Part shown: positions 1 through 55,890 of the stretch, in pieces
Layout of the letters: each line of letters opens with the position of its first letter
Numbering within the stretch: the stretch's first letter is position 1
Origin: a virus
Taxonomy: Duplodnaviria; Caudoviricetes
Reading direction: 5' to 3' (one strand)
Length of the DNA stretch: 55,890 bases
Virus record (IMG/VR): IMGVR_UViG_3300009507_000022
Location: 1 to 55,890 of that record
Notes under the pieces: generated by a model
Seen by the model: the letters and a program-made list of their open reading frames with translations, nothing else
Told to the model about the DNA's origin: nothing
Databases searched by the model: none
Program-made: the position numbers and the translations under genes

Positions 1-782
1 TTTTGTCCAAAGTTTACCTTTACAACATTACCTTTGTCGTTGTTTACATATACTTTGAACTTCTTAACATCACCTTGCATAATCTTACCAAGTTCAACTT
101 TTCTACCTTGGTATTCTGCTTCGTATAAATCTTTTGGAGTTTCGCCCTTATGTAAATTTAGTTTTTGAGAATACTCTCTCATAAACTTAACAAATTCTTT
201 GATGTCTTGTTCGTTCTCTACATCATACTCTTCAACCTCACCATAATCTGATACTGTTGAAATGTAATCTTCTGCTTTTGTAATCAAAGACTGAACCCAA
301 GGTTCTAAATCACCCTTACCTTGAAGTTTTGTAATGAGTGCCTGTGCTTTTCTGATTGAAGTTTCTAATTGGTCTACTGCCATATCAGAATCAGACTCAC
401 CACCTTCGTTTACCGATTCGTTAAACATAGTACCAGTTCTCCAATCGCCAGTATGTTTCTTTAATACTTTGTAAATCTTTTGTATTTCTGAATCATCATC
501 GTGTCCAGCTCCCAATTCTATACTTAACTCACCTTTAGTTATAGGATGTTTACTGATGTAAACTTTGATTTTACTATTAATCTTTCTAATATCAGATTGT
601 ATTTTTGATAATTGTTGTGGGGTTACTTCTTCGTTAGATTCGTTTACCGCAGAAAATGCATTAACATATGGATTAGATACAACCTTACCCAACTCTGGAG
701 TAAAACCATACTTCTCTTCCATAAAGTTTTTTACATTATGGTATTCTTCTCTGATTAGTTCTTTCAGTTGTTTTTCAGTCAT
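1..782 (-). CDS. Modular putative head/internal virion protein (partial, runs off the window start)
   Basis: Open frame from ATG at 782 (MTEKQLKELIREE...) to base 1, not in the ORF track. Contains NESNEE/NESVNE linkers, LEPWVQSLITKAEDY and AEYQGRKVELGK...KFKVYVNNDKGNVVKVNFG modules that I recognise from large-phage proteins. Confidence 0.75.
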   Translation of the reverse strand, partial: MTEKQLKELIREEYHNVKNFMEEKYGFTPELGKVVSNPYVNAFSAVNESNEEVTPQQLSKIQSDIRKINSKIKVYISKHPITKGELSIELGAGHDDDSEIQKIYKVLKKHTGDWRTGTMFNESVNEGGESDSDMAVDQLETSIRKAQALITKLQGKGDLEPWVQSLITKAEDYISTVSDYGEVEEYDVENEQDIKEFVKFMREYSQKLNLHKGETPKDLYEAEYQGRKVELGKIMQGDVKKFKVYVNNDKGNVVKVNFGQ

Positions 783-783
783 C

Positions 784-1449
784 TTACTTAAACTTTTTAA
801 TTAGTTTTACTTGAACTGAATTACCTGGCTTACCTGCGATTGCAGCTACCAATGCCATTCTTTCTGGAAGTTTACCAACCTTAACGTATTGATATACTTT
901 TTCAATGTCTAATTTGTTATCATCAACAAACTTTTGGATAGCATCTTTGTTCAAACCAGTCAAACCACCAATTTCCATTGCAGTTCTTGATGCTGCTTCG
1001 TTTACTGATTCAGCTACAAATCCTTTTTGTAAAAGAGCTTTTTTGAAAGTTTCTAAATCTTTTTTGTTTTTGAAAATTTGAACATCAAAGAAATCACTAC
1101 CATCTTTGTGTTTCTTAACACCATCGTGATAGTTTACTACATATTTTGATTTACCAACACCATAGTTGGTATTGAATCTCTTTTTACCTTCGTTTACCGA
1201 TTCAACAATCTTCACAGGAACTAAAGCAGTACCTTTATCGGTCAACTTCATTACATATGGAACTCCATCAATTACCGATTTGTAATCTTTGTGAGTTTTT
1301 GCCCACTCTTTTTTAGAGATGGTATTTGTAATCTTAAAAGATGCAGCTTCGGATTTAGGAACACAATTAGGAACTTCTTTACCATTCTTCTTTTTCATTC
1401 CTACCATCTCGTAGTCATCCCAACACGGGCCTTCTTCTTTTAGTCTCAT
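784..1449 (-). CDS. Modular putative head/internal protein
   Basis: MRLKE N-terminus, CWDDYEMVGMKKKNGKEVPNCVP module, two ESVNE linkers separating short domains. Confidence 0.65.
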   Translation of the reverse strand: MRLKEEGPCWDDYEMVGMKKKNGKEVPNCVPKSEAASFKITNTISKKEWAKTHKDYKSVIDGVPYVMKLTDKGTALVPVKIVESVNEGKKRFNTNYGVGKSKYVVNYHDGVKKHKDGSDFFDVQIFKNKKDLETFKKALLQKGFVAESVNEAASRTAMEIGGLTGLNKDAIQKFVDDNKLDIEKVYQYVKVGKLPERMALVAAIAGKPGNSVQVKLIKKFK

Positions 1450-1458
1450 TGATGCTCC

Positions 1459-1758
1459 TTAATTGATATATGCGTTAAGTTCGTATCCGTTCTTCATACC
1501 ATACACTTGAATCTGAAGTGCTTTTCTTTGTAGTTTACCACCTTTAAGTAGACCTACTGTGAAACGAGTGTCCTTACCTACTGATGGTCTTGAACGAACA
1601 TTCTTACCACCCATTGCAATTTGAGATTGCCAATCATCTTCATCGATTTCGTATCCACGTTTTTCAGCAAACTTTTTTGCTTCTTCTGCAGCATCAGTAA
1701 ACGATTTGTGGTATACTTTATAATCTGCTTCTTTTAAAAGTGACTTTAACTTAATCAT
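1459..1758 (-). CDS. Putative internal head protein
   Basis: MIKLKSLLKE leader resembles a capsid-targeting/prohead-protease L-x-E site. Confidence 0.6.
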   Translation of the reverse strand: MIKLKSLLKEADYKVYHKSFTDAAEEAKKFAEKRGYEIDEDDWQSQIAMGGKNVRSRPSVGKDTRFTVGLLKGGKLQRKALQIQVYGMKNGYELNAYIN

Positions 1759-1767
1759 CAGAAATCC

Positions 1768-2526
1768 TTATTTTTTATATACAGACTCTTTAAAGATTCT
1801 CATACCGGCATTTTCTACCAATGTCTCAACCTTTTGTCCTAATGGTCTACCAATAGTCATTGAGATGTAGAATCCCATTGCGTTTACAATGTCTTTACCA
1901 TCCCACTTACAAATATTTGCAACGTCAGGACCCAAGTCGTAGTGATACATTTCCTCAAGGTCTTTCATTCCTTGTGGGTCACCTTCGTATTTTGCTTTAG
2001 GGAACAATTTAGCAACACCCTTTGCTTCACTATGGAAGTTGGCATCAGTCAAGGCACCCATCAAAATGTGCATTACTGCCCATTGGTGATTTGCGCCACC
2101 TTTTCTTAAATCTTTAAGATTTTTATCTAAAAGTTGTTTAACCTTTTTGTTCATCCCAGCATCTTCATTAAGAAAACTTTCTACGATTGATTTTAAGTTC
2201 ATATCACTCTCCGTTGATTCTAACATCTTTAACAATTTGTCATCTTTAATAATAAATGTATATCCAGCTTGATGCCCATATGGGTCATTTTCAAATTCAA
2301 GACCAGTTTTCTTTTTTAGATAAACTGCCGTAGTATTTCTAAACTCTGCATCAGCTAATCTTGGATTTGAACTTTTACGAAGGATATCTTCAATCGCATC
2401 TAAATCTTTAGATGACTTTGGTATAAGGTTAATCTGACCATTCTTGAATGATGTATAAAATTCAACCTTTACACCACCATAAGTGAATTTGGCCTTACCT
2501 TCTGATAACAACGATGTTAGTTTCAT
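1768..2526 (-). CDS. Two-module putative internal head protein
   Basis: MKLTSLLSE leader plus a second internal leader-like segment MNLKSIVESFLNE. Confidence 0.6.
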   Translation of the reverse strand: MKLTSLLSEGKAKFTYGGVKVEFYTSFKNGQINLIPKSSKDLDAIEDILRKSSNPRLADAEFRNTTAVYLKKKTGLEFENDPYGHQAGYTFIIKDDKLLKMLESTESDMNLKSIVESFLNEDAGMNKKVKQLLDKNLKDLRKGGANHQWAVMHILMGALTDANFHSEAKGVAKLFPKAKYEGDPQGMKDLEEMYHYDLGPDVANICKWDGKDIVNAMGFYISMTIGRPLGQKVETLVENAGMRIFKESVYKK

Positions 2527-3104
2527 TCTTTGTTCTCCAACTTCTGAATAAAGTTCTCTTTAAACATACGGAACTCATTCTCTATTTTTTCTTCCATCTC
2601 TTCCCAAGTCGTACCATCCCATTCCTCAATCGAACCATCTTCGTTGATGTAGCGGGCTTTGATAGCCAGTTTTAGAGCTTCTTTCTCAAGTTCAGCTTGT
2701 TTTAACCAAGCTTTACCATTGTCCAACATTTTTTGTCGTTCATACTCTTCGTACTTACCCTCAATCTTTAATTGATGTTCCATATCAATTACACAATCAA
2801 AGCACATTCCGTGAATGGCTTTCATCTTGAGGTCATTACGCTTGGGGTTTGTACAAGTACAAACATCCTTACGACATTTAGGGAATGTGTTGATGTCATT
2901 TCTCAACTCTGAAAGTTTACCAAGTTTAACCTTGTATCCTTTCTTTTGTTCCCAAATATTTCCTTCACCATCAGTCCATTGGTCACCAACTTCCCTTTTG
3001 ATAAAGTCCGTACTCTCTCCAAAAGCAACCGTGTTTTTGGTTTGAGTTCGGTGATTTCCAGCAATCATTTCTTTGACTGCTTTAATATTTTGCAATTTTG
3101 CCAT
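2523..3104 (-). CDS. Hypothetical protein with possible Zn-binding Cys cluster
   Basis: CRKDVCTC...HGMCFDC and a helical C-terminus; ATGA overlap with the next gene. Confidence 0.6.
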   Translation of the reverse strand: MAKLQNIKAVKEMIAGNHRTQTKNTVAFGESTDFIKREVGDQWTDGEGNIWEQKKGYKVKLGKLSELRNDINTFPKCRKDVCTCTNPKRNDLKMKAIHGMCFDCVIDMEHQLKIEGKYEEYERQKMLDNGKAWLKQAELEKEALKLAIKARYINEDGSIEEWDGTTWEEMEEKIENEFRMFKENFIQKLENKE

Positions 3105-3138
3105 AACTCTTTTGTATAGTTTTACTACTATAAGTATA

Positions 3139-5439
3139 TTAGAAATACATTAAACCCAAGATTTGGTTTAGTGATGCAAATGTACCTGTAAGTTTCATTG
3201 TGTATCCTTTGTAAGTAAATACAATACCCTCGTTTGGTACAATCTTATCTCTACCACCAACTGCGTTTAATCTTTCTAATTCCATTTTTAATTTTGCAAT
3301 CTTTTTTGGGTCACCTGACTTTTTAACATCACCGATGGTTTTGTCAAGTCTCTTCTGCATATCTCTCAATGCGCCATCAGGATTAACCGTGAGTGCTGAA
3401 GACATAAATGATAGAACCTCTGCGCCTACACCCAAGAAGATATCTTCAAACTTACGAAGATTATCTTTTGAGATTTTTGCCTGGTCAATCTTATCAGTTT
3501 TTTGTGCCCAATCTAATGTTTTCTTATCTGAAATGTTTTTACTATCCAAACGGAATCCTTTGTCGTAGAATGCCCATCTCTTTACCAATCCCATTTTGGT
3601 TTTGTTGTCCAAAGTAGTTGGTGAGTTTTTATCAACATACTCTTCCCACCATCTTTGATGATATTCAGCCACACCATCACTATCTTTAAGTTTGAACTCT
3701 TTTTGTACTTTGGATAGTTGACCAAAGAACTTTGATTTCATTTTTGATAGTTCTTGGTTTTGTGGAAGTTTTACCACAGGAGGGCCTTGGATGGTATACT
3801 TTGATTGAACATGAGCATTCACTTGTTTAATCATACCGGCAAGGATTCTTGCATCAGAGGTGTCTGCTCCAATTGCCTCACCCTTTTCATTGTATTCCAT
3901 TGTTCCGTGGAAAACTAATAGTGGTTGACCGTATGGTACTACATTAACTGACTCCGGCCAGATGACTTCAATGTTCATAAATTTTGAACCATCTTTGAAG
4001 ACTTTCTCTTTTTGTGCATCTGATAGTTTTGAAATAGCTGATTCCAAATCTCTCATTGCGAAGTTATACGCATCGGTCAAACCCCCTCTATTAGCAAACT
4101 TATCTGAAACACCTTTGATGTCCAATGCGTTAAGTCCCCTATCTTTGAGATGTGATTTATTTCTTGCAGCGATGATGCCTCTATCTTTTCTATATGAGAT
4201 AGCAAGTGCTTGTCCATCGGTTTTTTCTCTGGTAAATTCCAACTTACCATTTAGTGCTTTGTCGATGATAATTTTTAAATCACCGAAGGTTAATCCAAGT
4301 TCAGTATCAAATGGGTGATTCATGTGACCATATGCACCACCCTCGTTAAGGATACCTTCTTTAAGGTTGTTCTTTTTAGCTTTTTGCTTTTCGGTATCAA
4401 TTTTTGGAGTAAGGTTGTCGATTTCTTTTGGTTCTGCAAATTTAACAAACTCCATACCTAAACGAAGTGCGACTCTCTTAATGTGCTTTGCCCATTTAGT
4501 ATAACCAGGACGACCTGTGATGTCTTTACCATATCGTTTGGTCTGACCATCCATCGTGTCACCTGTTGGGAAGAATGATACACCCAAACGACCTGGACCT
4601 TTTGGATATTCGGTGGAAGTAATATTTTCCATCGAATCATCATCCATTAAATACGATACAATATCCCAACCTAATTTCCCAACAACATCATCCATTTCAG
4701 CACGAAATGTATTCATATTACCATAGAAAGCGCCAGGACCGTCATCCACCATACTTCTACCGATTGGTGAAACCGATGAACCTTCTTTTATAATTTCATT
4801 AATATCAATTGTTTGTAAGAATGACTCCATTACAGACTCAACCTTTGACATACGACCTGATACTAAATTAAAAATCTTTTGGTCAAACTTTGGGTATACT
4901 GATTTGAAAAACTTAATTCTTTTTTGTTCATCTGGCTCCGACATACCTTTGCGAACTTCAGTACCAGAAATACCACGACCTTGTGGTGGTACGATGTAAA
5001 CATATCCGTTATCTTTCATTGGAAGTGATGTATCACCCTTATATGGTTGGAAGAATCTTCCCTTACCCATACCCAATCTACCAGCATCTTTCTCACCAAC
5101 TACCGTGACAAACGCAGTTGTGTTCTCATCAAACTTTCCAAGAATTTCTTTTGGAGCGTATGGATTCTTTACTTGGTATATTTTATTTTTTGGAATACCA
5201 AACATCGTAGTCATTATCTGAACTTTTTCCTTAAATCGGAATGGTGACTTTGGTAATTCTACTTTATCAGAAGTTCCAATATAGACATTATCTTTACCAA
5301 ACTTTTTTACCAAATGTTGGTATACGGCGTTGTGACCTGAATGGAATGGGTGAAACCTACCTACATAGGTTACCACGGTTTTCTTAACATCTTCAGTTAA
5401 GATTGATTCTTTTACCCACTCGTTTATAAGCTTTCCCAT
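3139..5439 (-). CDS. HIGH-family nucleotidyltransferase fused to an ATP-dependent ligase-like (KxDG) domain
   Basis: N-terminal YVGRFHPFHSGH and ISGTEVR. C-terminal EKTDGQ, NIEVI, EGIVF and MKLTG resemble covalent nucleotidyltransferase motifs I, III, IV and V. Confidence 0.7.
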   Translation of the reverse strand: MGKLINEWVKESILTEDVKKTVVTYVGRFHPFHSGHNAVYQHLVKKFGKDNVYIGTSDKVELPKSPFRFKEKVQIMTTMFGIPKNKIYQVKNPYAPKEILGKFDENTTAFVTVVGEKDAGRLGMGKGRFFQPYKGDTSLPMKDNGYVYIVPPQGRGISGTEVRKGMSEPDEQKRIKFFKSVYPKFDQKIFNLVSGRMSKVESVMESFLQTIDINEIIKEGSSVSPIGRSMVDDGPGAFYGNMNTFRAEMDDVVGKLGWDIVSYLMDDDSMENITSTEYPKGPGRLGVSFFPTGDTMDGQTKRYGKDITGRPGYTKWAKHIKRVALRLGMEFVKFAEPKEIDNLTPKIDTEKQKAKKNNLKEGILNEGGAYGHMNHPFDTELGLTFGDLKIIIDKALNGKLEFTREKTDGQALAISYRKDRGIIAARNKSHLKDRGLNALDIKGVSDKFANRGGLTDAYNFAMRDLESAISKLSDAQKEKVFKDGSKFMNIEVIWPESVNVVPYGQPLLVFHGTMEYNEKGEAIGADTSDARILAGMIKQVNAHVQSKYTIQGPPVVKLPQNQELSKMKSKFFGQLSKVQKEFKLKDSDGVAEYHQRWWEEYVDKNSPTTLDNKTKMGLVKRWAFYDKGFRLDSKNISDKKTLDWAQKTDKIDQAKISKDNLRKFEDIFLGVGAEVLSFMSSALTVNPDGALRDMQKRLDKTIGDVKKSGDPKKIAKLKMELERLNAVGGRDKIVPNEGIVFTYKGYTMKLTGTFASLNQILGLMYF

Positions 5440-5447
5440 AATAATAA

Positions 5448-8447
5448 TTATCCTCTACTCTGACTTAACTCAATTTTTAGTTGATTTACTTCATCAGAAA
5501 GTTCTTGTATCGCTTTAATCATCGGAGATATTAGTTCAGTATATCGTAATCCCATCATAGACCCTGTTGTAATTCCTGCAAAATCTAAAGTGGTTTTATC
5601 AAACTGACCCAATGATGAACTCAACTCTTGAGCAATTAACCCATAGTGGGTTCTCGTTTTACCAACCCAATTATAACTCACAGGTCGTAGTTCGTTTACA
5701 AACGATAATCCTAAATCTGAAGATGTAATATTTTCCTTTTGAGTTACATCGGATGTTTGTATTGTACCATTTGTTGCGTAAACATCATCCCATCGTGCAT
5801 CCGGAACTCCTGTACTAACACTTGCTATTTGACCAAGGTCATATGTGTTATCTCTACCGGGAATAAAGTTTCCGTGATGTGCCGTTCCATACTTTGTTGT
5901 GGATAATGATGATTGGTCAAATTGTAATCCTTTTACAAACAATGCCTCGGAAGAAGCTGCTTTTACAAGTCTTATTTCACCAAGCCTCATCCAATTTACC
6001 GTACCGCCACCGCTGGCACTTTGGGCATACCAACTTATTTTAATTCTAAACTGATTTCTGATTGTGAGTGTAGTTCCGGATACGGATACTAACGCATCAA
6101 GGATTGGTACGTTTATAGATAACCACTCGGCAGCGTTTAGTGATGTTATTTCAAATCTTTTCCAAACAGCACTTGTGGTAGGGTGTTTAATTTCAACTCG
6201 TACAGTTGGGCCAAATCCACCAAACGAAGAGCCAAATTTTGCGGCCGTTTGTAAAACCAACCCATTTAATGATTCAAGCCCAATCAAACTTGATGGTAGG
6301 GTAATCACTTCACTTAAAATTGAAAAATCGGATGTTTCTCCTATACCCGAGTTTCCTGCTGAAAATATTACGTTATCAACGGTAGCGTCTGTGGTGTATT
6401 CTTCTGGATATCCCGTTGGCATCCCAATAGCATTCAACCCAATATTACCTTTTATATCAGACCACTTTTTAAAAGTAGGTGGTTCTGTATTTGATACATC
6501 ACTACCATCAACTGCCTTTGTGTACTTTGATGCGTATAATATAGTTCCGTGAAATGTAGATGTAGCAGTTGAACCAGAGTCACACGTCCAAGTTAAGTTA
6601 CCATAAGATATGGTACTACCAATAGTACCAACATTTACTTTTGACCCACCGTACGCCCAAGATGATGTAATGTCGGCGGATGAGGTTACCCACGATTCCA
6701 ATATGTACTCATTACTACTATCTTTTGCAATAGTACCTACAACTTGTACATCATCAAAACGACCCACTTGTGCAATAATGTTACCATCTATCTTTGCATT
6801 CGATGCGGTGATGTGTCCGTTTGATTTTAAAATCAATAAATCATTTGATGAATTGATTTGCGTTTCACTAACTTCAAATCCACCAATAACTGCTTCACCA
6901 TCTTTTGGATTTAAATGAAAGAATGATGAACTAATTTCTATATTACCACCGGACCCGCTGATAAATTGTGTATCATCAGTACCTATAAAAAATTCATCCG
7001 TAATAACTTTTAATTGACCACCATCATGAGTTGTGAAATAAAAACTGGACGACCCACCTTCAGATACCATTTCCATACCAACTCCAGGATATTGGTCATC
7101 TCCTAATTGTAGATTACCACTACCACTCCAAATAAGGAATCCACCGGCACCTTTTCCAAGTGAAGCTGATGTGAATCCATTATATCCTATTGACTTTAGA
7201 TAACCACTTGAGTGACCTGCCATCTCAATACCAGTTCCAATAGCGTTACCAATATGGAATGACCCACTAATCAAAGATTGGTCACCGCCAATGTATACGT
7301 TACCACCTTCAAATACAATATCTTCGACCACAAGTTCAGTTGATGATACTTCACCTACTGAATTTAAAAATTGTAATTTTAAGCTTTTTGGGTCTTTTAG
7401 GTGTTCCGTTGGGATTGGAACTTTATATGATAACGATGGTGTATTTTCTACTTTAGTATTACCAATCAAATCATAATCAGCATTGGTAAGACCTTGTGAC
7501 TTAATCAATGTGTTTATAGAATCAATTCTCCCCACAATAGGTTTTACATTTGTAAGTGTAAAATTTGCAAATGCAATTTGGTTTTGTGTAGAGGTGTCGG
7601 AGCCAGTTGAGTAGTATTCTATATTTACTTCAAGAGTACCATCGGAGTATTCGTATGTATGTATTGAACCATCGCTACGATTATCACTTGCTGTAATTGG
7701 TGTGTTAATCCTCATTATTGTTGAGGACGCCACTTCAGTTATACTGGCTGTAAATTGTGTGGGTTGTGGTTGACCACCACCAAGTCGTGGGAACAATGTT
7801 GGAATGTTTACTGCATAAACAGTACCACCAACCATTTCTGCATTAAAGTTTGATAATGCGTCGTATTCTAAAGTAGTTGTGTCACCAAACGTAGACTTTT
7901 TATAATATACCTCACTATTTGCAATTGTTTTAGTGAGTTTACTATTGGATACCTTTTTATTAGTAAAGGTCTCAATACTTGAAGATACGTTTACTCGTGG
8001 TAATAACGTAGAATTAAATACAATATTTGATACAGACTTTCTACTCTTATTTACATCAATCTTACGAGACCATCTAACAAGATTACCATCAGGCAGAGTA
8101 CCTAATAAAATAATTTGAGCAGTTCCGTTTGGAGTATTATAATTACGATTTTCAGGAAGGTCATATATCCAAACTGAAATTAATCTACCTTTGTCTTCTT
8201 CCTTGTATTTTGGAATTTCCCAGTAGATTGGCCTCTCATTTGAATCAAGAACCTCAATTTCAATTTTTGTATTTGGTAAAAACGCACCATCAACGGGACG
8301 TATCTTAAACGAGTTTTTACCCTCACCAAGATACTTTGGAAAATCAACAACACCAAAAAATTCAGCAGATTCAGGAGAGTTGTCCTCTATGCCAACCTTT
8401 TGTGATTTAAGATATATCTTTGATTTCTTCTTTAATTCCAGTGCCAT
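5448..8447 (-). CDS. Tail fibre/spike with C-terminal intramolecular chaperone (peptidase S74)
   Basis: Ser/Gly/Thr-rich beta sequence. C-terminal TSDVTQKENI...LRPVSYNW...HYGLIAQE...GLRYTELISPMIKAIQEL followed by a coiled coil. Confidence 0.85.
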   Translation of the reverse strand: MALELKKKSKIYLKSQKVGIEDNSPESAEFFGVVDFPKYLGEGKNSFKIRPVDGAFLPNTKIEIEVLDSNERPIYWEIPKYKEEDKGRLISVWIYDLPENRNYNTPNGTAQIILLGTLPDGNLVRWSRKIDVNKSRKSVSNIVFNSTLLPRVNVSSSIETFTNKKVSNSKLTKTIANSEVYYKKSTFGDTTTLEYDALSNFNAEMVGGTVYAVNIPTLFPRLGGGQPQPTQFTASITEVASSTIMRINTPITASDNRSDGSIHTYEYSDGTLEVNIEYYSTGSDTSTQNQIAFANFTLTNVKPIVGRIDSINTLIKSQGLTNADYDLIGNTKVENTPSLSYKVPIPTEHLKDPKSLKLQFLNSVGEVSSTELVVEDIVFEGGNVYIGGDQSLISGSFHIGNAIGTGIEMAGHSSGYLKSIGYNGFTSASLGKGAGGFLIWSGSGNLQLGDDQYPGVGMEMVSEGGSSSFYFTTHDGGQLKVITDEFFIGTDDTQFISGSGGNIEISSSFFHLNPKDGEAVIGGFEVSETQINSSNDLLILKSNGHITASNAKIDGNIIAQVGRFDDVQVVGTIAKDSSNEYILESWVTSSADITSSWAYGGSKVNVGTIGSTISYGNLTWTCDSGSTATSTFHGTILYASKYTKAVDGSDVSNTEPPTFKKWSDIKGNIGLNAIGMPTGYPEEYTTDATVDNVIFSAGNSGIGETSDFSILSEVITLPSSLIGLESLNGLVLQTAAKFGSSFGGFGPTVRVEIKHPTTSAVWKRFEITSLNAAEWLSINVPILDALVSVSGTTLTIRNQFRIKISWYAQSASGGGTVNWMRLGEIRLVKAASSEALFVKGLQFDQSSLSTTKYGTAHHGNFIPGRDNTYDLGQIASVSTGVPDARWDDVYATNGTIQTSDVTQKENITSSDLGLSFVNELRPVSYNWVGKTRTHYGLIAQELSSSLGQFDKTTLDFAGITTGSMMGLRYTELISPMIKAIQELSDEVNQLKIELSQSRG

Positions 8448-8467
8448 TAACGGACTCCATCACTTTC

Positions 8468-11400
8468 TTATAAATATGATACTTTAGAGAACCCACGAAC
8501 TTTATTGATATCAATTATCTGGTCAACCATATCTCGTGTCTTATCAATATGAGATATCGTGATGATAAAGTCAAATTGGGTCTTCAAGTAATCAAATAAT
8601 AAATATAGAGAATTAAAGTTGTCCGTGTCTAACGAACCAAACCCCTCATCAATAGCAATAAAGTTTGGTCGTGGTAGATTGGATACATTAATCAAAGCAG
8701 TTCTAATTGCGATAGATGAAATAAACTTCTCCATACCACTTGTAAGTTCTAATGGCCAATATTCGGTATCACCATATGCAATGTATGAGTTGATATTTTT
8801 ACCATCAGTATTTAATAGGATTTGAAAATCTACAATTGGTGATAGGATGTTATTAATCTCAATCTCCAACTTTGGTAGAACATCTGAAATTAGATTATAG
8901 GGGATGCCATCTCTCTTTACACACTTGAGGTAATATTCATATCCATCGAACCGAACTTCCATATCACGAAGTTTATCAATGGATTGATTTACATTCTCAA
9001 TAGTCTTTTCAGCAACCTTGATATCAGAATTGATTGTCATAATCTCATTAGTGGCATCATCAATATCATCTCGTAGTTGGTCTCGTGTGACTTTAAAAGA
9101 TTTTATCTTTTGTTGGATTTCAGCATTATGGCTTACTGCTTGCTCTTGGTCTTTAGCTCTTTGAATTTTTTCTTCGAGTGACTTGATGTCTAATTCAATG
9201 TCCTTAACCAACGATACACAATAATCATATGATTTACTTGACTTCAACCACTCTTTATCTAATTCAGCGTGTCTACTTGAAAGGCCTTCATACTCTTTGA
9301 GTTCTTTTGTAACATCCGACTTATCACGTTCAGACATTGTATTCAATCGTTCTGAAACAGTAGATGAATATTTCTTACCCAAAGACTCAATCTCATCTTC
9401 AAGACCTTGTGCTTGTTTAGCAAATGGTGTATTCTGATTCTTTACACAATGTTCACAATTATCATCAAAGGTTAATGAACCAATACCATCCAAATGTTTT
9501 TTAGCATGAATCATTTCGGATTCAATTTTATCCAAAGACAATCCAAGTTCATTGAATTTTCTATCCAATGATTTGTATTGGTTGTTTTTTTCTTGAAGTT
9601 CCTTAATATCGTATTTAGATATTTTGGTTGTGATTGACTTTTGTTCAGTCTCAATGTTATGAACCTCTGCAAGATTCAAGGCACATTCACTATCTTGTCT
9701 CTTACGTTCTTTTTGTAAAGATTGTAGTTGACCTTCTAAATCAGATACATCACCCAACTCCTCTACTGGTTTGAGATTACCCATCTCAAATTCAATTTTA
9801 GTATTTACCACATCACGTTTAGACTCTAACTCAACCTTTCTATCTTGTAGAGTGGTGAGAGACCCTGTAATGGATGTGATTGTATCTTCTGCCTCTGCAA
9901 GTTGTGTTGGTAGGTCTTGGTTCTTATAGTCCTTTAGAAGGGCTGATAGTTCCTTAATCTCCTCACTTGCGATTTGGTATAGACTTTCGAAGACATCCAT
10001 ATCCAAGAATTGTGCAAGTAGTTCCTTTCGTTCCTTTTGAGACTTGTCGATGAACCCACTATTGTTTGATTGGGTTGACATTGCCGTGAGAACGAAGTCA
10101 TCGTAAGTTCCAACATATTCTCTAATAATTGCGTTTGTTTCTCTTCGCTGTTCACCATTAAGAGATTCTATTTGCCCATCCACCACACGATAGAAATCAG
10201 TATCAACTTTTACAGTTCCCCTCTTTGGTGACTTCTTAGCAGTTCGTTCAATGGTGTAGTCAACACCATTCAATTCAAATGTAAACTTACAATCAAACGA
10301 CATCTTTGAGTAGTTCATCACATCCTCTGCTTTTGAGGTTCTTGAACACTTATCAAAAATACAAAATGAGAGAGCGTCCCAAAGGGTTGACTTACCACTT
10401 GCGTTTGGAGCAAAGATGCCATATGCTCCTTTCATCTGACTGAAGTCAATAACATTGTTAGGGCCATACGAGAACATATTTGAAAACTCAAATTGTTTTG
10501 GTATCCAAGTTGAGTTCGTAATTGTTCGTTGTGTTCCAAGTTTTGCGTTAATATCTTGGTTGATTGTTTTAACCACTTCAAGTTGTTCCTCGGTGAGATG
10601 TTCGGTGTCATTTAAGAATTCCTCAATCAGTTTGTTTTGGAACGCAGTGTCACGAACATTCTGAAGAATAATCTTTTCGTGTTCACCACCCTCTTTACGA
10701 GTGATAACTTTTTGTACGGTCAACTCTTGTACCTTACGACCCTTCTTTAGTTCAGCAAGAATCTTGTTAAGGTCAGATGCCTTTGTGTCTTTTACACGAA
10801 CTCGCATTCGTGGTTTTTGAGGGATTGGAGTATTTGATACAATCTTGCCCTCTTCAATATCTACCGTGACATATCCATAATCGTTATGAATTTTTACGAA
10901 TTTATTTTCACGAGTTTCTACATCCCATACCAAAATTCCGTGGTCTGGGTATTTAGCCTCTCCGTGATTCTGAACGATTAATGAACCTGGGTATTTAATA
11001 TTGTCTTTGCCTTGGACTGGATTATTTGGTTTGTGGATATCACCCAAAAGTACGATGTCGTATCCATCAAAGTTCCCAACACTAATGTTCTTGTTCTCTA
11101 TTGTAAACCCATGTTCGGTCTCAATCTTATCAACCGGCCCATGGAACATTGCAATTTTTACATCACCACTATAATCGGTTGCTGGTGGGAATCCTGGAAC
11201 ATTATCCCATACGGTCTGATGTACAAATGTAATACCACCAATTTCCCATGCACCACTATCTTTTAAGTAAACCAACCGTGGAAGTTTTAATGCGTTAACA
11301 ATGGGTGTTAATGCATCCAAACGAGATGGGTTATTTAAGTTAGCATCGTGATTACCTGGAATCACAATCGTTGGTAGTAGGTCTGATAATCGAGTAAAGA

Positions 11401-11635
11401 ACTCTTGAGTCAAATCTACCACCTCTGGTGACATATCCGTTTTTGCGTGAACAATATCACCTGCAATAACGATAATGTCGTTTTCCTCCATTGTGGTCAA
11501 AATATAACCATAAAGTTGGGAAAATACATCGCGATACTCGGAATGTCTTTTTAGGTTTCTAATGTGAACATCGGCGATGTGATAAATCTTATTTACCTTT
11601 TCAACACCTATATTAATCTTTTTCAGTTTCTTCAT
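8468..11635 (-). CDS. Fused SbcD/Mre11 (gp47-like) nuclease and SbcC/Rad50 (gp46-like) ATPase
   Basis: Metallophosphoesterase motifs ADVH, GDIVH, GNHD, GDIHK; Walker A APNASGKST; coiled coil with CEHC zinc hook; signature TSGME; Walker B IAIDEGFGSLD; ISH. Confidence 0.92.
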   Translation of the reverse strand: MKKLKKINIGVEKVNKIYHIADVHIRNLKRHSEYRDVFSQLYGYILTTMEENDIIVIAGDIVHAKTDMSPEVVDLTQEFFTRLSDLLPTIVIPGNHDANLNNPSRLDALTPIVNALKLPRLVYLKDSGAWEIGGITFVHQTVWDNVPGFPPATDYSGDVKIAMFHGPVDKIETEHGFTIENKNISVGNFDGYDIVLLGDIHKPNNPVQGKDNIKYPGSLIVQNHGEAKYPDHGILVWDVETRENKFVKIHNDYGYVTVDIEEGKIVSNTPIPQKPRMRVRVKDTKASDLNKILAELKKGRKVQELTVQKVITRKEGGEHEKIILQNVRDTAFQNKLIEEFLNDTEHLTEEQLEVVKTINQDINAKLGTQRTITNSTWIPKQFEFSNMFSYGPNNVIDFSQMKGAYGIFAPNASGKSTLWDALSFCIFDKCSRTSKAEDVMNYSKMSFDCKFTFELNGVDYTIERTAKKSPKRGTVKVDTDFYRVVDGQIESLNGEQRRETNAIIREYVGTYDDFVLTAMSTQSNNSGFIDKSQKERKELLAQFLDMDVFESLYQIASEEIKELSALLKDYKNQDLPTQLAEAEDTITSITGSLTTLQDRKVELESKRDVVNTKIEFEMGNLKPVEELGDVSDLEGQLQSLQKERKRQDSECALNLAEVHNIETEQKSITTKISKYDIKELQEKNNQYKSLDRKFNELGLSLDKIESEMIHAKKHLDGIGSLTFDDNCEHCVKNQNTPFAKQAQGLEDEIESLGKKYSSTVSERLNTMSERDKSDVTKELKEYEGLSSRHAELDKEWLKSSKSYDYCVSLVKDIELDIKSLEEKIQRAKDQEQAVSHNAEIQQKIKSFKVTRDQLRDDIDDATNEIMTINSDIKVAEKTIENVNQSIDKLRDMEVRFDGYEYYLKCVKRDGIPYNLISDVLPKLEIEINNILSPIVDFQILLNTDGKNINSYIAYGDTEYWPLELTSGMEKFISSIAIRTALINVSNLPRPNFIAIDEGFGSLDTDNFNSLYLLFDYLKTQFDFIITISHIDKTRDMVDQIIDINKVRGFSKVSYL

Positions 11636-12567
11636 ACTTTAAATAATTGATACTCCATCAACTTGCGTAAATCAAGTGGAGGTGTATCATATATCTTTTT
11701 GTTTATACGAGTATATCCCATCTCCGAAGGGTCTTCATCAACCAAATCAACAAGATGGGTTTCAATCCCATACGACATAAACTTCTTCGCTAGCCCCAAA
11801 GCATTCTTTAGAGCATCCGAATCTAAACAAATATACAACTTTTTTACTGAATTTCCAACTATTTTCTTTTCTAATTCAGATTGGATGGATTTTCCGAATA
11901 ATGGAATTGCGTTTCTTCTAATTGCGATTGCATCAAATGCGCCTTCACACAATACAATAGGAGTGTCCCAATTAACCAATAAATCAAACCCAACAATATC
12001 TTTGGATACCTTCGGGTTCTTATGCTTAAACTTTGTATCATAAAATGACCTTCCAACAAAAAAGTTTAGTTTACCTCGTTCATCATAGGATGGAATGATA
12101 ATTTTATCTTCATATTCACCACTCTCACAAAATCCAATGTTGTATTTAACAATATCCTCAACACGAAGACCTCTATTTAATAAATAGTTTAATGCGTGCT
12201 TCCACTTGATTGAGTTGGATTGTTGGTAAAGGGGTTTGAATTCTTTTGGAAGTTCAACTTGCTCTACAACTTCCGTAGTATCGTACTCACTTGAGTATCG
12301 ATTGACCTTACTGAATATAGAATTGTATTCATCCCAAGTTTGTTTAGATACACGAAGTTTCTTGAATAGACCTTTAATGGTTCTGCCCTTCTCATCCGAA
12401 ATCCAACAATGCCACGGGTTGTTTCCTTTAGAATTAATTCGTATATTAATCTCTAACTTTGGTTTGTAGTGGTCAACGAATGGAGAATAGAACGCATAAT
12501 TGTCCCCACTTGTTTTCTTGGATTTACCAAGAACGGACTCTAATAATTCAAGTAGTCTATCTTCCAT
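11632..12567 (-). CDS. DNA primase (DnaG/gp61-like)
   Basis: YLLNRGL, IIIP, GRS, and TOPRIM motifs LCEGAFDA and LDSDA; degenerate N-terminal Zn region. Confidence 0.88.
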   Translation of the reverse strand: MEDRLLELLESVLGKSKKTSGDNYAFYSPFVDHYKPKLEINIRINSKGNNPWHCWISDEKGRTIKGLFKKLRVSKQTWDEYNSIFSKVNRYSSEYDTTEVVEQVELPKEFKPLYQQSNSIKWKHALNYLLNRGLRVEDIVKYNIGFCESGEYEDKIIIPSYDERGKLNFFVGRSFYDTKFKHKNPKVSKDIVGFDLLVNWDTPIVLCEGAFDAIAIRRNAIPLFGKSIQSELEKKIVGNSVKKLYICLDSDALKNALGLAKKFMSYGIETHLVDLVDEDPSEMGYTRINKKIYDTPPLDLRKLMEYQLFKV

Positions 12568-12572
12568 AACTA

Positions 12573-12603
12573 CTAATATACGAAATTATTTTGAGAAATC
12601 AAA
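12573..12603 (-). promoter_or_regulatory. Bacteroidota-type sigma70 promoter for primase
   Basis: TTTG-N19-TATATTAG, ending 5 nt before the ATG at 12567. Confidence 0.6.
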
Positions 12604-13017
12604 AAAATCTTGTTTAGGTTTTTCATCCAACCATTCTTGGGGGATTTCTTTCTTGGCCCATTTGAATCCATTCTTATCACACCATTGTGCATAAGTAGTT
12701 TTTGAACCCTTATAAATTTTACCATTTGGGGACTGAAGAACAAACCTCAAATCGATTTCAGGATGTTGTTCTTTGATAAGGGTGTGTTTTTTTCGGTCTT
12801 CTGGTAAGAACCAACCTTTAGATTCAATGTAAATTCCATTTGGTAATTTAAAATCGGGTTTATAAGTGTGGTGAGTTGCAGGAACAACATACGGAATTTC
12901 GTGTTGTTCGTATTCCCCATCGATACCTTGAATTCTTAATTGTTCGTTAATTTTAGTTTCAAGGCCGGACTTGTGTCCTTTTGATTTTTGGATGTGACTC
13001 CAATTTCCTTTTGCCAT
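12586..13017 (-). CDS. T7 endonuclease I-like Holliday junction resolvase
   Basis: KSGLE, YKPDF, IESKG, DRKKH and TYAQWCDK motifs. Confidence 0.88.
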   Translation of the reverse strand: MAKGNWSHIQKSKGHKSGLETKINEQLRIQGIDGEYEQHEIPYVVPATHHTYKPDFKLPNGIYIESKGWFLPEDRKKHTLIKEQHPEIDLRFVLQSPNGKIYKGSKTTYAQWCDKNGFKWAKKEIPQEWLDEKPKQDFFDFSK

Positions 13018-13033
13018 AACTTATATTTTTTTA

Positions 13034-14086
13034 TTATCCAACTCTTACTATATTAGCAATAATTGATGGGGTTTCGGGAACAGGTCCGAACGCGGGGGTT
13101 TCTTCTAATGATAATGTTGTACTATCACCAGTCCACCATAATTCAATGTAACCATTATCCACTACATTCTGACCAACTATGTTGATACTCATTAGTTGAG
13201 CAGATGCAACACCCGAATCCTTTCGTGTTGGGAGGGTCATTCTGGTTGTGGAGTTTGGAAAATTGCTTCCGTTATATTTTATCCAAAAATAAGCATCGTG
13301 TACTGCATTATCAGAGTTACTTATTTGTGCTACAAAACTAAATTGGTATGTACCTTGATTTTCCATTACCAAACGAGAACCAGAAACCAAACTCATCCCA
13401 CTTTGCCCCCAACTATTTGAAAAGGTTACAGCCTGCCCCGAACCAGATGTTATTAGGGATTGTGATGATGTATCGTATAAAGAGATGTAAGCGGATTTTA
13501 CTAACGAACCTGTGAGATATGTACTTAAAGATGAAATAGGTGTTTCTACACTTCTATTATTTGAATCACCTACCCAAACATTATTTTCAGTTAATGACGC
13601 TTCAAATGAACCTGAAAGGTTAACTGAACCTGTTGTGGTAGTGTTACCAATTCTAATGTAATCGCCTACTTGGGTCATACTACCAGAGATGTATTGGAAT
13701 GACCCAGTTTCGGCGATAAATGAATTGCCAGATTGAACCAATCTCAAACCACCAACAGAAATATCCAAATTACCATTGTTGTTTGAAATAAGTGCGGAAG
13801 GGTCACCGGGTGTATCTGATTCGATGGAGATAGAACCCGATTGTAGAAATAGTTCTCTAAATGGTTTTTCTGCAGTACCTAAAGTTGCTCCTTCGGGAGT
13901 AGTCGGTATGATATCTCCTGACACTGTTATACCAGATGCAGTTAGTGGAACATTGTAATTTCTAATTGGAGTTGCAATATCACCAATAAGTGTATGTTTA
14001 GTTTCACCACTATTAACAATAGCAAACGCGTCACCAAGTAGTGGGGTTGTTAATCTATTTAATTGAGATATTTTTTTATCAGCCAT
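13034..14086 (-). CDS. Virion fibre protein with C1q/BclA-like C-terminal jelly roll
   Basis: MADKKISQL N-terminal module, beta-rich shaft, C-terminal GTYQFSFVAQ...YIELWW...PSIIANI. Confidence 0.6.
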   Translation of the reverse strand: MADKKISQLNRLTTPLLGDAFAIVNSGETKHTLIGDIATPIRNYNVPLTASGITVSGDIIPTTPEGATLGTAEKPFRELFLQSGSISIESDTPGDPSALISNNNGNLDISVGGLRLVQSGNSFIAETGSFQYISGSMTQVGDYIRIGNTTTTGSVNLSGSFEASLTENNVWVGDSNNRSVETPISSLSTYLTGSLVKSAYISLYDTSSQSLITSGSGQAVTFSNSWGQSGMSLVSGSRLVMENQGTYQFSFVAQISNSDNAVHDAYFWIKYNGSNFPNSTTRMTLPTRKDSGVASAQLMSINIVGQNVVDNGYIELWWTGDSTTLSLEETPAFGPVPETPSIIANIVRVG

Positions 14087-14295
14087 TATAATATTATCCT
14101 ATCACCATTTTCTTGTAATAAATAGTCACCATTTTCTTGTAATAAAAAATTAGCTGGTTCTACTACTTCAGATTCACTTGTAGAGGTGTCTGCCATATAT
14201 TCCAAGTCCATCATAAAGTTATATTGTCTAATCATTTCATTCATAGACATTGAATCTTTATTTTCTCGATGATATTGTGACCAAGTAGGTAACAT
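14086..14295 (-). CDS. Small structural protein with LLQENGD repeats
   Basis: FLLQENGDYLLQENGDRIIL; TAATG overlap with the downstream fibre gene. Confidence 0.6.
   Translation of the reverse strand: MLPTWSQYHRENKDSMSMNEMIRQYNFMMDLEYMADTSTSESEVVEPANFLLQENGDYLLQENGDRIIL
14102..14146. repeat. 21-bp direct repeat with 24-bp period
   Basis: tcaccattttcttgtaataaa at 14102-14122 and 14126-14146; encodes the LLQENGD repeat. Confidence 0.9.
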
Positions 14296-14296
14296 A

Positions 14297-16027
14297 TTAA
14301 TCTAAATCAAATTTTACATTTATGGTTACATCGACATCTTGTCGTTTTTTTAGTGGAGAACCTAACTTACCAATGGCAAGTAAATCACCATTGTCATTGT
14401 AAAGACCAATTTGAGTAATATAAGGTCTAAAATCTGAACCAGTAGCTATACCCAACAATCGAGTGTCGGTATCAGACCCATCAACTCGTAATGATGAGTT
14501 GGATGATACGTTGAACTCATCTCTTTTGATTTCACAAAGAATCGAAAATTCCTCAACTTGTTTGGTAGCACGATAATCCAATTGAAAGTTTCTATTTGTA
14601 TAATTCCAATTACCATTACCCAATAAAATATTTTGATATCTAAATCTTGGGTCTGATATGATAATCATACCATGCTTGTAAAATACATATCCAACTTCTT
14701 TTCGTTGTAACGCAGAACCACTTGTTGAGTTGTCTGCTAATGATGAAATCATATCGGAGGATAGACTATTTCTATGAATTCTAAATTGAGACATAGAACC
14801 ACTAAAGAATGCATTCGTTTCACTTATACTACGTGCTCCAATAAGAATGTCTCTATCATTAGTAACAACACCCTTAAATGAATATGAAGCGGAAACTTCG
14901 TTTGTACCATCAACCCATAGTGCAATTTCACTATTAGTTTTATTTAACACATACTCGTGAGCTAACCCATCATTGTATGCATTTGATGATGAAAAGTTTA
15001 ATACAGAGCTACCATCGGATGCTTTAATAAAAATATGTCCGGGACTTGTAGGGTGTAGTTCGGTATAAAATGAAATATCAAATGGATATTGACCATTTCC
15101 TTGTGATTTTACTTGTTCCAATCCAGCATCATCAATATAAGTGTAGGTATTTCGTTTTTGTACCAATGATTGTTGTTGTCTTCCAACTAACGATTGTGAT
15201 GGTGGGATAACTGCCCAAAACGAAACTGCCCAGTCATCATTTTTGTTTAATACATTAAAATGCTCTCTATGTTTAATCTGAATACTTTGTGAGTGATTAA
15301 AATTATAGGTATTACCAATACCTAATGAGGGGTTTGTAGATATTAATGAATTTGAACTTAATACACCTCCGGAAGAAACACTAACGCCAGATGAGGCAGA
15401 TGCTTCATATTCTGCAACGGCTGCGTCCAATTCAGTATTAAAATCAAACCCAAGTGTATCGCCATTTAAACTTGAAGTATCACCTACAAGGAATATAGTT
15501 CTATGTACTTGTTGTCTTTCACTTAAATCGTCGCTTGGGCCAAATCCATCTGATATTGTTGCGTGTCTACCGTTACCATTCTCGAATTCAAATTGAACAA
15601 ACCCCGAGCTTGCATTTGCGAAGGTCACATTTGTAATCTTGGATATACTACTTGTTACACCTGTTGTTGTATTGAAAAATGGATAGTATACACTATAATC
15701 AGTTTCATTATTAAAGTAGTCATTACTTGATACTGCCCATAAACCAGTTGTAACTGCATCCTTTAAACTTTGAGTGGCAGCATTATCCCATACACTTCCA
15801 GTTTGACCACCAAGGATTTGCTCACCATCCAAGTTTATGAAATCAAAATGAGTATATACTTCTTTTACAGTTTGTGAAGCAAAGTCACCACCAATATCAT
15901 CAACATCGACATCAGTATCCACAAGAGCTGTGTGTGAACCACTTCGTGTATATACATAACCTAACTCATCGATTGGAGTTTCGTATATAGTAGTATATGC
16001 ACCTATTGAATCAATACCCCAAGCCAT
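14297..16027 (-). CDS. Baseplate/tail protein with LamG-like domain and tail-collar (DUF3751-like) C-terminus
   Basis: WAVSFW...IALWVDG...ILIGA...FSGSMSQFRIH (LamG); C-terminal ITQIGLYNDNGDLLAIGKLGSPLKK. Confidence 0.7.
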   Translation of the reverse strand: MAWGIDSIGAYTTIYETPIDELGYVYTRSGSHTALVDTDVDVDDIGGDFASQTVKEVYTHFDFINLDGEQILGGQTGSVWDNAATQSLKDAVTTGLWAVSSNDYFNNETDYSVYYPFFNTTTGVTSSISKITNVTFANASSGFVQFEFENGNGRHATISDGFGPSDDLSERQQVHRTIFLVGDTSSLNGDTLGFDFNTELDAAVAEYEASASSGVSVSSGGVLSSNSLISTNPSLGIGNTYNFNHSQSIQIKHREHFNVLNKNDDWAVSFWAVIPPSQSLVGRQQQSLVQKRNTYTYIDDAGLEQVKSQGNGQYPFDISFYTELHPTSPGHIFIKASDGSSVLNFSSSNAYNDGLAHEYVLNKTNSEIALWVDGTNEVSASYSFKGVVTNDRDILIGARSISETNAFFSGSMSQFRIHRNSLSSDMISSLADNSTSGSALQRKEVGYVFYKHGMIIISDPRFRYQNILLGNGNWNYTNRNFQLDYRATKQVEEFSILCEIKRDEFNVSSNSSLRVDGSDTDTRLLGIATGSDFRPYITQIGLYNDNGDLLAIGKLGSPLKKRQDVDVTINVKFDLD

Positions 16028-16593
16028 TATATAATCCTATTTGAAAAGTTGGACTTGTCCGAAGTATCGGACTCGAAGTCTAAATATACCAAAGTGTCAC
16101 TTGAGTTAATGTAATTAGACCCAGTTTGCTCAGATGCAATTAGTAATCCATATTCATCAGTAACCTTTTGGTCGTATAGATGTATTGAAGATGATGGATA
16201 ATTTGAATTATCGGTCACATATACAGAACCAGGTTTTATATTTTCACCAAATTTATTTTGTGGAATTGAGATTACAGATGCAGTATCATATAATCTAATA
16301 TCACTTCTTCTTTTAAAGAAAGTTGAATTAATTGAATTCCAAACAATCGGCTGTGGTATTGAGTTTAACTCACGAGTAACACCACCTGAAGAAGTTAAGA
16401 AAGTTCCAACACCAATTTGATTAGCAACTGATGTTGAAACTTCCGTTAAGATTCCATTGTCGGATACACCTCGGAGAATAGAAATCTCGAACGATGATGA
16501 GTGGTTTACATTTGTAACTTCATATCGTTTATGTGCTTTGAAGGGTCTTGCTTGAACTCCCCCATTGAATATTCTTTTGAATACTATTCCCAT
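16027..16593 (-). CDS. Baseplate-associated structural protein
   Basis: VISIPQNKFGENIKPGSV is paralogous to IISINRERIKDKLDPGNW in 16606-17838; lies in the baseplate operon. Confidence 0.6.
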   Translation of the reverse strand: MGIVFKRIFNGGVQARPFKAHKRYEVTNVNHSSSFEISILRGVSDNGILTEVSTSVANQIGVGTFLTSSGGVTRELNSIPQPIVWNSINSTFFKRRSDIRLYDTASVISIPQNKFGENIKPGSVYVTDNSNYPSSSIHLYDQKVTDEYGLLIASEQTGSNYINSSDTLVYLDFESDTSDKSNFSNRII

Positions 16594-16605
16594 TTGGTAT
16601 CATCT

Positions 16606-17838
16606 TTAGAAGTCTAATTTAACCTTAATCAAAATTTCATTTGAGAATGATTTCAACAAAGGTTTAGACAACTTAGCAATTGCTAAAAGTTCATTATCGT
16701 TATTGTATAAACCTACCGTGGTGATATATGTTTTTGGGTCACCTACGAATGTTTGTTGTAATAACTTACCATTTGAACCAGTAACATATGATGGGTTGTT
16801 CGAGAAGTTGTATTCTGCATTCTTTGCTCTAACAAAGAAGAATGTTGATTTTACTTCTTCCTCACTTCTGGCTTGGAAACCATTTCCAGCATTATCAGCA
16901 GCTGCGCCACTAATTGCAGTGAATAACTTTCCGTGGTTTTGTGCGTCAGTATTAGTTGTTCTAATTGTACCAATTGATGATGATGCGTCAAGAGATGCCG
17001 CGCTCAATACAATAATACCAAATTGTGGGTATACTGTACCAAATACTTCACTTTCACTATAAACACCATTAAGTAATGAACCAGATACAACATTGTATAC
17101 ATTTTGGTTTGAATTACCTAATTGATTTGCGTCACCACTATTATCAATTAATCTTAACAATGGTTTGTTTCCAGAACCAGAAATAACTAATTCCCAGTTT
17201 CCTGGGTCAAGTTTATCTTTGATACGCTCTCTATTGATTGAGATAATATATACATCATCTTGAGCCACACTATTGAATGTAAATCTACGTTGTGCTGCTG
17301 GAAGCAGGACTTGTTGGAATTGTGAGTAGATTGCATTTGATGGTGAATCTTCATTTGTTCCTAATGAACCACTACCAGCGTAGTGACCATACGCAATTGA
17401 GAATTGAGCGTAGTTTGTAGAAACCGTTGGGTTACCATTATAAATTTCGTAGTAGTATTGTTTTTGCGTAGAAGACTGATATGATGAAGTCCAGAATGAA
17501 GTCAACTCACCAACATTACCACTCCACAATCCGCGGGTTACTCTTTGAGTAGAACCTTCTACGACATCTTCAATGGTGAATGCGGTAAATACTTTACCCG
17601 TTCCAAAGTCGTATGCACCTGCTGGGATTACAGGTGTTGCGTCTTGTACTACATCATTAGCAGACAATGAAGCTACTGATACTTGTGGTATTCCGGTAGA
17701 AGCTCCACCACCAGCTCCTAATGAACCAAGTATTGAGGGGCCATTGTTTCCGGTACTTCCACCACCGCCTGTTCCAGAATTAAATCCTGCGCCTGCTCCG
17801 GTTCCACCTCCGTTTGGGTCAATTGGTTGTATTGGCAT
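16606..17838 (-). CDS. Baseplate protein with DUF3751-like C-terminal half
   Basis: C-terminal YITTVGLYNNDNELLAIAKLSKPLLKSF; Gly-rich N-terminus. Confidence 0.7.
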   Translation of the reverse strand: MPIQPIDPNGGGTGAGAGFNSGTGGGGSTGNNGPSILGSLGAGGGASTGIPQVSVASLSANDVVQDATPVIPAGAYDFGTGKVFTAFTIEDVVEGSTQRVTRGLWSGNVGELTSFWTSSYQSSTQKQYYYEIYNGNPTVSTNYAQFSIAYGHYAGSGSLGTNEDSPSNAIYSQFQQVLLPAAQRRFTFNSVAQDDVYIISINRERIKDKLDPGNWELVISGSGNKPLLRLIDNSGDANQLGNSNQNVYNVVSGSLLNGVYSESEVFGTVYPQFGIIVLSAASLDASSSIGTIRTTNTDAQNHGKLFTAISGAAADNAGNGFQARSEEEVKSTFFFVRAKNAEYNFSNNPSYVTGSNGKLLQQTFVGDPKTYITTVGLYNNDNELLAIAKLSKPLLKSFSNEILIKVKLDF

Positions 17839-17860
17839 AATCTTTCCTTTTTATTTTATA

Positions 17861-18535
17861 TTACGCTGGACTTACTACGTTAACCACCGTTGTTTGTGCA
17901 TCGGTTACAGGATTAACAGTCACATCAATTTCAGTTCTACCACCAGTTTCGTTACCAATGATTACAATACGAGTTGTAATAGCAGTATCGTTTGGTAGGT
18001 TTGCAGCCGACACAAATGTAAATTGATTCTTACCCACAACCGTTTGAGATTGTGCGGTATTGTAAGAACTTACATTTACAATCGGAGTAACATTTCCAGG
18101 AACACCAGAATTTCCAGTAATAGAACCCGCGTCTGAATTTAACAAGATAGCAGTGTAGCCCAAGTTTTCATTACCACCATTTTTCGTGGTCACTGCAATT
18201 ACTGAATTGTTTGCGCCTTCATTAAGTGTTAAACTTGAAGGAGAAACTTGAATGTATGGTAATCTTGCAGTTGTTTTTGGAAGAGACAACAATTTATATT
18301 TCATTGCGTAGTTCTCATCCGTGATTGCTTCAATTACAGGCATATTTTCAATTACGATTCCATAATAGTCAGAACCCAACGAGTGTGCTGGATTCCAAAG
18401 TTCGTAATCAACCTCATCATCCGCAAGAGCGAATTGAGTGATTTGAAACTTATCACGACCTTGTGCCAAAAGCTCTCTACCCTTCTTGGTGAGGATGGCG
18501 TCTACTGTTACTGATGAATTATCTAAAAATCCCAT
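17861..18535 (-). CDS. Baseplate protein with DUF3751-like N-terminal half
   Basis: DAILTKKGRELLAQG...ITQFALADDEVDY. Confidence 0.7.
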   Translation of the reverse strand: MGFLDNSSVTVDAILTKKGRELLAQGRDKFQITQFALADDEVDYELWNPAHSLGSDYYGIVIENMPVIEAITDENYAMKYKLLSLPKTTARLPYIQVSPSSLTLNEGANNSVIAVTTKNGGNENLGYTAILLNSDAGSITGNSGVPGNVTPIVNVSSYNTAQSQTVVGKNQFTFVSAANLPNDTAITTRIVIIGNETGGRTEIDVTVNPVTDAQTTVVNVVSPA

Positions 18536-18583
18536 AGTGTTTCCTTTTTATGTATATAAATATGGTTTTGTTTTGTTTTTAAT

Positions 18584-21500
18584 TTAAGTAGATAGAATTA
18601 CTCTAATTTCCACATCAAATGGGTATGACCCGATTTGGAAAGAGTAATCAATTACATTCAATTGATATGCCGAATTCCAAACTATTTGACCCGTACCAAC
18701 TTGTGTTAAGAATACTTGATTAATTACTCTCAACGAGCCGGCGGTTGATGTTGGGTTAAAGTCATTTATTCGTATTGTATTCTTCATACCCATTATTGCG
18801 TTGGTAGTATCAACACCATTTACACTTAACCTATAAGATGGTTTTGGTAATTGTGTTAATGATTTCCAATCTCCAAACTGCCATCCTTCTAAAGAATAAT
18901 AAACAAAGTTTGATTTATAAATTTTAAATCTATTTGATATTGACTTTTCAATAGCGTATATGGAGTTTGTATCATTTTTGATGATATTAGCTTTTGGTTT
19001 AGAATTTCTAACAATAAATGGTAGAGGTTCTAATGAAGATTGAAGAGATGCTACATTTACTGCTGAATTCTTATTTTTCTTCTTTTTGTTGTTTACCGAT
19101 ACTAATAAGTCATCAGGAACTTTACGAACTGGACCAGTAACATTACCATCATTTGTTAAATTACCATCGGCCGCAGTTTTGCCAGAGTACACCAATGTAG
19201 TCGAATCTACTTCGGTAATCTCAACAACAGGCCCACCATCTGGTGTATCTTCAGAGTCGGTTGTTAATGAGTCACTTGATATTCTACACCCATTGTAATA
19301 TAAGTTTTCAAGAGCAAGTGGTAACCTTGTATCTTGAACTTCAGCGGAATGGAATGATGTTGAATTTGGAGTAAGCGTAGCCGCATCTTCAGATGATGTA
19401 AAGAAATATTTAGGTTCTAAATACCATTTAGATGGTCTGGCGTTTAATACAGTAGACCCCGTTGGTGAGTATTCCCAATATCCGTTTGTTCTATTTACAT
19501 ATGTTCCACTCTCATCTAAAGTAACACAGCTTTGTACTAAACTTGAAGATGTAAATACACCAAATCCCTCAGCGGCGCTATCTTCGGATGTGCTTAACGT
19601 AAAACTATGTTGTGCACCATTAAATGATGCATGAATGTTATATTGTGCTTCTATCTCCAATTGATATACACCCGGAGATAGATTTGTAATCTGAGCAATA
19701 CTTGCACTTGGAGTTTGTATACCACCAATCGAATTATCTACGAATACACCAAGATTCTCTTCATTATAAATCCAAGCAGCGGATGATGTGAAGAAATCTA
19801 AATTGTGAGCATTATGAGATGCTGAGTCATATACTATGTAGACATCATTACTATCAATTGGGGTTGAATACACACTTGCACTTGCATTTGTATTGACAGT
19901 TGATAACGAACAAGATAAACTTGAGGATAGAGTTGCAATCTGATATTGATATGTCGATGGTTGGAAGTCATACAAATCTAAACTTGATGAATAATCATGT
20001 CTTGATGCTGTAATTACACCACCCACATTACTGATAGTACCATCGTACATATGTCTTGTGTATGAAATATCCCGTGGTCTACGATACTTACTTCTTTCAA
20101 AAACGTGTGGTTCAATCAATATACCCTTATGCCAATCTACACGAGCTGGTAGGAGTTGTTTGATTTGTTCAAATACCGACATATCATATCGTGATAACAT
20201 ATCTAAAATTAAATCGATAGCAGTACCAGTTGTATACTTTTGGAAATAATTTTTGGCTCTAAACTTTAACAATGGGTAATCATTGTTGTATCTTTTATCA
20301 GGGTCACCCACCCAATCATCAGCTTCAAAGTAACCTTCTGAATTGTAGATATCAAAGTTTACAGTGTCGGTAGTTGAAAAGTATGTTCCTAATAGATTGG
20401 AGTCCAACGGAGCATAGTCGTATTCTGAAATTTCATTTGACTTATCAGGATTTAGTTTACCTTTTAAAGATGCTGACTCAATTCTGATTTTATTGTTCAT
20501 TAAGTTTAAAGCACCCATGGATGGTACGGTTACAAACTGCGTATCAACCTCACCTACCAAATCACCCGAACCCATATTAATCAAAGATGCGGTTAGTGGT
20601 AATCCACTATCGGTTGTAGTAAATCTTTGGTTTGGTTGAATTGAACGAATATAACTTGATGTGGTTGCAAATGAGCTATCAGGGAATATACGATACATCA
20701 ACTTATCAAATGAGGTGTCGATGTCTAAATCGGTAGTGTTATCATCACTAAAGTATGCTTCTCGGTTTTTAGCGTGTTCAGTTGTAATTTCATTTGTAAT
20801 TGCGTCTCTAAAGTATCTAATTTCTTGAATACTAGCAGTTTCATATGAATTAACATTTGAATCGGTAGTTGGGCCAGGAACTTGTAATGTTCCAGTAGAA
20901 CTCCACACAGTATTAAATGTTGCGTTAGTACCACTAAACGTAGCAGTCGGGTTGGCAAGAAGATTTCCCCAATCATCCACCCAAGCCGCTTGAATATCAA
21001 TACTTCCCGAAGTTAATACAAAAGCAGCATCTCTTCTTAACTTGTATGGTACATATGATGATGATATAATATCAATACCATTTACAGCCAAACGAATTCT
21101 TGCGGTTTCTTGTGCTGTGTTATAATCCCAAAAATAATCCACATTGTTAGAACTATCAGTCAATCGTAGGATATGATAATTACCCTTTGGCATTTTACCA
21201 ATAACTTCAATTGAGTTTGGTCTATCCGATTGAATATCATCCCAAGGATTTGAGATATACTTTGATGGAGACGCTTGTAATTTGTTTACAAATCTTTCGT
21301 GTTCGTAAACATTCTTACGAGTTGAAATTGTAGGGCCACCCCACTCACGAATCTTCAAGAATGCCTGTGGAATACCATATGTTGAAAGGATTGCTTTGAT
21401 TGAACGAGCAGTACCCTTTGTCTTGTACAACATAGGTAACGTATTCAAAATCCTTCTCCAAATTTCTTCGGTAATTTGTTTTCTTGCTTTAGTTTCCATT

Positions 21501-23467
21501 GAACCGGTTTGGTTTAATGTACCATCGGATTCCACACCCAATGCATATTTCCAAAGAGAAACATCTGAATATCCGTTTGATAACTTCCAACCTAAAGCTT
21601 CAGCAACTGATTTTAGTATTTCATCTGCCATACCATCTTTAGGGTGTTCTTCTCTACGATTAATATCCGTTAATGATTTAATATAAGTCCATTGAATATC
21701 AAAGTGTTGACCAATCATATCAACAAATGTAATGTATTCGGAATTCTTTTCATCTTCTTGTAGATGAATTGGAATCATATTTCTCAGCTTAGCATCATTA
21801 AAGTTATCATACAATGACGCAGATGCATATACCCCAGCATACCAATTCTCACCTTCAGTCGAGGTGGCCGCTCTTAAAACGTGAGGGAACGTAGAAGCCT
21901 TTGGATATGGTTCAATAGTATATGCTGAAGATGACCAATGTGTATATAGATTACTTGTAGTATTGTAATACAAGTAATGTTCAAAGTCATCAAACCCACC
22001 AATAATTCTATCTTTACGAATAATTGATTGTGAAATATTGGTTAGCGCTTCCGAACCACTTACTGATTGTAATGTATTGATTCTTGAATCATATGCTTCA
22101 ATTTGTTGTAGTTTATAAACAAAATTATCAACACGTTCAGTTGCAGATGAGAAATGTACAAAATTCTGAAAATCAGAGTAGTCGATGTTTAATTTTGTAG
22201 AACCAAGAGAACCGCTAAAATAATAGTTAATCAATTGTTGAGATGTTGTTGCGTTTACATCTAATAACGAATTCCAGTTTTGCCAATTTGTTCCCTCAGC
22301 ACCAACTTGGTCTGACATATCCATTCCGAAGTTCGGGTCGGAAAAATCAGGTCGTGATTGATTTTGTATACTTGGGAACGCAACAATTTTCTCAACCCAC
22401 GATTTCATAATACGAGCATCAATATTAAGAATATCACCTACTTCAATATTTGAAGCTAATGGTGTTGATAATTTTAATATCACATTGTTTACCAATGTTA
22501 CTGTATTATCAAATCGTCTGTATTCGAGTTGTAGGTCATTACGATTAATTGTAGCGAATACATCATCACCATTATCAATCGCAGTTTTTAAATTTGGTTC
22601 TTTTATATCCAAATCATCCGGTGGTGTTGTAAATGTTTTTTGCCCAGCAACCCATACAAGTACACCATTTGAATTTTGTTGAAGTTTATATTTTCTAAAC
22701 CTACCTGTTAGCTTTCCGAAGTTGGTTTGAGGTTGATTGATAGCGGGCACATATACTTCAACCATTGTTCTCCACAAATCAACCCCACCCTCAAATGTAC
22801 CATCAAATGGAACAAATTTAGTTGGTTGTGAATTCTGACCATTTGCTGCCGAAAAGAATGAAGTTGGGTATGATAGTGTTTCGTTTACAATACCGGTACG
22901 AGTCCCATCAAACTCAAGGTTGAATACATCGTATAACTCGTTAGAGCCAAAGTTTATAACAATATCTTTTTTAACACCAGATGTATCAAATGAATTAACA
23001 CCAACGGAGTTGATTAGATTTAGTAATGGTTTGAATGAATCTGAAATATTGTTTTTTGATACAAGTTTTACTTCAGTTCTATCGGATGATATGGCAAAAA
23101 TCTTTGCGTCTGGTATGACTCTAAATAAGAAGTTGTATACCATAGAATACGCGCCTTGTTGTATTCCGGTTAACCTTAAATCTAATTCAGGTTGTGTATA
23201 AATCGTGGGATTAGAACCTTTGGTTAAATATTTCGGTACATTACCATAAGATGACTTAATTAGGTTGGAATCCGCATAGATGTGTAATTCTTGGTTTGGT
23301 GTAAACACCAATCCTGTATTGTTGTCAATTTCACCAGTAATATCACCCAACGAAATATATGTCGGAATTTTAACGATATCACTCAAATTTTCAAGTGGTA
23401 TTGTTTCACCAAATACAGGAGTATATCCTAAAACCTGTTCTTTATTTTGAAATCTATTTAACGACAT
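18584..23467 (-). CDS. Large baseplate wedge protein (T4 gp7 / P2 gpI-like)
   Basis: ILKSVAEALGW...LPMLYKTKGTARSIKAILSTYG motif and IKQLLPARV; 1627 aa, near gp6. Confidence 0.7.
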   Translation of the reverse strand: MSLNRFQNKEQVLGYTPVFGETIPLENLSDIVKIPTYISLGDITGEIDNNTGLVFTPNQELHIYADSNLIKSSYGNVPKYLTKGSNPTIYTQPELDLRLTGIQQGAYSMVYNFLFRVIPDAKIFAISSDRTEVKLVSKNNISDSFKPLLNLINSVGVNSFDTSGVKKDIVINFGSNELYDVFNLEFDGTRTGIVNETLSYPTSFFSAANGQNSQPTKFVPFDGTFEGGVDLWRTMVEVYVPAINQPQTNFGKLTGRFRKYKLQQNSNGVLVWVAGQKTFTTPPDDLDIKEPNLKTAIDNGDDVFATINRNDLQLEYRRFDNTVTLVNNVILKLSTPLASNIEVGDILNIDARIMKSWVEKIVAFPSIQNQSRPDFSDPNFGMDMSDQVGAEGTNWQNWNSLLDVNATTSQQLINYYFSGSLGSTKLNIDYSDFQNFVHFSSATERVDNFVYKLQQIEAYDSRINTLQSVSGSEALTNISQSIIRKDRIIGGFDDFEHYLYYNTTSNLYTHWSSSAYTIEPYPKASTFPHVLRAATSTEGENWYAGVYASASLYDNFNDAKLRNMIPIHLQEDEKNSEYITFVDMIGQHFDIQWTYIKSLTDINRREEHPKDGMADEILKSVAEALGWKLSNGYSDVSLWKYALGVESDGTLNQTGSMETKARKQITEEIWRRILNTLPMLYKTKGTARSIKAILSTYGIPQAFLKIREWGGPTISTRKNVYEHERFVNKLQASPSKYISNPWDDIQSDRPNSIEVIGKMPKGNYHILRLTDSSNNVDYFWDYNTAQETARIRLAVNGIDIISSSYVPYKLRRDAAFVLTSGSIDIQAAWVDDWGNLLANPTATFSGTNATFNTVWSSTGTLQVPGPTTDSNVNSYETASIQEIRYFRDAITNEITTEHAKNREAYFSDDNTTDLDIDTSFDKLMYRIFPDSSFATTSSYIRSIQPNQRFTTTDSGLPLTASLINMGSGDLVGEVDTQFVTVPSMGALNLMNNKIRIESASLKGKLNPDKSNEISEYDYAPLDSNLLGTYFSTTDTVNFDIYNSEGYFEADDWVGDPDKRYNNDYPLLKFRAKNYFQKYTTGTAIDLILDMLSRYDMSVFEQIKQLLPARVDWHKGILIEPHVFERSKYRRPRDISYTRHMYDGTISNVGGVITASRHDYSSSLDLYDFQPSTYQYQIATLSSSLSCSLSTVNTNASASVYSTPIDSNDVYIVYDSASHNAHNLDFFTSSAAWIYNEENLGVFVDNSIGGIQTPSASIAQITNLSPGVYQLEIEAQYNIHASFNGAQHSFTLSTSEDSAAEGFGVFTSSSLVQSCVTLDESGTYVNRTNGYWEYSPTGSTVLNARPSKWYLEPKYFFTSSEDAATLTPNSTSFHSAEVQDTRLPLALENLYYNGCRISSDSLTTDSEDTPDGGPVVEITEVDSTTLVYSGKTAADGNLTNDGNVTGPVRKVPDDLLVSVNNKKKKNKNSAVNVASLQSSLEPLPFIVRNSKPKANIIKNDTNSIYAIEKSISNRFKIYKSNFVYYSLEGWQFGDWKSLTQLPKPSYRLSVNGVDTTNAIMGMKNTIRINDFNPTSTAGSLRVINQVFLTQVGTGQIVWNSAYQLNVIDYSFQIGSYPFDVEIRVILST

Positions 23468-23507
23468 ATATTATACCAACTTAATTATTTCCTTGACTAT
23501 CTGACTA

Positions 23508-23816
23508 TTAGTCATCATTCTGCCCTTGACCAAATCCAGAATCTTCTAAAGCTTGCGTCACATTTATAATGGTTTGTAGAGAAATTAACGGATTTACATT
23601 ATTGTCAGCAACTCTCAACTCATCTGAAATTGTAATATCAAATTCTTGAACAAATGATGGTTGGTTTAACTTTACAACCCGTGTACCACTCTGGCCAGCA
23701 GTATTAAAAGATGACTTACCATATGAATCTGATTGAATTGCAGAGTCGAGTGCACCATAAATTTCATATGATACAATTTGTCCCCTGCCGTTTCTTTTAA
23801 TTTCTCTTTCAGCCAT
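23508..23816 (-). CDS. Hypothetical protein (baseplate operon)
   Basis: Intact ORF with TAATG coupling to the upstream gene. Confidence 0.6.
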   Translation of the reverse strand: MAEREIKRNGRGQIVSYEIYGALDSAIQSDSYGKSSFNTAGQSGTRVVKLNQPSFVQEFDITISDELRVADNNVNPLISLQTIINVTQALEDSGFGQGQNDD

Positions 23817-25888
23817 TATCTAACCACCTTAAAGTAGAAGTTATCATCAAAGTATCTTGTAGTTCCATTTTGGTCTACTCTGAATACGAACTTGTAGAAT
23901 CGTTCAGGTTGTAATCCATTGAACCAGAAGTTAAAGTAGTTGGATGTAGAATCACAACTTATCTTTGTATAATTAGTATCGAATGGAATAATTACCTGTT
24001 CGGTCTCAGCGTCAACTACCGAATAATACGAGGTAGTTGGGAGGTATTTCACTAATGTATAGTTTGATGTTGAAGAGAATGTTCTTGCTGGGAATCGTTC
24101 TCTTGCATAAACTCTAATCTTACCTTTAGATGTTTCTTTGTATTCAGTTGATAGATTCTTAACATACACAATCATATCTTCACTATCAAGAGCGTCTAAC
24201 GAACCTGTTACAAATGATGAGTCATCCCATCGAACCTCAAGAACTGGTGGATAGATTGTATTGGTATCTGAAGAGAAGAATTTAATTGAACCAAATTTAG
24301 TTGTAGATTCTTCATCTACTTTTGATTTTTTAATAATCAATCCGTTATTAGTCCGTGTGTTGTTTAACCACTCGTTTACATAATCGGTAACTTGAGTATT
24401 GAGGTTATCGGTATATTTTGTAAAAGATTGTTTGTAATGCGTTCCGTTTGAAAATGATGAAGTATACCAAGTACCACCGCCTAAATTGTTATTCCAATGG
24501 GCATCATAATATATGTCAACATATTGAGAACTTGTAATATCGTGGTCTAATGATTGTAGTCTAAAATTGTCTAATGACGCGGAGTATTGACCACTTCCAC
24601 TGGCAAAGAACGACCATCTGAATAGGTATTCACCACGTTGTCTTGCTTGGAAATTTATAGTTGGGGAGGTACTCCCACTAATATATTTAGAGTAACCACT
24701 TAAATCGTTTTCATCTACAACTCTACCATTTGGGTCTAAAATAGTAAATTCAATTGAGCCGGTAACTTGACCATTATATAGTGGGTAATTACTATCAATA
24801 ATATCAAAACTTGAAGTATAGTTTCTATTTTCTTGTAAAGTATATTTTCTATTTAATGTAGCCCCACCATATTTAGAGGCTGTTAAAAATAGCGTGTAGT
24901 TAGATATTACAGCAGAGCCATTAATACCATCTTCGTTTTGGATTTCCTCATTTAATACATAAGTGGATGGTAGTGTTGTAAGGTTTGATGCGAATTGGTC
25001 TAATACAAGAGTTGATGTAGAAACCTCTCTATATAAATAAAAGTTATCAACAGACCCATCTGACCCATTAGCACCATTATTATCAAAGAATGTAAATTGT
25101 AGTTTGTATACACCATTAATGCTTGCTGTGAAAGCCATATTGTAAGTGTCGGTATTAACTAAAGATTCTTGGAAGTTTACAATGCTATCATTTAATAAAT
25201 CATTGTTTGGGTCTAATACATTAAAGTCAACTCCAGATAATGTGTTTCTGTTAAAGTCGAACTCAATTTTATAAATAGAACCGACTTCTAATGATGCTGA
25301 TAGATTAGCAGTACCACCACCATAGTTAGATGCGGACATTGTTAGTCTCCCATCAATAGATGCAATTTGTGGTGATTGTCCATCAGTACCTTTAATTGGT
25401 TCTATTAATTCAAAACCACCAACACTTGCTGCAAAATCATAGTATGCTTGTAACGATGCGATTGAATCAGGATTGGTTGGTTTTCCAACTGTTGAGTTAG
25501 TAGTATCCCAAGTGGCATCCAAACTTCTACTAACCCAACTTACATTAGTTGTATTATGTGGAGTGTCAGCTTCTGACCCAAGGCCTTCAGTCCAAGATTC
25601 CTTTACAGGAAACACATAAAGGTCATAGTTGGATTGTATCTCTTTGTTTTCAATATTCTCCAGTCTCAATCTATATTGAGGTGATGTGATATCACCACTT
25701 ACTATGGATGATGAGATTGATGATAAATCAAACTGAATTAATGCTCTACTATTACCCAACAAGGTAGTGTTATCGGTATCGTAAAACTTACCAACTTCAA
25801 GAATTTCATCCTTGCCCGTGTTTTGTAATTTACGAGAAGAGTCCTCGTAGATAGTGGCGTCTTTGCTTGGATATATTCTATAAATCAT
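23816..25888 (-). CDS. DNRLRE-like structural protein with two inserted tandem beta-sandwich domains
   Basis: DATIYE...NTG...SRALIQFDLS and NNGLIIK...FFSSDTN...PVLEV enclose two related repeats of about 150 aa. Confidence 0.65.
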   Translation of the reverse strand: MIYRIYPSKDATIYEDSSRKLQNTGKDEILEVGKFYDTDNTTLLGNSRALIQFDLSSISSSIVSGDITSPQYRLRLENIENKEIQSNYDLYVFPVKESWTEGLGSEADTPHNTTNVSWVSRSLDATWDTTNSTVGKPTNPDSIASLQAYYDFAASVGGFELIEPIKGTDGQSPQIASIDGRLTMSASNYGGGTANLSASLEVGSIYKIEFDFNRNTLSGVDFNVLDPNNDLLNDSIVNFQESLVNTDTYNMAFTASINGVYKLQFTFFDNNGANGSDGSVDNFYLYREVSTSTLVLDQFASNLTTLPSTYVLNEEIQNEDGINGSAVISNYTLFLTASKYGGATLNRKYTLQENRNYTSSFDIIDSNYPLYNGQVTGSIEFTILDPNGRVVDENDLSGYSKYISGSTSPTINFQARQRGEYLFRWSFFASGSGQYSASLDNFRLQSLDHDITSSQYVDIYYDAHWNNNLGGGTWYTSSFSNGTHYKQSFTKYTDNLNTQVTDYVNEWLNNTRTNNGLIIKKSKVDEESTTKFGSIKFFSSDTNTIYPPVLEVRWDDSSFVTGSLDALDSEDMIVYVKNLSTEYKETSKGKIRVYARERFPARTFSSTSNYTLVKYLPTTSYYSVVDAETEQVIIPFDTNYTKISCDSTSNYFNFWFNGLQPERFYKFVFRVDQNGTTRYFDDNFYFKVVR

Positions 25889-25898
25889 TTTCTACCTC

Positions 25899-27809
25899 TT
25901 AAAATAATGATACTACTCTACCTTTGATATCAACATCCGGATATTTTACCTCAAAACAAGTTGGGTCTTTTGGCGGATATACAATACCACTACGAGTTGC
26001 ATTTTTAATATTATATTTATTAGATGAATAGTTACCATCAAATTTATTTACAATTTGTAAACCACCATTTCCATCTTTATCAGGTCTTACAACGGTTTGT
26101 ACACCATCAACTCTATCTAATAACACATATATGTCAGTAAGTGTAATTGGTTTGTTAATTCCCATATTCTCAATCCTAAAGAAACTCTTTAGTGCATTAA
26201 TACATTTTAAAAGAACCTCATTTGAATTATAGTTTGGAAGAACTACGATTTCAAAGTCGATACCGATGTTTACAATATATGCGTTCTTGATATTTACAGC
26301 ATCGGTTAAGATACGATAATACGACAAATAGTTTTGTAAATTTTGTTTTGTAGCCGGATTTAGGATTTGTAAATTCTTGTTTGAATCATATCCTAAAACA
26401 TAGAAGTTGATAGCCAATGGATTTGGAATTGGGTCAATTCCATCATCCAATAATGTATTGATTTGAAAATCAGGAGCAGCGTATGCTTTTGCTACCGAAC
26501 CAAATTGTGGTGGTACTGCGTATGCTCTTAATAAATAGTCCTCTTTGGTTACCGCTCTATTTTGTGCTCTGAAGTATGCCATAGCATTATTACGAACTTC
26601 TTCGAGTTCTTCTTCGTATTTACCACCTGCTGCAGCTACTTCGTTTGTTACGGCTATTGAGTTTTGTACAACATTAAATACATCAGTAACTAATCCGGTA
26701 CTACTTGTTTCAATAACACGTTCAACAATTTCCGTGAGGTCTTGTGATGCTACATTATCAACTACACCAAGCCCCGTTCTATATGTTACAGTAAGAGTTG
26801 TATTTGCGGGTGCTACGCCATATGTTTTAGCATACATAAAGTTTGAAGGGTCAATACCTTGGTCGAGGTTTCCACTTGTACCATAAAGAGCAGAGCCTAC
26901 GTTATCTGGATTTGGAAGAATTTCTTCATCAGCGTTTTGAGATATACCACTGCCAAATTGAATATCAATTGTACCACCATCGGTAATACGAGTAATAAAT
27001 CGTTTAGGTACTCTTTTTAACTTTAGTAATGATGGCGTTTCATTTGCATATGCCGACATGGCAATTGAATAATCCGTGGTATTTGGTAGTTCTTCAAATA
27101 CAGTATCTTGTGCAAGGTAATCGACTTTAGTCCATTCATCACCATCATCATCAATGATTGATATTACATCAATAAGACCATCAGCCTCTAACTTAATTTT
27201 GTCGTATGGTTTTGGTTCGTTAAATTCAAAAGTAGTAGATTCTTGTTTTCCACTAACAACTTTAACATATTTTTTTAAAAGATAGTATACAGGTTCATCG
27301 GTTACTTCATCAATTTGATAAACTGAAACTTCGGTTGGGTCAAATGATGATGAGAATCCAAATCTAACTTTTTCAATAGTTGAAAATTCTACATCACCAT
27401 TTGTAGAAGAACCCACTATCATTCCCTCGGATAATGTTAACGCGTAATCAAAGTTTGGTCGTACAGTGTCACCACTACCTTGTGCTGGTACTAATTGATA
27501 AACTGTTAATGTGGTTGTAGCTGGAACATTTAGTTTTGGTTTGTATCCAAACGATTGTGCTATTGTAAATACATTTGATTTTTCTTGAGCTTGTTCTAAT
27601 AACGATTCCCTTAACTGAACATCAGTATAGTATGAAAGTACATCACCTACATATGATGCCATTTCGATAAACATCATACCCGGAGATGACTCATTAAAGT
27701 CATTGTAGGTTTGTGGGAAGTAATTTTTTGTAAAATCAATTAGGTTTTTGCGAATATCACCAAAATCTCTACCAATTAAATTTACACTCTTTTGTACTTT
27801 ATCTGCCAT
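25899..27809 (-). CDS. Baseplate wedge subunit (T4 gp6 / baseplate J-like)
   Basis: RDFGDIRKNLI, YVGDVLSYY, FGYKP, IQFGSG and AQNRAVTKEDY. Confidence 0.9.
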   Translation of the reverse strand: MADKVQKSVNLIGRDFGDIRKNLIDFTKNYFPQTYNDFNESSPGMMFIEMASYVGDVLSYYTDVQLRESLLEQAQEKSNVFTIAQSFGYKPKLNVPATTTLTVYQLVPAQGSGDTVRPNFDYALTLSEGMIVGSSTNGDVEFSTIEKVRFGFSSSFDPTEVSVYQIDEVTDEPVYYLLKKYVKVVSGKQESTTFEFNEPKPYDKIKLEADGLIDVISIIDDDGDEWTKVDYLAQDTVFEELPNTTDYSIAMSAYANETPSLLKLKRVPKRFITRITDGGTIDIQFGSGISQNADEEILPNPDNVGSALYGTSGNLDQGIDPSNFMYAKTYGVAPANTTLTVTYRTGLGVVDNVASQDLTEIVERVIETSSTGLVTDVFNVVQNSIAVTNEVAAAGGKYEEELEEVRNNAMAYFRAQNRAVTKEDYLLRAYAVPPQFGSVAKAYAAPDFQINTLLDDGIDPIPNPLAINFYVLGYDSNKNLQILNPATKQNLQNYLSYYRILTDAVNIKNAYIVNIGIDFEIVVLPNYNSNEVLLKCINALKSFFRIENMGINKPITLTDIYVLLDRVDGVQTVVRPDKDGNGGLQIVNKFDGNYSSNKYNIKNATRSGIVYPPKDPTCFEVKYPDVDIKGRVVSLF

Positions 27810-27818
27810 GTTCTATCC

Positions 27819-28253
27819 TCAAACAATAGATATATTTCCCTGCTCTGAAACAAGAATTGTTATTTGTGTATTTGCGCCCGATTCCGTTACTCTTACGCTC
27901 AACGATATGTTTACACTATTGTAATCTTCATTTGTGATTACACTAATATTATCAACAACGATATATGGTAACCAAAACTTAATATCATTTCTTAAAGAAC
28001 TTTCCAACTCATTACTTAAATCTGATGACATATTTTCGAATAGTAATGAGTATACATCCGACCCAAACAATGGTTGTAATGGTCGTTCACCCTTTCGAGT
28101 TAGAATTAGATTTTTTAAATTTGAAATTGCTTGCTCTTCAGTTGTATATGATAACTTAAACAAGGGAGACCCACCCAATGGTAGCATTACTCCAATTGCT
28201 GTATTTCGTTTTAAATCTAACGGATGTATCTTATACTCTTTACGAACTGCCAT
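27819..28253 (-). CDS. Baseplate wedge gp25 / GPW family
   Basis: NLKNLILTRKGERPLQPLFGS...LLFE. Confidence 0.92.
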   Translation of the reverse strand: MAVRKEYKIHPLDLKRNTAIGVMLPLGGSPLFKLSYTTEEQAISNLKNLILTRKGERPLQPLFGSDVYSLLFENMSSDLSNELESSLRNDIKFWLPYIVVDNISVITNEDYNSVNISLSVRVTESGANTQITILVSEQGNISIV

Positions 28254-28726
28254 TATTTACCCTTCTTGGTATTGATGTGTTTCATCAAACCAGAATAATC
28301 TCGTGTTAATGCATTAACAACCGCTTGACCTGCTTCAGTTTGTTGAAGTTGTTGTGTTGATACTTGACCGCCTTCGGTAGTTTGGAATGTTGATTGTTGT
28401 GTGTTAATTCCACCACCCCAACCTTGTGCTTGTGATGCGTTAAATACACCACCAGTTCCGTTGATATTTTTCCACTCACCACCTTGTGCGGTTTCATTCA
28501 ACAACTCATTTAATGTTGAGTTGTTAGTAAATGATTTTTTCGTTTCTTGCTTTGTTTCAAAGAGGTGGTCTACATCAAGCGGGTCTTTCTCAACAACTTT
28601 TGGTTGTGATTGTTTTACTTCTTTAAGGATAGATTCACGAAGAGACTTTTCTTTTTTAGCCACTTCCTTCTTCACTTCTTCCTTAACGATGAGTTGAATT
28701 GCTTTAATTAGTTTCTTTGTATCCAT
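28253..28726 (-). CDS. Hypothetical protein
   Basis: Intact ORF between the hub and gp25 genes. Confidence 0.65.
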   Translation of the reverse strand: MDTKKLIKAIQLIVKEEVKKEVAKKEKSLRESILKEVKQSQPKVVEKDPLDVDHLFETKQETKKSFTNNSTLNELLNETAQGGEWKNINGTGGVFNASQAQGWGGGINTQQSTFQTTEGGQVSTQQLQQTEAGQAVVNALTRDYSGLMKHINTKKGK

Positions 28727-28750
28727 GGTAATAAATATGTTTATGTATAA

Positions 28751-29764
28751 TTATTGTTTCATTAATTGTAATTGAGTTTTAACTTGTGTAATTGCTGATA
28801 ACAATTGAGGGCCTGCTGTGGTAAGACTTGGAACTGGAAAGGGGCCCGCAGTGGCTGCGGTTATGGCGGGCGCTAATTTAAGAAGTGCATCCGTGATTGA
28901 TTCCAACTGACTAAATATAATGTCCATATCAGCTTTCCAATTTGAAGTTGATATATTTACTGACTTAGCACCGCTAATAAGAACTGAATCCTTTTTTGAG
29001 TTAAGGACAACTCGTTCTGAATTAATTATAATTTGAGGATTCTGATATTGTTCGGTTGGTATAACACCTAATGTAAATTTATTAGATGAACTTAATCCAA
29101 TCTTTTGTTTAGAACCCAACCAAATCGAGGAATCATCTTTGTTGATGTCCTCTATAACATATTTGTTATATCCATTTGACTTACCAGCGCCATTTCTAAT
29201 AATTGTTATCGGAGATTCAGGAGTTGTCGAACTCCAAGATGGTTCGTTTGTAGCACCTTTTATTTTGTTATTAGTTGTCTTAACACCCTGTGGAGTGTAC
29301 CCAAACCTAATAGACTGGCCATATCTTCCTTCAAATATAATGTCTCCTAAAAATGGTTGAAGTTGTGATATTCCCGAAACCTCAATAAATCCGATACCAA
29401 AGTCTGCTTCACTATCGGTTGATGAATTTTGTGGTACACCTGCAGATACACTACCATAGCCGCCACCATCACCTTCTATGAGTTTGGATTCTGGTAATGC
29501 ATTATGATTTACATTTTTTTGGAGAGATACAATGGATGCGTAATAATTCCGTGTACCACCATTTAGACCAGACGCTTCATCCGAAGTGGTGGTATATACA
29601 TACACTTGTTCACCAAGGATGGGTATTTGTCTATGGTTTGTATTTAATGGATAACATCTAATCTTTGAACCAATCCCACCTGCGGTTGTGTCTACAATGA
29701 TACTACCAAAGTTATCAGCATTATCATCATCAAGGATTACACCCTTTACTACACCAACTTTCAT
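28751..29764 (-). CDS. Baseplate hub/spike (gp5/gpV-like OB fold)
   Basis: N-terminal CYPL...QIPILGEQV, GDIIFEGRYGQSIRFG and a beta-strand-rich C-half; position before gp25. Confidence 0.65.
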   Translation of the reverse strand: MKVGVVKGVILDDDNADNFGSIIVDTTAGGIGSKIRCYPLNTNHRQIPILGEQVYVYTTTSDEASGLNGGTRNYYASIVSLQKNVNHNALPESKLIEGDGGGYGSVSAGVPQNSSTDSEADFGIGFIEVSGISQLQPFLGDIIFEGRYGQSIRFGYTPQGVKTTNNKIKGATNEPSWSSTTPESPITIIRNGAGKSNGYNKYVIEDINKDDSSIWLGSKQKIGLSSSNKFTLGVIPTEQYQNPQIIINSERVVLNSKKDSVLISGAKSVNISTSNWKADMDIIFSQLESITDALLKLAPAITAATAGPFPVPSLTTAGPQLLSAITQVKTQLQLMKQ

Positions 29765-30123
29765 TCATCATCTCCATCTTCTTTAGGAAGGTCTTTTTCA
29801 ACCTCATCAATCGCATCCATCAGTTGTCTCTTTTCTTCTTCAGACAAAATAAACCCACCAGCTTCCGCTGATGAGTTGTCTTTCATCATTCGTTGAACGA
29901 TTGCCGCAAGTTTGATTAATGCATCATCATTCTTTACGGAAATATCAAGATATTCTTTAATAAGGGGTACAACCACTGCGGCATCGTTCAAGTTCTTGAC
30001 CATTGGTTCAAGTTGAGCAATTAGTAGTTTTACTTGTCGGTCTTTCTTCTTCTGATTGGAATAGATGTCAGCCATCAAATCAGAGAAAGATTTCCCTTTA
30101 AAGATTTCATCATCTTTAGTCAT
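29761..30123 (-). CDS. Hypothetical helical protein
   Basis: Intact ORF overlapping both neighbours. Confidence 0.65.
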   Translation of the reverse strand: MTKDDEIFKGKSFSDLMADIYSNQKKKDRQVKLLIAQLEPMVKNLNDAAVVVPLIKEYLDISVKNDDALIKLAAIVQRMMKDNSSAEAGGFILSEEEKRQLMDAIDEVEKDLPKEDGDDE

Positions 30124-30832
30124 TGAATTCCTCCACTCGGTGTGTTATACTTAATATACCAACCTTCATATAATCAACATATAATTCACCATAGATTGAT
30201 TTCATTTTACCAACTACTTTGGTGATATATTGAGTTTGGACACCAGTTCTCTCTCTAATAAGTATGTAAAGTGCCTTTTTGTTATATGAATATAGGTTGT
30301 CTCGTGTTTTAAATAACTCGGTTAATGAATCAGCAATTTTTCTATCTCTATCTTTTTGGAATAAGGTAAATATATTATAGTCCATATAACGAGCAAAATA
30401 ATCTATAAAATCTTTTAACTCATCCGCCTGTTGTTTATCATATACCTCATTTACAATATTACGATTAGTGTCAATAACATCAACACCATCACGAGCTTTC
30501 ATCCGTGCATAGTTTGCATTGTTCTCGTTAAAAAGATAGTTTCTGGCGATTACTGTAAAGTAGGAAAATGCCCTACCATTCTCACCTTTAAACTTGTGAA
30601 TCTTTTCGTTTAGGAATGCAACTACATTCATCTTCACATCTTCATATGGTACATCAAAGTAATATGTCTTATAAGTGTGAATTACATTTTCAGCAAGTTT
30701 GTCAAATGGATAGTGGATGAACCGATTGTAGATTTTATTCTTTAATCGTTGGTCATCACATCCGTTATAAGCGTTGATTGCAATTTCTGTAATGGCTGTA
30801 AAATACCTTTTACTCTTTCTCTTCCGACCCAT
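30116..30832 (-). CDS. Sigma-factor-like protein (T4 gp55-like late sigma)
   Basis: Region-2-like KIHKFKGENGRAFSYFTVIARNYL, preceded by KLAENVIH...YEDVK. Confidence 0.65.
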   Translation of the reverse strand: MGRKRKSKRYFTAITEIAINAYNGCDDQRLKNKIYNRFIHYPFDKLAENVIHTYKTYYFDVPYEDVKMNVVAFLNEKIHKFKGENGRAFSYFTVIARNYLFNENNANYARMKARDGVDVIDTNRNIVNEVYDKQQADELKDFIDYFARYMDYNIFTLFQKDRDRKIADSLTELFKTRDNLYSYNKKALYILIRERTGVQTQYITKVVGKMKSIYGELYVDYMKVGILSITHRVEEFND

Positions 30833-31091
30833 AGTATTCTTCCAATTCAGAAATTATTTCATATAAACTTTTAAAGATAAATCCAGTTTCATCATCAGCC
30901 TCAAAAGAACCCAATTGGTCAATCTCTTTCATACGACTTAATGAATTATCAATCTTTTCTGCGATATCAGCGACCAATTCCTCTTGTTCGAGAATTACAT
31001 CTTCCAAGGCTTCATTCTTACGCAACAAGTTGTATGTTGTGTATCCTAAAACCAAGGTTAAAACTGACAATATGATTATAGTTAATAACAT
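30810..31091 (-). CDS. Small N-anchored membrane protein
   Basis: N-terminal hydrophobic helix followed by an acidic coiled coil. Confidence 0.65.
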   Translation of the reverse strand: MLLTIIILSVLTLVLGYTTYNLLRKNEALEDVILEQEELVADIAEKIDNSLSRMKEIDQLGSFEADDETGFIFKSLYEIISELEEYYGSEEKE

Positions 31092-31093
31092 AA

Positions 31094-31876
31094 TTAATCC
31101 TCTACAATATCTTTGAATGCGTCAAACACACTCGTTGGTTTAACATCATTACTTGCAAAGGTTTCACTCAAGTCACCTTTCTTTGGTCTACCCGTAGTAG
31201 GTTTACGAGTTGATTTTACAGGGTTCATCTCAGCTTCCCATCGTTTGTTCTCATAGATAGCCGCCATTTGGTCTGCGGTGTGCATTATGAATGGAATTGA
31301 TGTGGCCAATCTATCATCGTTGTTGTACTTGATGTAATACTCTTTATTGTTTTCATCGTACAACCCATCGGTTAACCTCATACCAATCATTTCCTCTTCA
31401 GTATATTTAACACCAAAGTATTGTAGATTGTACATAGTTCGGTCATTAAGATTCATCCAATGGATTTTAGGATTGGTTTTATAAATTTTACCTTGATTCT
31501 TTACATGCCATTCGGAATCATTCTTAATGTAGTAATCCATTTCAGGAGTTCCTAACTTACCAAGGTCGTGATGAAGGGCTGTAAAGATTAGTGTTTCTCT
31601 ATCAAACTCTTCCATAATCATACCAAGGTCTTGCCATAGGTCATACACTTTTAGTGCGTTACGAGTAACACGAAGAACGTGGTCAATGTAACCACCTGGA
31701 AAAGCGTTGTGGTAATGTTCGACTGAAGATGCCGGGGTATATAGCATACGTTCTTCAAAGTGGTCGTACATTTTGTTAAGTGATTCTAATCGTTCACCGG
31801 TAAAGGTTTGATTGATTAGTTTACGAAACTTCTCGTAATTAGATACGAGTTCTTCTGCGGTAAAGAAGTCAAGCAT
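31094..31876 (-). CDS. HD-domain phosphohydrolase (YhaM-like)
   Basis: PASS...YHNAFPGGYIDH...ALHHDLGK...HTADQ. Confidence 0.85.
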   Translation of the reverse strand: MLDFFTAEELVSNYEKFRKLINQTFTGERLESLNKMYDHFEERMLYTPASSVEHYHNAFPGGYIDHVLRVTRNALKVYDLWQDLGMIMEEFDRETLIFTALHHDLGKLGTPEMDYYIKNDSEWHVKNQGKIYKTNPKIHWMNLNDRTMYNLQYFGVKYTEEEMIGMRLTDGLYDENNKEYYIKYNNDDRLATSIPFIMHTADQMAAIYENKRWEAEMNPVKSTRKPTTGRPKKGDLSETFASNDVKPTSVFDAFKDIVED

Positions 31877-31878
31877 TT

Positions 31879-32505
31879 TTAAATGATTTTATCTATAATT
31901 CCTAATTCTAAAGCTTTCTCTGCGGACATAAAGTAATCTGAAGATGAAATGTTCTCCCAATATTCTTTATCCATTTTTGAGTTATCAGCCATTAACTGAT
32001 TACACTCGTGTTCTAACTCCTCACTAAATTTGGCGTTAGATTTAACATCACTCAATTTACCTACTACAATAGTAGACAATTGGTGAACCATAATCTTGGA
32101 GTGCTTGGATGCAGCACGAAGGCCAGTTCCACAAGTCAACAACAATGCAGCCGCCGACATAGCAGCACCACGAACAATAATATTAAACTTAATACCTTGT
32201 TCTTTTTGTGACTGAAAGTAGTCGATGAGTGCAAGGGTTTCGATTACATCACCACCTGGAGAATTCAATAGGATATTGATGGTATTGATATCACCATTAA
32301 TCTTTTTTAACAAGCGAACTTTTGATACAATATCAAATGTTAATCCAGATGTAATTTCATCTTGAATAAGAATTACATTATCGGTAGTATCAATACCATA
32401 GTCAAACTCACGGTAATAGATACGTTGTGTATCACGTTCATCATTTGACTCGTAACTCATTTTATAATCCCCAGCGCTTACAGCACTCCCATATAACTCA
32501 TCCAT
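31879..32505 (-). CDS. clpP: ATP-dependent Clp protease proteolytic subunit
   Basis: NSPGG, GAAMSAA (catalytic Ser), MVHQ, DYFMSAEKALELGIIDKI. Confidence 0.9.
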   Translation of the reverse strand: MDELYGSAVSAGDYKMSYESNDERDTQRIYYREFDYGIDTTDNVILIQDEITSGLTFDIVSKVRLLKKINGDINTINILLNSPGGDVIETLALIDYFQSQKEQGIKFNIIVRGAAMSAAALLLTCGTGLRAASKHSKIMVHQLSTIVVGKLSDVKSNAKFSEELEHECNQLMADNSKMDKEYWENISSSDYFMSAEKALELGIIDKII

Positions 32506-32537
32506 ACTTAATATGTTATTTCAATTGTTTATTAGAA

Positions 32538-32569
32538 CAAATATACGAAAAATAATCCAATAATCCAAA
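32538..32569 (-). promoter_or_regulatory. Bacteroidota-type sigma70 promoter for clpP
   Basis: Exact consensus TTTG-N20-TATATTTG. Confidence 0.75.
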
Positions 32570-32570
32570 C

Positions 32571-33719
32571 TTATTTTTTTATATTACGTTGGGTAGCCAC
32601 ATATGTGTGTTTCTTCTTTGGTGATGGTTTTTTTTGGACTTCACCATAAAGTTGCTTTGCCTCCTCATCAGTAGGAACAAACCTTACTTCTTCTTTTTGC
32701 GATTGTTTTTTTTGAGGTTGTTCTTTTTCCACCTCTTTTTCATTATCTCCGCCCGTTTTTTCATCATCTTGTGGTCTTTCTTCTCCCACTTCATTTGTAG
32801 GTACTGATATTTCTGCGCTGTCCGTTTCATCATTGGTATCAGAAACAGTAGAGTTGATATTCCCAGTATCAAAAATATCAAGATTGCTATTAATTCGGTC
32901 ATCATCTTTATTTGTTAATTTATTTAATGCGATTACCATTGAGATTGCAAGTGGGTCAAATACAAATACAATCAAAAGGGTAAACCAGTTTACAATTACA
33001 TTCATAGGTTTGCCTGTGATTTCAGCCATATATCTCAATGGCCCGACTTCAGCAGCAACCTCATTATTGGATTCTAAATCTAATACTTGTAAATCAAGTG
33101 AGGTAAGTGAATCCGTTAATACCTCAATCTTTCTTGCTACGCCATCACGAGATTGTACAGCGGAGTTTAGTTGGTTCTCCAACGACTTTCGTTGTGATGA
33201 AGATGTTGTCGTGATAATTTGACCGGTTTCCCTATCACGATACTGAACTTGGTTGTTTGACAATCCATTTCTTAATTCAGTAATAGATTCAGCAAGCTCT
33301 TTCTTTTCCACATTCAAGTAATCTAATTGTTCTTGGAATCGTTCCTTCTTCAATTCAACTACTTGAACTTGTTTATCCATTATACCTAATTGGTCTGCGG
33401 TCTTTTGATATGCAGATGTTAAGAATCCATATATACCAGCAGAGGTGATTATCATTAGCACACCAACTGCAAGAGTAAGATACCATTTCATCCAACCAGC
33501 TTTGTTCCAATGGTTGTGTAAGTAAGATGCAATAATAAGTTTACTAAACTCCAACGCACCTGCCATTATAATAACTTCAGTTTTAGCTCCAGCGAATAGA
33601 GAACTTAACCCAAATACAGAATAGTATGCCGCTGAACCTGCAAGTGCAAATGTACTCACAATCATCAGTACTACAAACCCATTCTTCTTATTAAAAAATT
33701 TTATCATATTTCTTTTCAA
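32571..33719 (-). CDS. Multi-TM coiled-coil membrane protein
   Basis: Three N-terminal TM helices, a long coiled coil, GPLRY...VFDPLAI TM segment and an acidic tail. Confidence 0.7.
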   Translation of the reverse strand: MKRNMIKFFNKKNGFVVLMIVSTFALAGSAAYYSVFGLSSLFAGAKTEVIIMAGALEFSKLIIASYLHNHWNKAGWMKWYLTLAVGVLMIITSAGIYGFLTSAYQKTADQLGIMDKQVQVVELKKERFQEQLDYLNVEKKELAESITELRNGLSNNQVQYRDRETGQIITTTSSSQRKSLENQLNSAVQSRDGVARKIEVLTDSLTSLDLQVLDLESNNEVAAEVGPLRYMAEITGKPMNVIVNWFTLLIVFVFDPLAISMVIALNKLTNKDDDRINSNLDIFDTGNINSTVSDTNDETDSAEISVPTNEVGEERPQDDEKTGGDNEKEVEKEQPQKKQSQKEEVRFVPTDEEAKQLYGEVQKKPSPKKKHTYVATQRNIKK

Positions 33720-33868
33720 AGTTAGTTTTATTAACTTCAGGAGTTGTACTTATTATCAACTATCGTTTCGCTAAGCAGCTCAAGCAGTTAAGTTAACCTG
33801 ATAAGAATAAATATCAGGAAAATAATAATAACTTAATATTATCAAGCTTTCCCCATATTATGCCCTTT

Positions 33869-34771
33869 TTAGAGTGTACCAAAATTGGAAAGATAATTTA
33901 ACACAGTCAGTTCTTTCATCTTAGCCTCAATATCAATGTCAAGGTCGTGGCCATATGTGTTGATTGGTGAGTAAATATAATCAGAGTGTGCTTGTGGTTT
34001 TGCAGTAGGGTCTTCTAATGTCTTGGACTCTGAATAGTGAACAAGTGGTTTGATGTCACCCCAAGTGGACATAGCCAACTCAAGTGCTTCTTGTTCGGAC
34101 AAGTCACCAGTATTGAATGTGTGATGGTGATAATCAAAGACAATAGGAACGCCAGTACGTTCGTGGATGTACATAAGGTCTTTGACTGAATACATACTAG
34201 CCTTGTCATCATTCTCAACAGTCAGTCGTGTCTGAACTGATTCGGGTAATCGTTCGAAGTTCTTGATAAATCTATCCATCGCAGATTGTTTGTCACCATA
34301 GACACCATTACAATGGATGTTGATTAGATTGTACGGAGTTCTCTCTAACCCCATAAGGTCAAAGTGTTCTCCGTGTATAGAAAGGTCTCTAATGGTGTTT
34401 TCCACGACTTTCTCGTTGGGGGAGACCAACACATTGAATGGGCCGGGATGTGATGTTATACGTTGTCCATAGGTCTTAGCGAGAGTACCTGCGCCACGAA
34501 GTACATTGGAGAACTTCTCATAGTCAGGCATTTCTGATAATTGGAACTCACTAGCCCACGGAACAAGGTCAGATGTCATACGGAATAGCTTGAAGCCATT
34601 CCGATGATTCCACTTGATAATTTCTACAAGGTCTTTAGCGTTTTGTAACGCAAGGTCGGATGACCTACTAATACCCTCGGCAAGAAATGTTTTCTTAATC
34701 ATACTACGATTGGTAGTAATCTTATCCTTACGGAGTGTCATGTTGATACAACAGTATCCTAAATTTGTCAT
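33869..34771 (-). CDS. uvsE: UV DNA damage endonuclease
   Basis: LGYCCIN, LFRMTSDLVP, TSHPGPFNVL, LTVENDDK, VFDYHHH and QAHSDY; start moved to MTNLG, downstream of the promoter. Confidence 0.93.
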   Translation of the reverse strand: MTNLGYCCINMTLRKDKITTNRSMIKKTFLAEGISRSSDLALQNAKDLVEIIKWNHRNGFKLFRMTSDLVPWASEFQLSEMPDYEKFSNVLRGAGTLAKTYGQRITSHPGPFNVLVSPNEKVVENTIRDLSIHGEHFDLMGLERTPYNLINIHCNGVYGDKQSAMDRFIKNFERLPESVQTRLTVENDDKASMYSVKDLMYIHERTGVPIVFDYHHHTFNTGDLSEQEALELAMSTWGDIKPLVHYSESKTLEDPTAKPQAHSDYIYSPINTYGHDLDIDIEAKMKELTVLNYLSNFGTL

Positions 34772-34788
34772 AACTAAATCTTTATATC

Positions 34789-34845
34789 TAAAGATAATAA
34801 AAAAGGGGGACTTATACAAGCCCCCCTATGTTAAGTTTATGTTAA
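34789..34845 (-). promoter_or_regulatory. uvsE promoter with TTAACA-N5-TTAACA box
   Basis: TTAACA(taaac)TTAACA-N8-CTTG-N20-TATCTTTA. Confidence 0.65.
34799..34826 (-). terminator. Intrinsic terminator after dnaK, overlapping the uvsE promoter spacer
   Basis: GGGGGGCTT-GTAT-AAGTCCCCC followed by T6 on the minus strand. Confidence 0.75.
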
Positions 34846-36677
34846 ATTTCTTCGTGAGGAATATCTTCCGTTTGAGTTTGACCTGTATTCTGATAAAGTC
34901 TTGTAGTTATATCATTCCACACGGTCTCTAATTTAGAATGACTTTCTTTAATCTTCTCATAATCTTTCGTTTCGATTATAGAACTCAAATCAGACATCAT
35001 AGAATTCAATGCGTTCTTGTCATCCTCTGTAAGAGACTCAAGGGTCTTCATTTGTTTTTCAACTTCAAACATATAAGATTGTGCATTGTTTAAAATCTCA
35101 ATCTCCTCTTTACGTTTTAAATCAGCTTCCCTATTAACTTCAGCATCATCTCGCATCTTCTTTATTTGTTCATCCGACAATCCAGTTCCAGATGTAATAC
35201 GAATGGCTTGTTCTTTTTGAGTTCCTAAATCTTTAGCTGAAACATTTATAATACCATTTGCATCAATATCAAAAGTTACTTCAATTTGAGGAATACCTTT
35301 TGGTGCTAACGGAATATCAACCAGCTTAAACCTACCAAGGGTTCTATTGTCTCGTGCCATTGGTCTCTCACCTTGAAGAACATGGACATCCAACATAGTT
35401 TGATTATCAGCCACGGTTGAAAATGTTTGTGATTTTTTAACAGGAATGGTTGTATTGGAATCGATGATAGGTGTAAAGATTCCACCCATAGTTTCGATAC
35501 CCAAACTTAATGGAGTAACATCCAGAAGTAAAACATCAGTAACATCACCACCAAGTACACCACCTTGAATAGCAGCACCAACAGCCACTACTTCATCTGG
35601 ATTTACACCTTTGCTTGGTTTTTTTCCAAAGAACTTTTCAACAGCATCTTGAACTGCCGGAATACGAGTAGAACCACCAACGAGGATTACTTCATTAATT
35701 TCTGCTTTTGAAATTAAAGCATCTTCAATTGCTTTCTTACACGGAATCATACACCTATCAATCAACCCCGAAGATAGTCGTTCAAATTCAGAACGAGACA
35801 TGGTTTCCTCAAAGTGAATAGGGCCAGCCTCTGATACGGAGATGTATGGTAAGTTAATATTAGTTGATGCAGCAGAAGATAACTCAACCTTTGTTTTTTC
35901 TGCGGCTTCACGAACACGTTGTAATGCCATTGAGTCTTTGGTAATATCAATACCCTTTGATTTTTTAATCTTATCACAAACCCAATCGACAATTATTTCA
36001 TCAAAGTTATCACCACCAAGTTGAGTATCACCATTGGTAGACAACACTTCAAATACACCATCACCTAATTCAAGGATTGAAATATCAAAAGTACCACCAC
36101 CCAAATCAAAAACAGCAATTCGCATGTCGGTGTCTTTTTTATCAAGTCCATACGCAAGAGCAGCAGCGGTAGGTTCGTTGATGATACGAAGAACATCCAA
36201 CCCAGCAATTTTACCAGCCTCCTTCGTAGCTTGTCTTTGAGAATCATTAAAATATGCAGGAACCGTAATTACTGCTTTTGTAACTGATTCACCCAAATAA
36301 TCTTCAGCCGATTTACGAATGTTTTGTAAAACCATAGCTGAAATTTCTTGGGGTACATATTCTTTACCATTAGCGGTAATAATAACTGAATCACCACTAC
36401 CTTTGGATACCTTATAAGATACATTTAAATGGTCGGAGTTTAATTCAGAATACCTTTGACCAATAAATCGTTTTACCGAATATAATGTGTTTTCAGGATT
36501 AGTTACTGCAACTCGTTTAGCCGCAGCCCCTACTTTAATCTCACCTTTATCAAATGAAACTATGGATGGGGTAGTTCGAGTTCCCTCGGAATTTACAATG
36601 ACAACTGGGTCACCACCTTCGATAACGGAAATACACGAATTGGTCGTACCCAAGTCTATTCCAATAATTTTTGACAT
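34842..36677 (-). CDS. dnaK: Hsp70 chaperone DnaK
   Basis: [47 protein letters not shown] and [12 protein letters not shown]. Confidence 0.98.
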
Positions 36678-36702
36678 AATACCTCTTTTAGATTATAAAT
36701 AT

Positions 36703-36729
36703 AAAAATGGGTGGAATAAAACCCACCCA
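36703..36729 (-). terminator. Intrinsic terminator after hsp20
   Basis: TGGGTGG-GTTTTATT-CCACCCA then TTTTT on the minus strand. Confidence 0.7.
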
Positions 36730-36741
36730 CCCTTAACATAA

Positions 36742-37089
36742 CTACTTAACTTTAACATCAATCTTTTTAGCCGCTCGGTCTTCGTATTTGGGAATAGTAA
36801 CGGAGAGAATACCATCCTTTGCAATGGCAGATGTTTGGTTGATGTCAAATGCATCGTGGATTTTGTATCTCTTATGGAATTTACGACTTTCCTTTTCGGC
36901 TTTAACTTCCAACATTCGGTCTTCAACTGTAACCTCAATATCTTTATTAGATAAGCCAGGAACTTCAAACTCAATAGTCAATACATCATCCTTCAAATAT
37001 GCAGTATGAGTTGATATACGATGGCTATCCCAGCCACCAGAAACCATATCAGAAACCATAGTGTGAAATGTTGAATCAAATAGTGTCAT
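36742..37089 (-). CDS. Small heat-shock protein (Hsp20/alpha-crystallin)
   Basis: EVPGLSNKDIEV...A...DGILSVTIPK...KKIDVK. Confidence 0.92.
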   Translation of the reverse strand: MTLFDSTFHTMVSDMVSGGWDSHRISTHTAYLKDDVLTIEFEVPGLSNKDIEVTVEDRMLEVKAEKESRKFHKRYKIHDAFDINQTSAIAKDGILSVTIPKYEDRAAKKIDVKVK

Positions 37090-37126
37090 ATATTACCCTT
37101 TTTAATGTTAATGTGTTATTAAAAGG

Positions 37127-37166
37127 ACAAATTCCCTACCAATAGTGTATTTTATGACACTTTGTC
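37127..37166 (-). promoter_or_regulatory. Sigma54-like -24/-12 promoter with upstream palindrome for hsp20
   Basis: TGGTAGGGAATTTGT (37141-37127) has the same spacing as TGGCACG-N4-TTGC; GACA-N3-TGTC palindrome at 37156-37166. Confidence 0.5.
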
Positions 37167-37511
37167 TTAATTTACCGACAATGGGTCAATCTTACTGACA
37201 AGTTTGTAAAATCGTGACTGACCTCGTGTGTGCTCGTGGAGAAGAATAAACCCATCCATCTTAAACATACTAACTGTTTTATCAGCAACACCATCATCAT
37301 CACAAGTAACAATAACATGAGTATCAGTTAATACAACATCAACAGAAGTGATTGGAGAATCATCTTCCTCATCAAAATCAAATTCACCTTCAATAGAATC
37401 ATCATCTAAATTGAAGTAATCATACATATACTCCAATTTGGATACATCGGACAACGACATAAAGAAGTTGTATTCGGCATCATCCCAAATCCAATCGCCA
37501 TAATCTTCCAT
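37167..37511 (-). CDS. Acidic hypothetical protein
   Basis: Likely start MEDYGDW at 37511, with GGAGGA upstream, rather than 37562. Confidence 0.6.
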   Translation of the reverse strand: MEDYGDWIWDDAEYNFFMSLSDVSKLEYMYDYFNLDDDSIEGEFDFDEEDDSPITSVDVVLTDTHVIVTCDDDGVADKTVSMFKMDGFILLHEHTRGQSRFYKLVSKIDPLSVN

Positions 37512-37533
37512 ATGACATCCTCCTTTATTATAA

Positions 37534-37851
37534 CTATCCACGAATTGATTTATGTATCTCATTTAAGAACGATAATGCTTCTTTATTTAAATACTCACCC
37601 TCTTTGATTGATTCTAAACATATCTCAACAAACACTCGATACAATTTAGAGTCTTCGGATAAGTCAAAATATAAATCATTAAGAGTTGATATCATTTGTG
37701 ATTTATAAGATACCCTCACTTCGCCGGTTGGGTTATCGTGGATTATGAGGTCTTTAATCTTACTTTTAGAAATAGTAAAATAGGGGTCTCTTCGTTCTAT
37801 TAAGATTGAAGAAACCCCATCATCTTTTACATATTCCAAGAGAGTATTCAA
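37534..37851 (-). CDS. Hypothetical protein
   Basis: ORF track; co-oriented and tightly packed. Confidence 0.6.
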   Translation of the reverse strand: MNTLLEYVKDDGVSSILIERRDPYFTISKSKIKDLIIHDNPTGEVRVSYKSQMISTLNDLYFDLSEDSKLYRVFVEICLESIKEGEYLNKEALSFLNEIHKSIRG

Positions 37852-37857
37852 GGTATC

Positions 37858-38157
37858 TTACTGAAGAGTCCCTACACGATATCTCATTTGAGTAGAAGTC
37901 AATGCGGTATCAAGAGTTTGCATAATCTTGATAGCTTCAGCTTTAGTCAATTCGATTTCGTGATTGCCGATAATCAAAGAACCAATTTCAGTCGTGTTCC
38001 TAATTGGAAAGTCCTCCGGCTTCAAATCTGGATTAAATCCAAAATCAATTGAGGTGTAGTTCTTACCAAATGCTTTTGATTGTCTCTGAACTTCAGAATC
38101 CGTAACACCATACGACTGGTTGACATAACCACGTTGGTTCTTATTAAACTTTTTCAT
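37858..38157 (-). CDS. Hypothetical protein
   Basis: ORF track; preceded by a TATTTATA motif. Confidence 0.65.
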   Translation of the reverse strand: MKKFNKNQRGYVNQSYGVTDSEVQRQSKAFGKNYTSIDFGFNPDLKPEDFPIRNTTEIGSLIIGNHEIELTKAEAIKIMQTLDTALTSTQMRYRVGTLQ

Positions 38158-38207
38158 ATTATAAGAATTAGAATTTCCTATAAATAGTTTAGTATAGTTT
38201 AATAAAA

Positions 38208-38504
38208 TTATTTTTTACGATTTCTTCGAGCAACTCTATCAAATTTTTTCTCATTAAAGTCCATAGAGAATTTATCAGGATGAGTACGATTCAAGTTTTG
38301 TTCCAACTTAACACATTCGTTCGCCCAATACCAAGCCATTTGAACATTTGGTTGTGGGGGAATCATAAATTCAGAACCAATGGTAGACCCAACACCATCT
38401 GAAACATAGTATTGACCATTTAAATTTATTTGAGTTTTTGCGTTAGGGTACTTTTTCTGAACCTTACGTTTGTAAGATTGGAACTTCTTCTTGTTAATTT
38501 CCAT
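38208..38504 (-). CDS. Hypothetical protein
   Basis: ORF track; overlaps the upstream gene. Confidence 0.65.
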   Translation of the reverse strand: MEINKKKFQSYKRKVQKKYPNAKTQINLNGQYYVSDGVGSTIGSEFMIPPQPNVQMAWYWANECVKLEQNLNRTHPDKFSMDFNEKKFDRVARRNRKK

Positions 38505-38706
38505 TACTTAATGATTTTGTCAATCCACGAATAATATGGCAATGTGATAACTCTTTATTTACCGAACACTCTTCAAGATGTTTTCCGTTTTCTAATTCAA
38601 CAGAATAAATCCATCCTCTTTTTAGTTTTCTTCGTAGAGAAACAGTACCCACTCGGTGGATACGATTTACTCTTACGACTACCATATCTCCTACGGAGTA
38701 TATCAT
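38494..38706 (-). CDS. Small basic SH3-like hypothetical protein
   Basis: YSVGDMVVV...GTV...YSVEL pattern; ATGA coupling. Confidence 0.6.
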   Translation of the reverse strand: MIYSVGDMVVVRVNRIHRVGTVSLRRKLKRGWIYSVELENGKHLEECSVNKELSHCHIIRGLTKSLSNGN

Positions 38707-38903
38707 TGAATTACCTTAATTACTTTAGTTTCAATAACTGCGTTTACTTCGTACTCCAAGTTTGAACCTTCAAACTCGGTAACTACTTTTGCCTCTGCAT
38801 CAGTAACCGATACTGCATCAACAATATATTGTTCGGTTACTTTTTTGACACGACCTTTGTCATCTTCGTGATGAACTTTAACTTTAGCGATGTAATAAGC
38901 CAT
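38703..38903 (-). CDS. DUF4494-like protein
   Basis: YIAKVK...GRVKKVTEQYIVDAVSVTDAEAKV, a family typical of Bacteroidota and their phages. Confidence 0.75.
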   Translation of the reverse strand: MAYYIAKVKVHHEDDKGRVKKVTEQYIVDAVSVTDAEAKVVTEFEGSNLEYEVNAVIETKVIKVIQ

Positions 38904-38914
38904 AGTGTTTAAAT

Positions 38915-39520
38915 TTAAAATTGATTATAATTAGTGTTTAACATTTCAAAAAGTTCAATTTCATCTACCAATTTGTAGTCACCATTAGGGCCACCACTAT
39001 GATAGTCTTGAAAAATTGTATGGTAAAATTGAACCATCTTTTCACCATCATGCTGTTTACCAGCAGGCACAACGATGATTTCGTAATTGTCTCCATAGTC
39101 AATGAATCGGATTGAATCATCAGCGCCAGTTACTTTGTAGACCTCATGTGAGTAATTGATATCCATAATTTCATCTATTTGAATTGCGTTTGTTTGTAGT
39201 TGTTCGTTTACAAGTATACCTTCTTCAGTTGCTTCATATGCCAACCGACCTTCTTCATTCACTACTAATCGTACTAATCCTTTTTCCGATAGTGATTCAA
39301 GAGTTTGGTCTACTTCCCATGTATTGTATTTAGTCAAAGATTGGTGAAGAATATCTGACAACAAATCCATGTCATCGGCATCTTCCAATTCATCAGCCAA
39401 GAAGTGAAGAAACATCTCCACATTTTCAATCTTCATCATCTCAAAGAAATCGCTCTTATATAATTCCTTTCTAATGTTCGAGAAGACATCATCAAACTCC
39501 TCTGCGCTCCATTGACTCAT
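38915..39520 (-). CDS. Acidic hypothetical protein (possible winged-helix segment)
   Basis: TLESLSEKGLV...YEATEEG. Confidence 0.6.
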   Translation of the reverse strand: MSQWSAEEFDDVFSNIRKELYKSDFFEMMKIENVEMFLHFLADELEDADDMDLLSDILHQSLTKYNTWEVDQTLESLSEKGLVRLVVNEEGRLAYEATEEGILVNEQLQTNAIQIDEIMDINYSHEVYKVTGADDSIRFIDYGDNYEIIVVPAGKQHDGEKMVQFYHTIFQDYHSGGPNGDYKLVDEIELFEMLNTNYNQF

Positions 39521-39683
39521 ATTGTTCTTTTATTGATTGGTAGTATTCCATAGATTCAACCGAACCCATTAACATATCAGCACTACCATAGTTTTCTAAT
39601 ACACTCTTTACCCCAAAGTCATATACCATATTCTGAAGTAATGACTTACTTGGAAGGATTCGTTTATTCATTCCCATCTTCAA
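39492..39683 (-). CDS. Hypothetical protein
   Basis: ORF track; fills the gap between neighbours. Confidence 0.5.
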   Translation of the reverse strand: MKMGMNKRILPSKSLLQNMVYDFGVKSVLENYGSADMLMGSVESMEYYQSIKEQYESMERRGV

Positions 39684-39954
39684 ACTTTTCTTTGAGTTTA
39701 TTCAAAACCCATTCGTTACGTTTGGCGTTATATTCTTTTGACATTGTATTCAATGACTCATGTTCCTTGTCGGATATGTCACGACCCTCAACCTTTGCTG
39801 CTGTATATGCGTATCGTTTAAGGTAATAGCCCGGCAATGGTTTAGTGAATTGTTTTAAATACTCAGCCTTAGCATCCAAGTAGTCCAAGAACTCATCTTC
39901 AGTCAATGACTTCATTTGTTCTTCGGTTAATTCGTTATTAGGGTCGTAAATCAT
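39664..39954 (-). CDS. Hypothetical protein
   Basis: ORF track; directly downstream of a promoter. Confidence 0.65.
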   Translation of the reverse strand: MIYDPNNELTEEQMKSLTEDEFLDYLDAKAEYLKQFTKPLPGYYLKRYAYTAAKVEGRDISDKEHESLNTMSKEYNAKRNEWVLNKLKEKFEDGNE

Positions 39955-39959
39955 CTTGA

Positions 39960-39991
39960 CAAATATACAAAATTAATTTTAAATATCCAAG
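39960..39991 (-). promoter_or_regulatory. Bacteroidota-type sigma70 promoter
   Basis: CTTG-N20-TATATTTG, 5 nt before the ATG at 39954. Confidence 0.7.
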
Positions 39992-40392
39992 CCTCTCCGG
40001 CGCATTTTTTCGTGACAATAATAGTCATACAATTCTTCCAAGTCCATCGGGTCAGCTTTCATCATCTCATCCCAAAGGTCAAATCCAAACTCTTCTCGTA
40101 ACTCATTACGAAGATTGGTTAACAAACGAATCTCGTGAGCGTGTCCTTCTTCATCAAGTTTAAGGGCCCGTACATTCTTCATCTTGGCAGTCACACGGGC
40201 TTGTCCGTAGTCACCTGTCCTCTTCATAGTTTCTTGGAAGAGGGAAGCGTACTCTTGTCGAGACGCCTCCGCTTCCGTGAAGTAATGAGAGTAATTAAAG
40301 TCCCCATTTTTTATCTTGTCAAACAAGTGTGCGGATTGGGGAAGTTTCCGTTTCTTATTACCCTTCCACCATTGGTATGGATTATATGCCAT
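39979..40392 (-). CDS. Hypothetical protein
   Basis: ORF track; directly downstream of the AAA gene. Confidence 0.65.
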   Translation of the reverse strand: MAYNPYQWWKGNKKRKLPQSAHLFDKIKNGDFNYSHYFTEAEASRQEYASLFQETMKRTGDYGQARVTAKMKNVRALKLDEEGHAHEIRLLTNLRNELREEFGFDLWDEMMKADPMDLEELYDYYCHEKMRRRGLDI

Positions 40393-40394
40393 CT

Positions 40395-41657
40395 TTAGAA
40401 AGGATTAGAAATATCAGCAGTTTCAACATTGAACAAGTCCTCATTTTCAGGGGTCTTACCCAAGAACTTCTGAACGTATTGTTTCATATAAACTCGTTCT
40501 GAATCAGCACCACCACTTTGGTCGAACATTGGGTAGATGGTAATCTCAGCAGCTTCCTCAAGGGAGAACCCATCGTAAAGTAGAGAACCAATCTCGACAG
40601 CGGTACGAGTCGAAAGTGAGTTAGACAACTTTGGTGACTCGGACAACAACTCACCACGAGTCATAGAAGTAATCTCAGCAACCGACTGAAGGAGGTTCAT
40701 CTCAACCGAAGGATACATCATTGAGAGGAGTTCTGACTCTTCATATTGTGACAACGTATCCATCTCAATCACAACGAATCGGTCAAGGATAGCCCGGTCA
40801 AGAGCTCGTGTGGCTGTGTACTCATTACCGATGTTAGCAGAGGCGATGAAGGACACACCCTCGGCCACCTTGACAACAGGAGCGTCAGCAGCCTCATCCA
40901 AACGTAGGTATCGTTGACCCAAGTCAAGAACCGACATCAAGATGTTGTGAGCCTCTGGATGAGCACGAGTCAACTCATCAAGAATCACCACGGTGTTTGG
41001 AGTTTGAATCGCCTTGACAAAAGGTGAGGGGTTGAAGACCGTACCCTTCTTGGTATCAAATTGAGTATTACCAATCAGAGTGGTTCGTGGGTCTTGAGTA
41101 GCACCCAAGTTGATGATGAAAGTGTTGTAACCCTCAATCGAATTAGCAGCAGCCTTGGCCGCCATAGTCTTACCACATCCGGCGGGACCAGTCATCATAA
41201 TGTTCTTACCACGAATGATGTTACGAATAAGATACTTCCACTTGAGGGAGTTCATAAACAACATCTTTGGTTTCAAACCATTAGCATCCTCGTGGATGAA
41301 TTTCAAGACATCATCGGTCATTTCAATAGAGGCCGGAGCCGGAGTATTAGGTTCATATTTCAAAGCGACAAGACCGCCATTCGGTGCGGTGAAGTTACCA
41401 ACTGGTTCAGGATTAGTCTCAACCTTCTCAACTGGCACACGAGTGTGACCAATCTCACCATTCTTTAAAGTACCAACGACACGAACCTTCCAAGCCCACT
41501 TGGCCGGATTGTTAGCAGCCGCTCGGGCACGTTTGTAAAGGGAAGACCCATTCTCATTAAGTTCAGGGATGTTAAAGGTAACACCTTCTGAATCTTGGAA
41601 CATTAGTAGATTGTCAACCTCAACAATCTTACCGAAAACTGATTTTTGTGCTTTCAT
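40395..41657 (-). CDS. MoxR/CbbQ/CobS-like AAA+ ATPase
   Basis: Walker A GPAGCGKT, Walker B VILDE, IASAN, arginine finger ILDRF, STR. Confidence 0.9.
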   Translation of the reverse strand: MKAQKSVFGKIVEVDNLLMFQDSEGVTFNIPELNENGSSLYKRARAAANNPAKWAWKVRVVGTLKNGEIGHTRVPVEKVETNPEPVGNFTAPNGGLVALKYEPNTPAPASIEMTDDVLKFIHEDANGLKPKMLFMNSLKWKYLIRNIIRGKNIMMTGPAGCGKTMAAKAAANSIEGYNTFIINLGATQDPRTTLIGNTQFDTKKGTVFNPSPFVKAIQTPNTVVILDELTRAHPEAHNILMSVLDLGQRYLRLDEAADAPVVKVAEGVSFIASANIGNEYTATRALDRAILDRFVVIEMDTLSQYEESELLSMMYPSVEMNLLQSVAEITSMTRGELLSESPKLSNSLSTRTAVEIGSLLYDGFSLEEAAEITIYPMFDQSGGADSERVYMKQYVQKFLGKTPENEDLFNVETADISNPF

Positions 41658-41696
41658 AGAAAACTGATTTAATTATTATCTCTCATTATTACTCTG

Positions 41697-41752
41697 TAAA
41701 TGTACGAAACATATTGGTTAAAACCAAATCTTTAATGTTAACAAATTGTTAA
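41697..41752 (-). promoter_or_regulatory. AAA-gene promoter with TTAACA-N5-TTAACA box
   Basis: TTAACA(atttg)TTAACA-N7-TTTG-N20-TACATTTA. Confidence 0.7.
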
Positions 41753-43857
41753 ATCTTCACCTCAAACTTTTTATTCAAGGTCTTCGCCAGTTGAGTCATA
41801 TTACTCGTGTCGATGAACTCTGCGTCCTTACCATACATTTCGGTGAATGATTCCATACCACTACCATGTCCAAAGTCGTAGTCAGCAATAAAGTAGGATA
41901 GGACTTGGACACCGGCTTGTCTCATCTTTTTGACTTGAGCCGCTGTGTGTTTACGAGCAGCAACACCACCATATGAAATCTGACTATTGTCAAACCCTGG
42001 CCAACCATCGGAGAAGTTGATAAGGTATGTATCAGTACCATTCTTGGTCTTGGTCAACTCGTTGAGGATAGCCTCATAACATAATCCTTCGGGAGTAGTA
42101 CCATCGTAAGTGATGTACTTGAAGAGTTGCTGAATCTTTGAGAACTTGTCCTTACGACTATCGTAAGCAATCAACATCAAAGGTTGAACACTACCAAAGT
42201 TACCAGCTGAGTAGTAAACACCTCGGTAAGAAATTACCACGTTGATGTTATCGGTCATTGAAGCCGCCTTAGCGATGGCGACAGCAGCGGTTTGAGTATT
42301 GAACCACTTCTTACCACTCATCGAAGAACTTGCGTCAATTGAGATGTGAAGTAGAACCGGCGTTGATTTGTTAATCAAGGTTTGTTCGAAGATGTCGAAG
42401 TTACCAAACCCAATCTCGTGAATCATACGACCACTCAACTTACCACTCTTCATTCGTGGGGTAGTGAGGACACGTTCTTCGGAACGAGTCTTGAGCTTCT
42501 TACCAAGGATAGTACCCAACTGAATACCTCTCTTAATGTAAGGTTCATTTCGGTCAGCACTCCATGGCGATGTTGACAACATACCTACCATGCCGGAGTC
42601 AATCAAACCCTTGGTCATATTGTTGATGATGTAGGTTTGAACTCCGTTGGAGCCCGTTGACCAATTACTTTTGTTAAAACCCTTACCGGTCACTTCTGAT
42701 TTGATGTCTGCTTTGTCAAGTTGGTCAATCTTGTTTTTATCAGCCTTGGAGATTTTCTTTTTGGTAATCTCACCCTCCATGAAGTCATTTTGTTTCTTAA
42801 TAGCATTATCCAACATTTTCTTTTGGCGGTCTGAAAGCGGCTCGTATTGACCACCAGCCCCATTGGGATTGTAATCAACAACATCCATACCCTCTTCATT
42901 AGACTCATCAGACTCTTCACCATCGTTAGAGTCACTTGGAGAAGACTCACCTTGACCCTCACCACTCATACCACCACCACTTTGTTGGTTGTTGGTATCA
43001 CCACTCATTGATGATTCACCATTGGTATCACCATTACTTTCTTCATCAGAGTTAGAGTCAGAACCACTTTGATTTTGAGACTCAACTGAAATGTTCTTTT
43101 CAACAATCATAAGAATCTGACCGGCCACCTCAAGAGCATCCCACGAATCTTTCAAACGAGAGATGTTACGAAGGTCAAGGACATTCCAAATCTCACGAAG
43201 ACCTTTGAGGGCGTTGAGGTCACGATTGGGGTTGGTCAAGTTGATGATACGGAACATATAAGAATCCCAATCCTCATCACGTTTTTCTGAAGACTGAAGA
43301 CCTTTGTCAATCACACTTGAGTGAAAGTATTTGTCATACATAGACTCGTAGTAACCACGATAGCCGGGAGCCGTAGTGTAAATGTGGTTATCGATTCTTC
43401 GGTCTTCAACGTAGTTAAGAAGTGACTTGAGGTTATTGGAGATTAACCATTTAAGGTCATCAACACCACAATTGTAACGATTAGCCAACCACTCTTTATC
43501 AATGGTAGATGGTAGGTAACCATTTCTCATTTCAGTCAGAGTTTCGAAATCAGTCAAAGCGATATGAGACCCCTCGTGGAGAGCCAGACCAACAACGGGG
43601 TCGAACTCTTTGTCATCCAACTTAGCGGAGATGGTAACCGACTGACCATCAGTATAAGAATCCTCACCACGACCATCGAAGGTCACTGGGATTGACCTAC
43701 CCGTAACGATGTTTACGAAGTTACCGATAGACCTTTTGTAGGCCATCAACTTCATTAGGTCACTTGACTTTTTCTCAACCGTGGTTAGGTTGTCATCGGA
43801 CTCTTCAAAGATTGAATTGTCAAGCCAGAACGATGAATAGGACATTTTATTTTTCAT
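41749..43857 (-). CDS. CobT-like VWA-domain protein with N-terminal HExxH
   Basis: ALHEGSH and LNYVEDRRI, an acidic Ser/Gly linker, and MIDAS motifs DASSSMS, TPEG and FSDG. Confidence 0.88.
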   Translation of the reverse strand: MKNKMSYSSFWLDNSIFEESDDNLTTVEKKSSDLMKLMAYKRSIGNFVNIVTGRSIPVTFDGRGEDSYTDGQSVTISAKLDDKEFDPVVGLALHEGSHIALTDFETLTEMRNGYLPSTIDKEWLANRYNCGVDDLKWLISNNLKSLLNYVEDRRIDNHIYTTAPGYRGYYESMYDKYFHSSVIDKGLQSSEKRDEDWDSYMFRIINLTNPNRDLNALKGLREIWNVLDLRNISRLKDSWDALEVAGQILMIVEKNISVESQNQSGSDSNSDEESNGDTNGESSMSGDTNNQQSGGGMSGEGQGESSPSDSNDGEESDESNEEGMDVVDYNPNGAGGQYEPLSDRQKKMLDNAIKKQNDFMEGEITKKKISKADKNKIDQLDKADIKSEVTGKGFNKSNWSTGSNGVQTYIINNMTKGLIDSGMVGMLSTSPWSADRNEPYIKRGIQLGTILGKKLKTRSEERVLTTPRMKSGKLSGRMIHEIGFGNFDIFEQTLINKSTPVLLHISIDASSSMSGKKWFNTQTAAVAIAKAASMTDNINVVISYRGVYYSAGNFGSVQPLMLIAYDSRKDKFSKIQQLFKYITYDGTTPEGLCYEAILNELTKTKNGTDTYLINFSDGWPGFDNSQISYGGVAARKHTAAQVKKMRQAGVQVLSYFIADYDFGHGSGMESFTEMYGKDAEFIDTSNMTQLAKTLNKKFEVKI

Positions 43858-43878
43858 ATGCTCTCAATGATTACTTTA

Positions 43879-43934
43879 TAAAAGTAGTGAAAAAAAGGGA
43901 AATAAACAAGTTTCTAATGTTAAGAAATTGTTAA
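43879..43934 (-). promoter_or_regulatory. VWA-gene promoter with TTAACA-N5-TTAACA box
   Basis: TTAACA(atttc)TTAACA-N7-CTTG-N20-TACTTTTA. Confidence 0.7.
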
Positions 43935-44084
43935 ATCTTTTTTGTGTTTCTCTTTACGAGAATACGTTTTTTTGCTCTTGTGAGTTTGTTGAGTGGTCTT
44001 TTTACCAATATGATGACTTGCCTCACCGGCAGTCCACCCACCATTGAAGTCCAAACTTTCTTGATATGATTTCTTCTTCTCCAT
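43920..44084 (-). CDS. 54-aa basic protein, ArfA-like candidate
   Basis: MEKKKSYQESLDFNGGWTAGEASHHIGKKTTQQTHKSKKTYSRKEKHKKDLTIS; below the ORF-track cutoff and has its own promoter. Confidence 0.6.
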   Translation of the reverse strand: MEKKKSYQESLDFNGGWTAGEASHHIGKKTTQQTHKSKKTYSRKEKHKKDLTIS

Positions 44085-44096
44085 CACAAATACATA

Positions 44097-44152
44097 CAAA
44101 TGTAATGAAAAAAAGTGAGATGGCCAAGAAATGAATGTTAACTATTTGTTAA
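44097..44152 (-). promoter_or_regulatory. Promoter with TTAACA-N5-TTAACA box for the 54-aa ORF
   Basis: TTAACA(aatag)TTAACA-N7-CTTG-N20-TACATTTG. Confidence 0.72.
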
Positions 44153-44528
44153 ATTTTAATCTAACTCTATCCGAAATTGGTATCGGGTCTCCATTCTCAT
44201 CGATACGAACGAACTTAATATTAGTAGATAAGATAACCGATTGTACGCCAGAGTATACATTATGTGCTCTTGCTTCAAGATATAATGTAAGGGATGTGTT
44301 ACCAACCTCTTTTACATCACCATATATTTTAAGGAGTTGACCTTCTTTAGCAGGTCTTTTAAATAGACACTCATCAATCTTGATGGTGACCATACGGGGT
44401 GTATCAGCAACTTCCATGGCGAGTGCAGCACCCGCAGCATCCAACCAAGCAAGTAGCTTACCACCAAATAGATTAGCATGGAATCCTAAATCGGATTTCT
44501 TAATAGGATGTGTACTGATTAACTGCAT
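44142..44528 (-). CDS. Hotdog-fold acyl-CoA thioesterase (YciA-like)
   Basis: DLGFHANLFGGKLLAWLD, MVT, F..PAKEGQ, VGNTSL and FVRIDENGDP. Confidence 0.88.
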   Translation of the reverse strand: MQLISTHPIKKSDLGFHANLFGGKLLAWLDAAGAALAMEVADTPRMVTIKIDECLFKRPAKEGQLLKIYGDVKEVGNTSLTLYLEARAHNVYSGVQSVILSTNIKFVRIDENGDPIPISDRVRLKFNK

Positions 44529-44529
44529 T

Positions 44530-44817
44530 TTAAAATGGTGGTTCTAATAACCATTGTTTAATCTCTTCTCGTACTGAATCATCTTTTTGTTCCATCCAAA
44601 CAAGTTGCCACTCATCTCGTAGATACCTTCTATGGTGTTCCAACAACTCATCACCCCTATCAAGATAGGTAACAATACCTTTCAGTACAGCATAGGTCTT
44701 ATTCTTTTCTACTTGACTCCATTTAGAGTTTTCTATAAGTTGATACATCACCAACACAATCTCGGCTGGTGATTTAAACGACCATAGTTTTTTGATGTAC
44801 TCTTGTTTAGTTTCCAT
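44530..44817 (-). CDS. Hypothetical protein
   Basis: ORF track; directly after tRNA-Gly. Confidence 0.6.
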   Translation of the reverse strand: METKQEYIKKLWSFKSPAEIVLVMYQLIENSKWSQVEKNKTYAVLKGIVTYLDRGDELLEHHRRYLRDEWQLVWMEQKDDSVREEIKQWLLEPPF

Positions 44818-44827
44818 TGATACCTTG

Positions 44828-44900
44828 AGCGAAAGACCGGGTTCGAACCGGCGACCCTAACCTTGGCAAGGTTATGCTCTACCAACTGAGCTACTTTCGC
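44828..44900 (-). tRNA. tRNA-Gly(GCC)
   Basis: Canonical cloverleaf GCGAAAG...TTGCCAA...GGTTCGAACC...CTTTCGCT. Confidence 0.95.
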
Positions 44901-44906
44901 TTATAG

Positions 44907-44978
44907 AGCGGAGAGGTGGCTCTGCCCCACCATCTTTGTACTGGACGTACAACGAGTTTCTCTTAACTCCTCCCCCGC
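44907..44978 (-). ncRNA. Non-canonical tRNA-Gly(UCC)-like RNA, copy 1
   Basis: Acceptor GCGGGGG/TCTCCGC+T, D arm GAGTT-AAGAGA-AACTC, anticodon arm TTGTA-CGTCCAG-TACAA, T arm GGTGG-GGCAGAG-CCACC. Confidence 0.8.
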
Positions 44979-44984
44979 ATTGTT

Positions 44985-45070
44985 GGGTAGTAATAACCGG
45001 TAGCCCATACTTTAGGCAAGGCCTTTAGCAATTGATGTAGCGGTTTTATCCACACCTTTAATTACTACCC
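44985..45070 (-). ncRNA. Putative 86-nt structured RNA
   Basis: Perfect 10-bp terminal stem GGGTAGTAAT/ATTACTACCC exactly fills the gap between the two tRNA-like RNAs. Confidence 0.55.
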
Positions 45071-45073
45071 TTG

Positions 45074-45145
45074 AGCGGAAGGTTGGAACTGCCCCAACAC
45101 CTTTTATCTGGATGATAAACGACTTTCTTTTAAGTCTTCTTCCGC
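45074..45145 (-). ncRNA. Non-canonical tRNA-Gly(UCC)-like RNA, copy 2
   Basis: Acceptor GCGGAAG/CTTCCGC+T, D arm GACTT-AAAAGA-AAGTC, anticodon arm TTTAT-CATCCAG-ATAAA, T arm GTTGG-GGCAGTT-CCAAC. Confidence 0.8.
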
Positions 45146-45155
45146 GTTTGTTATA

Positions 45156-45186
45156 CAAATATACAAAATTAATTTTAAATATCAAA
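45156..45186 (-). promoter_or_regulatory. Bacteroidota-type sigma70 promoter for the Gly-RNA cluster
   Basis: TTTG-N19-TATATTTG, 10 nt upstream of tRNA-like copy 2. Confidence 0.72.
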
Positions 45187-46156
45187 ATAAAAATTGATAA
45201 TCATCTATATTTGTTGAAATTTGTAATCTAATCCAATCAGAGTTGTAATCACCAGGTATGGTACAATTGGCTCGAAACTCAATATTAGATGGTAAATCAA
45301 TTGTAGTATTACTTCTAATGTGTACCCAATTACAATGGCCATCATAAATTTCATAACCATGTTGAACCAACATATCCATTAATTGTCGTTTGGTTTGAGT
45401 TACACCATCGATATATTTATACACACTCTCTTTATTATTAATTAAAGTTTGTATCCATTTAACACCAAGTCCACTAATCTCGTACATATCTTTATACACC
45501 ATTAGGTTCTCAATGTTTTTATTTTGTGAAATAATTACACCAACCCTAACTCCAGCAGACCCCCATGCTTTTGACATAGAACGAATAACAAATAAGTTGG
45601 GGAATCTTTCAGTTAATTGAACTACACTTTCAGTTTTACTAAATTCAATATATGCCTCATCAACTAAAGTAGGTACACCACAATGTAAAATCTTTAGTAG
45701 GTCACCACGAGAAATGGTATCACCAATTGGTGATGATGGATTTGATAATACAACAACACTATTTTTCTCTATGTTGTGGATTGTATTCTTAACATCAAAC
45801 TTACCAAGCTGATATGGTACACTAATAACACTCATACCCATCATATTAGCATATACATTATACATACCAAAACATGGGTCTGAAAGTATAACCTCTTTAT
45901 CAGAGTGGAGTTCAAAGAAATATTTAATACATCTATCACTACCTGCACCAATCATTAAATCAGTTCCACTTGGTATATTATAAAACTCCTTTAGTTGTGG
46001 TCTAACCTCCTCAACATTTGGATAATACCTAACATCAGTATCTCGCAGTGAATCAATAAACGACTGCCATATATTATTCTCCCACATATCGTTACGCTCG
46101 GCTGAGTGTAGTCGGAGTTTATCGTGTGGTATGATTGGGTTATTCTTTCGTTTCAT
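45182..46156 (-). CDS. PLP-dependent class I/II aminotransferase (HisC/CobD-like)
   Basis: YYP, GAGSD, SNPSSPIG, VDEAYIEF and RSMSKAWGSAGVRVG. Confidence 0.85.
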   Translation of the reverse strand: MKRKNNPIIPHDKLRLHSAERNDMWENNIWQSFIDSLRDTDVRYYPNVEEVRPQLKEFYNIPSGTDLMIGAGSDRCIKYFFELHSDKEVILSDPCFGMYNVYANMMGMSVISVPYQLGKFDVKNTIHNIEKNSVVVLSNPSSPIGDTISRGDLLKILHCGVPTLVDEAYIEFSKTESVVQLTERFPNLFVIRSMSKAWGSAGVRVGVIISQNKNIENLMVYKDMYEISGLGVKWIQTLINNKESVYKYIDGVTQTKRQLMDMLVQHGYEIYDGHCNWVHIRSNTTIDLPSNIEFRANCTIPGDYNSDWIRLQISTNIDDYQFLF

Positions 46157-46961
46157 CTTTTTTAAAATCTTTATATGGGTTTGTGGATTCTAATTTATTG
46201 ATGATTTTCTTCATCTCACTAATAACAAACTCCCTACGATGTGTAGTAGCACGTTCAAAAACATCTTGGTCTTTTTCTTTTGTATTCAATCTAACTTGTA
46301 ATACAATCCCTTTACGATGGTGACTTGTATAGTTAGCGGATGACCCATGCACCATCAGATGATTGAAAAATAAAATATCACCAGCCTTCATAGTTACTGT
46401 CTTAATACCATAGGTATCATTTAGATACTGAAGTGTTTTTGTAGTTAATCTTCGTTTGTGTCCAAGGTTATCTCCAATGATATCTTGATGTTCTAACAAT
46501 CCAAACTTATCAGAGCCAGGAATAATCTTTAAACACCCATTATCAATTGTATGGTCATCCAATGCAATGTAAATTTGCATAAAGTTTTCGTGGTCATCGA
46601 CTGTATAGCCAGGAGCATATGTATCGATATTAGACATCTCTTGATGCCACTCAACGGCACTACCAAAGAACGCTCCCTTATTATTTACAATGAGATGGTT
46701 AAAGGTGTAGTTATCACTCCTAAATAAAGTAGTACAAAAGTTTTGTATATACTCGTTTTTAGGAACTAAACTAAACACCTTATCATCCACCAAGTTCCCG
46801 TAGCCCCAAGGAACATCACTATATGGAATGTACAATTTAGGTTCAATAGTTGAGAGTTGTAATTTAAGGGCACGGATAAAATCCTCACCAAGAATTCCTT
46901 CTGCGAAGTAGTACCCATCTTCTCTATATTTCTCTATAACATTTTCCATATCATAAAACAT
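46140..46961 (-). CDS. PhyH-like Fe(II)/2-oxoglutarate dioxygenase
   Basis: WHQE, IALDD..IDNGCLKIIPGS, MKAGDILFFNHLMVHGS..N...HRK; start trimmed to avoid tRNA-Thr. Confidence 0.85.
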   Translation of the reverse strand: MFYDMENVIEKYREDGYYFAEGILGEDFIRALKLQLSTIEPKLYIPYSDVPWGYGNLVDDKVFSLVPKNEYIQNFCTTLFRSDNYTFNHLIVNNKGAFFGSAVEWHQEMSNIDTYAPGYTVDDHENFMQIYIALDDHTIDNGCLKIIPGSDKFGLLEHQDIIGDNLGHKRRLTTKTLQYLNDTYGIKTVTMKAGDILFFNHLMVHGSSANYTSHHRKGIVLQVRLNTKEKDQDVFERATTHRREFVISEMKKIINKLESTNPYKDFKKDETKE

Positions 46962-46973
46962 CTGACTGCGTTG

Positions 46974-47047
46974 AGCCTCCAGTTGGATTCGAACCAACGA
47001 CCCCGAGATTACAAATCACGTGCTCTGGCCAGCTGAGCTATGGAGGC
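46974..47047 (-). tRNA. tRNA-Thr(UGU)
   Basis: GCCTCCA...TTTGTAA...GGTTCGAATCC...TGGAGGCT. Confidence 0.93.
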
Positions 47048-47050
47048 TTT

Positions 47051-47198
47051 TAGACCCAATCACCTCACTATCTGCAGGTGCAAGAGAATGTCGAGCTAAT
47101 TGCATATACATTCTAATTGAGTCATCGGTAGTTGATTGGGGTTCTACTACCAAAACCCATAGGCTAGACTCAGCGTCTTTCCTACCTTGACAGGGCAG
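47051..47198 (-). ncRNA. Putative ~150-nt pseudoknotted RNA
   Basis: Several perfect 5-8 bp helices and an 8-bp loop-to-3'-end complement in the spacer between tRNA-Ser and tRNA-Thr. Confidence 0.55.
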
Positions 47199-47201
47199 TT
47201 G

Positions 47202-47286
47202 CGGAGAGTCAGGGATTCGAACCCCGGGTACCTTGCGGTACGCTGGTTTTCAAGACCAGTGCATTCGACCACTCTGCCAACTCTCC
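47202..47286 (-). tRNA. tRNA-Ser(UGA)
   Basis: GGAGAGT...CTTGAAA, long variable arm, GGTTCGAATCC. Confidence 0.95.
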
Positions 47287-47292
47287 GTACGG

Positions 47293-47553
47293 TTATCCTT
47301 TCAACAATTGCTTACTATCCAACTCATCAAACCCACCATACTCTTCACCGAAGTTATCACGAAGGGTTGATAATTTATCAGTAGCATTGGTCAGTTGGTC
47401 TACCAATGTATCAAGTTCTTCAGTATGTTGGGGGTGTTCTCCAATAGCAACTGGTGATTCGAAGTAAATAGAAATTCTGGCTCTTGCGTCCATAATCTCT
47501 GCCGTGTATTTTGCTTCCAATGCTTGGAATAATCTACGAGAAATCTTACTCAT
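47293..47553 (-). CDS. Conserved phage hypothetical protein
   Basis: [10 protein letters not shown] motif; located inside the tRNA array. Confidence 0.7.
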
Positions 47554-47607
47554 AACTTTTGTTTTTAATTCTAATATAAATATGTTTCACAACATTAATA
47601 AACATAG

Positions 47608-47679
47608 TAGCCCGTAGGGGAATCGAACCCCTCTTTCATCCGTGAAAGGGATGCGTCCTAACCGATAGACCAACGGGCC
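47608..47679 (-). tRNA. tRNA-Glu(UUC)
   Basis: GGCCCGT...CTTTCAC...GGTTCGATTCC. Confidence 0.95.
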
Positions 47680-47686
47680 ATTTGCG

Positions 47687-47759
<73 letters not shown>

Positions 47760-47849
47760 AACTGGTTGTTTTAGGACAACCATAACCTGCCTACTTTAGC
47801 TCCACCCGATTTTTTACAAGAATGGGAAACTTGAGGTACACGCCTGGGG

Positions 47850-47932
47850 TGGGGGTAGCTGGACTCGAACCAACGAACTCTATACGAGGAGGGAGTTACA
47901 GTCCCTTGCAATTGCCGCTATGCGATACCCCC
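47850..47932 (-). tRNA. tRNA-Tyr(GUA)
   Basis: GGGGGTA...CTGTAAC, long variable arm, GGTTCGAGTCC. Confidence 0.93.
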
Positions 47933-47942
47933 AATTTATTTG

Positions 47943-48014
47943 TACCCCCTCAAGGATTCGAACCTCGATTCGCTGAACCAAAATCAGATGTCCTGCCAAT
48001 TAGACGAAAGGGGT
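47943..48014 (-). tRNA. tRNA-Gln(UUG)
   Basis: ACCCCTT...TTTTGGT...GGTTCGAATCC. Confidence 0.9.
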
Positions 48015-48017
48015 AAA

Positions 48018-48094
48018 TGGTACACCCAACAGGAGTCGAACCTGTAACCTACGCATTAGAAGTGCGTTGCTCTATCCAATTGAGCTATGGGTGC
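48018..48094 (-). tRNA. tRNA-Arg(UCU), CCA encoded
   Basis: GCACCCA...CTTCTAA...GGTTCGACTCC...ACCA. Confidence 0.95.
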
Positions 48095-48118
48095 TCGTTA
48101 ATAAGTTAAAGAACTTTG

Positions 48119-48204
48119 TACCAAAGGTGGGAATCGAACCCACACGGACATTACTGTCCAAGGGATTTTAAGTCCCTCGTGTCTACCTATTCCACCACTT
48201 CGGC
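48119..48204 (-). tRNA. tRNA-Leu(UAA)
   Basis: GCCGAAG...CTTAAAA, long variable arm, GGTTCGATTCC. Confidence 0.95.
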
Positions 48205-48217
48205 GTTTTTGGTGATA

Positions 48218-48249
48218 CAAGTATACGAAATAAAATTCACACCACCAAA
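48218..48249 (-). promoter_or_regulatory. Bacteroidota-type sigma70 promoter for the tRNA array
   Basis: TTTG-N20-TATACTTG, 13 nt before tRNA-Leu. Confidence 0.7.
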
Positions 48250-48567
48250 TCAGTATTTAGATATTTGTTCTTTTACTTTCTGAATTAATTCGTTGTCGGT
48301 CAGGTATGGAATCAACTCCTCCAACAACGACTTCATAAAATCTTTTGATTTCTTCTTTGAGATTTGTTGATTGGTATGTTCCACTTGATATAAGTGATAT
48401 GCAATTTCATCAACCGATTTCAACTTGTTGTAGTATTTGCTCAATCTCTGGTCTATCTTACGACTACGACCAATATCAGTAATAGTTGGAAACGCTTTGT
48501 GTAGTTCATCAATACGACCCTTGAGGTATTGAATCTCTAATAGTTTGTGTAGTTCTTTTTCGTTCAT
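48250..48567 (-). CDS. Hypothetical protein
   Basis: ORF track; ATGA coupling. Confidence 0.65.
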   Translation of the reverse strand: MNEKELHKLLEIQYLKGRIDELHKAFPTITDIGRSRKIDQRLSKYYNKLKSVDEIAYHLYQVEHTNQQISKKKSKDFMKSLLEELIPYLTDNELIQKVKEQISKY

Positions 48568-50390
48568 AACAATTCTTTTGATAGTTCAAAATAATGAGAA
48601 CACTTATCATTATCGTGTAGTGGTATTAGACTAAACAACAATGATGCGGTTATCAATTTAATATTAGTTAACTCTTCCATACTAAACTTACTTTCAAAAT
48701 ATTTTTTGATTCTTTGTCTGTATGATTCAACCACATACTTGTCTGATAAGATTTCATCATATCCACAAAGTGATTGATATATTTTTGCGTAATCGTAATA
48801 GGGGTCACCATAAATTCCAAACTCACTATACTTAACATCAATGAATTTGATATTACTTGTTGAAGTAAAGATGATATTTGTAAATACACAATCTCCGTGA
48901 TATGTAGATAATTCAAATCCATGCTTCAAATATAAGTCTAATCCATTTCGTATTTTAGAATAAACAACATCGGCATTATCAAATTTTGAATAATCATATT
49001 GTTTGTACCTATTATCTATTTTTTGTTGATAGTCAATATACGAATTATTTTTTGAATGCACAACTTTATTAGAGTGTAATCGGTCAATAGATTCCAATAA
49101 TAAGTCAATATGCCGTTCAGTCAATATGTTGTTAATAAACAATTCACTAAATGTAGTACCTTCAATCTTTTCCATCTCAAGATAGCCCTCACCATACGAT
49201 ATTAATTTAGGAAACAAATCCGATAACGAGGTCTCGTGGATGTCGCTGTAATATTTAGATTCACCTGATAGTTTAGAATCTTGTGAGTATTTTATAACGG
49301 AATTTTCCGATACTACTATCTTATTAAAACTTCGTGGCTTGATATCATCTAAATAAAATCCAAGTTGTTTTGATAAATCCATTTTAGGATTTATGCATAG
49401 GTCATCTATATAATGGTGCGCATATGGTTTACCAAATACTAACTCATCGTATGGAATGTTAAACTTATCCAACGTGTCCATAGTAATCTTACCAATGTCT
49501 GCGACCACACCACCCACATTACCATTATGGGTTCTCATCCTACGAGCGGTATATACTATGATATGATGGCCAGCTTCTTTTAACTTTCTTAAATAAGTAA
49601 TGGTATCTTGTATTGGCTCTACACTTGTATAGTCACCAGATACTCTTGGGTAGGTAACGAGAGTGTTGTCCAAGTCAAAAACAAATCGTTGAGGTTCTAC
49701 TTTGTAGTTCTTACTAAACTCAACAATATGTTGCGGTGTACCCAGTACATAGAAGTTGGATACACACATACCTCTAAACTCACAACCACCATCAATCATC
49801 GATTTAATTACATCAGAAGTATACACCTCACCTTGAGTGTAATCCATATTGAGTAAGTAACGATGTAATTCTTTTACCGACCAAAAGACATAACAACCAC
49901 TATTTGCATTGTCCGAAATCTTTTCCTTTTCTTTTATTTGGGTGATTACATTATCAGTACCTAACTTGATGTATGAATAGATTGGCTTGGGGTCGGTACT
50001 ATTAAAGTACATAACACCATTATCTACAAGCCGTGCTTTACTTAATACATCTTCATCATAGAATGTATCACCATCCAATACTACCAACTTATCATCTTCT
50101 TTAAAGAAGTGTTCGATGGCAAGCCGAATGGTTTCGGCAGCACCACGGGTGTTGGGTACTGACTTTGTTTTGATGTGTGGATACTTGGACTGAATGATGT
50201 TCCCAAGATTATGTTTATCCAACGATTCATTATAAGTGATGTACAACTCATCATCCTCGGCAAGTTTTAGATTGTCAATAACCCAAAACAAAAGAGGTTT
50301 ACCCAATACCTTTATGAGAGGTTTGGGTGTAGTATAGTTGGCATCGCTAAATCGTTTACCAACCCCACCAAGTGGAATTAGTATTTTCAT
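48564..50390 (-). CDS. Trifunctional sugar-nucleotidyltransferase / HAD phosphatase (BcbF-like) / APH-choline-kinase-like protein
   Basis: LIPLGGVGKRF...PKPLI...DGD; VFDLDNTL...YTAR...GKP...YIDD; YHGD...NI...FID...GDPYYDYAK. Confidence 0.85.
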   Translation of the reverse strand: MKILIPLGGVGKRFSDANYTTPKPLIKVLGKPLLFWVIDNLKLAEDDELYITYNESLDKHNLGNIIQSKYPHIKTKSVPNTRGAAETIRLAIEHFFKEDDKLVVLDGDTFYDEDVLSKARLVDNGVMYFNSTDPKPIYSYIKLGTDNVITQIKEKEKISDNANSGCYVFWSVKELHRYLLNMDYTQGEVYTSDVIKSMIDGGCEFRGMCVSNFYVLGTPQHIVEFSKNYKVEPQRFVFDLDNTLVTYPRVSGDYTSVEPIQDTITYLRKLKEAGHHIIVYTARRMRTHNGNVGGVVADIGKITMDTLDKFNIPYDELVFGKPYAHHYIDDLCINPKMDLSKQLGFYLDDIKPRSFNKIVVSENSVIKYSQDSKLSGESKYYSDIHETSLSDLFPKLISYGEGYLEMEKIEGTTFSELFINNILTERHIDLLLESIDRLHSNKVVHSKNNSYIDYQQKIDNRYKQYDYSKFDNADVVYSKIRNGLDLYLKHGFELSTYHGDCVFTNIIFTSTSNIKFIDVKYSEFGIYGDPYYDYAKIYQSLCGYDEILSDKYVVESYRQRIKKYFESKFSMEELTNIKLITASLLFSLIPLHDNDKCSHYFELSKELL

Positions 50391-50542
50391 TTAGAGACTC
50401 CGTAAATGGATAAGAATGTTTTTAATGGTAATCGTTTACCTTGAGCAAACTTAACAGCAGCATTGTATCGTGACAAGGCCTTACAATAATAAATGGGTTC
50501 TTTTGATTTGTCAATCTTTGAATAAAAGAAATACGACTTCAT
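50387..50542 (-). CDS. 51-aa hypothetical protein
   Basis: MKSYFFYSKIDKSKEPI...YGVSK read manually; ATGA overlap with the next gene. Confidence 0.6.
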   Translation of the reverse strand: MKSYFFYSKIDKSKEPIYYCKALSRYNAAVKFAQGKRLPLKTFLSIYGVSK

Positions 50543-50543
50543 A

Positions 50544-50873
50544 TTAATTCTTCTTTTTAAGTTGTACCATTATATCAGTTACAAATTCACCAGCATAAAC
50601 TTTAGAACCAACATTCCAAGTTTGGTTCATCGTAGTAGTAAAACCATCATCGTATGTTTTCCAATCGTAGATGGTGAATACTACATTATCTTCAGTTCGT
50701 ACAAACACCCATTCTTTTTGAATCTTACCATCCCCACTTGGTGTGGGGAATGTGGGTTCTCCAAATGCGGCTACTAATTGTTTGTAATTAAATCCAACCA
50801 ATCGGTCTTTCAAAGATGTACCACTCATTAGTTTAAGGGCGTTTTCTTTGTTTGTGATTTTGTTATACTTCAT
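50544..50873 (-). CDS. Conserved phage hypothetical protein
   Basis: FGEP...GDGKIQKEW...FTIYDWK pattern. Confidence 0.7.
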   Translation of the reverse strand: MKYNKITNKENALKLMSGTSLKDRLVGFNYKQLVAAFGEPTFPTPSGDGKIQKEWVFVRTEDNVVFTIYDWKTYDDGFTTTMNQTWNVGSKVYAGEFVTDIMVQLKKKN

Positions 50874-50893
50874 ATTTCTTATTTCTTATAATA

Positions 50894-50924
50894 CAAATAT
50901 ACGAAATTATTTTGTATTATCAAA
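50894..50924 (-). promoter_or_regulatory. Bacteroidota-type sigma70 promoter
   Basis: TTTG-N19-TATATTTG. Confidence 0.72.
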
Positions 50925-51633
50925 GCGTTGGTGTTAAGTTTTCGTTAAGATTCTCATCGGTTGTATCCAGGAATGAATCCAATTCATCACAAGAAATTAG
51001 GTTAAGATATTCTTTTTTCTTTTCTTGTAAAATATTAAAGTCATAAAACTCATTGTCGGCAGGTGCCAGAATTTGTCTACCTCTTCTAATGAGACCCACA
51101 CCATAATCGGTATCAATAACACACATAGATAAATCAGAACGAGTCTTACGAAGTTGATAGTATGCTTTCCAAGTAGTACCATTCCACGGATAGTTGTACC
51201 CATCAATAGAATAATTCTCTCGTTGTCTCCAAACATTAGGTGGATTACAATCGTGCATAAGAATAAATCCACCCTCATTCAAGTGGTCTAATGCATTATA
51301 CACATCCTTGATTACTTGTTGAGCGAGATGAAGGCCATCAATGAATATCACATCCCACTTCTTATCCTTTGGTATGGTATCAAAGAACTCATCGGAAGTC
51401 ATATTGTAGTTCGCTACATTGTTATCAAACTCGTAGCCGGGGTCTACTCCATCCTTATCACGACACGATACCATATTGAAACACCATCGTGGGTTGGATA
51501 CACCAATCTCTAAATATGATTCGAATTTATATCTTTTAATTAAATGGTTTATAATCTCCCATCTATCCATACACCAAGGTTGTTCCCACCAAGTTGCAAG
51601 GTCGTGTTCTATTTCTTTCATTGACAATTTCAT
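50920..51633 (-). CDS. Class I SAM-dependent methyltransferase (Methyltransf_24-like)
   Basis: YLEIGV, GVDP, DVIFIDGLH and GGFILMHD. Confidence 0.85.
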   Translation of the reverse strand: MKLSMKEIEHDLATWWEQPWCMDRWEIINHLIKRYKFESYLEIGVSNPRWCFNMVSCRDKDGVDPGYEFDNNVANYNMTSDEFFDTIPKDKKWDVIFIDGLHLAQQVIKDVYNALDHLNEGGFILMHDCNPPNVWRQRENYSIDGYNYPWNGTTWKAYYQLRKTRSDLSMCVIDTDYGVGLIRRGRQILAPADNEFYDFNILQEKKKEYLNLISCDELDSFLDTTDENLNENLTPTL

Positions 51634-51662
51634 CGTGTATACTTAAAAATTTTTCGTGTGTG

Positions 51663-51684
51663 AAAAGGAACTGGCGTTCCCCCC
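51663..51684 (-). terminator. Possible intrinsic terminator
   Basis: GGGGGGAAC-GCCA-GTTCC-TTTT on the minus strand. Confidence 0.45.
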
Positions 51685-51714
51685 TATTGCTTATTTGCTT
51701 GATTGCTTACCGGC

Positions 51715-52014
51715 TCAATCCCTACGACCAAAGACTGCCTTAATAAAGTTAAACCAAAAGACCCACCCATAGATAGGCCAGAGAAGTAATACAACAATAC
51801 GTTCCATATTGGTAAGCTTACGATTGGGTTCTTCTTTTAAATCTGCTATCTTGGTTACAAAGTAATCCATAACGAATAAGGTTAATCCTCCCACGAGTAG
51901 GTAATAACTAACCAAATCCAATATATTAAATGTTCCCATAGTTCCACTCGTATGTTTGTTTCCATTCATCCTCGGATACGATATCAATGTCTTCGTACTC
52001 TGAAGACCAATCAA
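51715..52014 (-). CDS. Small two-TM membrane protein (start uncertain)
   Basis: Two hydrophobic helices with LLWP; the real start may be a downstream Met. Confidence 0.55.
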   Translation of the reverse strand: MIGLQSTKTLISYPRMNGNKHTSGTMGTFNILDLVSYYLLVGGLTLFVMDYFVTKIADLKEEPNRKLTNMERIVVLLLWPIYGWVFWFNFIKAVFGRRD

Positions 52015-52258
52015 CTGGATAGATAGAAGAAGAATGTTGGTACAACTGAAAGTCTTGAGTAAAGTTGGTATTGGTATACCATTCCCTTAACATCTCTTCT
52101 ACACCCATACTATCTATTACTTCATCTATGTTGTTATACCCATAGTCTATATAGTAGGACATTAGTTGAGATTCTGAAGGAGAGATAAGTTCAGCCTTCT
52201 TGACCTTGGCCACTCCGTAGAACACTCTCTCTTTCGTTTCACTTTTTTTCATCACCAA
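51926..52258 (-). CDS. Hypothetical protein
   Basis: ORF track. Confidence 0.55.
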   Translation of the reverse strand: MVMKKSETKERVFYGVAKVKKAELISPSESQLMSYYIDYGYNNIDEVIDSMGVEEMLREWYTNTNFTQDFQLYQHSSSIYPVDWSSEYEDIDIVSEDEWKQTYEWNYGNI

Positions 52259-52427
52259 ATTCTTTGTTTAGTATTTGTTCCTGCCATTCTTGAAGTTCAA
52301 TGTCATCATTGTCTTCCAACAAGAATTCCATCAACTCCTGTTCTTCTTCTTCGGACATAATATAGAGTTCTATATTGTCCCTATCTAACATTGACTTCTT
52401 ATTCATTGCATTTACAATTTCCACCAC
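52239..52427 (-). CDS. Small acidic protein (start uncertain)
   Basis: ORF track; Glu/Asp-rich. Confidence 0.5.
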   Translation of the reverse strand: MVEIVNAMNKKSMLDRDNIELYIMSEEEEQELMEFLLEDNDDIELQEWQEQILNKEFGDEKK

Positions 52428-52530
52428 ACGGACATTTAGACTTCTTTTTGTCTTGATTATCCAAATAGATTTGATATAAACCTATACCAAATACTAATAA
52501 CATACTACCTGTAATTACCAATCCAATCAT
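52399..52530 (-). CDS. 43-aa membrane peptide with Cys-rich tail
   Basis: MIGLVITGSMLLVFGIGLYQIYLDNQDKKKSKCPCGGNCKCNE, read manually. Confidence 0.6.
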   Translation of the reverse strand: MIGLVITGSMLLVFGIGLYQIYLDNQDKKKSKCPCGGNCKCNE

Positions 52531-52685
52531 TTTATCCATTCTCTATATGCTAAGTGATATGCATCAACTCGTCTCATTTTTGGATTTGCATCCATCTCTT
52601 TTCTTGCCCATTCCATTACTTCTTGTGCTAACCCATATGAGTGAGACTCAATTAGGATTTCTTCGATTTGTTGTTCTTCAGTCAT
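52527..52685 (-). CDS. 52-aa hypothetical protein
   Basis: MTEEQQIEEILIESHSYGL...YREWIK read manually; ATGA overlap. Confidence 0.6.
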   Translation of the reverse strand: MTEEQQIEEILIESHSYGLAQEVMEWARKEMDANPKMRRVDAYHLAYREWIK

Positions 52686-52707
52686 AACAATACCCCCTTT
52701 ATTATAA

Positions 52708-53646
52708 TTAGTTACTTAATTCAGCTTTAATAGAAGGATGACACTCATAGTCAATCAGCTCATAGTCAAACTCACCATTTAAGATATCTACATTACTAAC
52801 CTTTAACTCTGGTAAAGGGAATGTATGTCTATTCATTTGTTCAATGGCTTGGTCTATATGATTTTTATATAAGTGTACATCACCAAGGTTTCCAATCAAA
52901 TCACCTGGTTTGTATCCTGTCTCTTCACATAATAGAAGTAATAGTGTTGCATATGATGCAATGTTAAATGGTAGACCAAGGAATGTATCCACACTTCTCT
53001 GATTCCACATTAGAGATAGTTTACCATCTGATACATAACATTGGAATCCATAGTGACATGGTGGTAGAGTCATATCATTTATATCACCAACATTCCAAGC
53101 GGATACCATATGTCTACGAGAATCGGGATTGTATTTCAATCCATTTATGAGGTTTTCTATTTGGTCTGCAGTTCTCTCTACAATAATCGGATTACCACCA
53201 TTAAACTTTTCAGTATAATATTCAGTCCAACTTCTCCATTGTTTACCATAGATGGGGCCTAACTCTCCCCATTTCTTAGCAAACTCATCATTTGTTTTAA
53301 TCTTATCAATGAACTCACTTTTTGATAAAACAAAATCATGCGGAGGGATACCTGGTGTAGTTTCTTTACCTAAATAAGCTTGGTAGCAGTCTCCATCCCA
53401 AATATGACAATTATTATCAACCAAATATTTGATGTTGGTATCTCCTTTCAAGAACCACTTCAATTCGGTCATCATAGTTTTGACTGCCATCTTCTTTGTG
53501 GTTAGTAATGGAAACCCATGACACATACAGTGTCGGATTTGTCTACCAAATACGGAGATGGTACCTGTACCAGTTCGGTCAGACTTTTCTACTCCGTTGG
53601 TAAGGATGTCATTGAGTAGAATTAAATAATCAGTTTCAATGTTCAT
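52708..53646 (-). CDS. thyA: Thymidylate synthase
   Basis: DRTGTGT, FPLLTTKK, LGPIYGKQWR, DSRR, LPPCH, QRSVDTFLGLPFNIASY and HLY. Confidence 0.97.
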   Translation of the reverse strand: MNIETDYLILLNDILTNGVEKSDRTGTGTISVFGRQIRHCMCHGFPLLTTKKMAVKTMMTELKWFLKGDTNIKYLVDNNCHIWDGDCYQAYLGKETTPGIPPHDFVLSKSEFIDKIKTNDEFAKKWGELGPIYGKQWRSWTEYYTEKFNGGNPIIVERTADQIENLINGLKYNPDSRRHMVSAWNVGDINDMTLPPCHYGFQCYVSDGKLSLMWNQRSVDTFLGLPFNIASYATLLLLLCEETGYKPGDLIGNLGDVHLYKNHIDQAIEQMNRHTFPLPELKVSNVDILNGEFDYELIDYECHPSIKAELSN

Positions 53647-54034
53647 TTAATTTTTCTTTTAGGTATGGACATAAATAGTTTCTACAAGTTTGTGGTCGTA
53701 TGTCATATACACTACAACTACGAGTAGCAGTATTATACATCACACAGGGTTTACGTTTTTTTTCTAAATCAAGTTTAAACGCAGGAAAGTTATTTGGGTC
53801 TTGCCAATTTGATAGATTAGGAAATTGTTTTGAACCTTCTTCAAATGAATAAAACACTTCGGAGAAGTCAACTACCCTACCTAACTTATCAGATAACTTT
53901 TTAAGAAACTCTTCATAATCAGTTATAGCACCCATAATATAATTACGGTCTTCTAACATACAACAACTACCATCGTAGTCATCACGACCAAAACATTTAA
54001 AGGCACATATGTCTAAATGATTATCAGACATCAA
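53636..54034 (-). CDS. YkgJ/CxxCxxCC-type cysteine-cluster protein
   Basis: CAFKC...CC and CVMY...CSVYDIRPQTCRNY. Confidence 0.8.
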   Translation of the reverse strand: MMSDNHLDICAFKCFGRDDYDGSCCMLEDRNYIMGAITDYEEFLKKLSDKLGRVVDFSEVFYSFEEGSKQFPNLSNWQDPNNFPAFKLDLEKKRKPCVMYNTATRSCSVYDIRPQTCRNYLCPYLKEKLNEH

Positions 54035-54258
54035 TCAAACTTTAATCCATTCTCAAACATAATCTCACGGAGTTGGTCTCTACACTTTTCGTAAGTTTCG
54101 TATTTGTCCTTACTGTATTCAGTATCAGGCATATACTTATATTGTGCTCTTAACCATTGGTCAAACTCCCACAATGTAGATTGTGCTTTAGCACCATTGA
54201 CTGCCAATTCAAAATCAATATGGTCTTCAGGTAGATTAAACTCTAAAACTGCTTTCAT
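54031..54258 (-). CDS. Conserved phage hypothetical protein
   Basis: MKAVLEFNLPED...LWEFDQWLR pattern. Confidence 0.7.
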   Translation of the reverse strand: MKAVLEFNLPEDHIDFELAVNGAKAQSTLWEFDQWLRAQYKYMPDTEYSKDKYETYEKCRDQLREIMFENGLKFD

Positions 54259-54270
54259 TTCTCTTTGGTG

Positions 54271-54687
54271 TTATTTTTCTATAACTATTTCGTACCCATC
54301 TTCGTTAGGGATGAATCCATTTACTTTACCTTCCAATTTAAAGAAAGACATATCCATACCTTCAGTAATGTATGGGCCACCACTTGGGTCTATCATTGTG
54401 ATGGTATTCCAATCAGAGTATACCAATGATTGATATGTTTTGGAAATCTCCGAGAACTCAAAGGTGTCACGGTCGTAGTAGTGGACTTCCTTAACGAATT
54501 CAGGCATTGATATTGTACCACCATCTTTCTTGTATTCATTGTATGCATCATCATACACATTAGCTACTGCGAAACGGCAGTGTTCGAAGTTACCACTCCA
54601 TTGGATGTTACCATCTTCAGTTTCGGTGAAAGTAAACTTGTCTCCGTACCGATTGGTATACTCTTCAGTTTTCATTTCTAAATCCAT
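54271..54687 (-). CDS. Hypothetical protein
   Basis: NRYGD...MIDPSGGPYI pattern. Confidence 0.65.
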   Translation of the reverse strand: MDLEMKTEEYTNRYGDKFTFTETEDGNIQWSGNFEHCRFAVANVYDDAYNEYKKDGGTISMPEFVKEVHYYDRDTFEFSEISKTYQSLVYSDWNTITMIDPSGGPYITEGMDMSFFKLEGKVNGFIPNEDGYEIVIEK

Positions 54688-54916
54688 TTTTTAATTTGTA
54701 TCTACTATATATTCGTTCAATCATTGAGGATGATGCCGATACCATTGCAAATTTCCAAGTTGGGAATACTCTCTTTGCCCAATTGTATTGTTCATCAATT
54801 GATAGACTTCTCCACCAAGACAATGCAAGTTCTCTATTCGTTATGTTTCTTTCCATAGCGCTCTCCTCGTTCTTCTTTGTCATATCCCCACTTGAATACT
54901 TTAGAAATAAATACAA
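54665..54916 (-). CDS. Hypothetical protein (true start probably downstream, e.g. MERN at 54856)
   Basis: ORF track; the 5' part overlaps the 44-aa ORF. Confidence 0.5.
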   Translation of the reverse strand: MYLFLKYSSGDMTKKNEESAMERNITNRELALSWWRSLSIDEQYNWAKRVFPTWKFAMVSASSSMIERIYSRYKLKNGFRNEN

Positions 54917-54968
54917 GCGCTACAAATCCCCACATCAACATATGGGCCAATAATGGAAAATCAATCAT
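54834..54968 (-). CDS. 44-aa membrane peptide
   Basis: MIDFPLLAHMLMWGFVALVFISKVFKWG... read manually, downstream of a promoter. Confidence 0.5.
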   Translation of the reverse strand: MIDFPLLAHMLMWGFVALVFISKVFKWGYDKEERGERYGKKHNE

Positions 54969-54988
54969 AACAATATTGTTTTAGAAAT

Positions 54989-55020
54989 ACAATATACAAA
55001 ATTATTTTGACATTTCCAAA
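54989..55020 (-). promoter_or_regulatory. Bacteroidota-type sigma70 promoter
   Basis: TTTG-N20-TATATTGT. Confidence 0.6.
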
Positions 55021-55178
55021 TTATGTTGTCGAAATCCGATAACTTGAGTCGGGCCCGCTACAACCAGTCTTCGTTGTTCAATAGCCACCTTGGTCATCTC
55101 TAATGTTTCTACATCAGTCTCTGCACCTAACCATTCAAAGAACCATTTGGTCAGTAGTTTCTTTTTTAACTTGTTCAT
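55002..55178 (-). CDS. 58-aa hypothetical protein
   Basis: MNKLKKKLLTKWFFEWL... read manually; its start codon lies in the 20-bp junction repeat. Confidence 0.55.
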   Translation of the reverse strand: MNKLKKKLLTKWFFEWLGAETDVETLEMTKVAIEQRRLVVAGPTQVIGFRQHNLEMSK

Positions 55179-55190
55179 TTCTCTTTGGTG

Positions 55191-55484
55191 TTAAAGGTTA
55201 TCTCGTACTGCATTACCCATTATCATTTGGGAAGTTGGAGCGATACCGAAGTAAGTCCAATCACGACCATCAATACCATTGTATTGAGCTCGACAGTAAT
55301 CCATAATCGTATCATCAAAGGGAAGTTGATTACCGGTGATATCGGTTACAGGCAACCAACGAGTTTGCCAACCTTCTCCAAGGAAAGTTACCCAAGCCAT
55401 TTCTTTATTCAAATCAATCATCATAACTTTAATATTAACGTAAGTATTCAGGTCCGTGTGGGCCGTATTGTGCAGTCCCATCAA
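55191..55484 (-). CDS. Hypothetical protein (start uncertain)
   Basis: ORF track; the 5' end overlaps the upstream gene. Confidence 0.55.
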   Translation of the reverse strand: MMGLHNTAHTDLNTYVNIKVMMIDLNKEMAWVTFLGEGWQTRWLPVTDITGNQLPFDDTIMDYCRAQYNGIDGRDWTYFGIAPTSQMIMGNAVRDNL

Positions 55485-55770
55485 TCACATTACCACGAGG
55501 GTGTTTAGCAGCAGCGGCCCAACCGGCAGGTTTCATCAAGTCACCTTTCTTTAGTTGGATACCTTTGTGAACAAATGGGATTCTTGCGATGAAACCCCAT
55601 ACACTCGTTCCCACTACTACCTTGTAGAATTTCTTACCAGGGTAGATTTTGATTTCGGGAAGAGTCATTCGGTGAAAGTTCTCTTGGTAATACTCACGAA
55701 TCTGATTAGTGAGTTGAACATCGAACTCTTCAATAGTCTTAACTGGCTTGGTGTTTGTAAACATACTCAT
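55435..55770 (-). CDS. Conserved phage hypothetical protein
   Basis: GKKFYKVV...SVWGFI...KKGDLMKPAGWAAAAKHPRGNV. Confidence 0.7.
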   Translation of the reverse strand: MSMFTNTKPVKTIEEFDVQLTNQIREYYQENFHRMTLPEIKIYPGKKFYKVVVGTSVWGFIARIPFVHKGIQLKKGDLMKPAGWAAAAKHPRGNVIDGTAQYGPHGPEYLR

Positions 55771-55773
55771 AAC

Positions 55774-55890
55774 TTATTTATTTACTGAATGAATTCCTAA
55801 TTGTTTGTTCAACCACTTTGTTTCTTTTGAAAACAACATTTCCGTTGAGTAGATGTATGACTCTTGGTAAAGTGTCTCACCTTTTAAAAA
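55774..55890 (-). CDS. Partial hypothetical protein (enters from the window end)
   Basis: Open frame FLKGETLYQESY...SVNK* from 55890. Confidence 0.5.
   Translation of the reverse strand, partial: FLKGETLYQESYIYSTEMLFSKETKWLNKQLGIHSVNK

Follow-up and report, generated by a model that had tools for sequence, protein, structure and literature searches.

Introduction

To our knowledge, dedicated aminoacyl-tRNAs that stay out of translation are represented by one textbook case, staphylococcal cell-wall synthesis. The non-proteogenic tRNA-Gly(UCC) species NP1-NP3 of S. aureus and S. epidermidis are the glycine donors for FmhB, FemA and FemB, and the cited literature describes the NP lineage as confined to staphylococci (PMC7826273; PMC3239215). 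Glycyl-tRNA is also used by Mom. According to the main text of PMC13219725, Mom uses Gly-tRNA-Gly, and the Mom of phage Mu accepts all three E. coli tRNA-Gly isoacceptors; a dedicated RNA for Mom is not mentioned there.

Here, we describe a pair of tRNA-Gly look-alikes in a 55,890-nt stretch of phage DNA (the window), which represents about 30% of a genome. Its named relatives are only distant (Microcystis phage Mel-JY01, 49%; Flavobacterium phage immuto, 40%; compared over DnaK, an AAA ATPase and a baseplate protein). The original prediction presented the two RNAs as chargeable but not built for the ribosome. No description of such an RNA emerged from the main texts of the literature searched. 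We propose that the look-alikes are probably non-decoding glycine carriers that serve phage Mom enzymes.

Results

Two tRNA-Gly look-alikes in a phage tRNA array

The look-alike pair consists of two 72-nt cloverleaves on the minus strand within a phage tRNA array (Table 1). The cloverleaf is the minimum-free-energy fold of both copies (z-scores -3.48 and -2.63), and 22 of the 22 pairs form in both. Between the copies, both bases are changed in six pairs and a single base in two, and slid-partner controls for the stems yield pairing of only 48-62%. The two cloverleaves were thus found where they had been predicted, and every stem that had been listed as kept through compensatory changes matches.

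Table 1. Coordinates of the look-alike RNAs and their neighbouring features in the window
Feature	Position	Strand	Description
tRL_B	45074..45145	(-)	Upstream tRNA-Gly(UCC)-like RNA; 98.7 bits with the R1 model, which was built from tRL_A and tRL_B themselves
tRL_A	44907..44978	(-)	Downstream tRNA-Gly(UCC)-like RNA; same architecture as tRL_B; 98.1 bits with the R1 model, built from the same two copies
Spacer RNA	44979..45073	(-)	95 nt between the look-alikes; fold z-score -2.59
Canonical tRNA-Gly(GCC)	44827..44900	(-)	6 nt downstream of tRL_A; RF00005 69.6 bits
Sigma-70-like promoter match	45158..45185	(-)	TTGATA, 16 nt, TATATT; 10/12 matches; 12 nt before tRL_B
Remaining tRNA array	46973..48204	(-)	Thr, Ser, Glu, Pro, Tyr, Gln, Arg, Leu

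In tRL_B, the acceptor stem has 7 bp, position 8 is A, the D stem of 5 bp carries a 6-nt D-loop (AAAAGA), the anticodon stem of 6 bp carries a 5-nt loop (AUCCA), the T-loop reads GGCAGUU and position 73 is U. tRL_A displays the anticodon loop C-G-U-C-C-A-G, the T-loop GGCAGAG and the D-loop AAGAGA. Neither D-loop contains GG, and CCA is not encoded in either RNA. The core of an elongator tRNA includes U8/A14, G18G19, U33, T54-Psi55-C56 and a 7-nt anticodon loop in which positions 32 and 38 are unpaired. These canonical core bases are absent from the look-alikes: position 8 is always A, U14 is paired to A21, and the D- and T-loops read AARAGA and GGCRG, respectively. The deviations that the two copies had been said to share (the GGCAG T-loop, the lack of GG in the D-loop, C32/G38 and U51-A63) are all present in both, as are the retained bases G1-C72, C2-G71, G3-C70, U73 and C35/C36. 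A purine had also been reported at position 33. The two window copies do have one (G in one, A in the other), but across the family A, U, G or C occurs; the true family feature is a lost U33 constraint rather than a purine. The look-alikes evidently descend from a tRNA-Gly.

tRNA-detection programs had been expected to miss these RNAs or to give pseudo calls, and they do miss them. ARAGORN identifies nine other tRNAs in the window and leaves tRL_A and tRL_B uncalled, and the Rfam tRNA family RF00005 (threshold 29 bits) gives no match across 44700-45400 even at E<=10. A search of both cloverleaves against all families of Rfam 15 returns only RUF2 at chance level (19.5 bits; gathering score 90).

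The ordinary tRNA-Gly(GCC) that had been placed directly downstream is located there. It decodes GGU/GGC, which account for 70% of the glycine codons in the window; GGA and GGG account for the other 30%. PhyH dioxygenase and aminotransferase genes stand between the look-alikes and the remaining tRNA array, whose members are mostly U34 tRNAs, and a thioesterase gene is a further neighbour. The 95-nt spacer is closed by a 10-bp stem (GGGUAGUAAU/AUUACUACCC) and has a conserved structure across seven loci, with 9 of 19 predicted pairs staying paired through changes on both sides. The promoter match upstream of tRL_B is weak evidence, given in a region where promoter-like sites are not more numerous than in shuffles.

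Pfam and PHROGs profiles were applied to 40 of the window's 57 ORFs of at least 70 aa and revealed no aminoacyl-tRNA transferase, no GNAT enzyme and no Fem-family protein. The neighbour genes in the window are not conserved beside the RNA at other loci. Moreover, seven relatives of the neighbouring aminotransferase are not accompanied by a look-alike, and the best R1 match there is an ordinary tRNA-Gly(GCC) at 23.8 bits. Thus, the flanking genes of the window are not the conserved partners of the RNA.

Conservation and covariation of the RNA family

A BLASTN search with the 700-bp region against 50,697 phage records retrieved only tRNA-Gly(GCC) matches. The look-alike family in the phage set comprises 76 copies from 41 sources, representing 40 distinct sequences. 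R1 scores of independent members are 58.7-98 bits at phage loci (80-98 bits except for the intermediate L032) and 65-76 bits in bacteria. Across the 40 distinct copies, 880 of 880 stem cells are paired. Compensatory changes occur at 14 of the 22 pairs, and the observed covariation was reached by none of 500 shuffles. In the relative G021, the block of look-alike, spacer and look-alike is 93% identical to that of the window, compared with 70-78% for the flanking genes. The family and its conservation pattern are established by these observations. They bear out the claim that the shared features reflect selection and not decay, and the homologues keep the odd T-loop instead of drifting at random: GGCRG is found in 39/40 distinct phage copies and 13/13 bacterial copies.

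The bases G1-C72, C2-G71, G3-C70, U73, C35 and C36, which we take to be the bacterial GlyRS identity set, are invariant in 40/40 phage copies and 13/13 bacterial copies. Position 34 varies (U, A or C, with A34 in five of the 40 phage copies), and position 33 is A in 24 distinct phage copies, U in 14, G in one and C in one. Positions 32 and 38 form a covarying Watson-Crick pair (C-G in 39/40, U-A in 1/40) that leaves a 5-nt anticodon loop, N(U/A/C)CCA. This pattern supports the view that the RNAs may be chargeable but not built for the ribosome, because the identity set is invariant, positions 33 and 34 are free and positions 32 and 38 are paired. Intermediates are also known that combine a canonical T-loop and a GG D-loop with a closed or 8-nt anticodon loop.

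Could the look-alikes be working tRNA-Gly(UCC) molecules that, in spite of their odd shape, decode GGA and GGG during translation, as the remaining U34 tRNAs in the array do for their codons? They reside among such tRNAs, and U33 is present in the 14 copies noted above. Furthermore, a canonical tRNA-Gly(UCC) is found neither in any of 40 family-bearing loci nor in the full tRNA sets of the near-complete genomes G012, G007 and G003. Given this absence and the 30% share of GGA and GGG, the look-alikes may retain a residual decoding role. However, base 33 is free, A34 occurs, the 32-38 pair closes the loop to five nucleotides and the elbow bases are replaced. In addition, closed-loop look-alikes stand beside a canonical tRNA-Gly(UCC) in the sister phages G053, G056 and G063, indicating that the closed-loop form is not the decoder there. 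We therefore regard a working decoder as quite unlikely.

The conserved structured spacer, which is flanked by both cloverleaves, suggests another role, in which the cloverleaves act only as processing punctuation by providing RNase P and 3'-end signals that free the spacer RNA. Such a role is extremely improbable. At the majority of loci, the two copies are adjacent, 5 nt apart and without a spacer, and the bacterial copies are single. Moreover, the invariant C35, C36 and U73 are not required for punctuation.

Co-occurrence with Mom in phages

The original prediction called for a search for co-occurring aminoacyl-tRNA transferases. None was detected in the scanned ORFs of the window, but Mom (PF25680) was found in 11 of 35 family-bearing phage records searched. 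These include 9/9 records that are at least 90% complete, together with records at 87% and 70%, and all 24 family-bearing records without Mom are at most 52% complete. PF25680 scores range from 116 to 166 bits for the phage relatives and from 136 to 155 bits for the bacterial genomes described below. The Mom gene is absent from the window. G021 is collinear with the window and carries two Mom genes at 109.5-111 kb, past the window's span; for the present phage, the partner is thus deduced from relatives.

Five relatives chosen through the baseplate protein served as controls, and other such relatives are mostly short fragments. The complete relatives G036 and G037 contain neither Mom nor the RNA (R1 negative). 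Mel-JY01 and immuto have no Mom and no match to a looser tRNA-Gly-like pattern, a pattern that missed both R1-type copies of G045 when checked on positives, so that its negatives are weak alone. Of 80 Mom loci, 10 lie in records already in the set, and R1 was run on the 45 largest of the other 70. One Mom-bearing phage (G069, 95% complete) has no detectable look-alike. The phages positive for Mom and the RNA all belong to a single broad T4-like group to which the negative phages are outgroups, so that the phage data alone do not separate a link to Mom from shared ancestry.

Physical linkage to Mom in PVC bacteria

A cellular scan with the RNA-only pattern across the genomes of 185,579 species identified 13 loci, distributed over 11 MAGs from Planctomycetota and Verrucomicrobiota. 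Mom is present in 11/11 of these look-alike-bearing MAGs and lies directly upstream of the RNA on the same strand at 12 of the 13 loci. Co-occurrence and physical linkage with Mom are thus observed outside the phages as well. The bacterial look-alikes are single copies with a CCC anticodon and any base at position 33, and Rfam 15 gives no match over them. They fall within the 3'-terminal part of the Mom ORF, in phase with it, and no stop codon precedes them. These properties of the bacterial homologues are a further argument against a working decoder. A 67-bit Mom match without a look-alike occurs in one Planctomycetota genome (G227).

What is the partner of the look-alikes if it is not Mom? 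The RNAs might act as donors, of glycine or another group, or as cofactors for a different enzyme, with the Mom link reflecting only shared ancestry. In a separate phage lineage of 15 loci, a solitary tRNA-Gly(UCC) has the same C-A-UCC-A-G 5-nt loop, and Mom occurs in 0/15 of these records, including 0/4 of those that are at least 98% complete. The 5-nt loop type is therefore not exclusive to Mom. The genes flanking the tRNA of this lineage have no Pfam family and no profile similarity to Mom. In L034, a viral contig, a 230-aa ORF directly adjoins the look-alike; Pfam does not call this ORF Mom, and it shares only a faint motif with the Mom profile. The aminotransferase, PhyH dioxygenase and thioesterase of the window are further candidates. 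However, the RNA-only scan of cellular genomes landed beside Mom at 12/13 loci, the 40 of 57 window ORFs scanned include no known aminoacyl-tRNA transferase family in Pfam, and the window's neighbours do not accompany the RNA elsewhere. A different partner enzyme is accordingly unlikely, and Mom is the most likely non-ribosomal transferase partner.

Calculated EF-Tu affinity and expression data

EF-Tu affinities were calculated using Table 2 of PMC3239215 and are model values, not measurements. The calculated ΔG is -9.5 kcal/mol for tRL_A, tRL_B and 39/40 family members, and -10.7 kcal/mol for the adjacent tRNA-Gly(GCC). For comparison, the tables of PMC3239215 give a mean of -10.8 kcal/mol for bacterial Gly-UCC and a calculated -9.5 kcal/mol for the staphylococcal non-proteogenic tRNA-Gly. 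EF-Tu binding by the look-alikes is thus predicted to be weak. The canonical tRNA-Gly(UCC) decoders of the sister phages are calculated at -9.8 to -10.0 kcal/mol, so that the weakening relative to them is only 0.3-0.5 kcal/mol.

Metatranscriptome contigs from four runs in three studies cover 45034-45270 (tRL_B and its upstream flank) at a depth of 2.6-3.9 with 0-6 differences, a signal that may include DNA carry-over. None of these contigs covers tRL_A, and they are uninformative on ends, strand and CCA. The heavy RNA-contig depth at 44807-44917 belongs to tRNA-Gly(GCC) of other organisms.

Discussion

A proposed glycine carrier for Mom

From the conservation pattern and the linkage to Mom, we infer a pathway in which the look-alikes are processed, charged, excluded from EF-Tu and the ribosome, and used by Mom. 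The RNAs would be transcribed together with the phage tRNA array and excised by the tRNA-processing enzymes of the host. Because CCA is not encoded, it would be added by a host enzyme. The host glycyl-tRNA synthetase would then charge the RNAs, given that the whole glycine identity set is kept. Three features would keep the charged RNA off translation. First, the anticodon loop, which lacks a conserved U33, is closed to five nucleotides by C32-G38. Second, the elbow of the D- and T-loops is rewired, with AARAGA and GGCRG replacing GG and T-Psi-C. Third, the T stem is of the weak EF-Tu-binding type. The glycyl-RNA would then supply glycine exclusively to the Mom enzymes of the phage, whose genes probably lie outside the 56-kb fragment. 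Mom moves glycine from Gly-tRNA-Gly onto the adenine N6 of double-stranded DNA, and the resulting N6-carbamoylmethyl-adenine blocks restriction. Mom does not need such an RNA, as indicated by the activity of Mu Mom with ordinary tRNA-Gly and by the Mom-bearing genomes G069 and G227.

The roles suggested for the RNAs at the outset included a glycine donor for a non-ribosomal transferase, a synthetase sponge and a nuclease decoy. The donor role is favoured, and the sponge and decoy roles have no specific support. Phage tRNAs that counter anticodon nucleases exist, and the look-alikes are tRNA-shaped, duplicated, embedded in a phage tRNA array and probably able to bind the synthetase. Decoys or sponges for a tRNA-targeting defence nuclease or GlyRS of the host, not used as donors, could therefore be envisaged. 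A decoy for an anticodon nuclease should, however, keep the native loop, and here the loop is the changed part. Such a role would also leave the invariant acceptor identity set and the bacterial adjacency to Mom unexplained, and no defence or nuclease partner was found. We judge it very unlikely.

The glycine-carrier model can be extended to an orthogonal carrier, in a joint reading that we put forward tentatively and consider doubtful as a whole. The rewired elbow of AARAGA and GGCRG might be a private determinant read by Mom, and Mom and its carrier might travel together as a two-part module. As the bacterial carrier lies in phase in the 3' end of mom with no stop codon, RNase P excision would leave a stop-less mom mRNA, which could act as a built-in brake, so that the amount of a toxic enzyme is coupled to how much of its cofactor is made. 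T4-like phages, in turn, may have split the module, duplicated the carrier and placed it in the tRNA array.

If the glycine-carrier model is true, the look-alikes represent a second non-translating carrier, built independently by phages and some bacteria. The enzyme supplied by it would place a mark derived from an amino acid on DNA, a chemistry established only in 2023-2026, and a virus would exploit tRNA charging by the host while leaving its own translation free of competition. The RNA would also offer a natural scaffold, tRNA-like and orthogonal, that GlyRS charges and that is invisible to EF-Tu and the ribosome, and the family would serve as a simple genomic marker to predict adenine hypermodification in uncultured phages.

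Comparison with known systems

Ordinary phage tRNA arrays share setting, strand, spacing and size with the look-alikes. Unlike ordinary phage tRNAs, the look-alikes have no U8-A14 or G18G19, no conserved U33, no open 7-nt loop and no T54-Psi55.

The Mom of look-alike-bearing genomes belongs to the same enzyme family (PF25680) as phage Mu Mom. The proposed chemistry is also the same as for Mu Mom, namely glycyl transfer from the charged acceptor end of a tRNA-Gly-type molecule to adenine N6. Mu borrows the tRNA-Gly of its host (PMC13219725), whereas look-alike-bearing genomes would encode their own non-decoding carrier. In PVC bacteria, unlike in Mu, this carrier is fused to the 3' end of mom.

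The staphylococcal NP tRNA-Gly species resemble the look-alikes in several respects. Each group consists of additional tRNA-Gly paralogues that accompany ordinary decoders. T-Psi-C is missing from the T-loop, where the NP species have TGC/TGT and the look-alikes GGC, and an anticodon stem of six pairs closes a loop of five bases. In each, the T stem belongs to a weak EF-Tu type, with the same calculated affinity. The proposed logic is likewise common to both, that is, a carrier that escapes sequestration by EF-Tu and is reachable by a non-ribosomal transferase. The look-alikes nonetheless constitute a separate lineage whose hosts are phages and PVC bacteria, not staphylococci, and their rewiring differs from that of the NP species in A8, the 5-bp D stem, AARAGA and GGCRG. 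The proposed acceptors differ as well: the NP species supply a peptidoglycan precursor through Fem enzymes, whereas the look-alikes would supply a DNA adenine through the GNAT enzyme Mom.

Two non-canonical cloverleaves in a phage tRNA array

The window spans an entire 55,890-bp IMG/VR virus record with an estimated completeness of ~30%, carries all of its genes on the minus strand and derives from a myovirus, as indicated by its baseplate genes. Nine canonical tRNAs (44827-48204, minus strand) were found by ARAGORN and by Rfam alike. Two 72-nt tRNA-Gly(UCC)-like RNAs, tRL_B and tRL_A, were called by neither, and the Rfam tRNA model did not match them even at E<=10. The original prediction had described two cloverleaves preserved by compensatory stem changes and had expected tRNA finders to miss them, and the analysis bears this out. 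All 22 pairs form in both copies, six of them changed on both sides, and pairing drops to 48-62% when the 3' partners are slid as a control. The cloverleaf is the minimum-energy fold of both copies (z-scores -3.48 and -2.63), every sequence detail listed in the prediction is present, and CCA is encoded after neither copy.

tRL_B and its upstream flank are represented at low depth by RNA-library contigs from three studies, no such contig extends over tRL_A, and these contigs give no firm sign of expression. Two metatranscriptome runs of one study stand out: over the ~35 nt that immediately precede tRL_B (45140-45176), contig depth is 40-109, compared with ~3 on either side. This peak may reflect cross-matching of an AT-rich stretch, or it could represent a released 5' leader. 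Promoter-like sites show no enrichment around tRL_B, where one such site was noted.

Genes for small-molecule enzymes are interleaved with the tRNA array (44142-50390, minus strand) and may constitute a sugar or nucleotide modification pathway; the thioesterase, aminotransferase, PhyH and fusion genes are unlinked to look-alikes in other loci. Chaperone, protease and repair genes at 28000-53700 (minus strand) are unusually numerous for a phage fragment.

Coordinates of the RNAs and genes considered in this study
Feature	Location	Strand
tRL_B	45145-45074	-
tRL_A	44978-44907	-
Structured spacer RNA	44979-45073	-
tRNA-Gly(GCC), canonical	6 nt downstream of tRL_A	-
Promoter-like site (TTGATA, 16 nt, TATATT)	ends 12 nt before tRL_B	
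4HBT thioesterase	44142-44528	-
Class I/II aminotransferase	45182-46156	-
PhyH dioxygenase	46140-46997	-
608-aa nucleotidyl-transferase/kinase-like fusion	48564-50390	-
ClpP	31879-32505	-
UV endonuclease UvdE	33869-34819	-
DnaK	34842-36677	-
Hsp20	36742-37089	-
MoxR/CobS-like AAA ATPase	40395-41657	-
Thymidylate synthase	52708-53646	-
Spacer homologues	L013:10082-10176; L033:1648-1742; L040:6936-7030; L046:11653-11742; L025:12639-12718; L011:1239-1306	
8-nt-loop variants	L032:5445-5516; L231:5924-5996	
Closed-loop paralogues	L230:353-501 (G053); L231:5924-6276 (G056); L232:2282-2639 (G063)	
Separate-lineage loci (viral contigs)	L239, L240, L242-L245, L247, L253, L255, L257-L262	
Example PVC locus (set: MAG contigs L263-L275)	L265:6962-7693; RNA 6977-7048	-
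Divergent element of G195	L285:1432-1497	-
Look-alike and 230-aa ORF	L034:489-1244	

A large RNA family under selection

A collection of viral contigs was scanned with a pattern that fixes only GCGG...C-N-UCCAG...GGCAG...CCGC, yielding 40 loci. R1, a covariance model of the two window copies of the kind suggested in the original prediction, identified 76 copies in the window and these loci. Most loci contain two copies, separated by 5 nt or 68-95 nt and in a few loci by ~450-490 nt. Across 40 distinct sequences, 880 of 880 stem cells are paired and compensatory changes occur at 14 of the 22 pairs; the observed covariation was reached by none of 500 shuffles, and slid controls pair 44-52%. The T-loop core G-G-C-R-G is retained in 39 of the 40 copies, and the homologues thus keep the odd T-loop as predicted rather than decaying at random. 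The look-alikes constitute a large RNA family under selection. No Rfam family matches them, in the window or in bacteria, and they fit none of the canonical-tRNA models tested.

The bases G1-C72, C2-G71, G3-C70, U73, C35 and C36 are invariant, as are A8 and A37; we take the first six, as did the original prediction, to be the bacterial GlyRS identity elements. Features important for decoding vary, are paired or have been replaced; they comprise base 34, U33, the open 7-nt loop and the G18G19/T54-Psi55 elbow. Base 34 is U in 35 and A in 5 of the 40 distinct phage copies. A purine at position 33 had been proposed as a shared deviation, which holds for the window copies but not for the family (A in 24, U in 14, G in one and C in one). 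Positions 32/38 are C/G in 39 of 40 copies and U/A in the remaining one, and the anticodon stem therefore has six pairs and the loop five bases. The D stem comprises five pairs, the fifth backed by one C-G covariation, and the 6-nt D-loop reads AARAGA.

The 68-95-nt spacer between look-alikes is a conserved structured RNA in its own right and has no Rfam match. Its 10-bp closing stem has changed on both sides at six pairs, and its loops conserve the motifs UUAAAG, GAUAAARCCG and ACCGGUUAU. The tRL-spacer-tRL block is 93% identical to that of the collinear relative phage G021, and the surrounding genes are 70-78% identical.

Co-occurrence with Mom in phages

Mom (Pfam PF25680) transfers glycine from Gly-tRNA-Gly to the N6 of adenine in double-stranded DNA (PMC13219725). 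Mom was sought in 35 records from the 40 family-bearing loci and found in 11, namely in all nine that are at least 90% complete and in records at 87% and 70%; the 24 negative records are all at most 52% complete. Every positive record has a tandem pair of Mom genes, joined in three records by a third copy a few kilobases off, and all copies lie far from the tRNA array. Mom was not found in the window, as expected because window positions 30000-49900 correspond to 29.7-45.1 kb of G021 (87% complete), which carries its two Mom genes at 109.5-111 kb. Both Mom and the look-alike RNA are absent from two complete relatives, G036 and G037, whose baseplate protein is 51-53% identical. Microcystis phage Mel-JY01 and Flavobacterium phage immuto are without Mom and gave no match to a looser tRNA-Gly-like pattern of imperfect sensitivity.

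In a reverse search from Mom, 45 further records were scanned with R1, five of them at least 90% complete. One of the five (G045) has two full-length family copies. No full copy was found in G053, G056 or G063, although G056 gave a single weak 38-bit match to its 8-nt-loop variant. These three phages, which have large tRNA arrays, encode one or two 71-nt tRNA-Gly(UCC) paralogues with a closed loop (C-G-UCC-A-G; G33, C32-G38), a GG D-loop and a normal T-Psi-C loop, both of canonical type. The paralogues seem to represent the same principle with less rewiring. Their T stems have predicted EF-Tu values of -8.1 to -8.8 kcal/mol, which indicates very weak binding, or contain pairs outside the model. 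The 8-nt anticodon loop variants (C-A-U-U-C-C-A-G) are labelled tRNA-??? with a two-base anticodon by ARAGORN; in the L032 variant, the family acceptor and T stem occur alongside a D-loop with GGG and a canonical T-loop, TTCAAAT, making this variant a possible evolutionary intermediate.

Could the look-alikes simply decode? Canonical same-strand tRNAs surround them in 37 of 40 loci and tRNA-Gly(GCC) is present in 15, but canonical tRNA-Gly(UCC) occurs in none, nor in the tRNA sets of the near-complete records G012, G007 and G003. Given that GGA and GGG together account for 30% of glycine codons in the window, the look-alikes may keep a residual decoding role for these codons. However, in G053, G056 and G063 a normal tRNA-Gly(UCC) adjoins the closed-loop form, which is therefore not the decoder where both exist.

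Several observations weigh against the tie between Mom and the RNA. Mu Mom needs no special tRNA (PMC13219725), and the association within phages coincides with one broad clade. R1 found no look-alike in the fifth record, G069, and thus Mom can occur without the RNA. In addition, a separate phage lineage (15 loci in records of 37-110 kb) has a solitary tRNA-Gly(UCC) with the loop C-A-UCC-A-G, a mismatched 27-43, a shifted stem with five loop bases, and canonical D and T loops. Mom was found in none of these 15 records, four of which are at least 98% complete, and the flanking ORFs have no Pfam family and no match to Mom in profile comparison.

Mom linkage in Planctomycetota and Verrucomicrobiota

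A degenerate RNA-only pattern was used to scan cellular genomes, one per species (185,579 species), and identified 13 loci in 11 MAGs from Planctomycetales, Phycisphaerae, Pirellulales, Anaerohalosphaeraceae and one Puniceicoccaceae. R1 gives each of them 65-76 bits, and ARAGORN calls none. The bacterial copies have A8, AAGAGA, GGCRGTT, C32/G38, an unrestricted position 33 and the anticodon CCC. All 11 MAGs encode Mom (136-155 bits). At 12 of the 13 loci the RNA directly follows a Mom gene on the same strand, and the thirteenth shares the conserved junction sequence. Mom is itself preceded by a DNA methylase gene in the two loci inspected for this. The adjacency of RNA and Mom emerged without Mom as bait, in GC-rich bacteria remote from the AT-rich phages, and provides the best support for a functional link between the two.

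In 12 of 12 loci the Mom reading frame stays open across the 72-nt RNA over its full length, in phase and without a prior stop, and terminates 84-201 nt after the first base of the RNA, always at a multiple of three. At the junction, W-K/R-I-D/E runs directly into GCG GGC GAG. Excision of the RNA by RNase P, if it occurs, would deprive the mom mRNA of its stop codon.

Among 151 sampled Planctomycetota genomes, the look-alike RNA occurs in two, both already found by the cellular scan, and Mom in five, three of them new. One of these, G195, has a divergent 66-nt tRNA-like element (23.5 bits) directly after Mom; only a few nucleotides separate it from the end of the 132-bit Mom match. Its acceptor stem is GCGGACG/CGUCCGC, it has U73, its D arm is short and one loop contains CC-A. 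No look-alike was found in G227, a second case of Mom without the RNA, and the Mom match of G148 is marginal (26.7 bits alone and 27.4-27.5 with neighbours, against a 27.1-bit cut-off). A further observation against the tie comes from the GC-rich viral contig L034, where the neighbour that the look-alike (UCC, U33) abuts is an ORF of 230 aa; bases 7-9 of the RNA form the TAG stop of this ORF. Pfam gives no Mom call for this ORF, which shares only a faint motif with Mom in the W-L-Y-G region (BLASTP, hhalign).

A proposed glycine carrier for DNA modification

The original observation is confirmed, and its interpretation as a possible glycine donor for a non-ribosomal transferase is supported. 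We propose that the look-alikes are probably private glycine carriers that do not decode and instead supply Mom-type DNA modification; in this role they would be charged with glycine, kept from EF-Tu once charged and used by Mom in the glycyl form. The in-frame, stop-less mom/look-alike junction in PVC bacteria is new here. The main text of the Mom paper (PMC13219725) mentions no dedicated or neighbouring tRNA-like gene, that of a jumbo-phage survey discusses Mom with no tRNA link, and that of a catalogue of 10,006 viral structured RNAs presents tRNA-like candidates that do not include this family; the supplements may list the RNA.

EF-Tu affinity was calculated with the additive model of Schrader and Uhlenbeck (Table 2, PMC3239215). 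The predicted value is -9.5 kcal/mol for both window copies and 39 of 40 family members, and -10.7 kcal/mol for the neighbouring tRNA-Gly(GCC); the bacterial Gly-UCC mean is -10.8 kcal/mol (PMC3239215). Such predicted weak binding is supportive of a carrier role but modest as an argument, because canonical tRNA-Gly(UCC) decoders of sister phages reach only -9.8 to -10.0 kcal/mol.

The staphylococcal non-proteogenic tRNA-Gly species, glycine donors for Fem-type transferases, have the same calculated value of -9.5 kcal/mol (PMC3239215), and FmhB, a transferase that uses them, is inhibited in vitro by EF-Tu sequestration (PMC7826273). Like these tRNAs, the look-alikes have lost T-Psi-C, have an anticodon loop of five bases on a six-pair stem and are predicted to be weak EF-Tu ligands. 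They would work in a similar way but lie outside the staphylococcal lineage, and their proposed acceptor is DNA instead of a cell-wall precursor.
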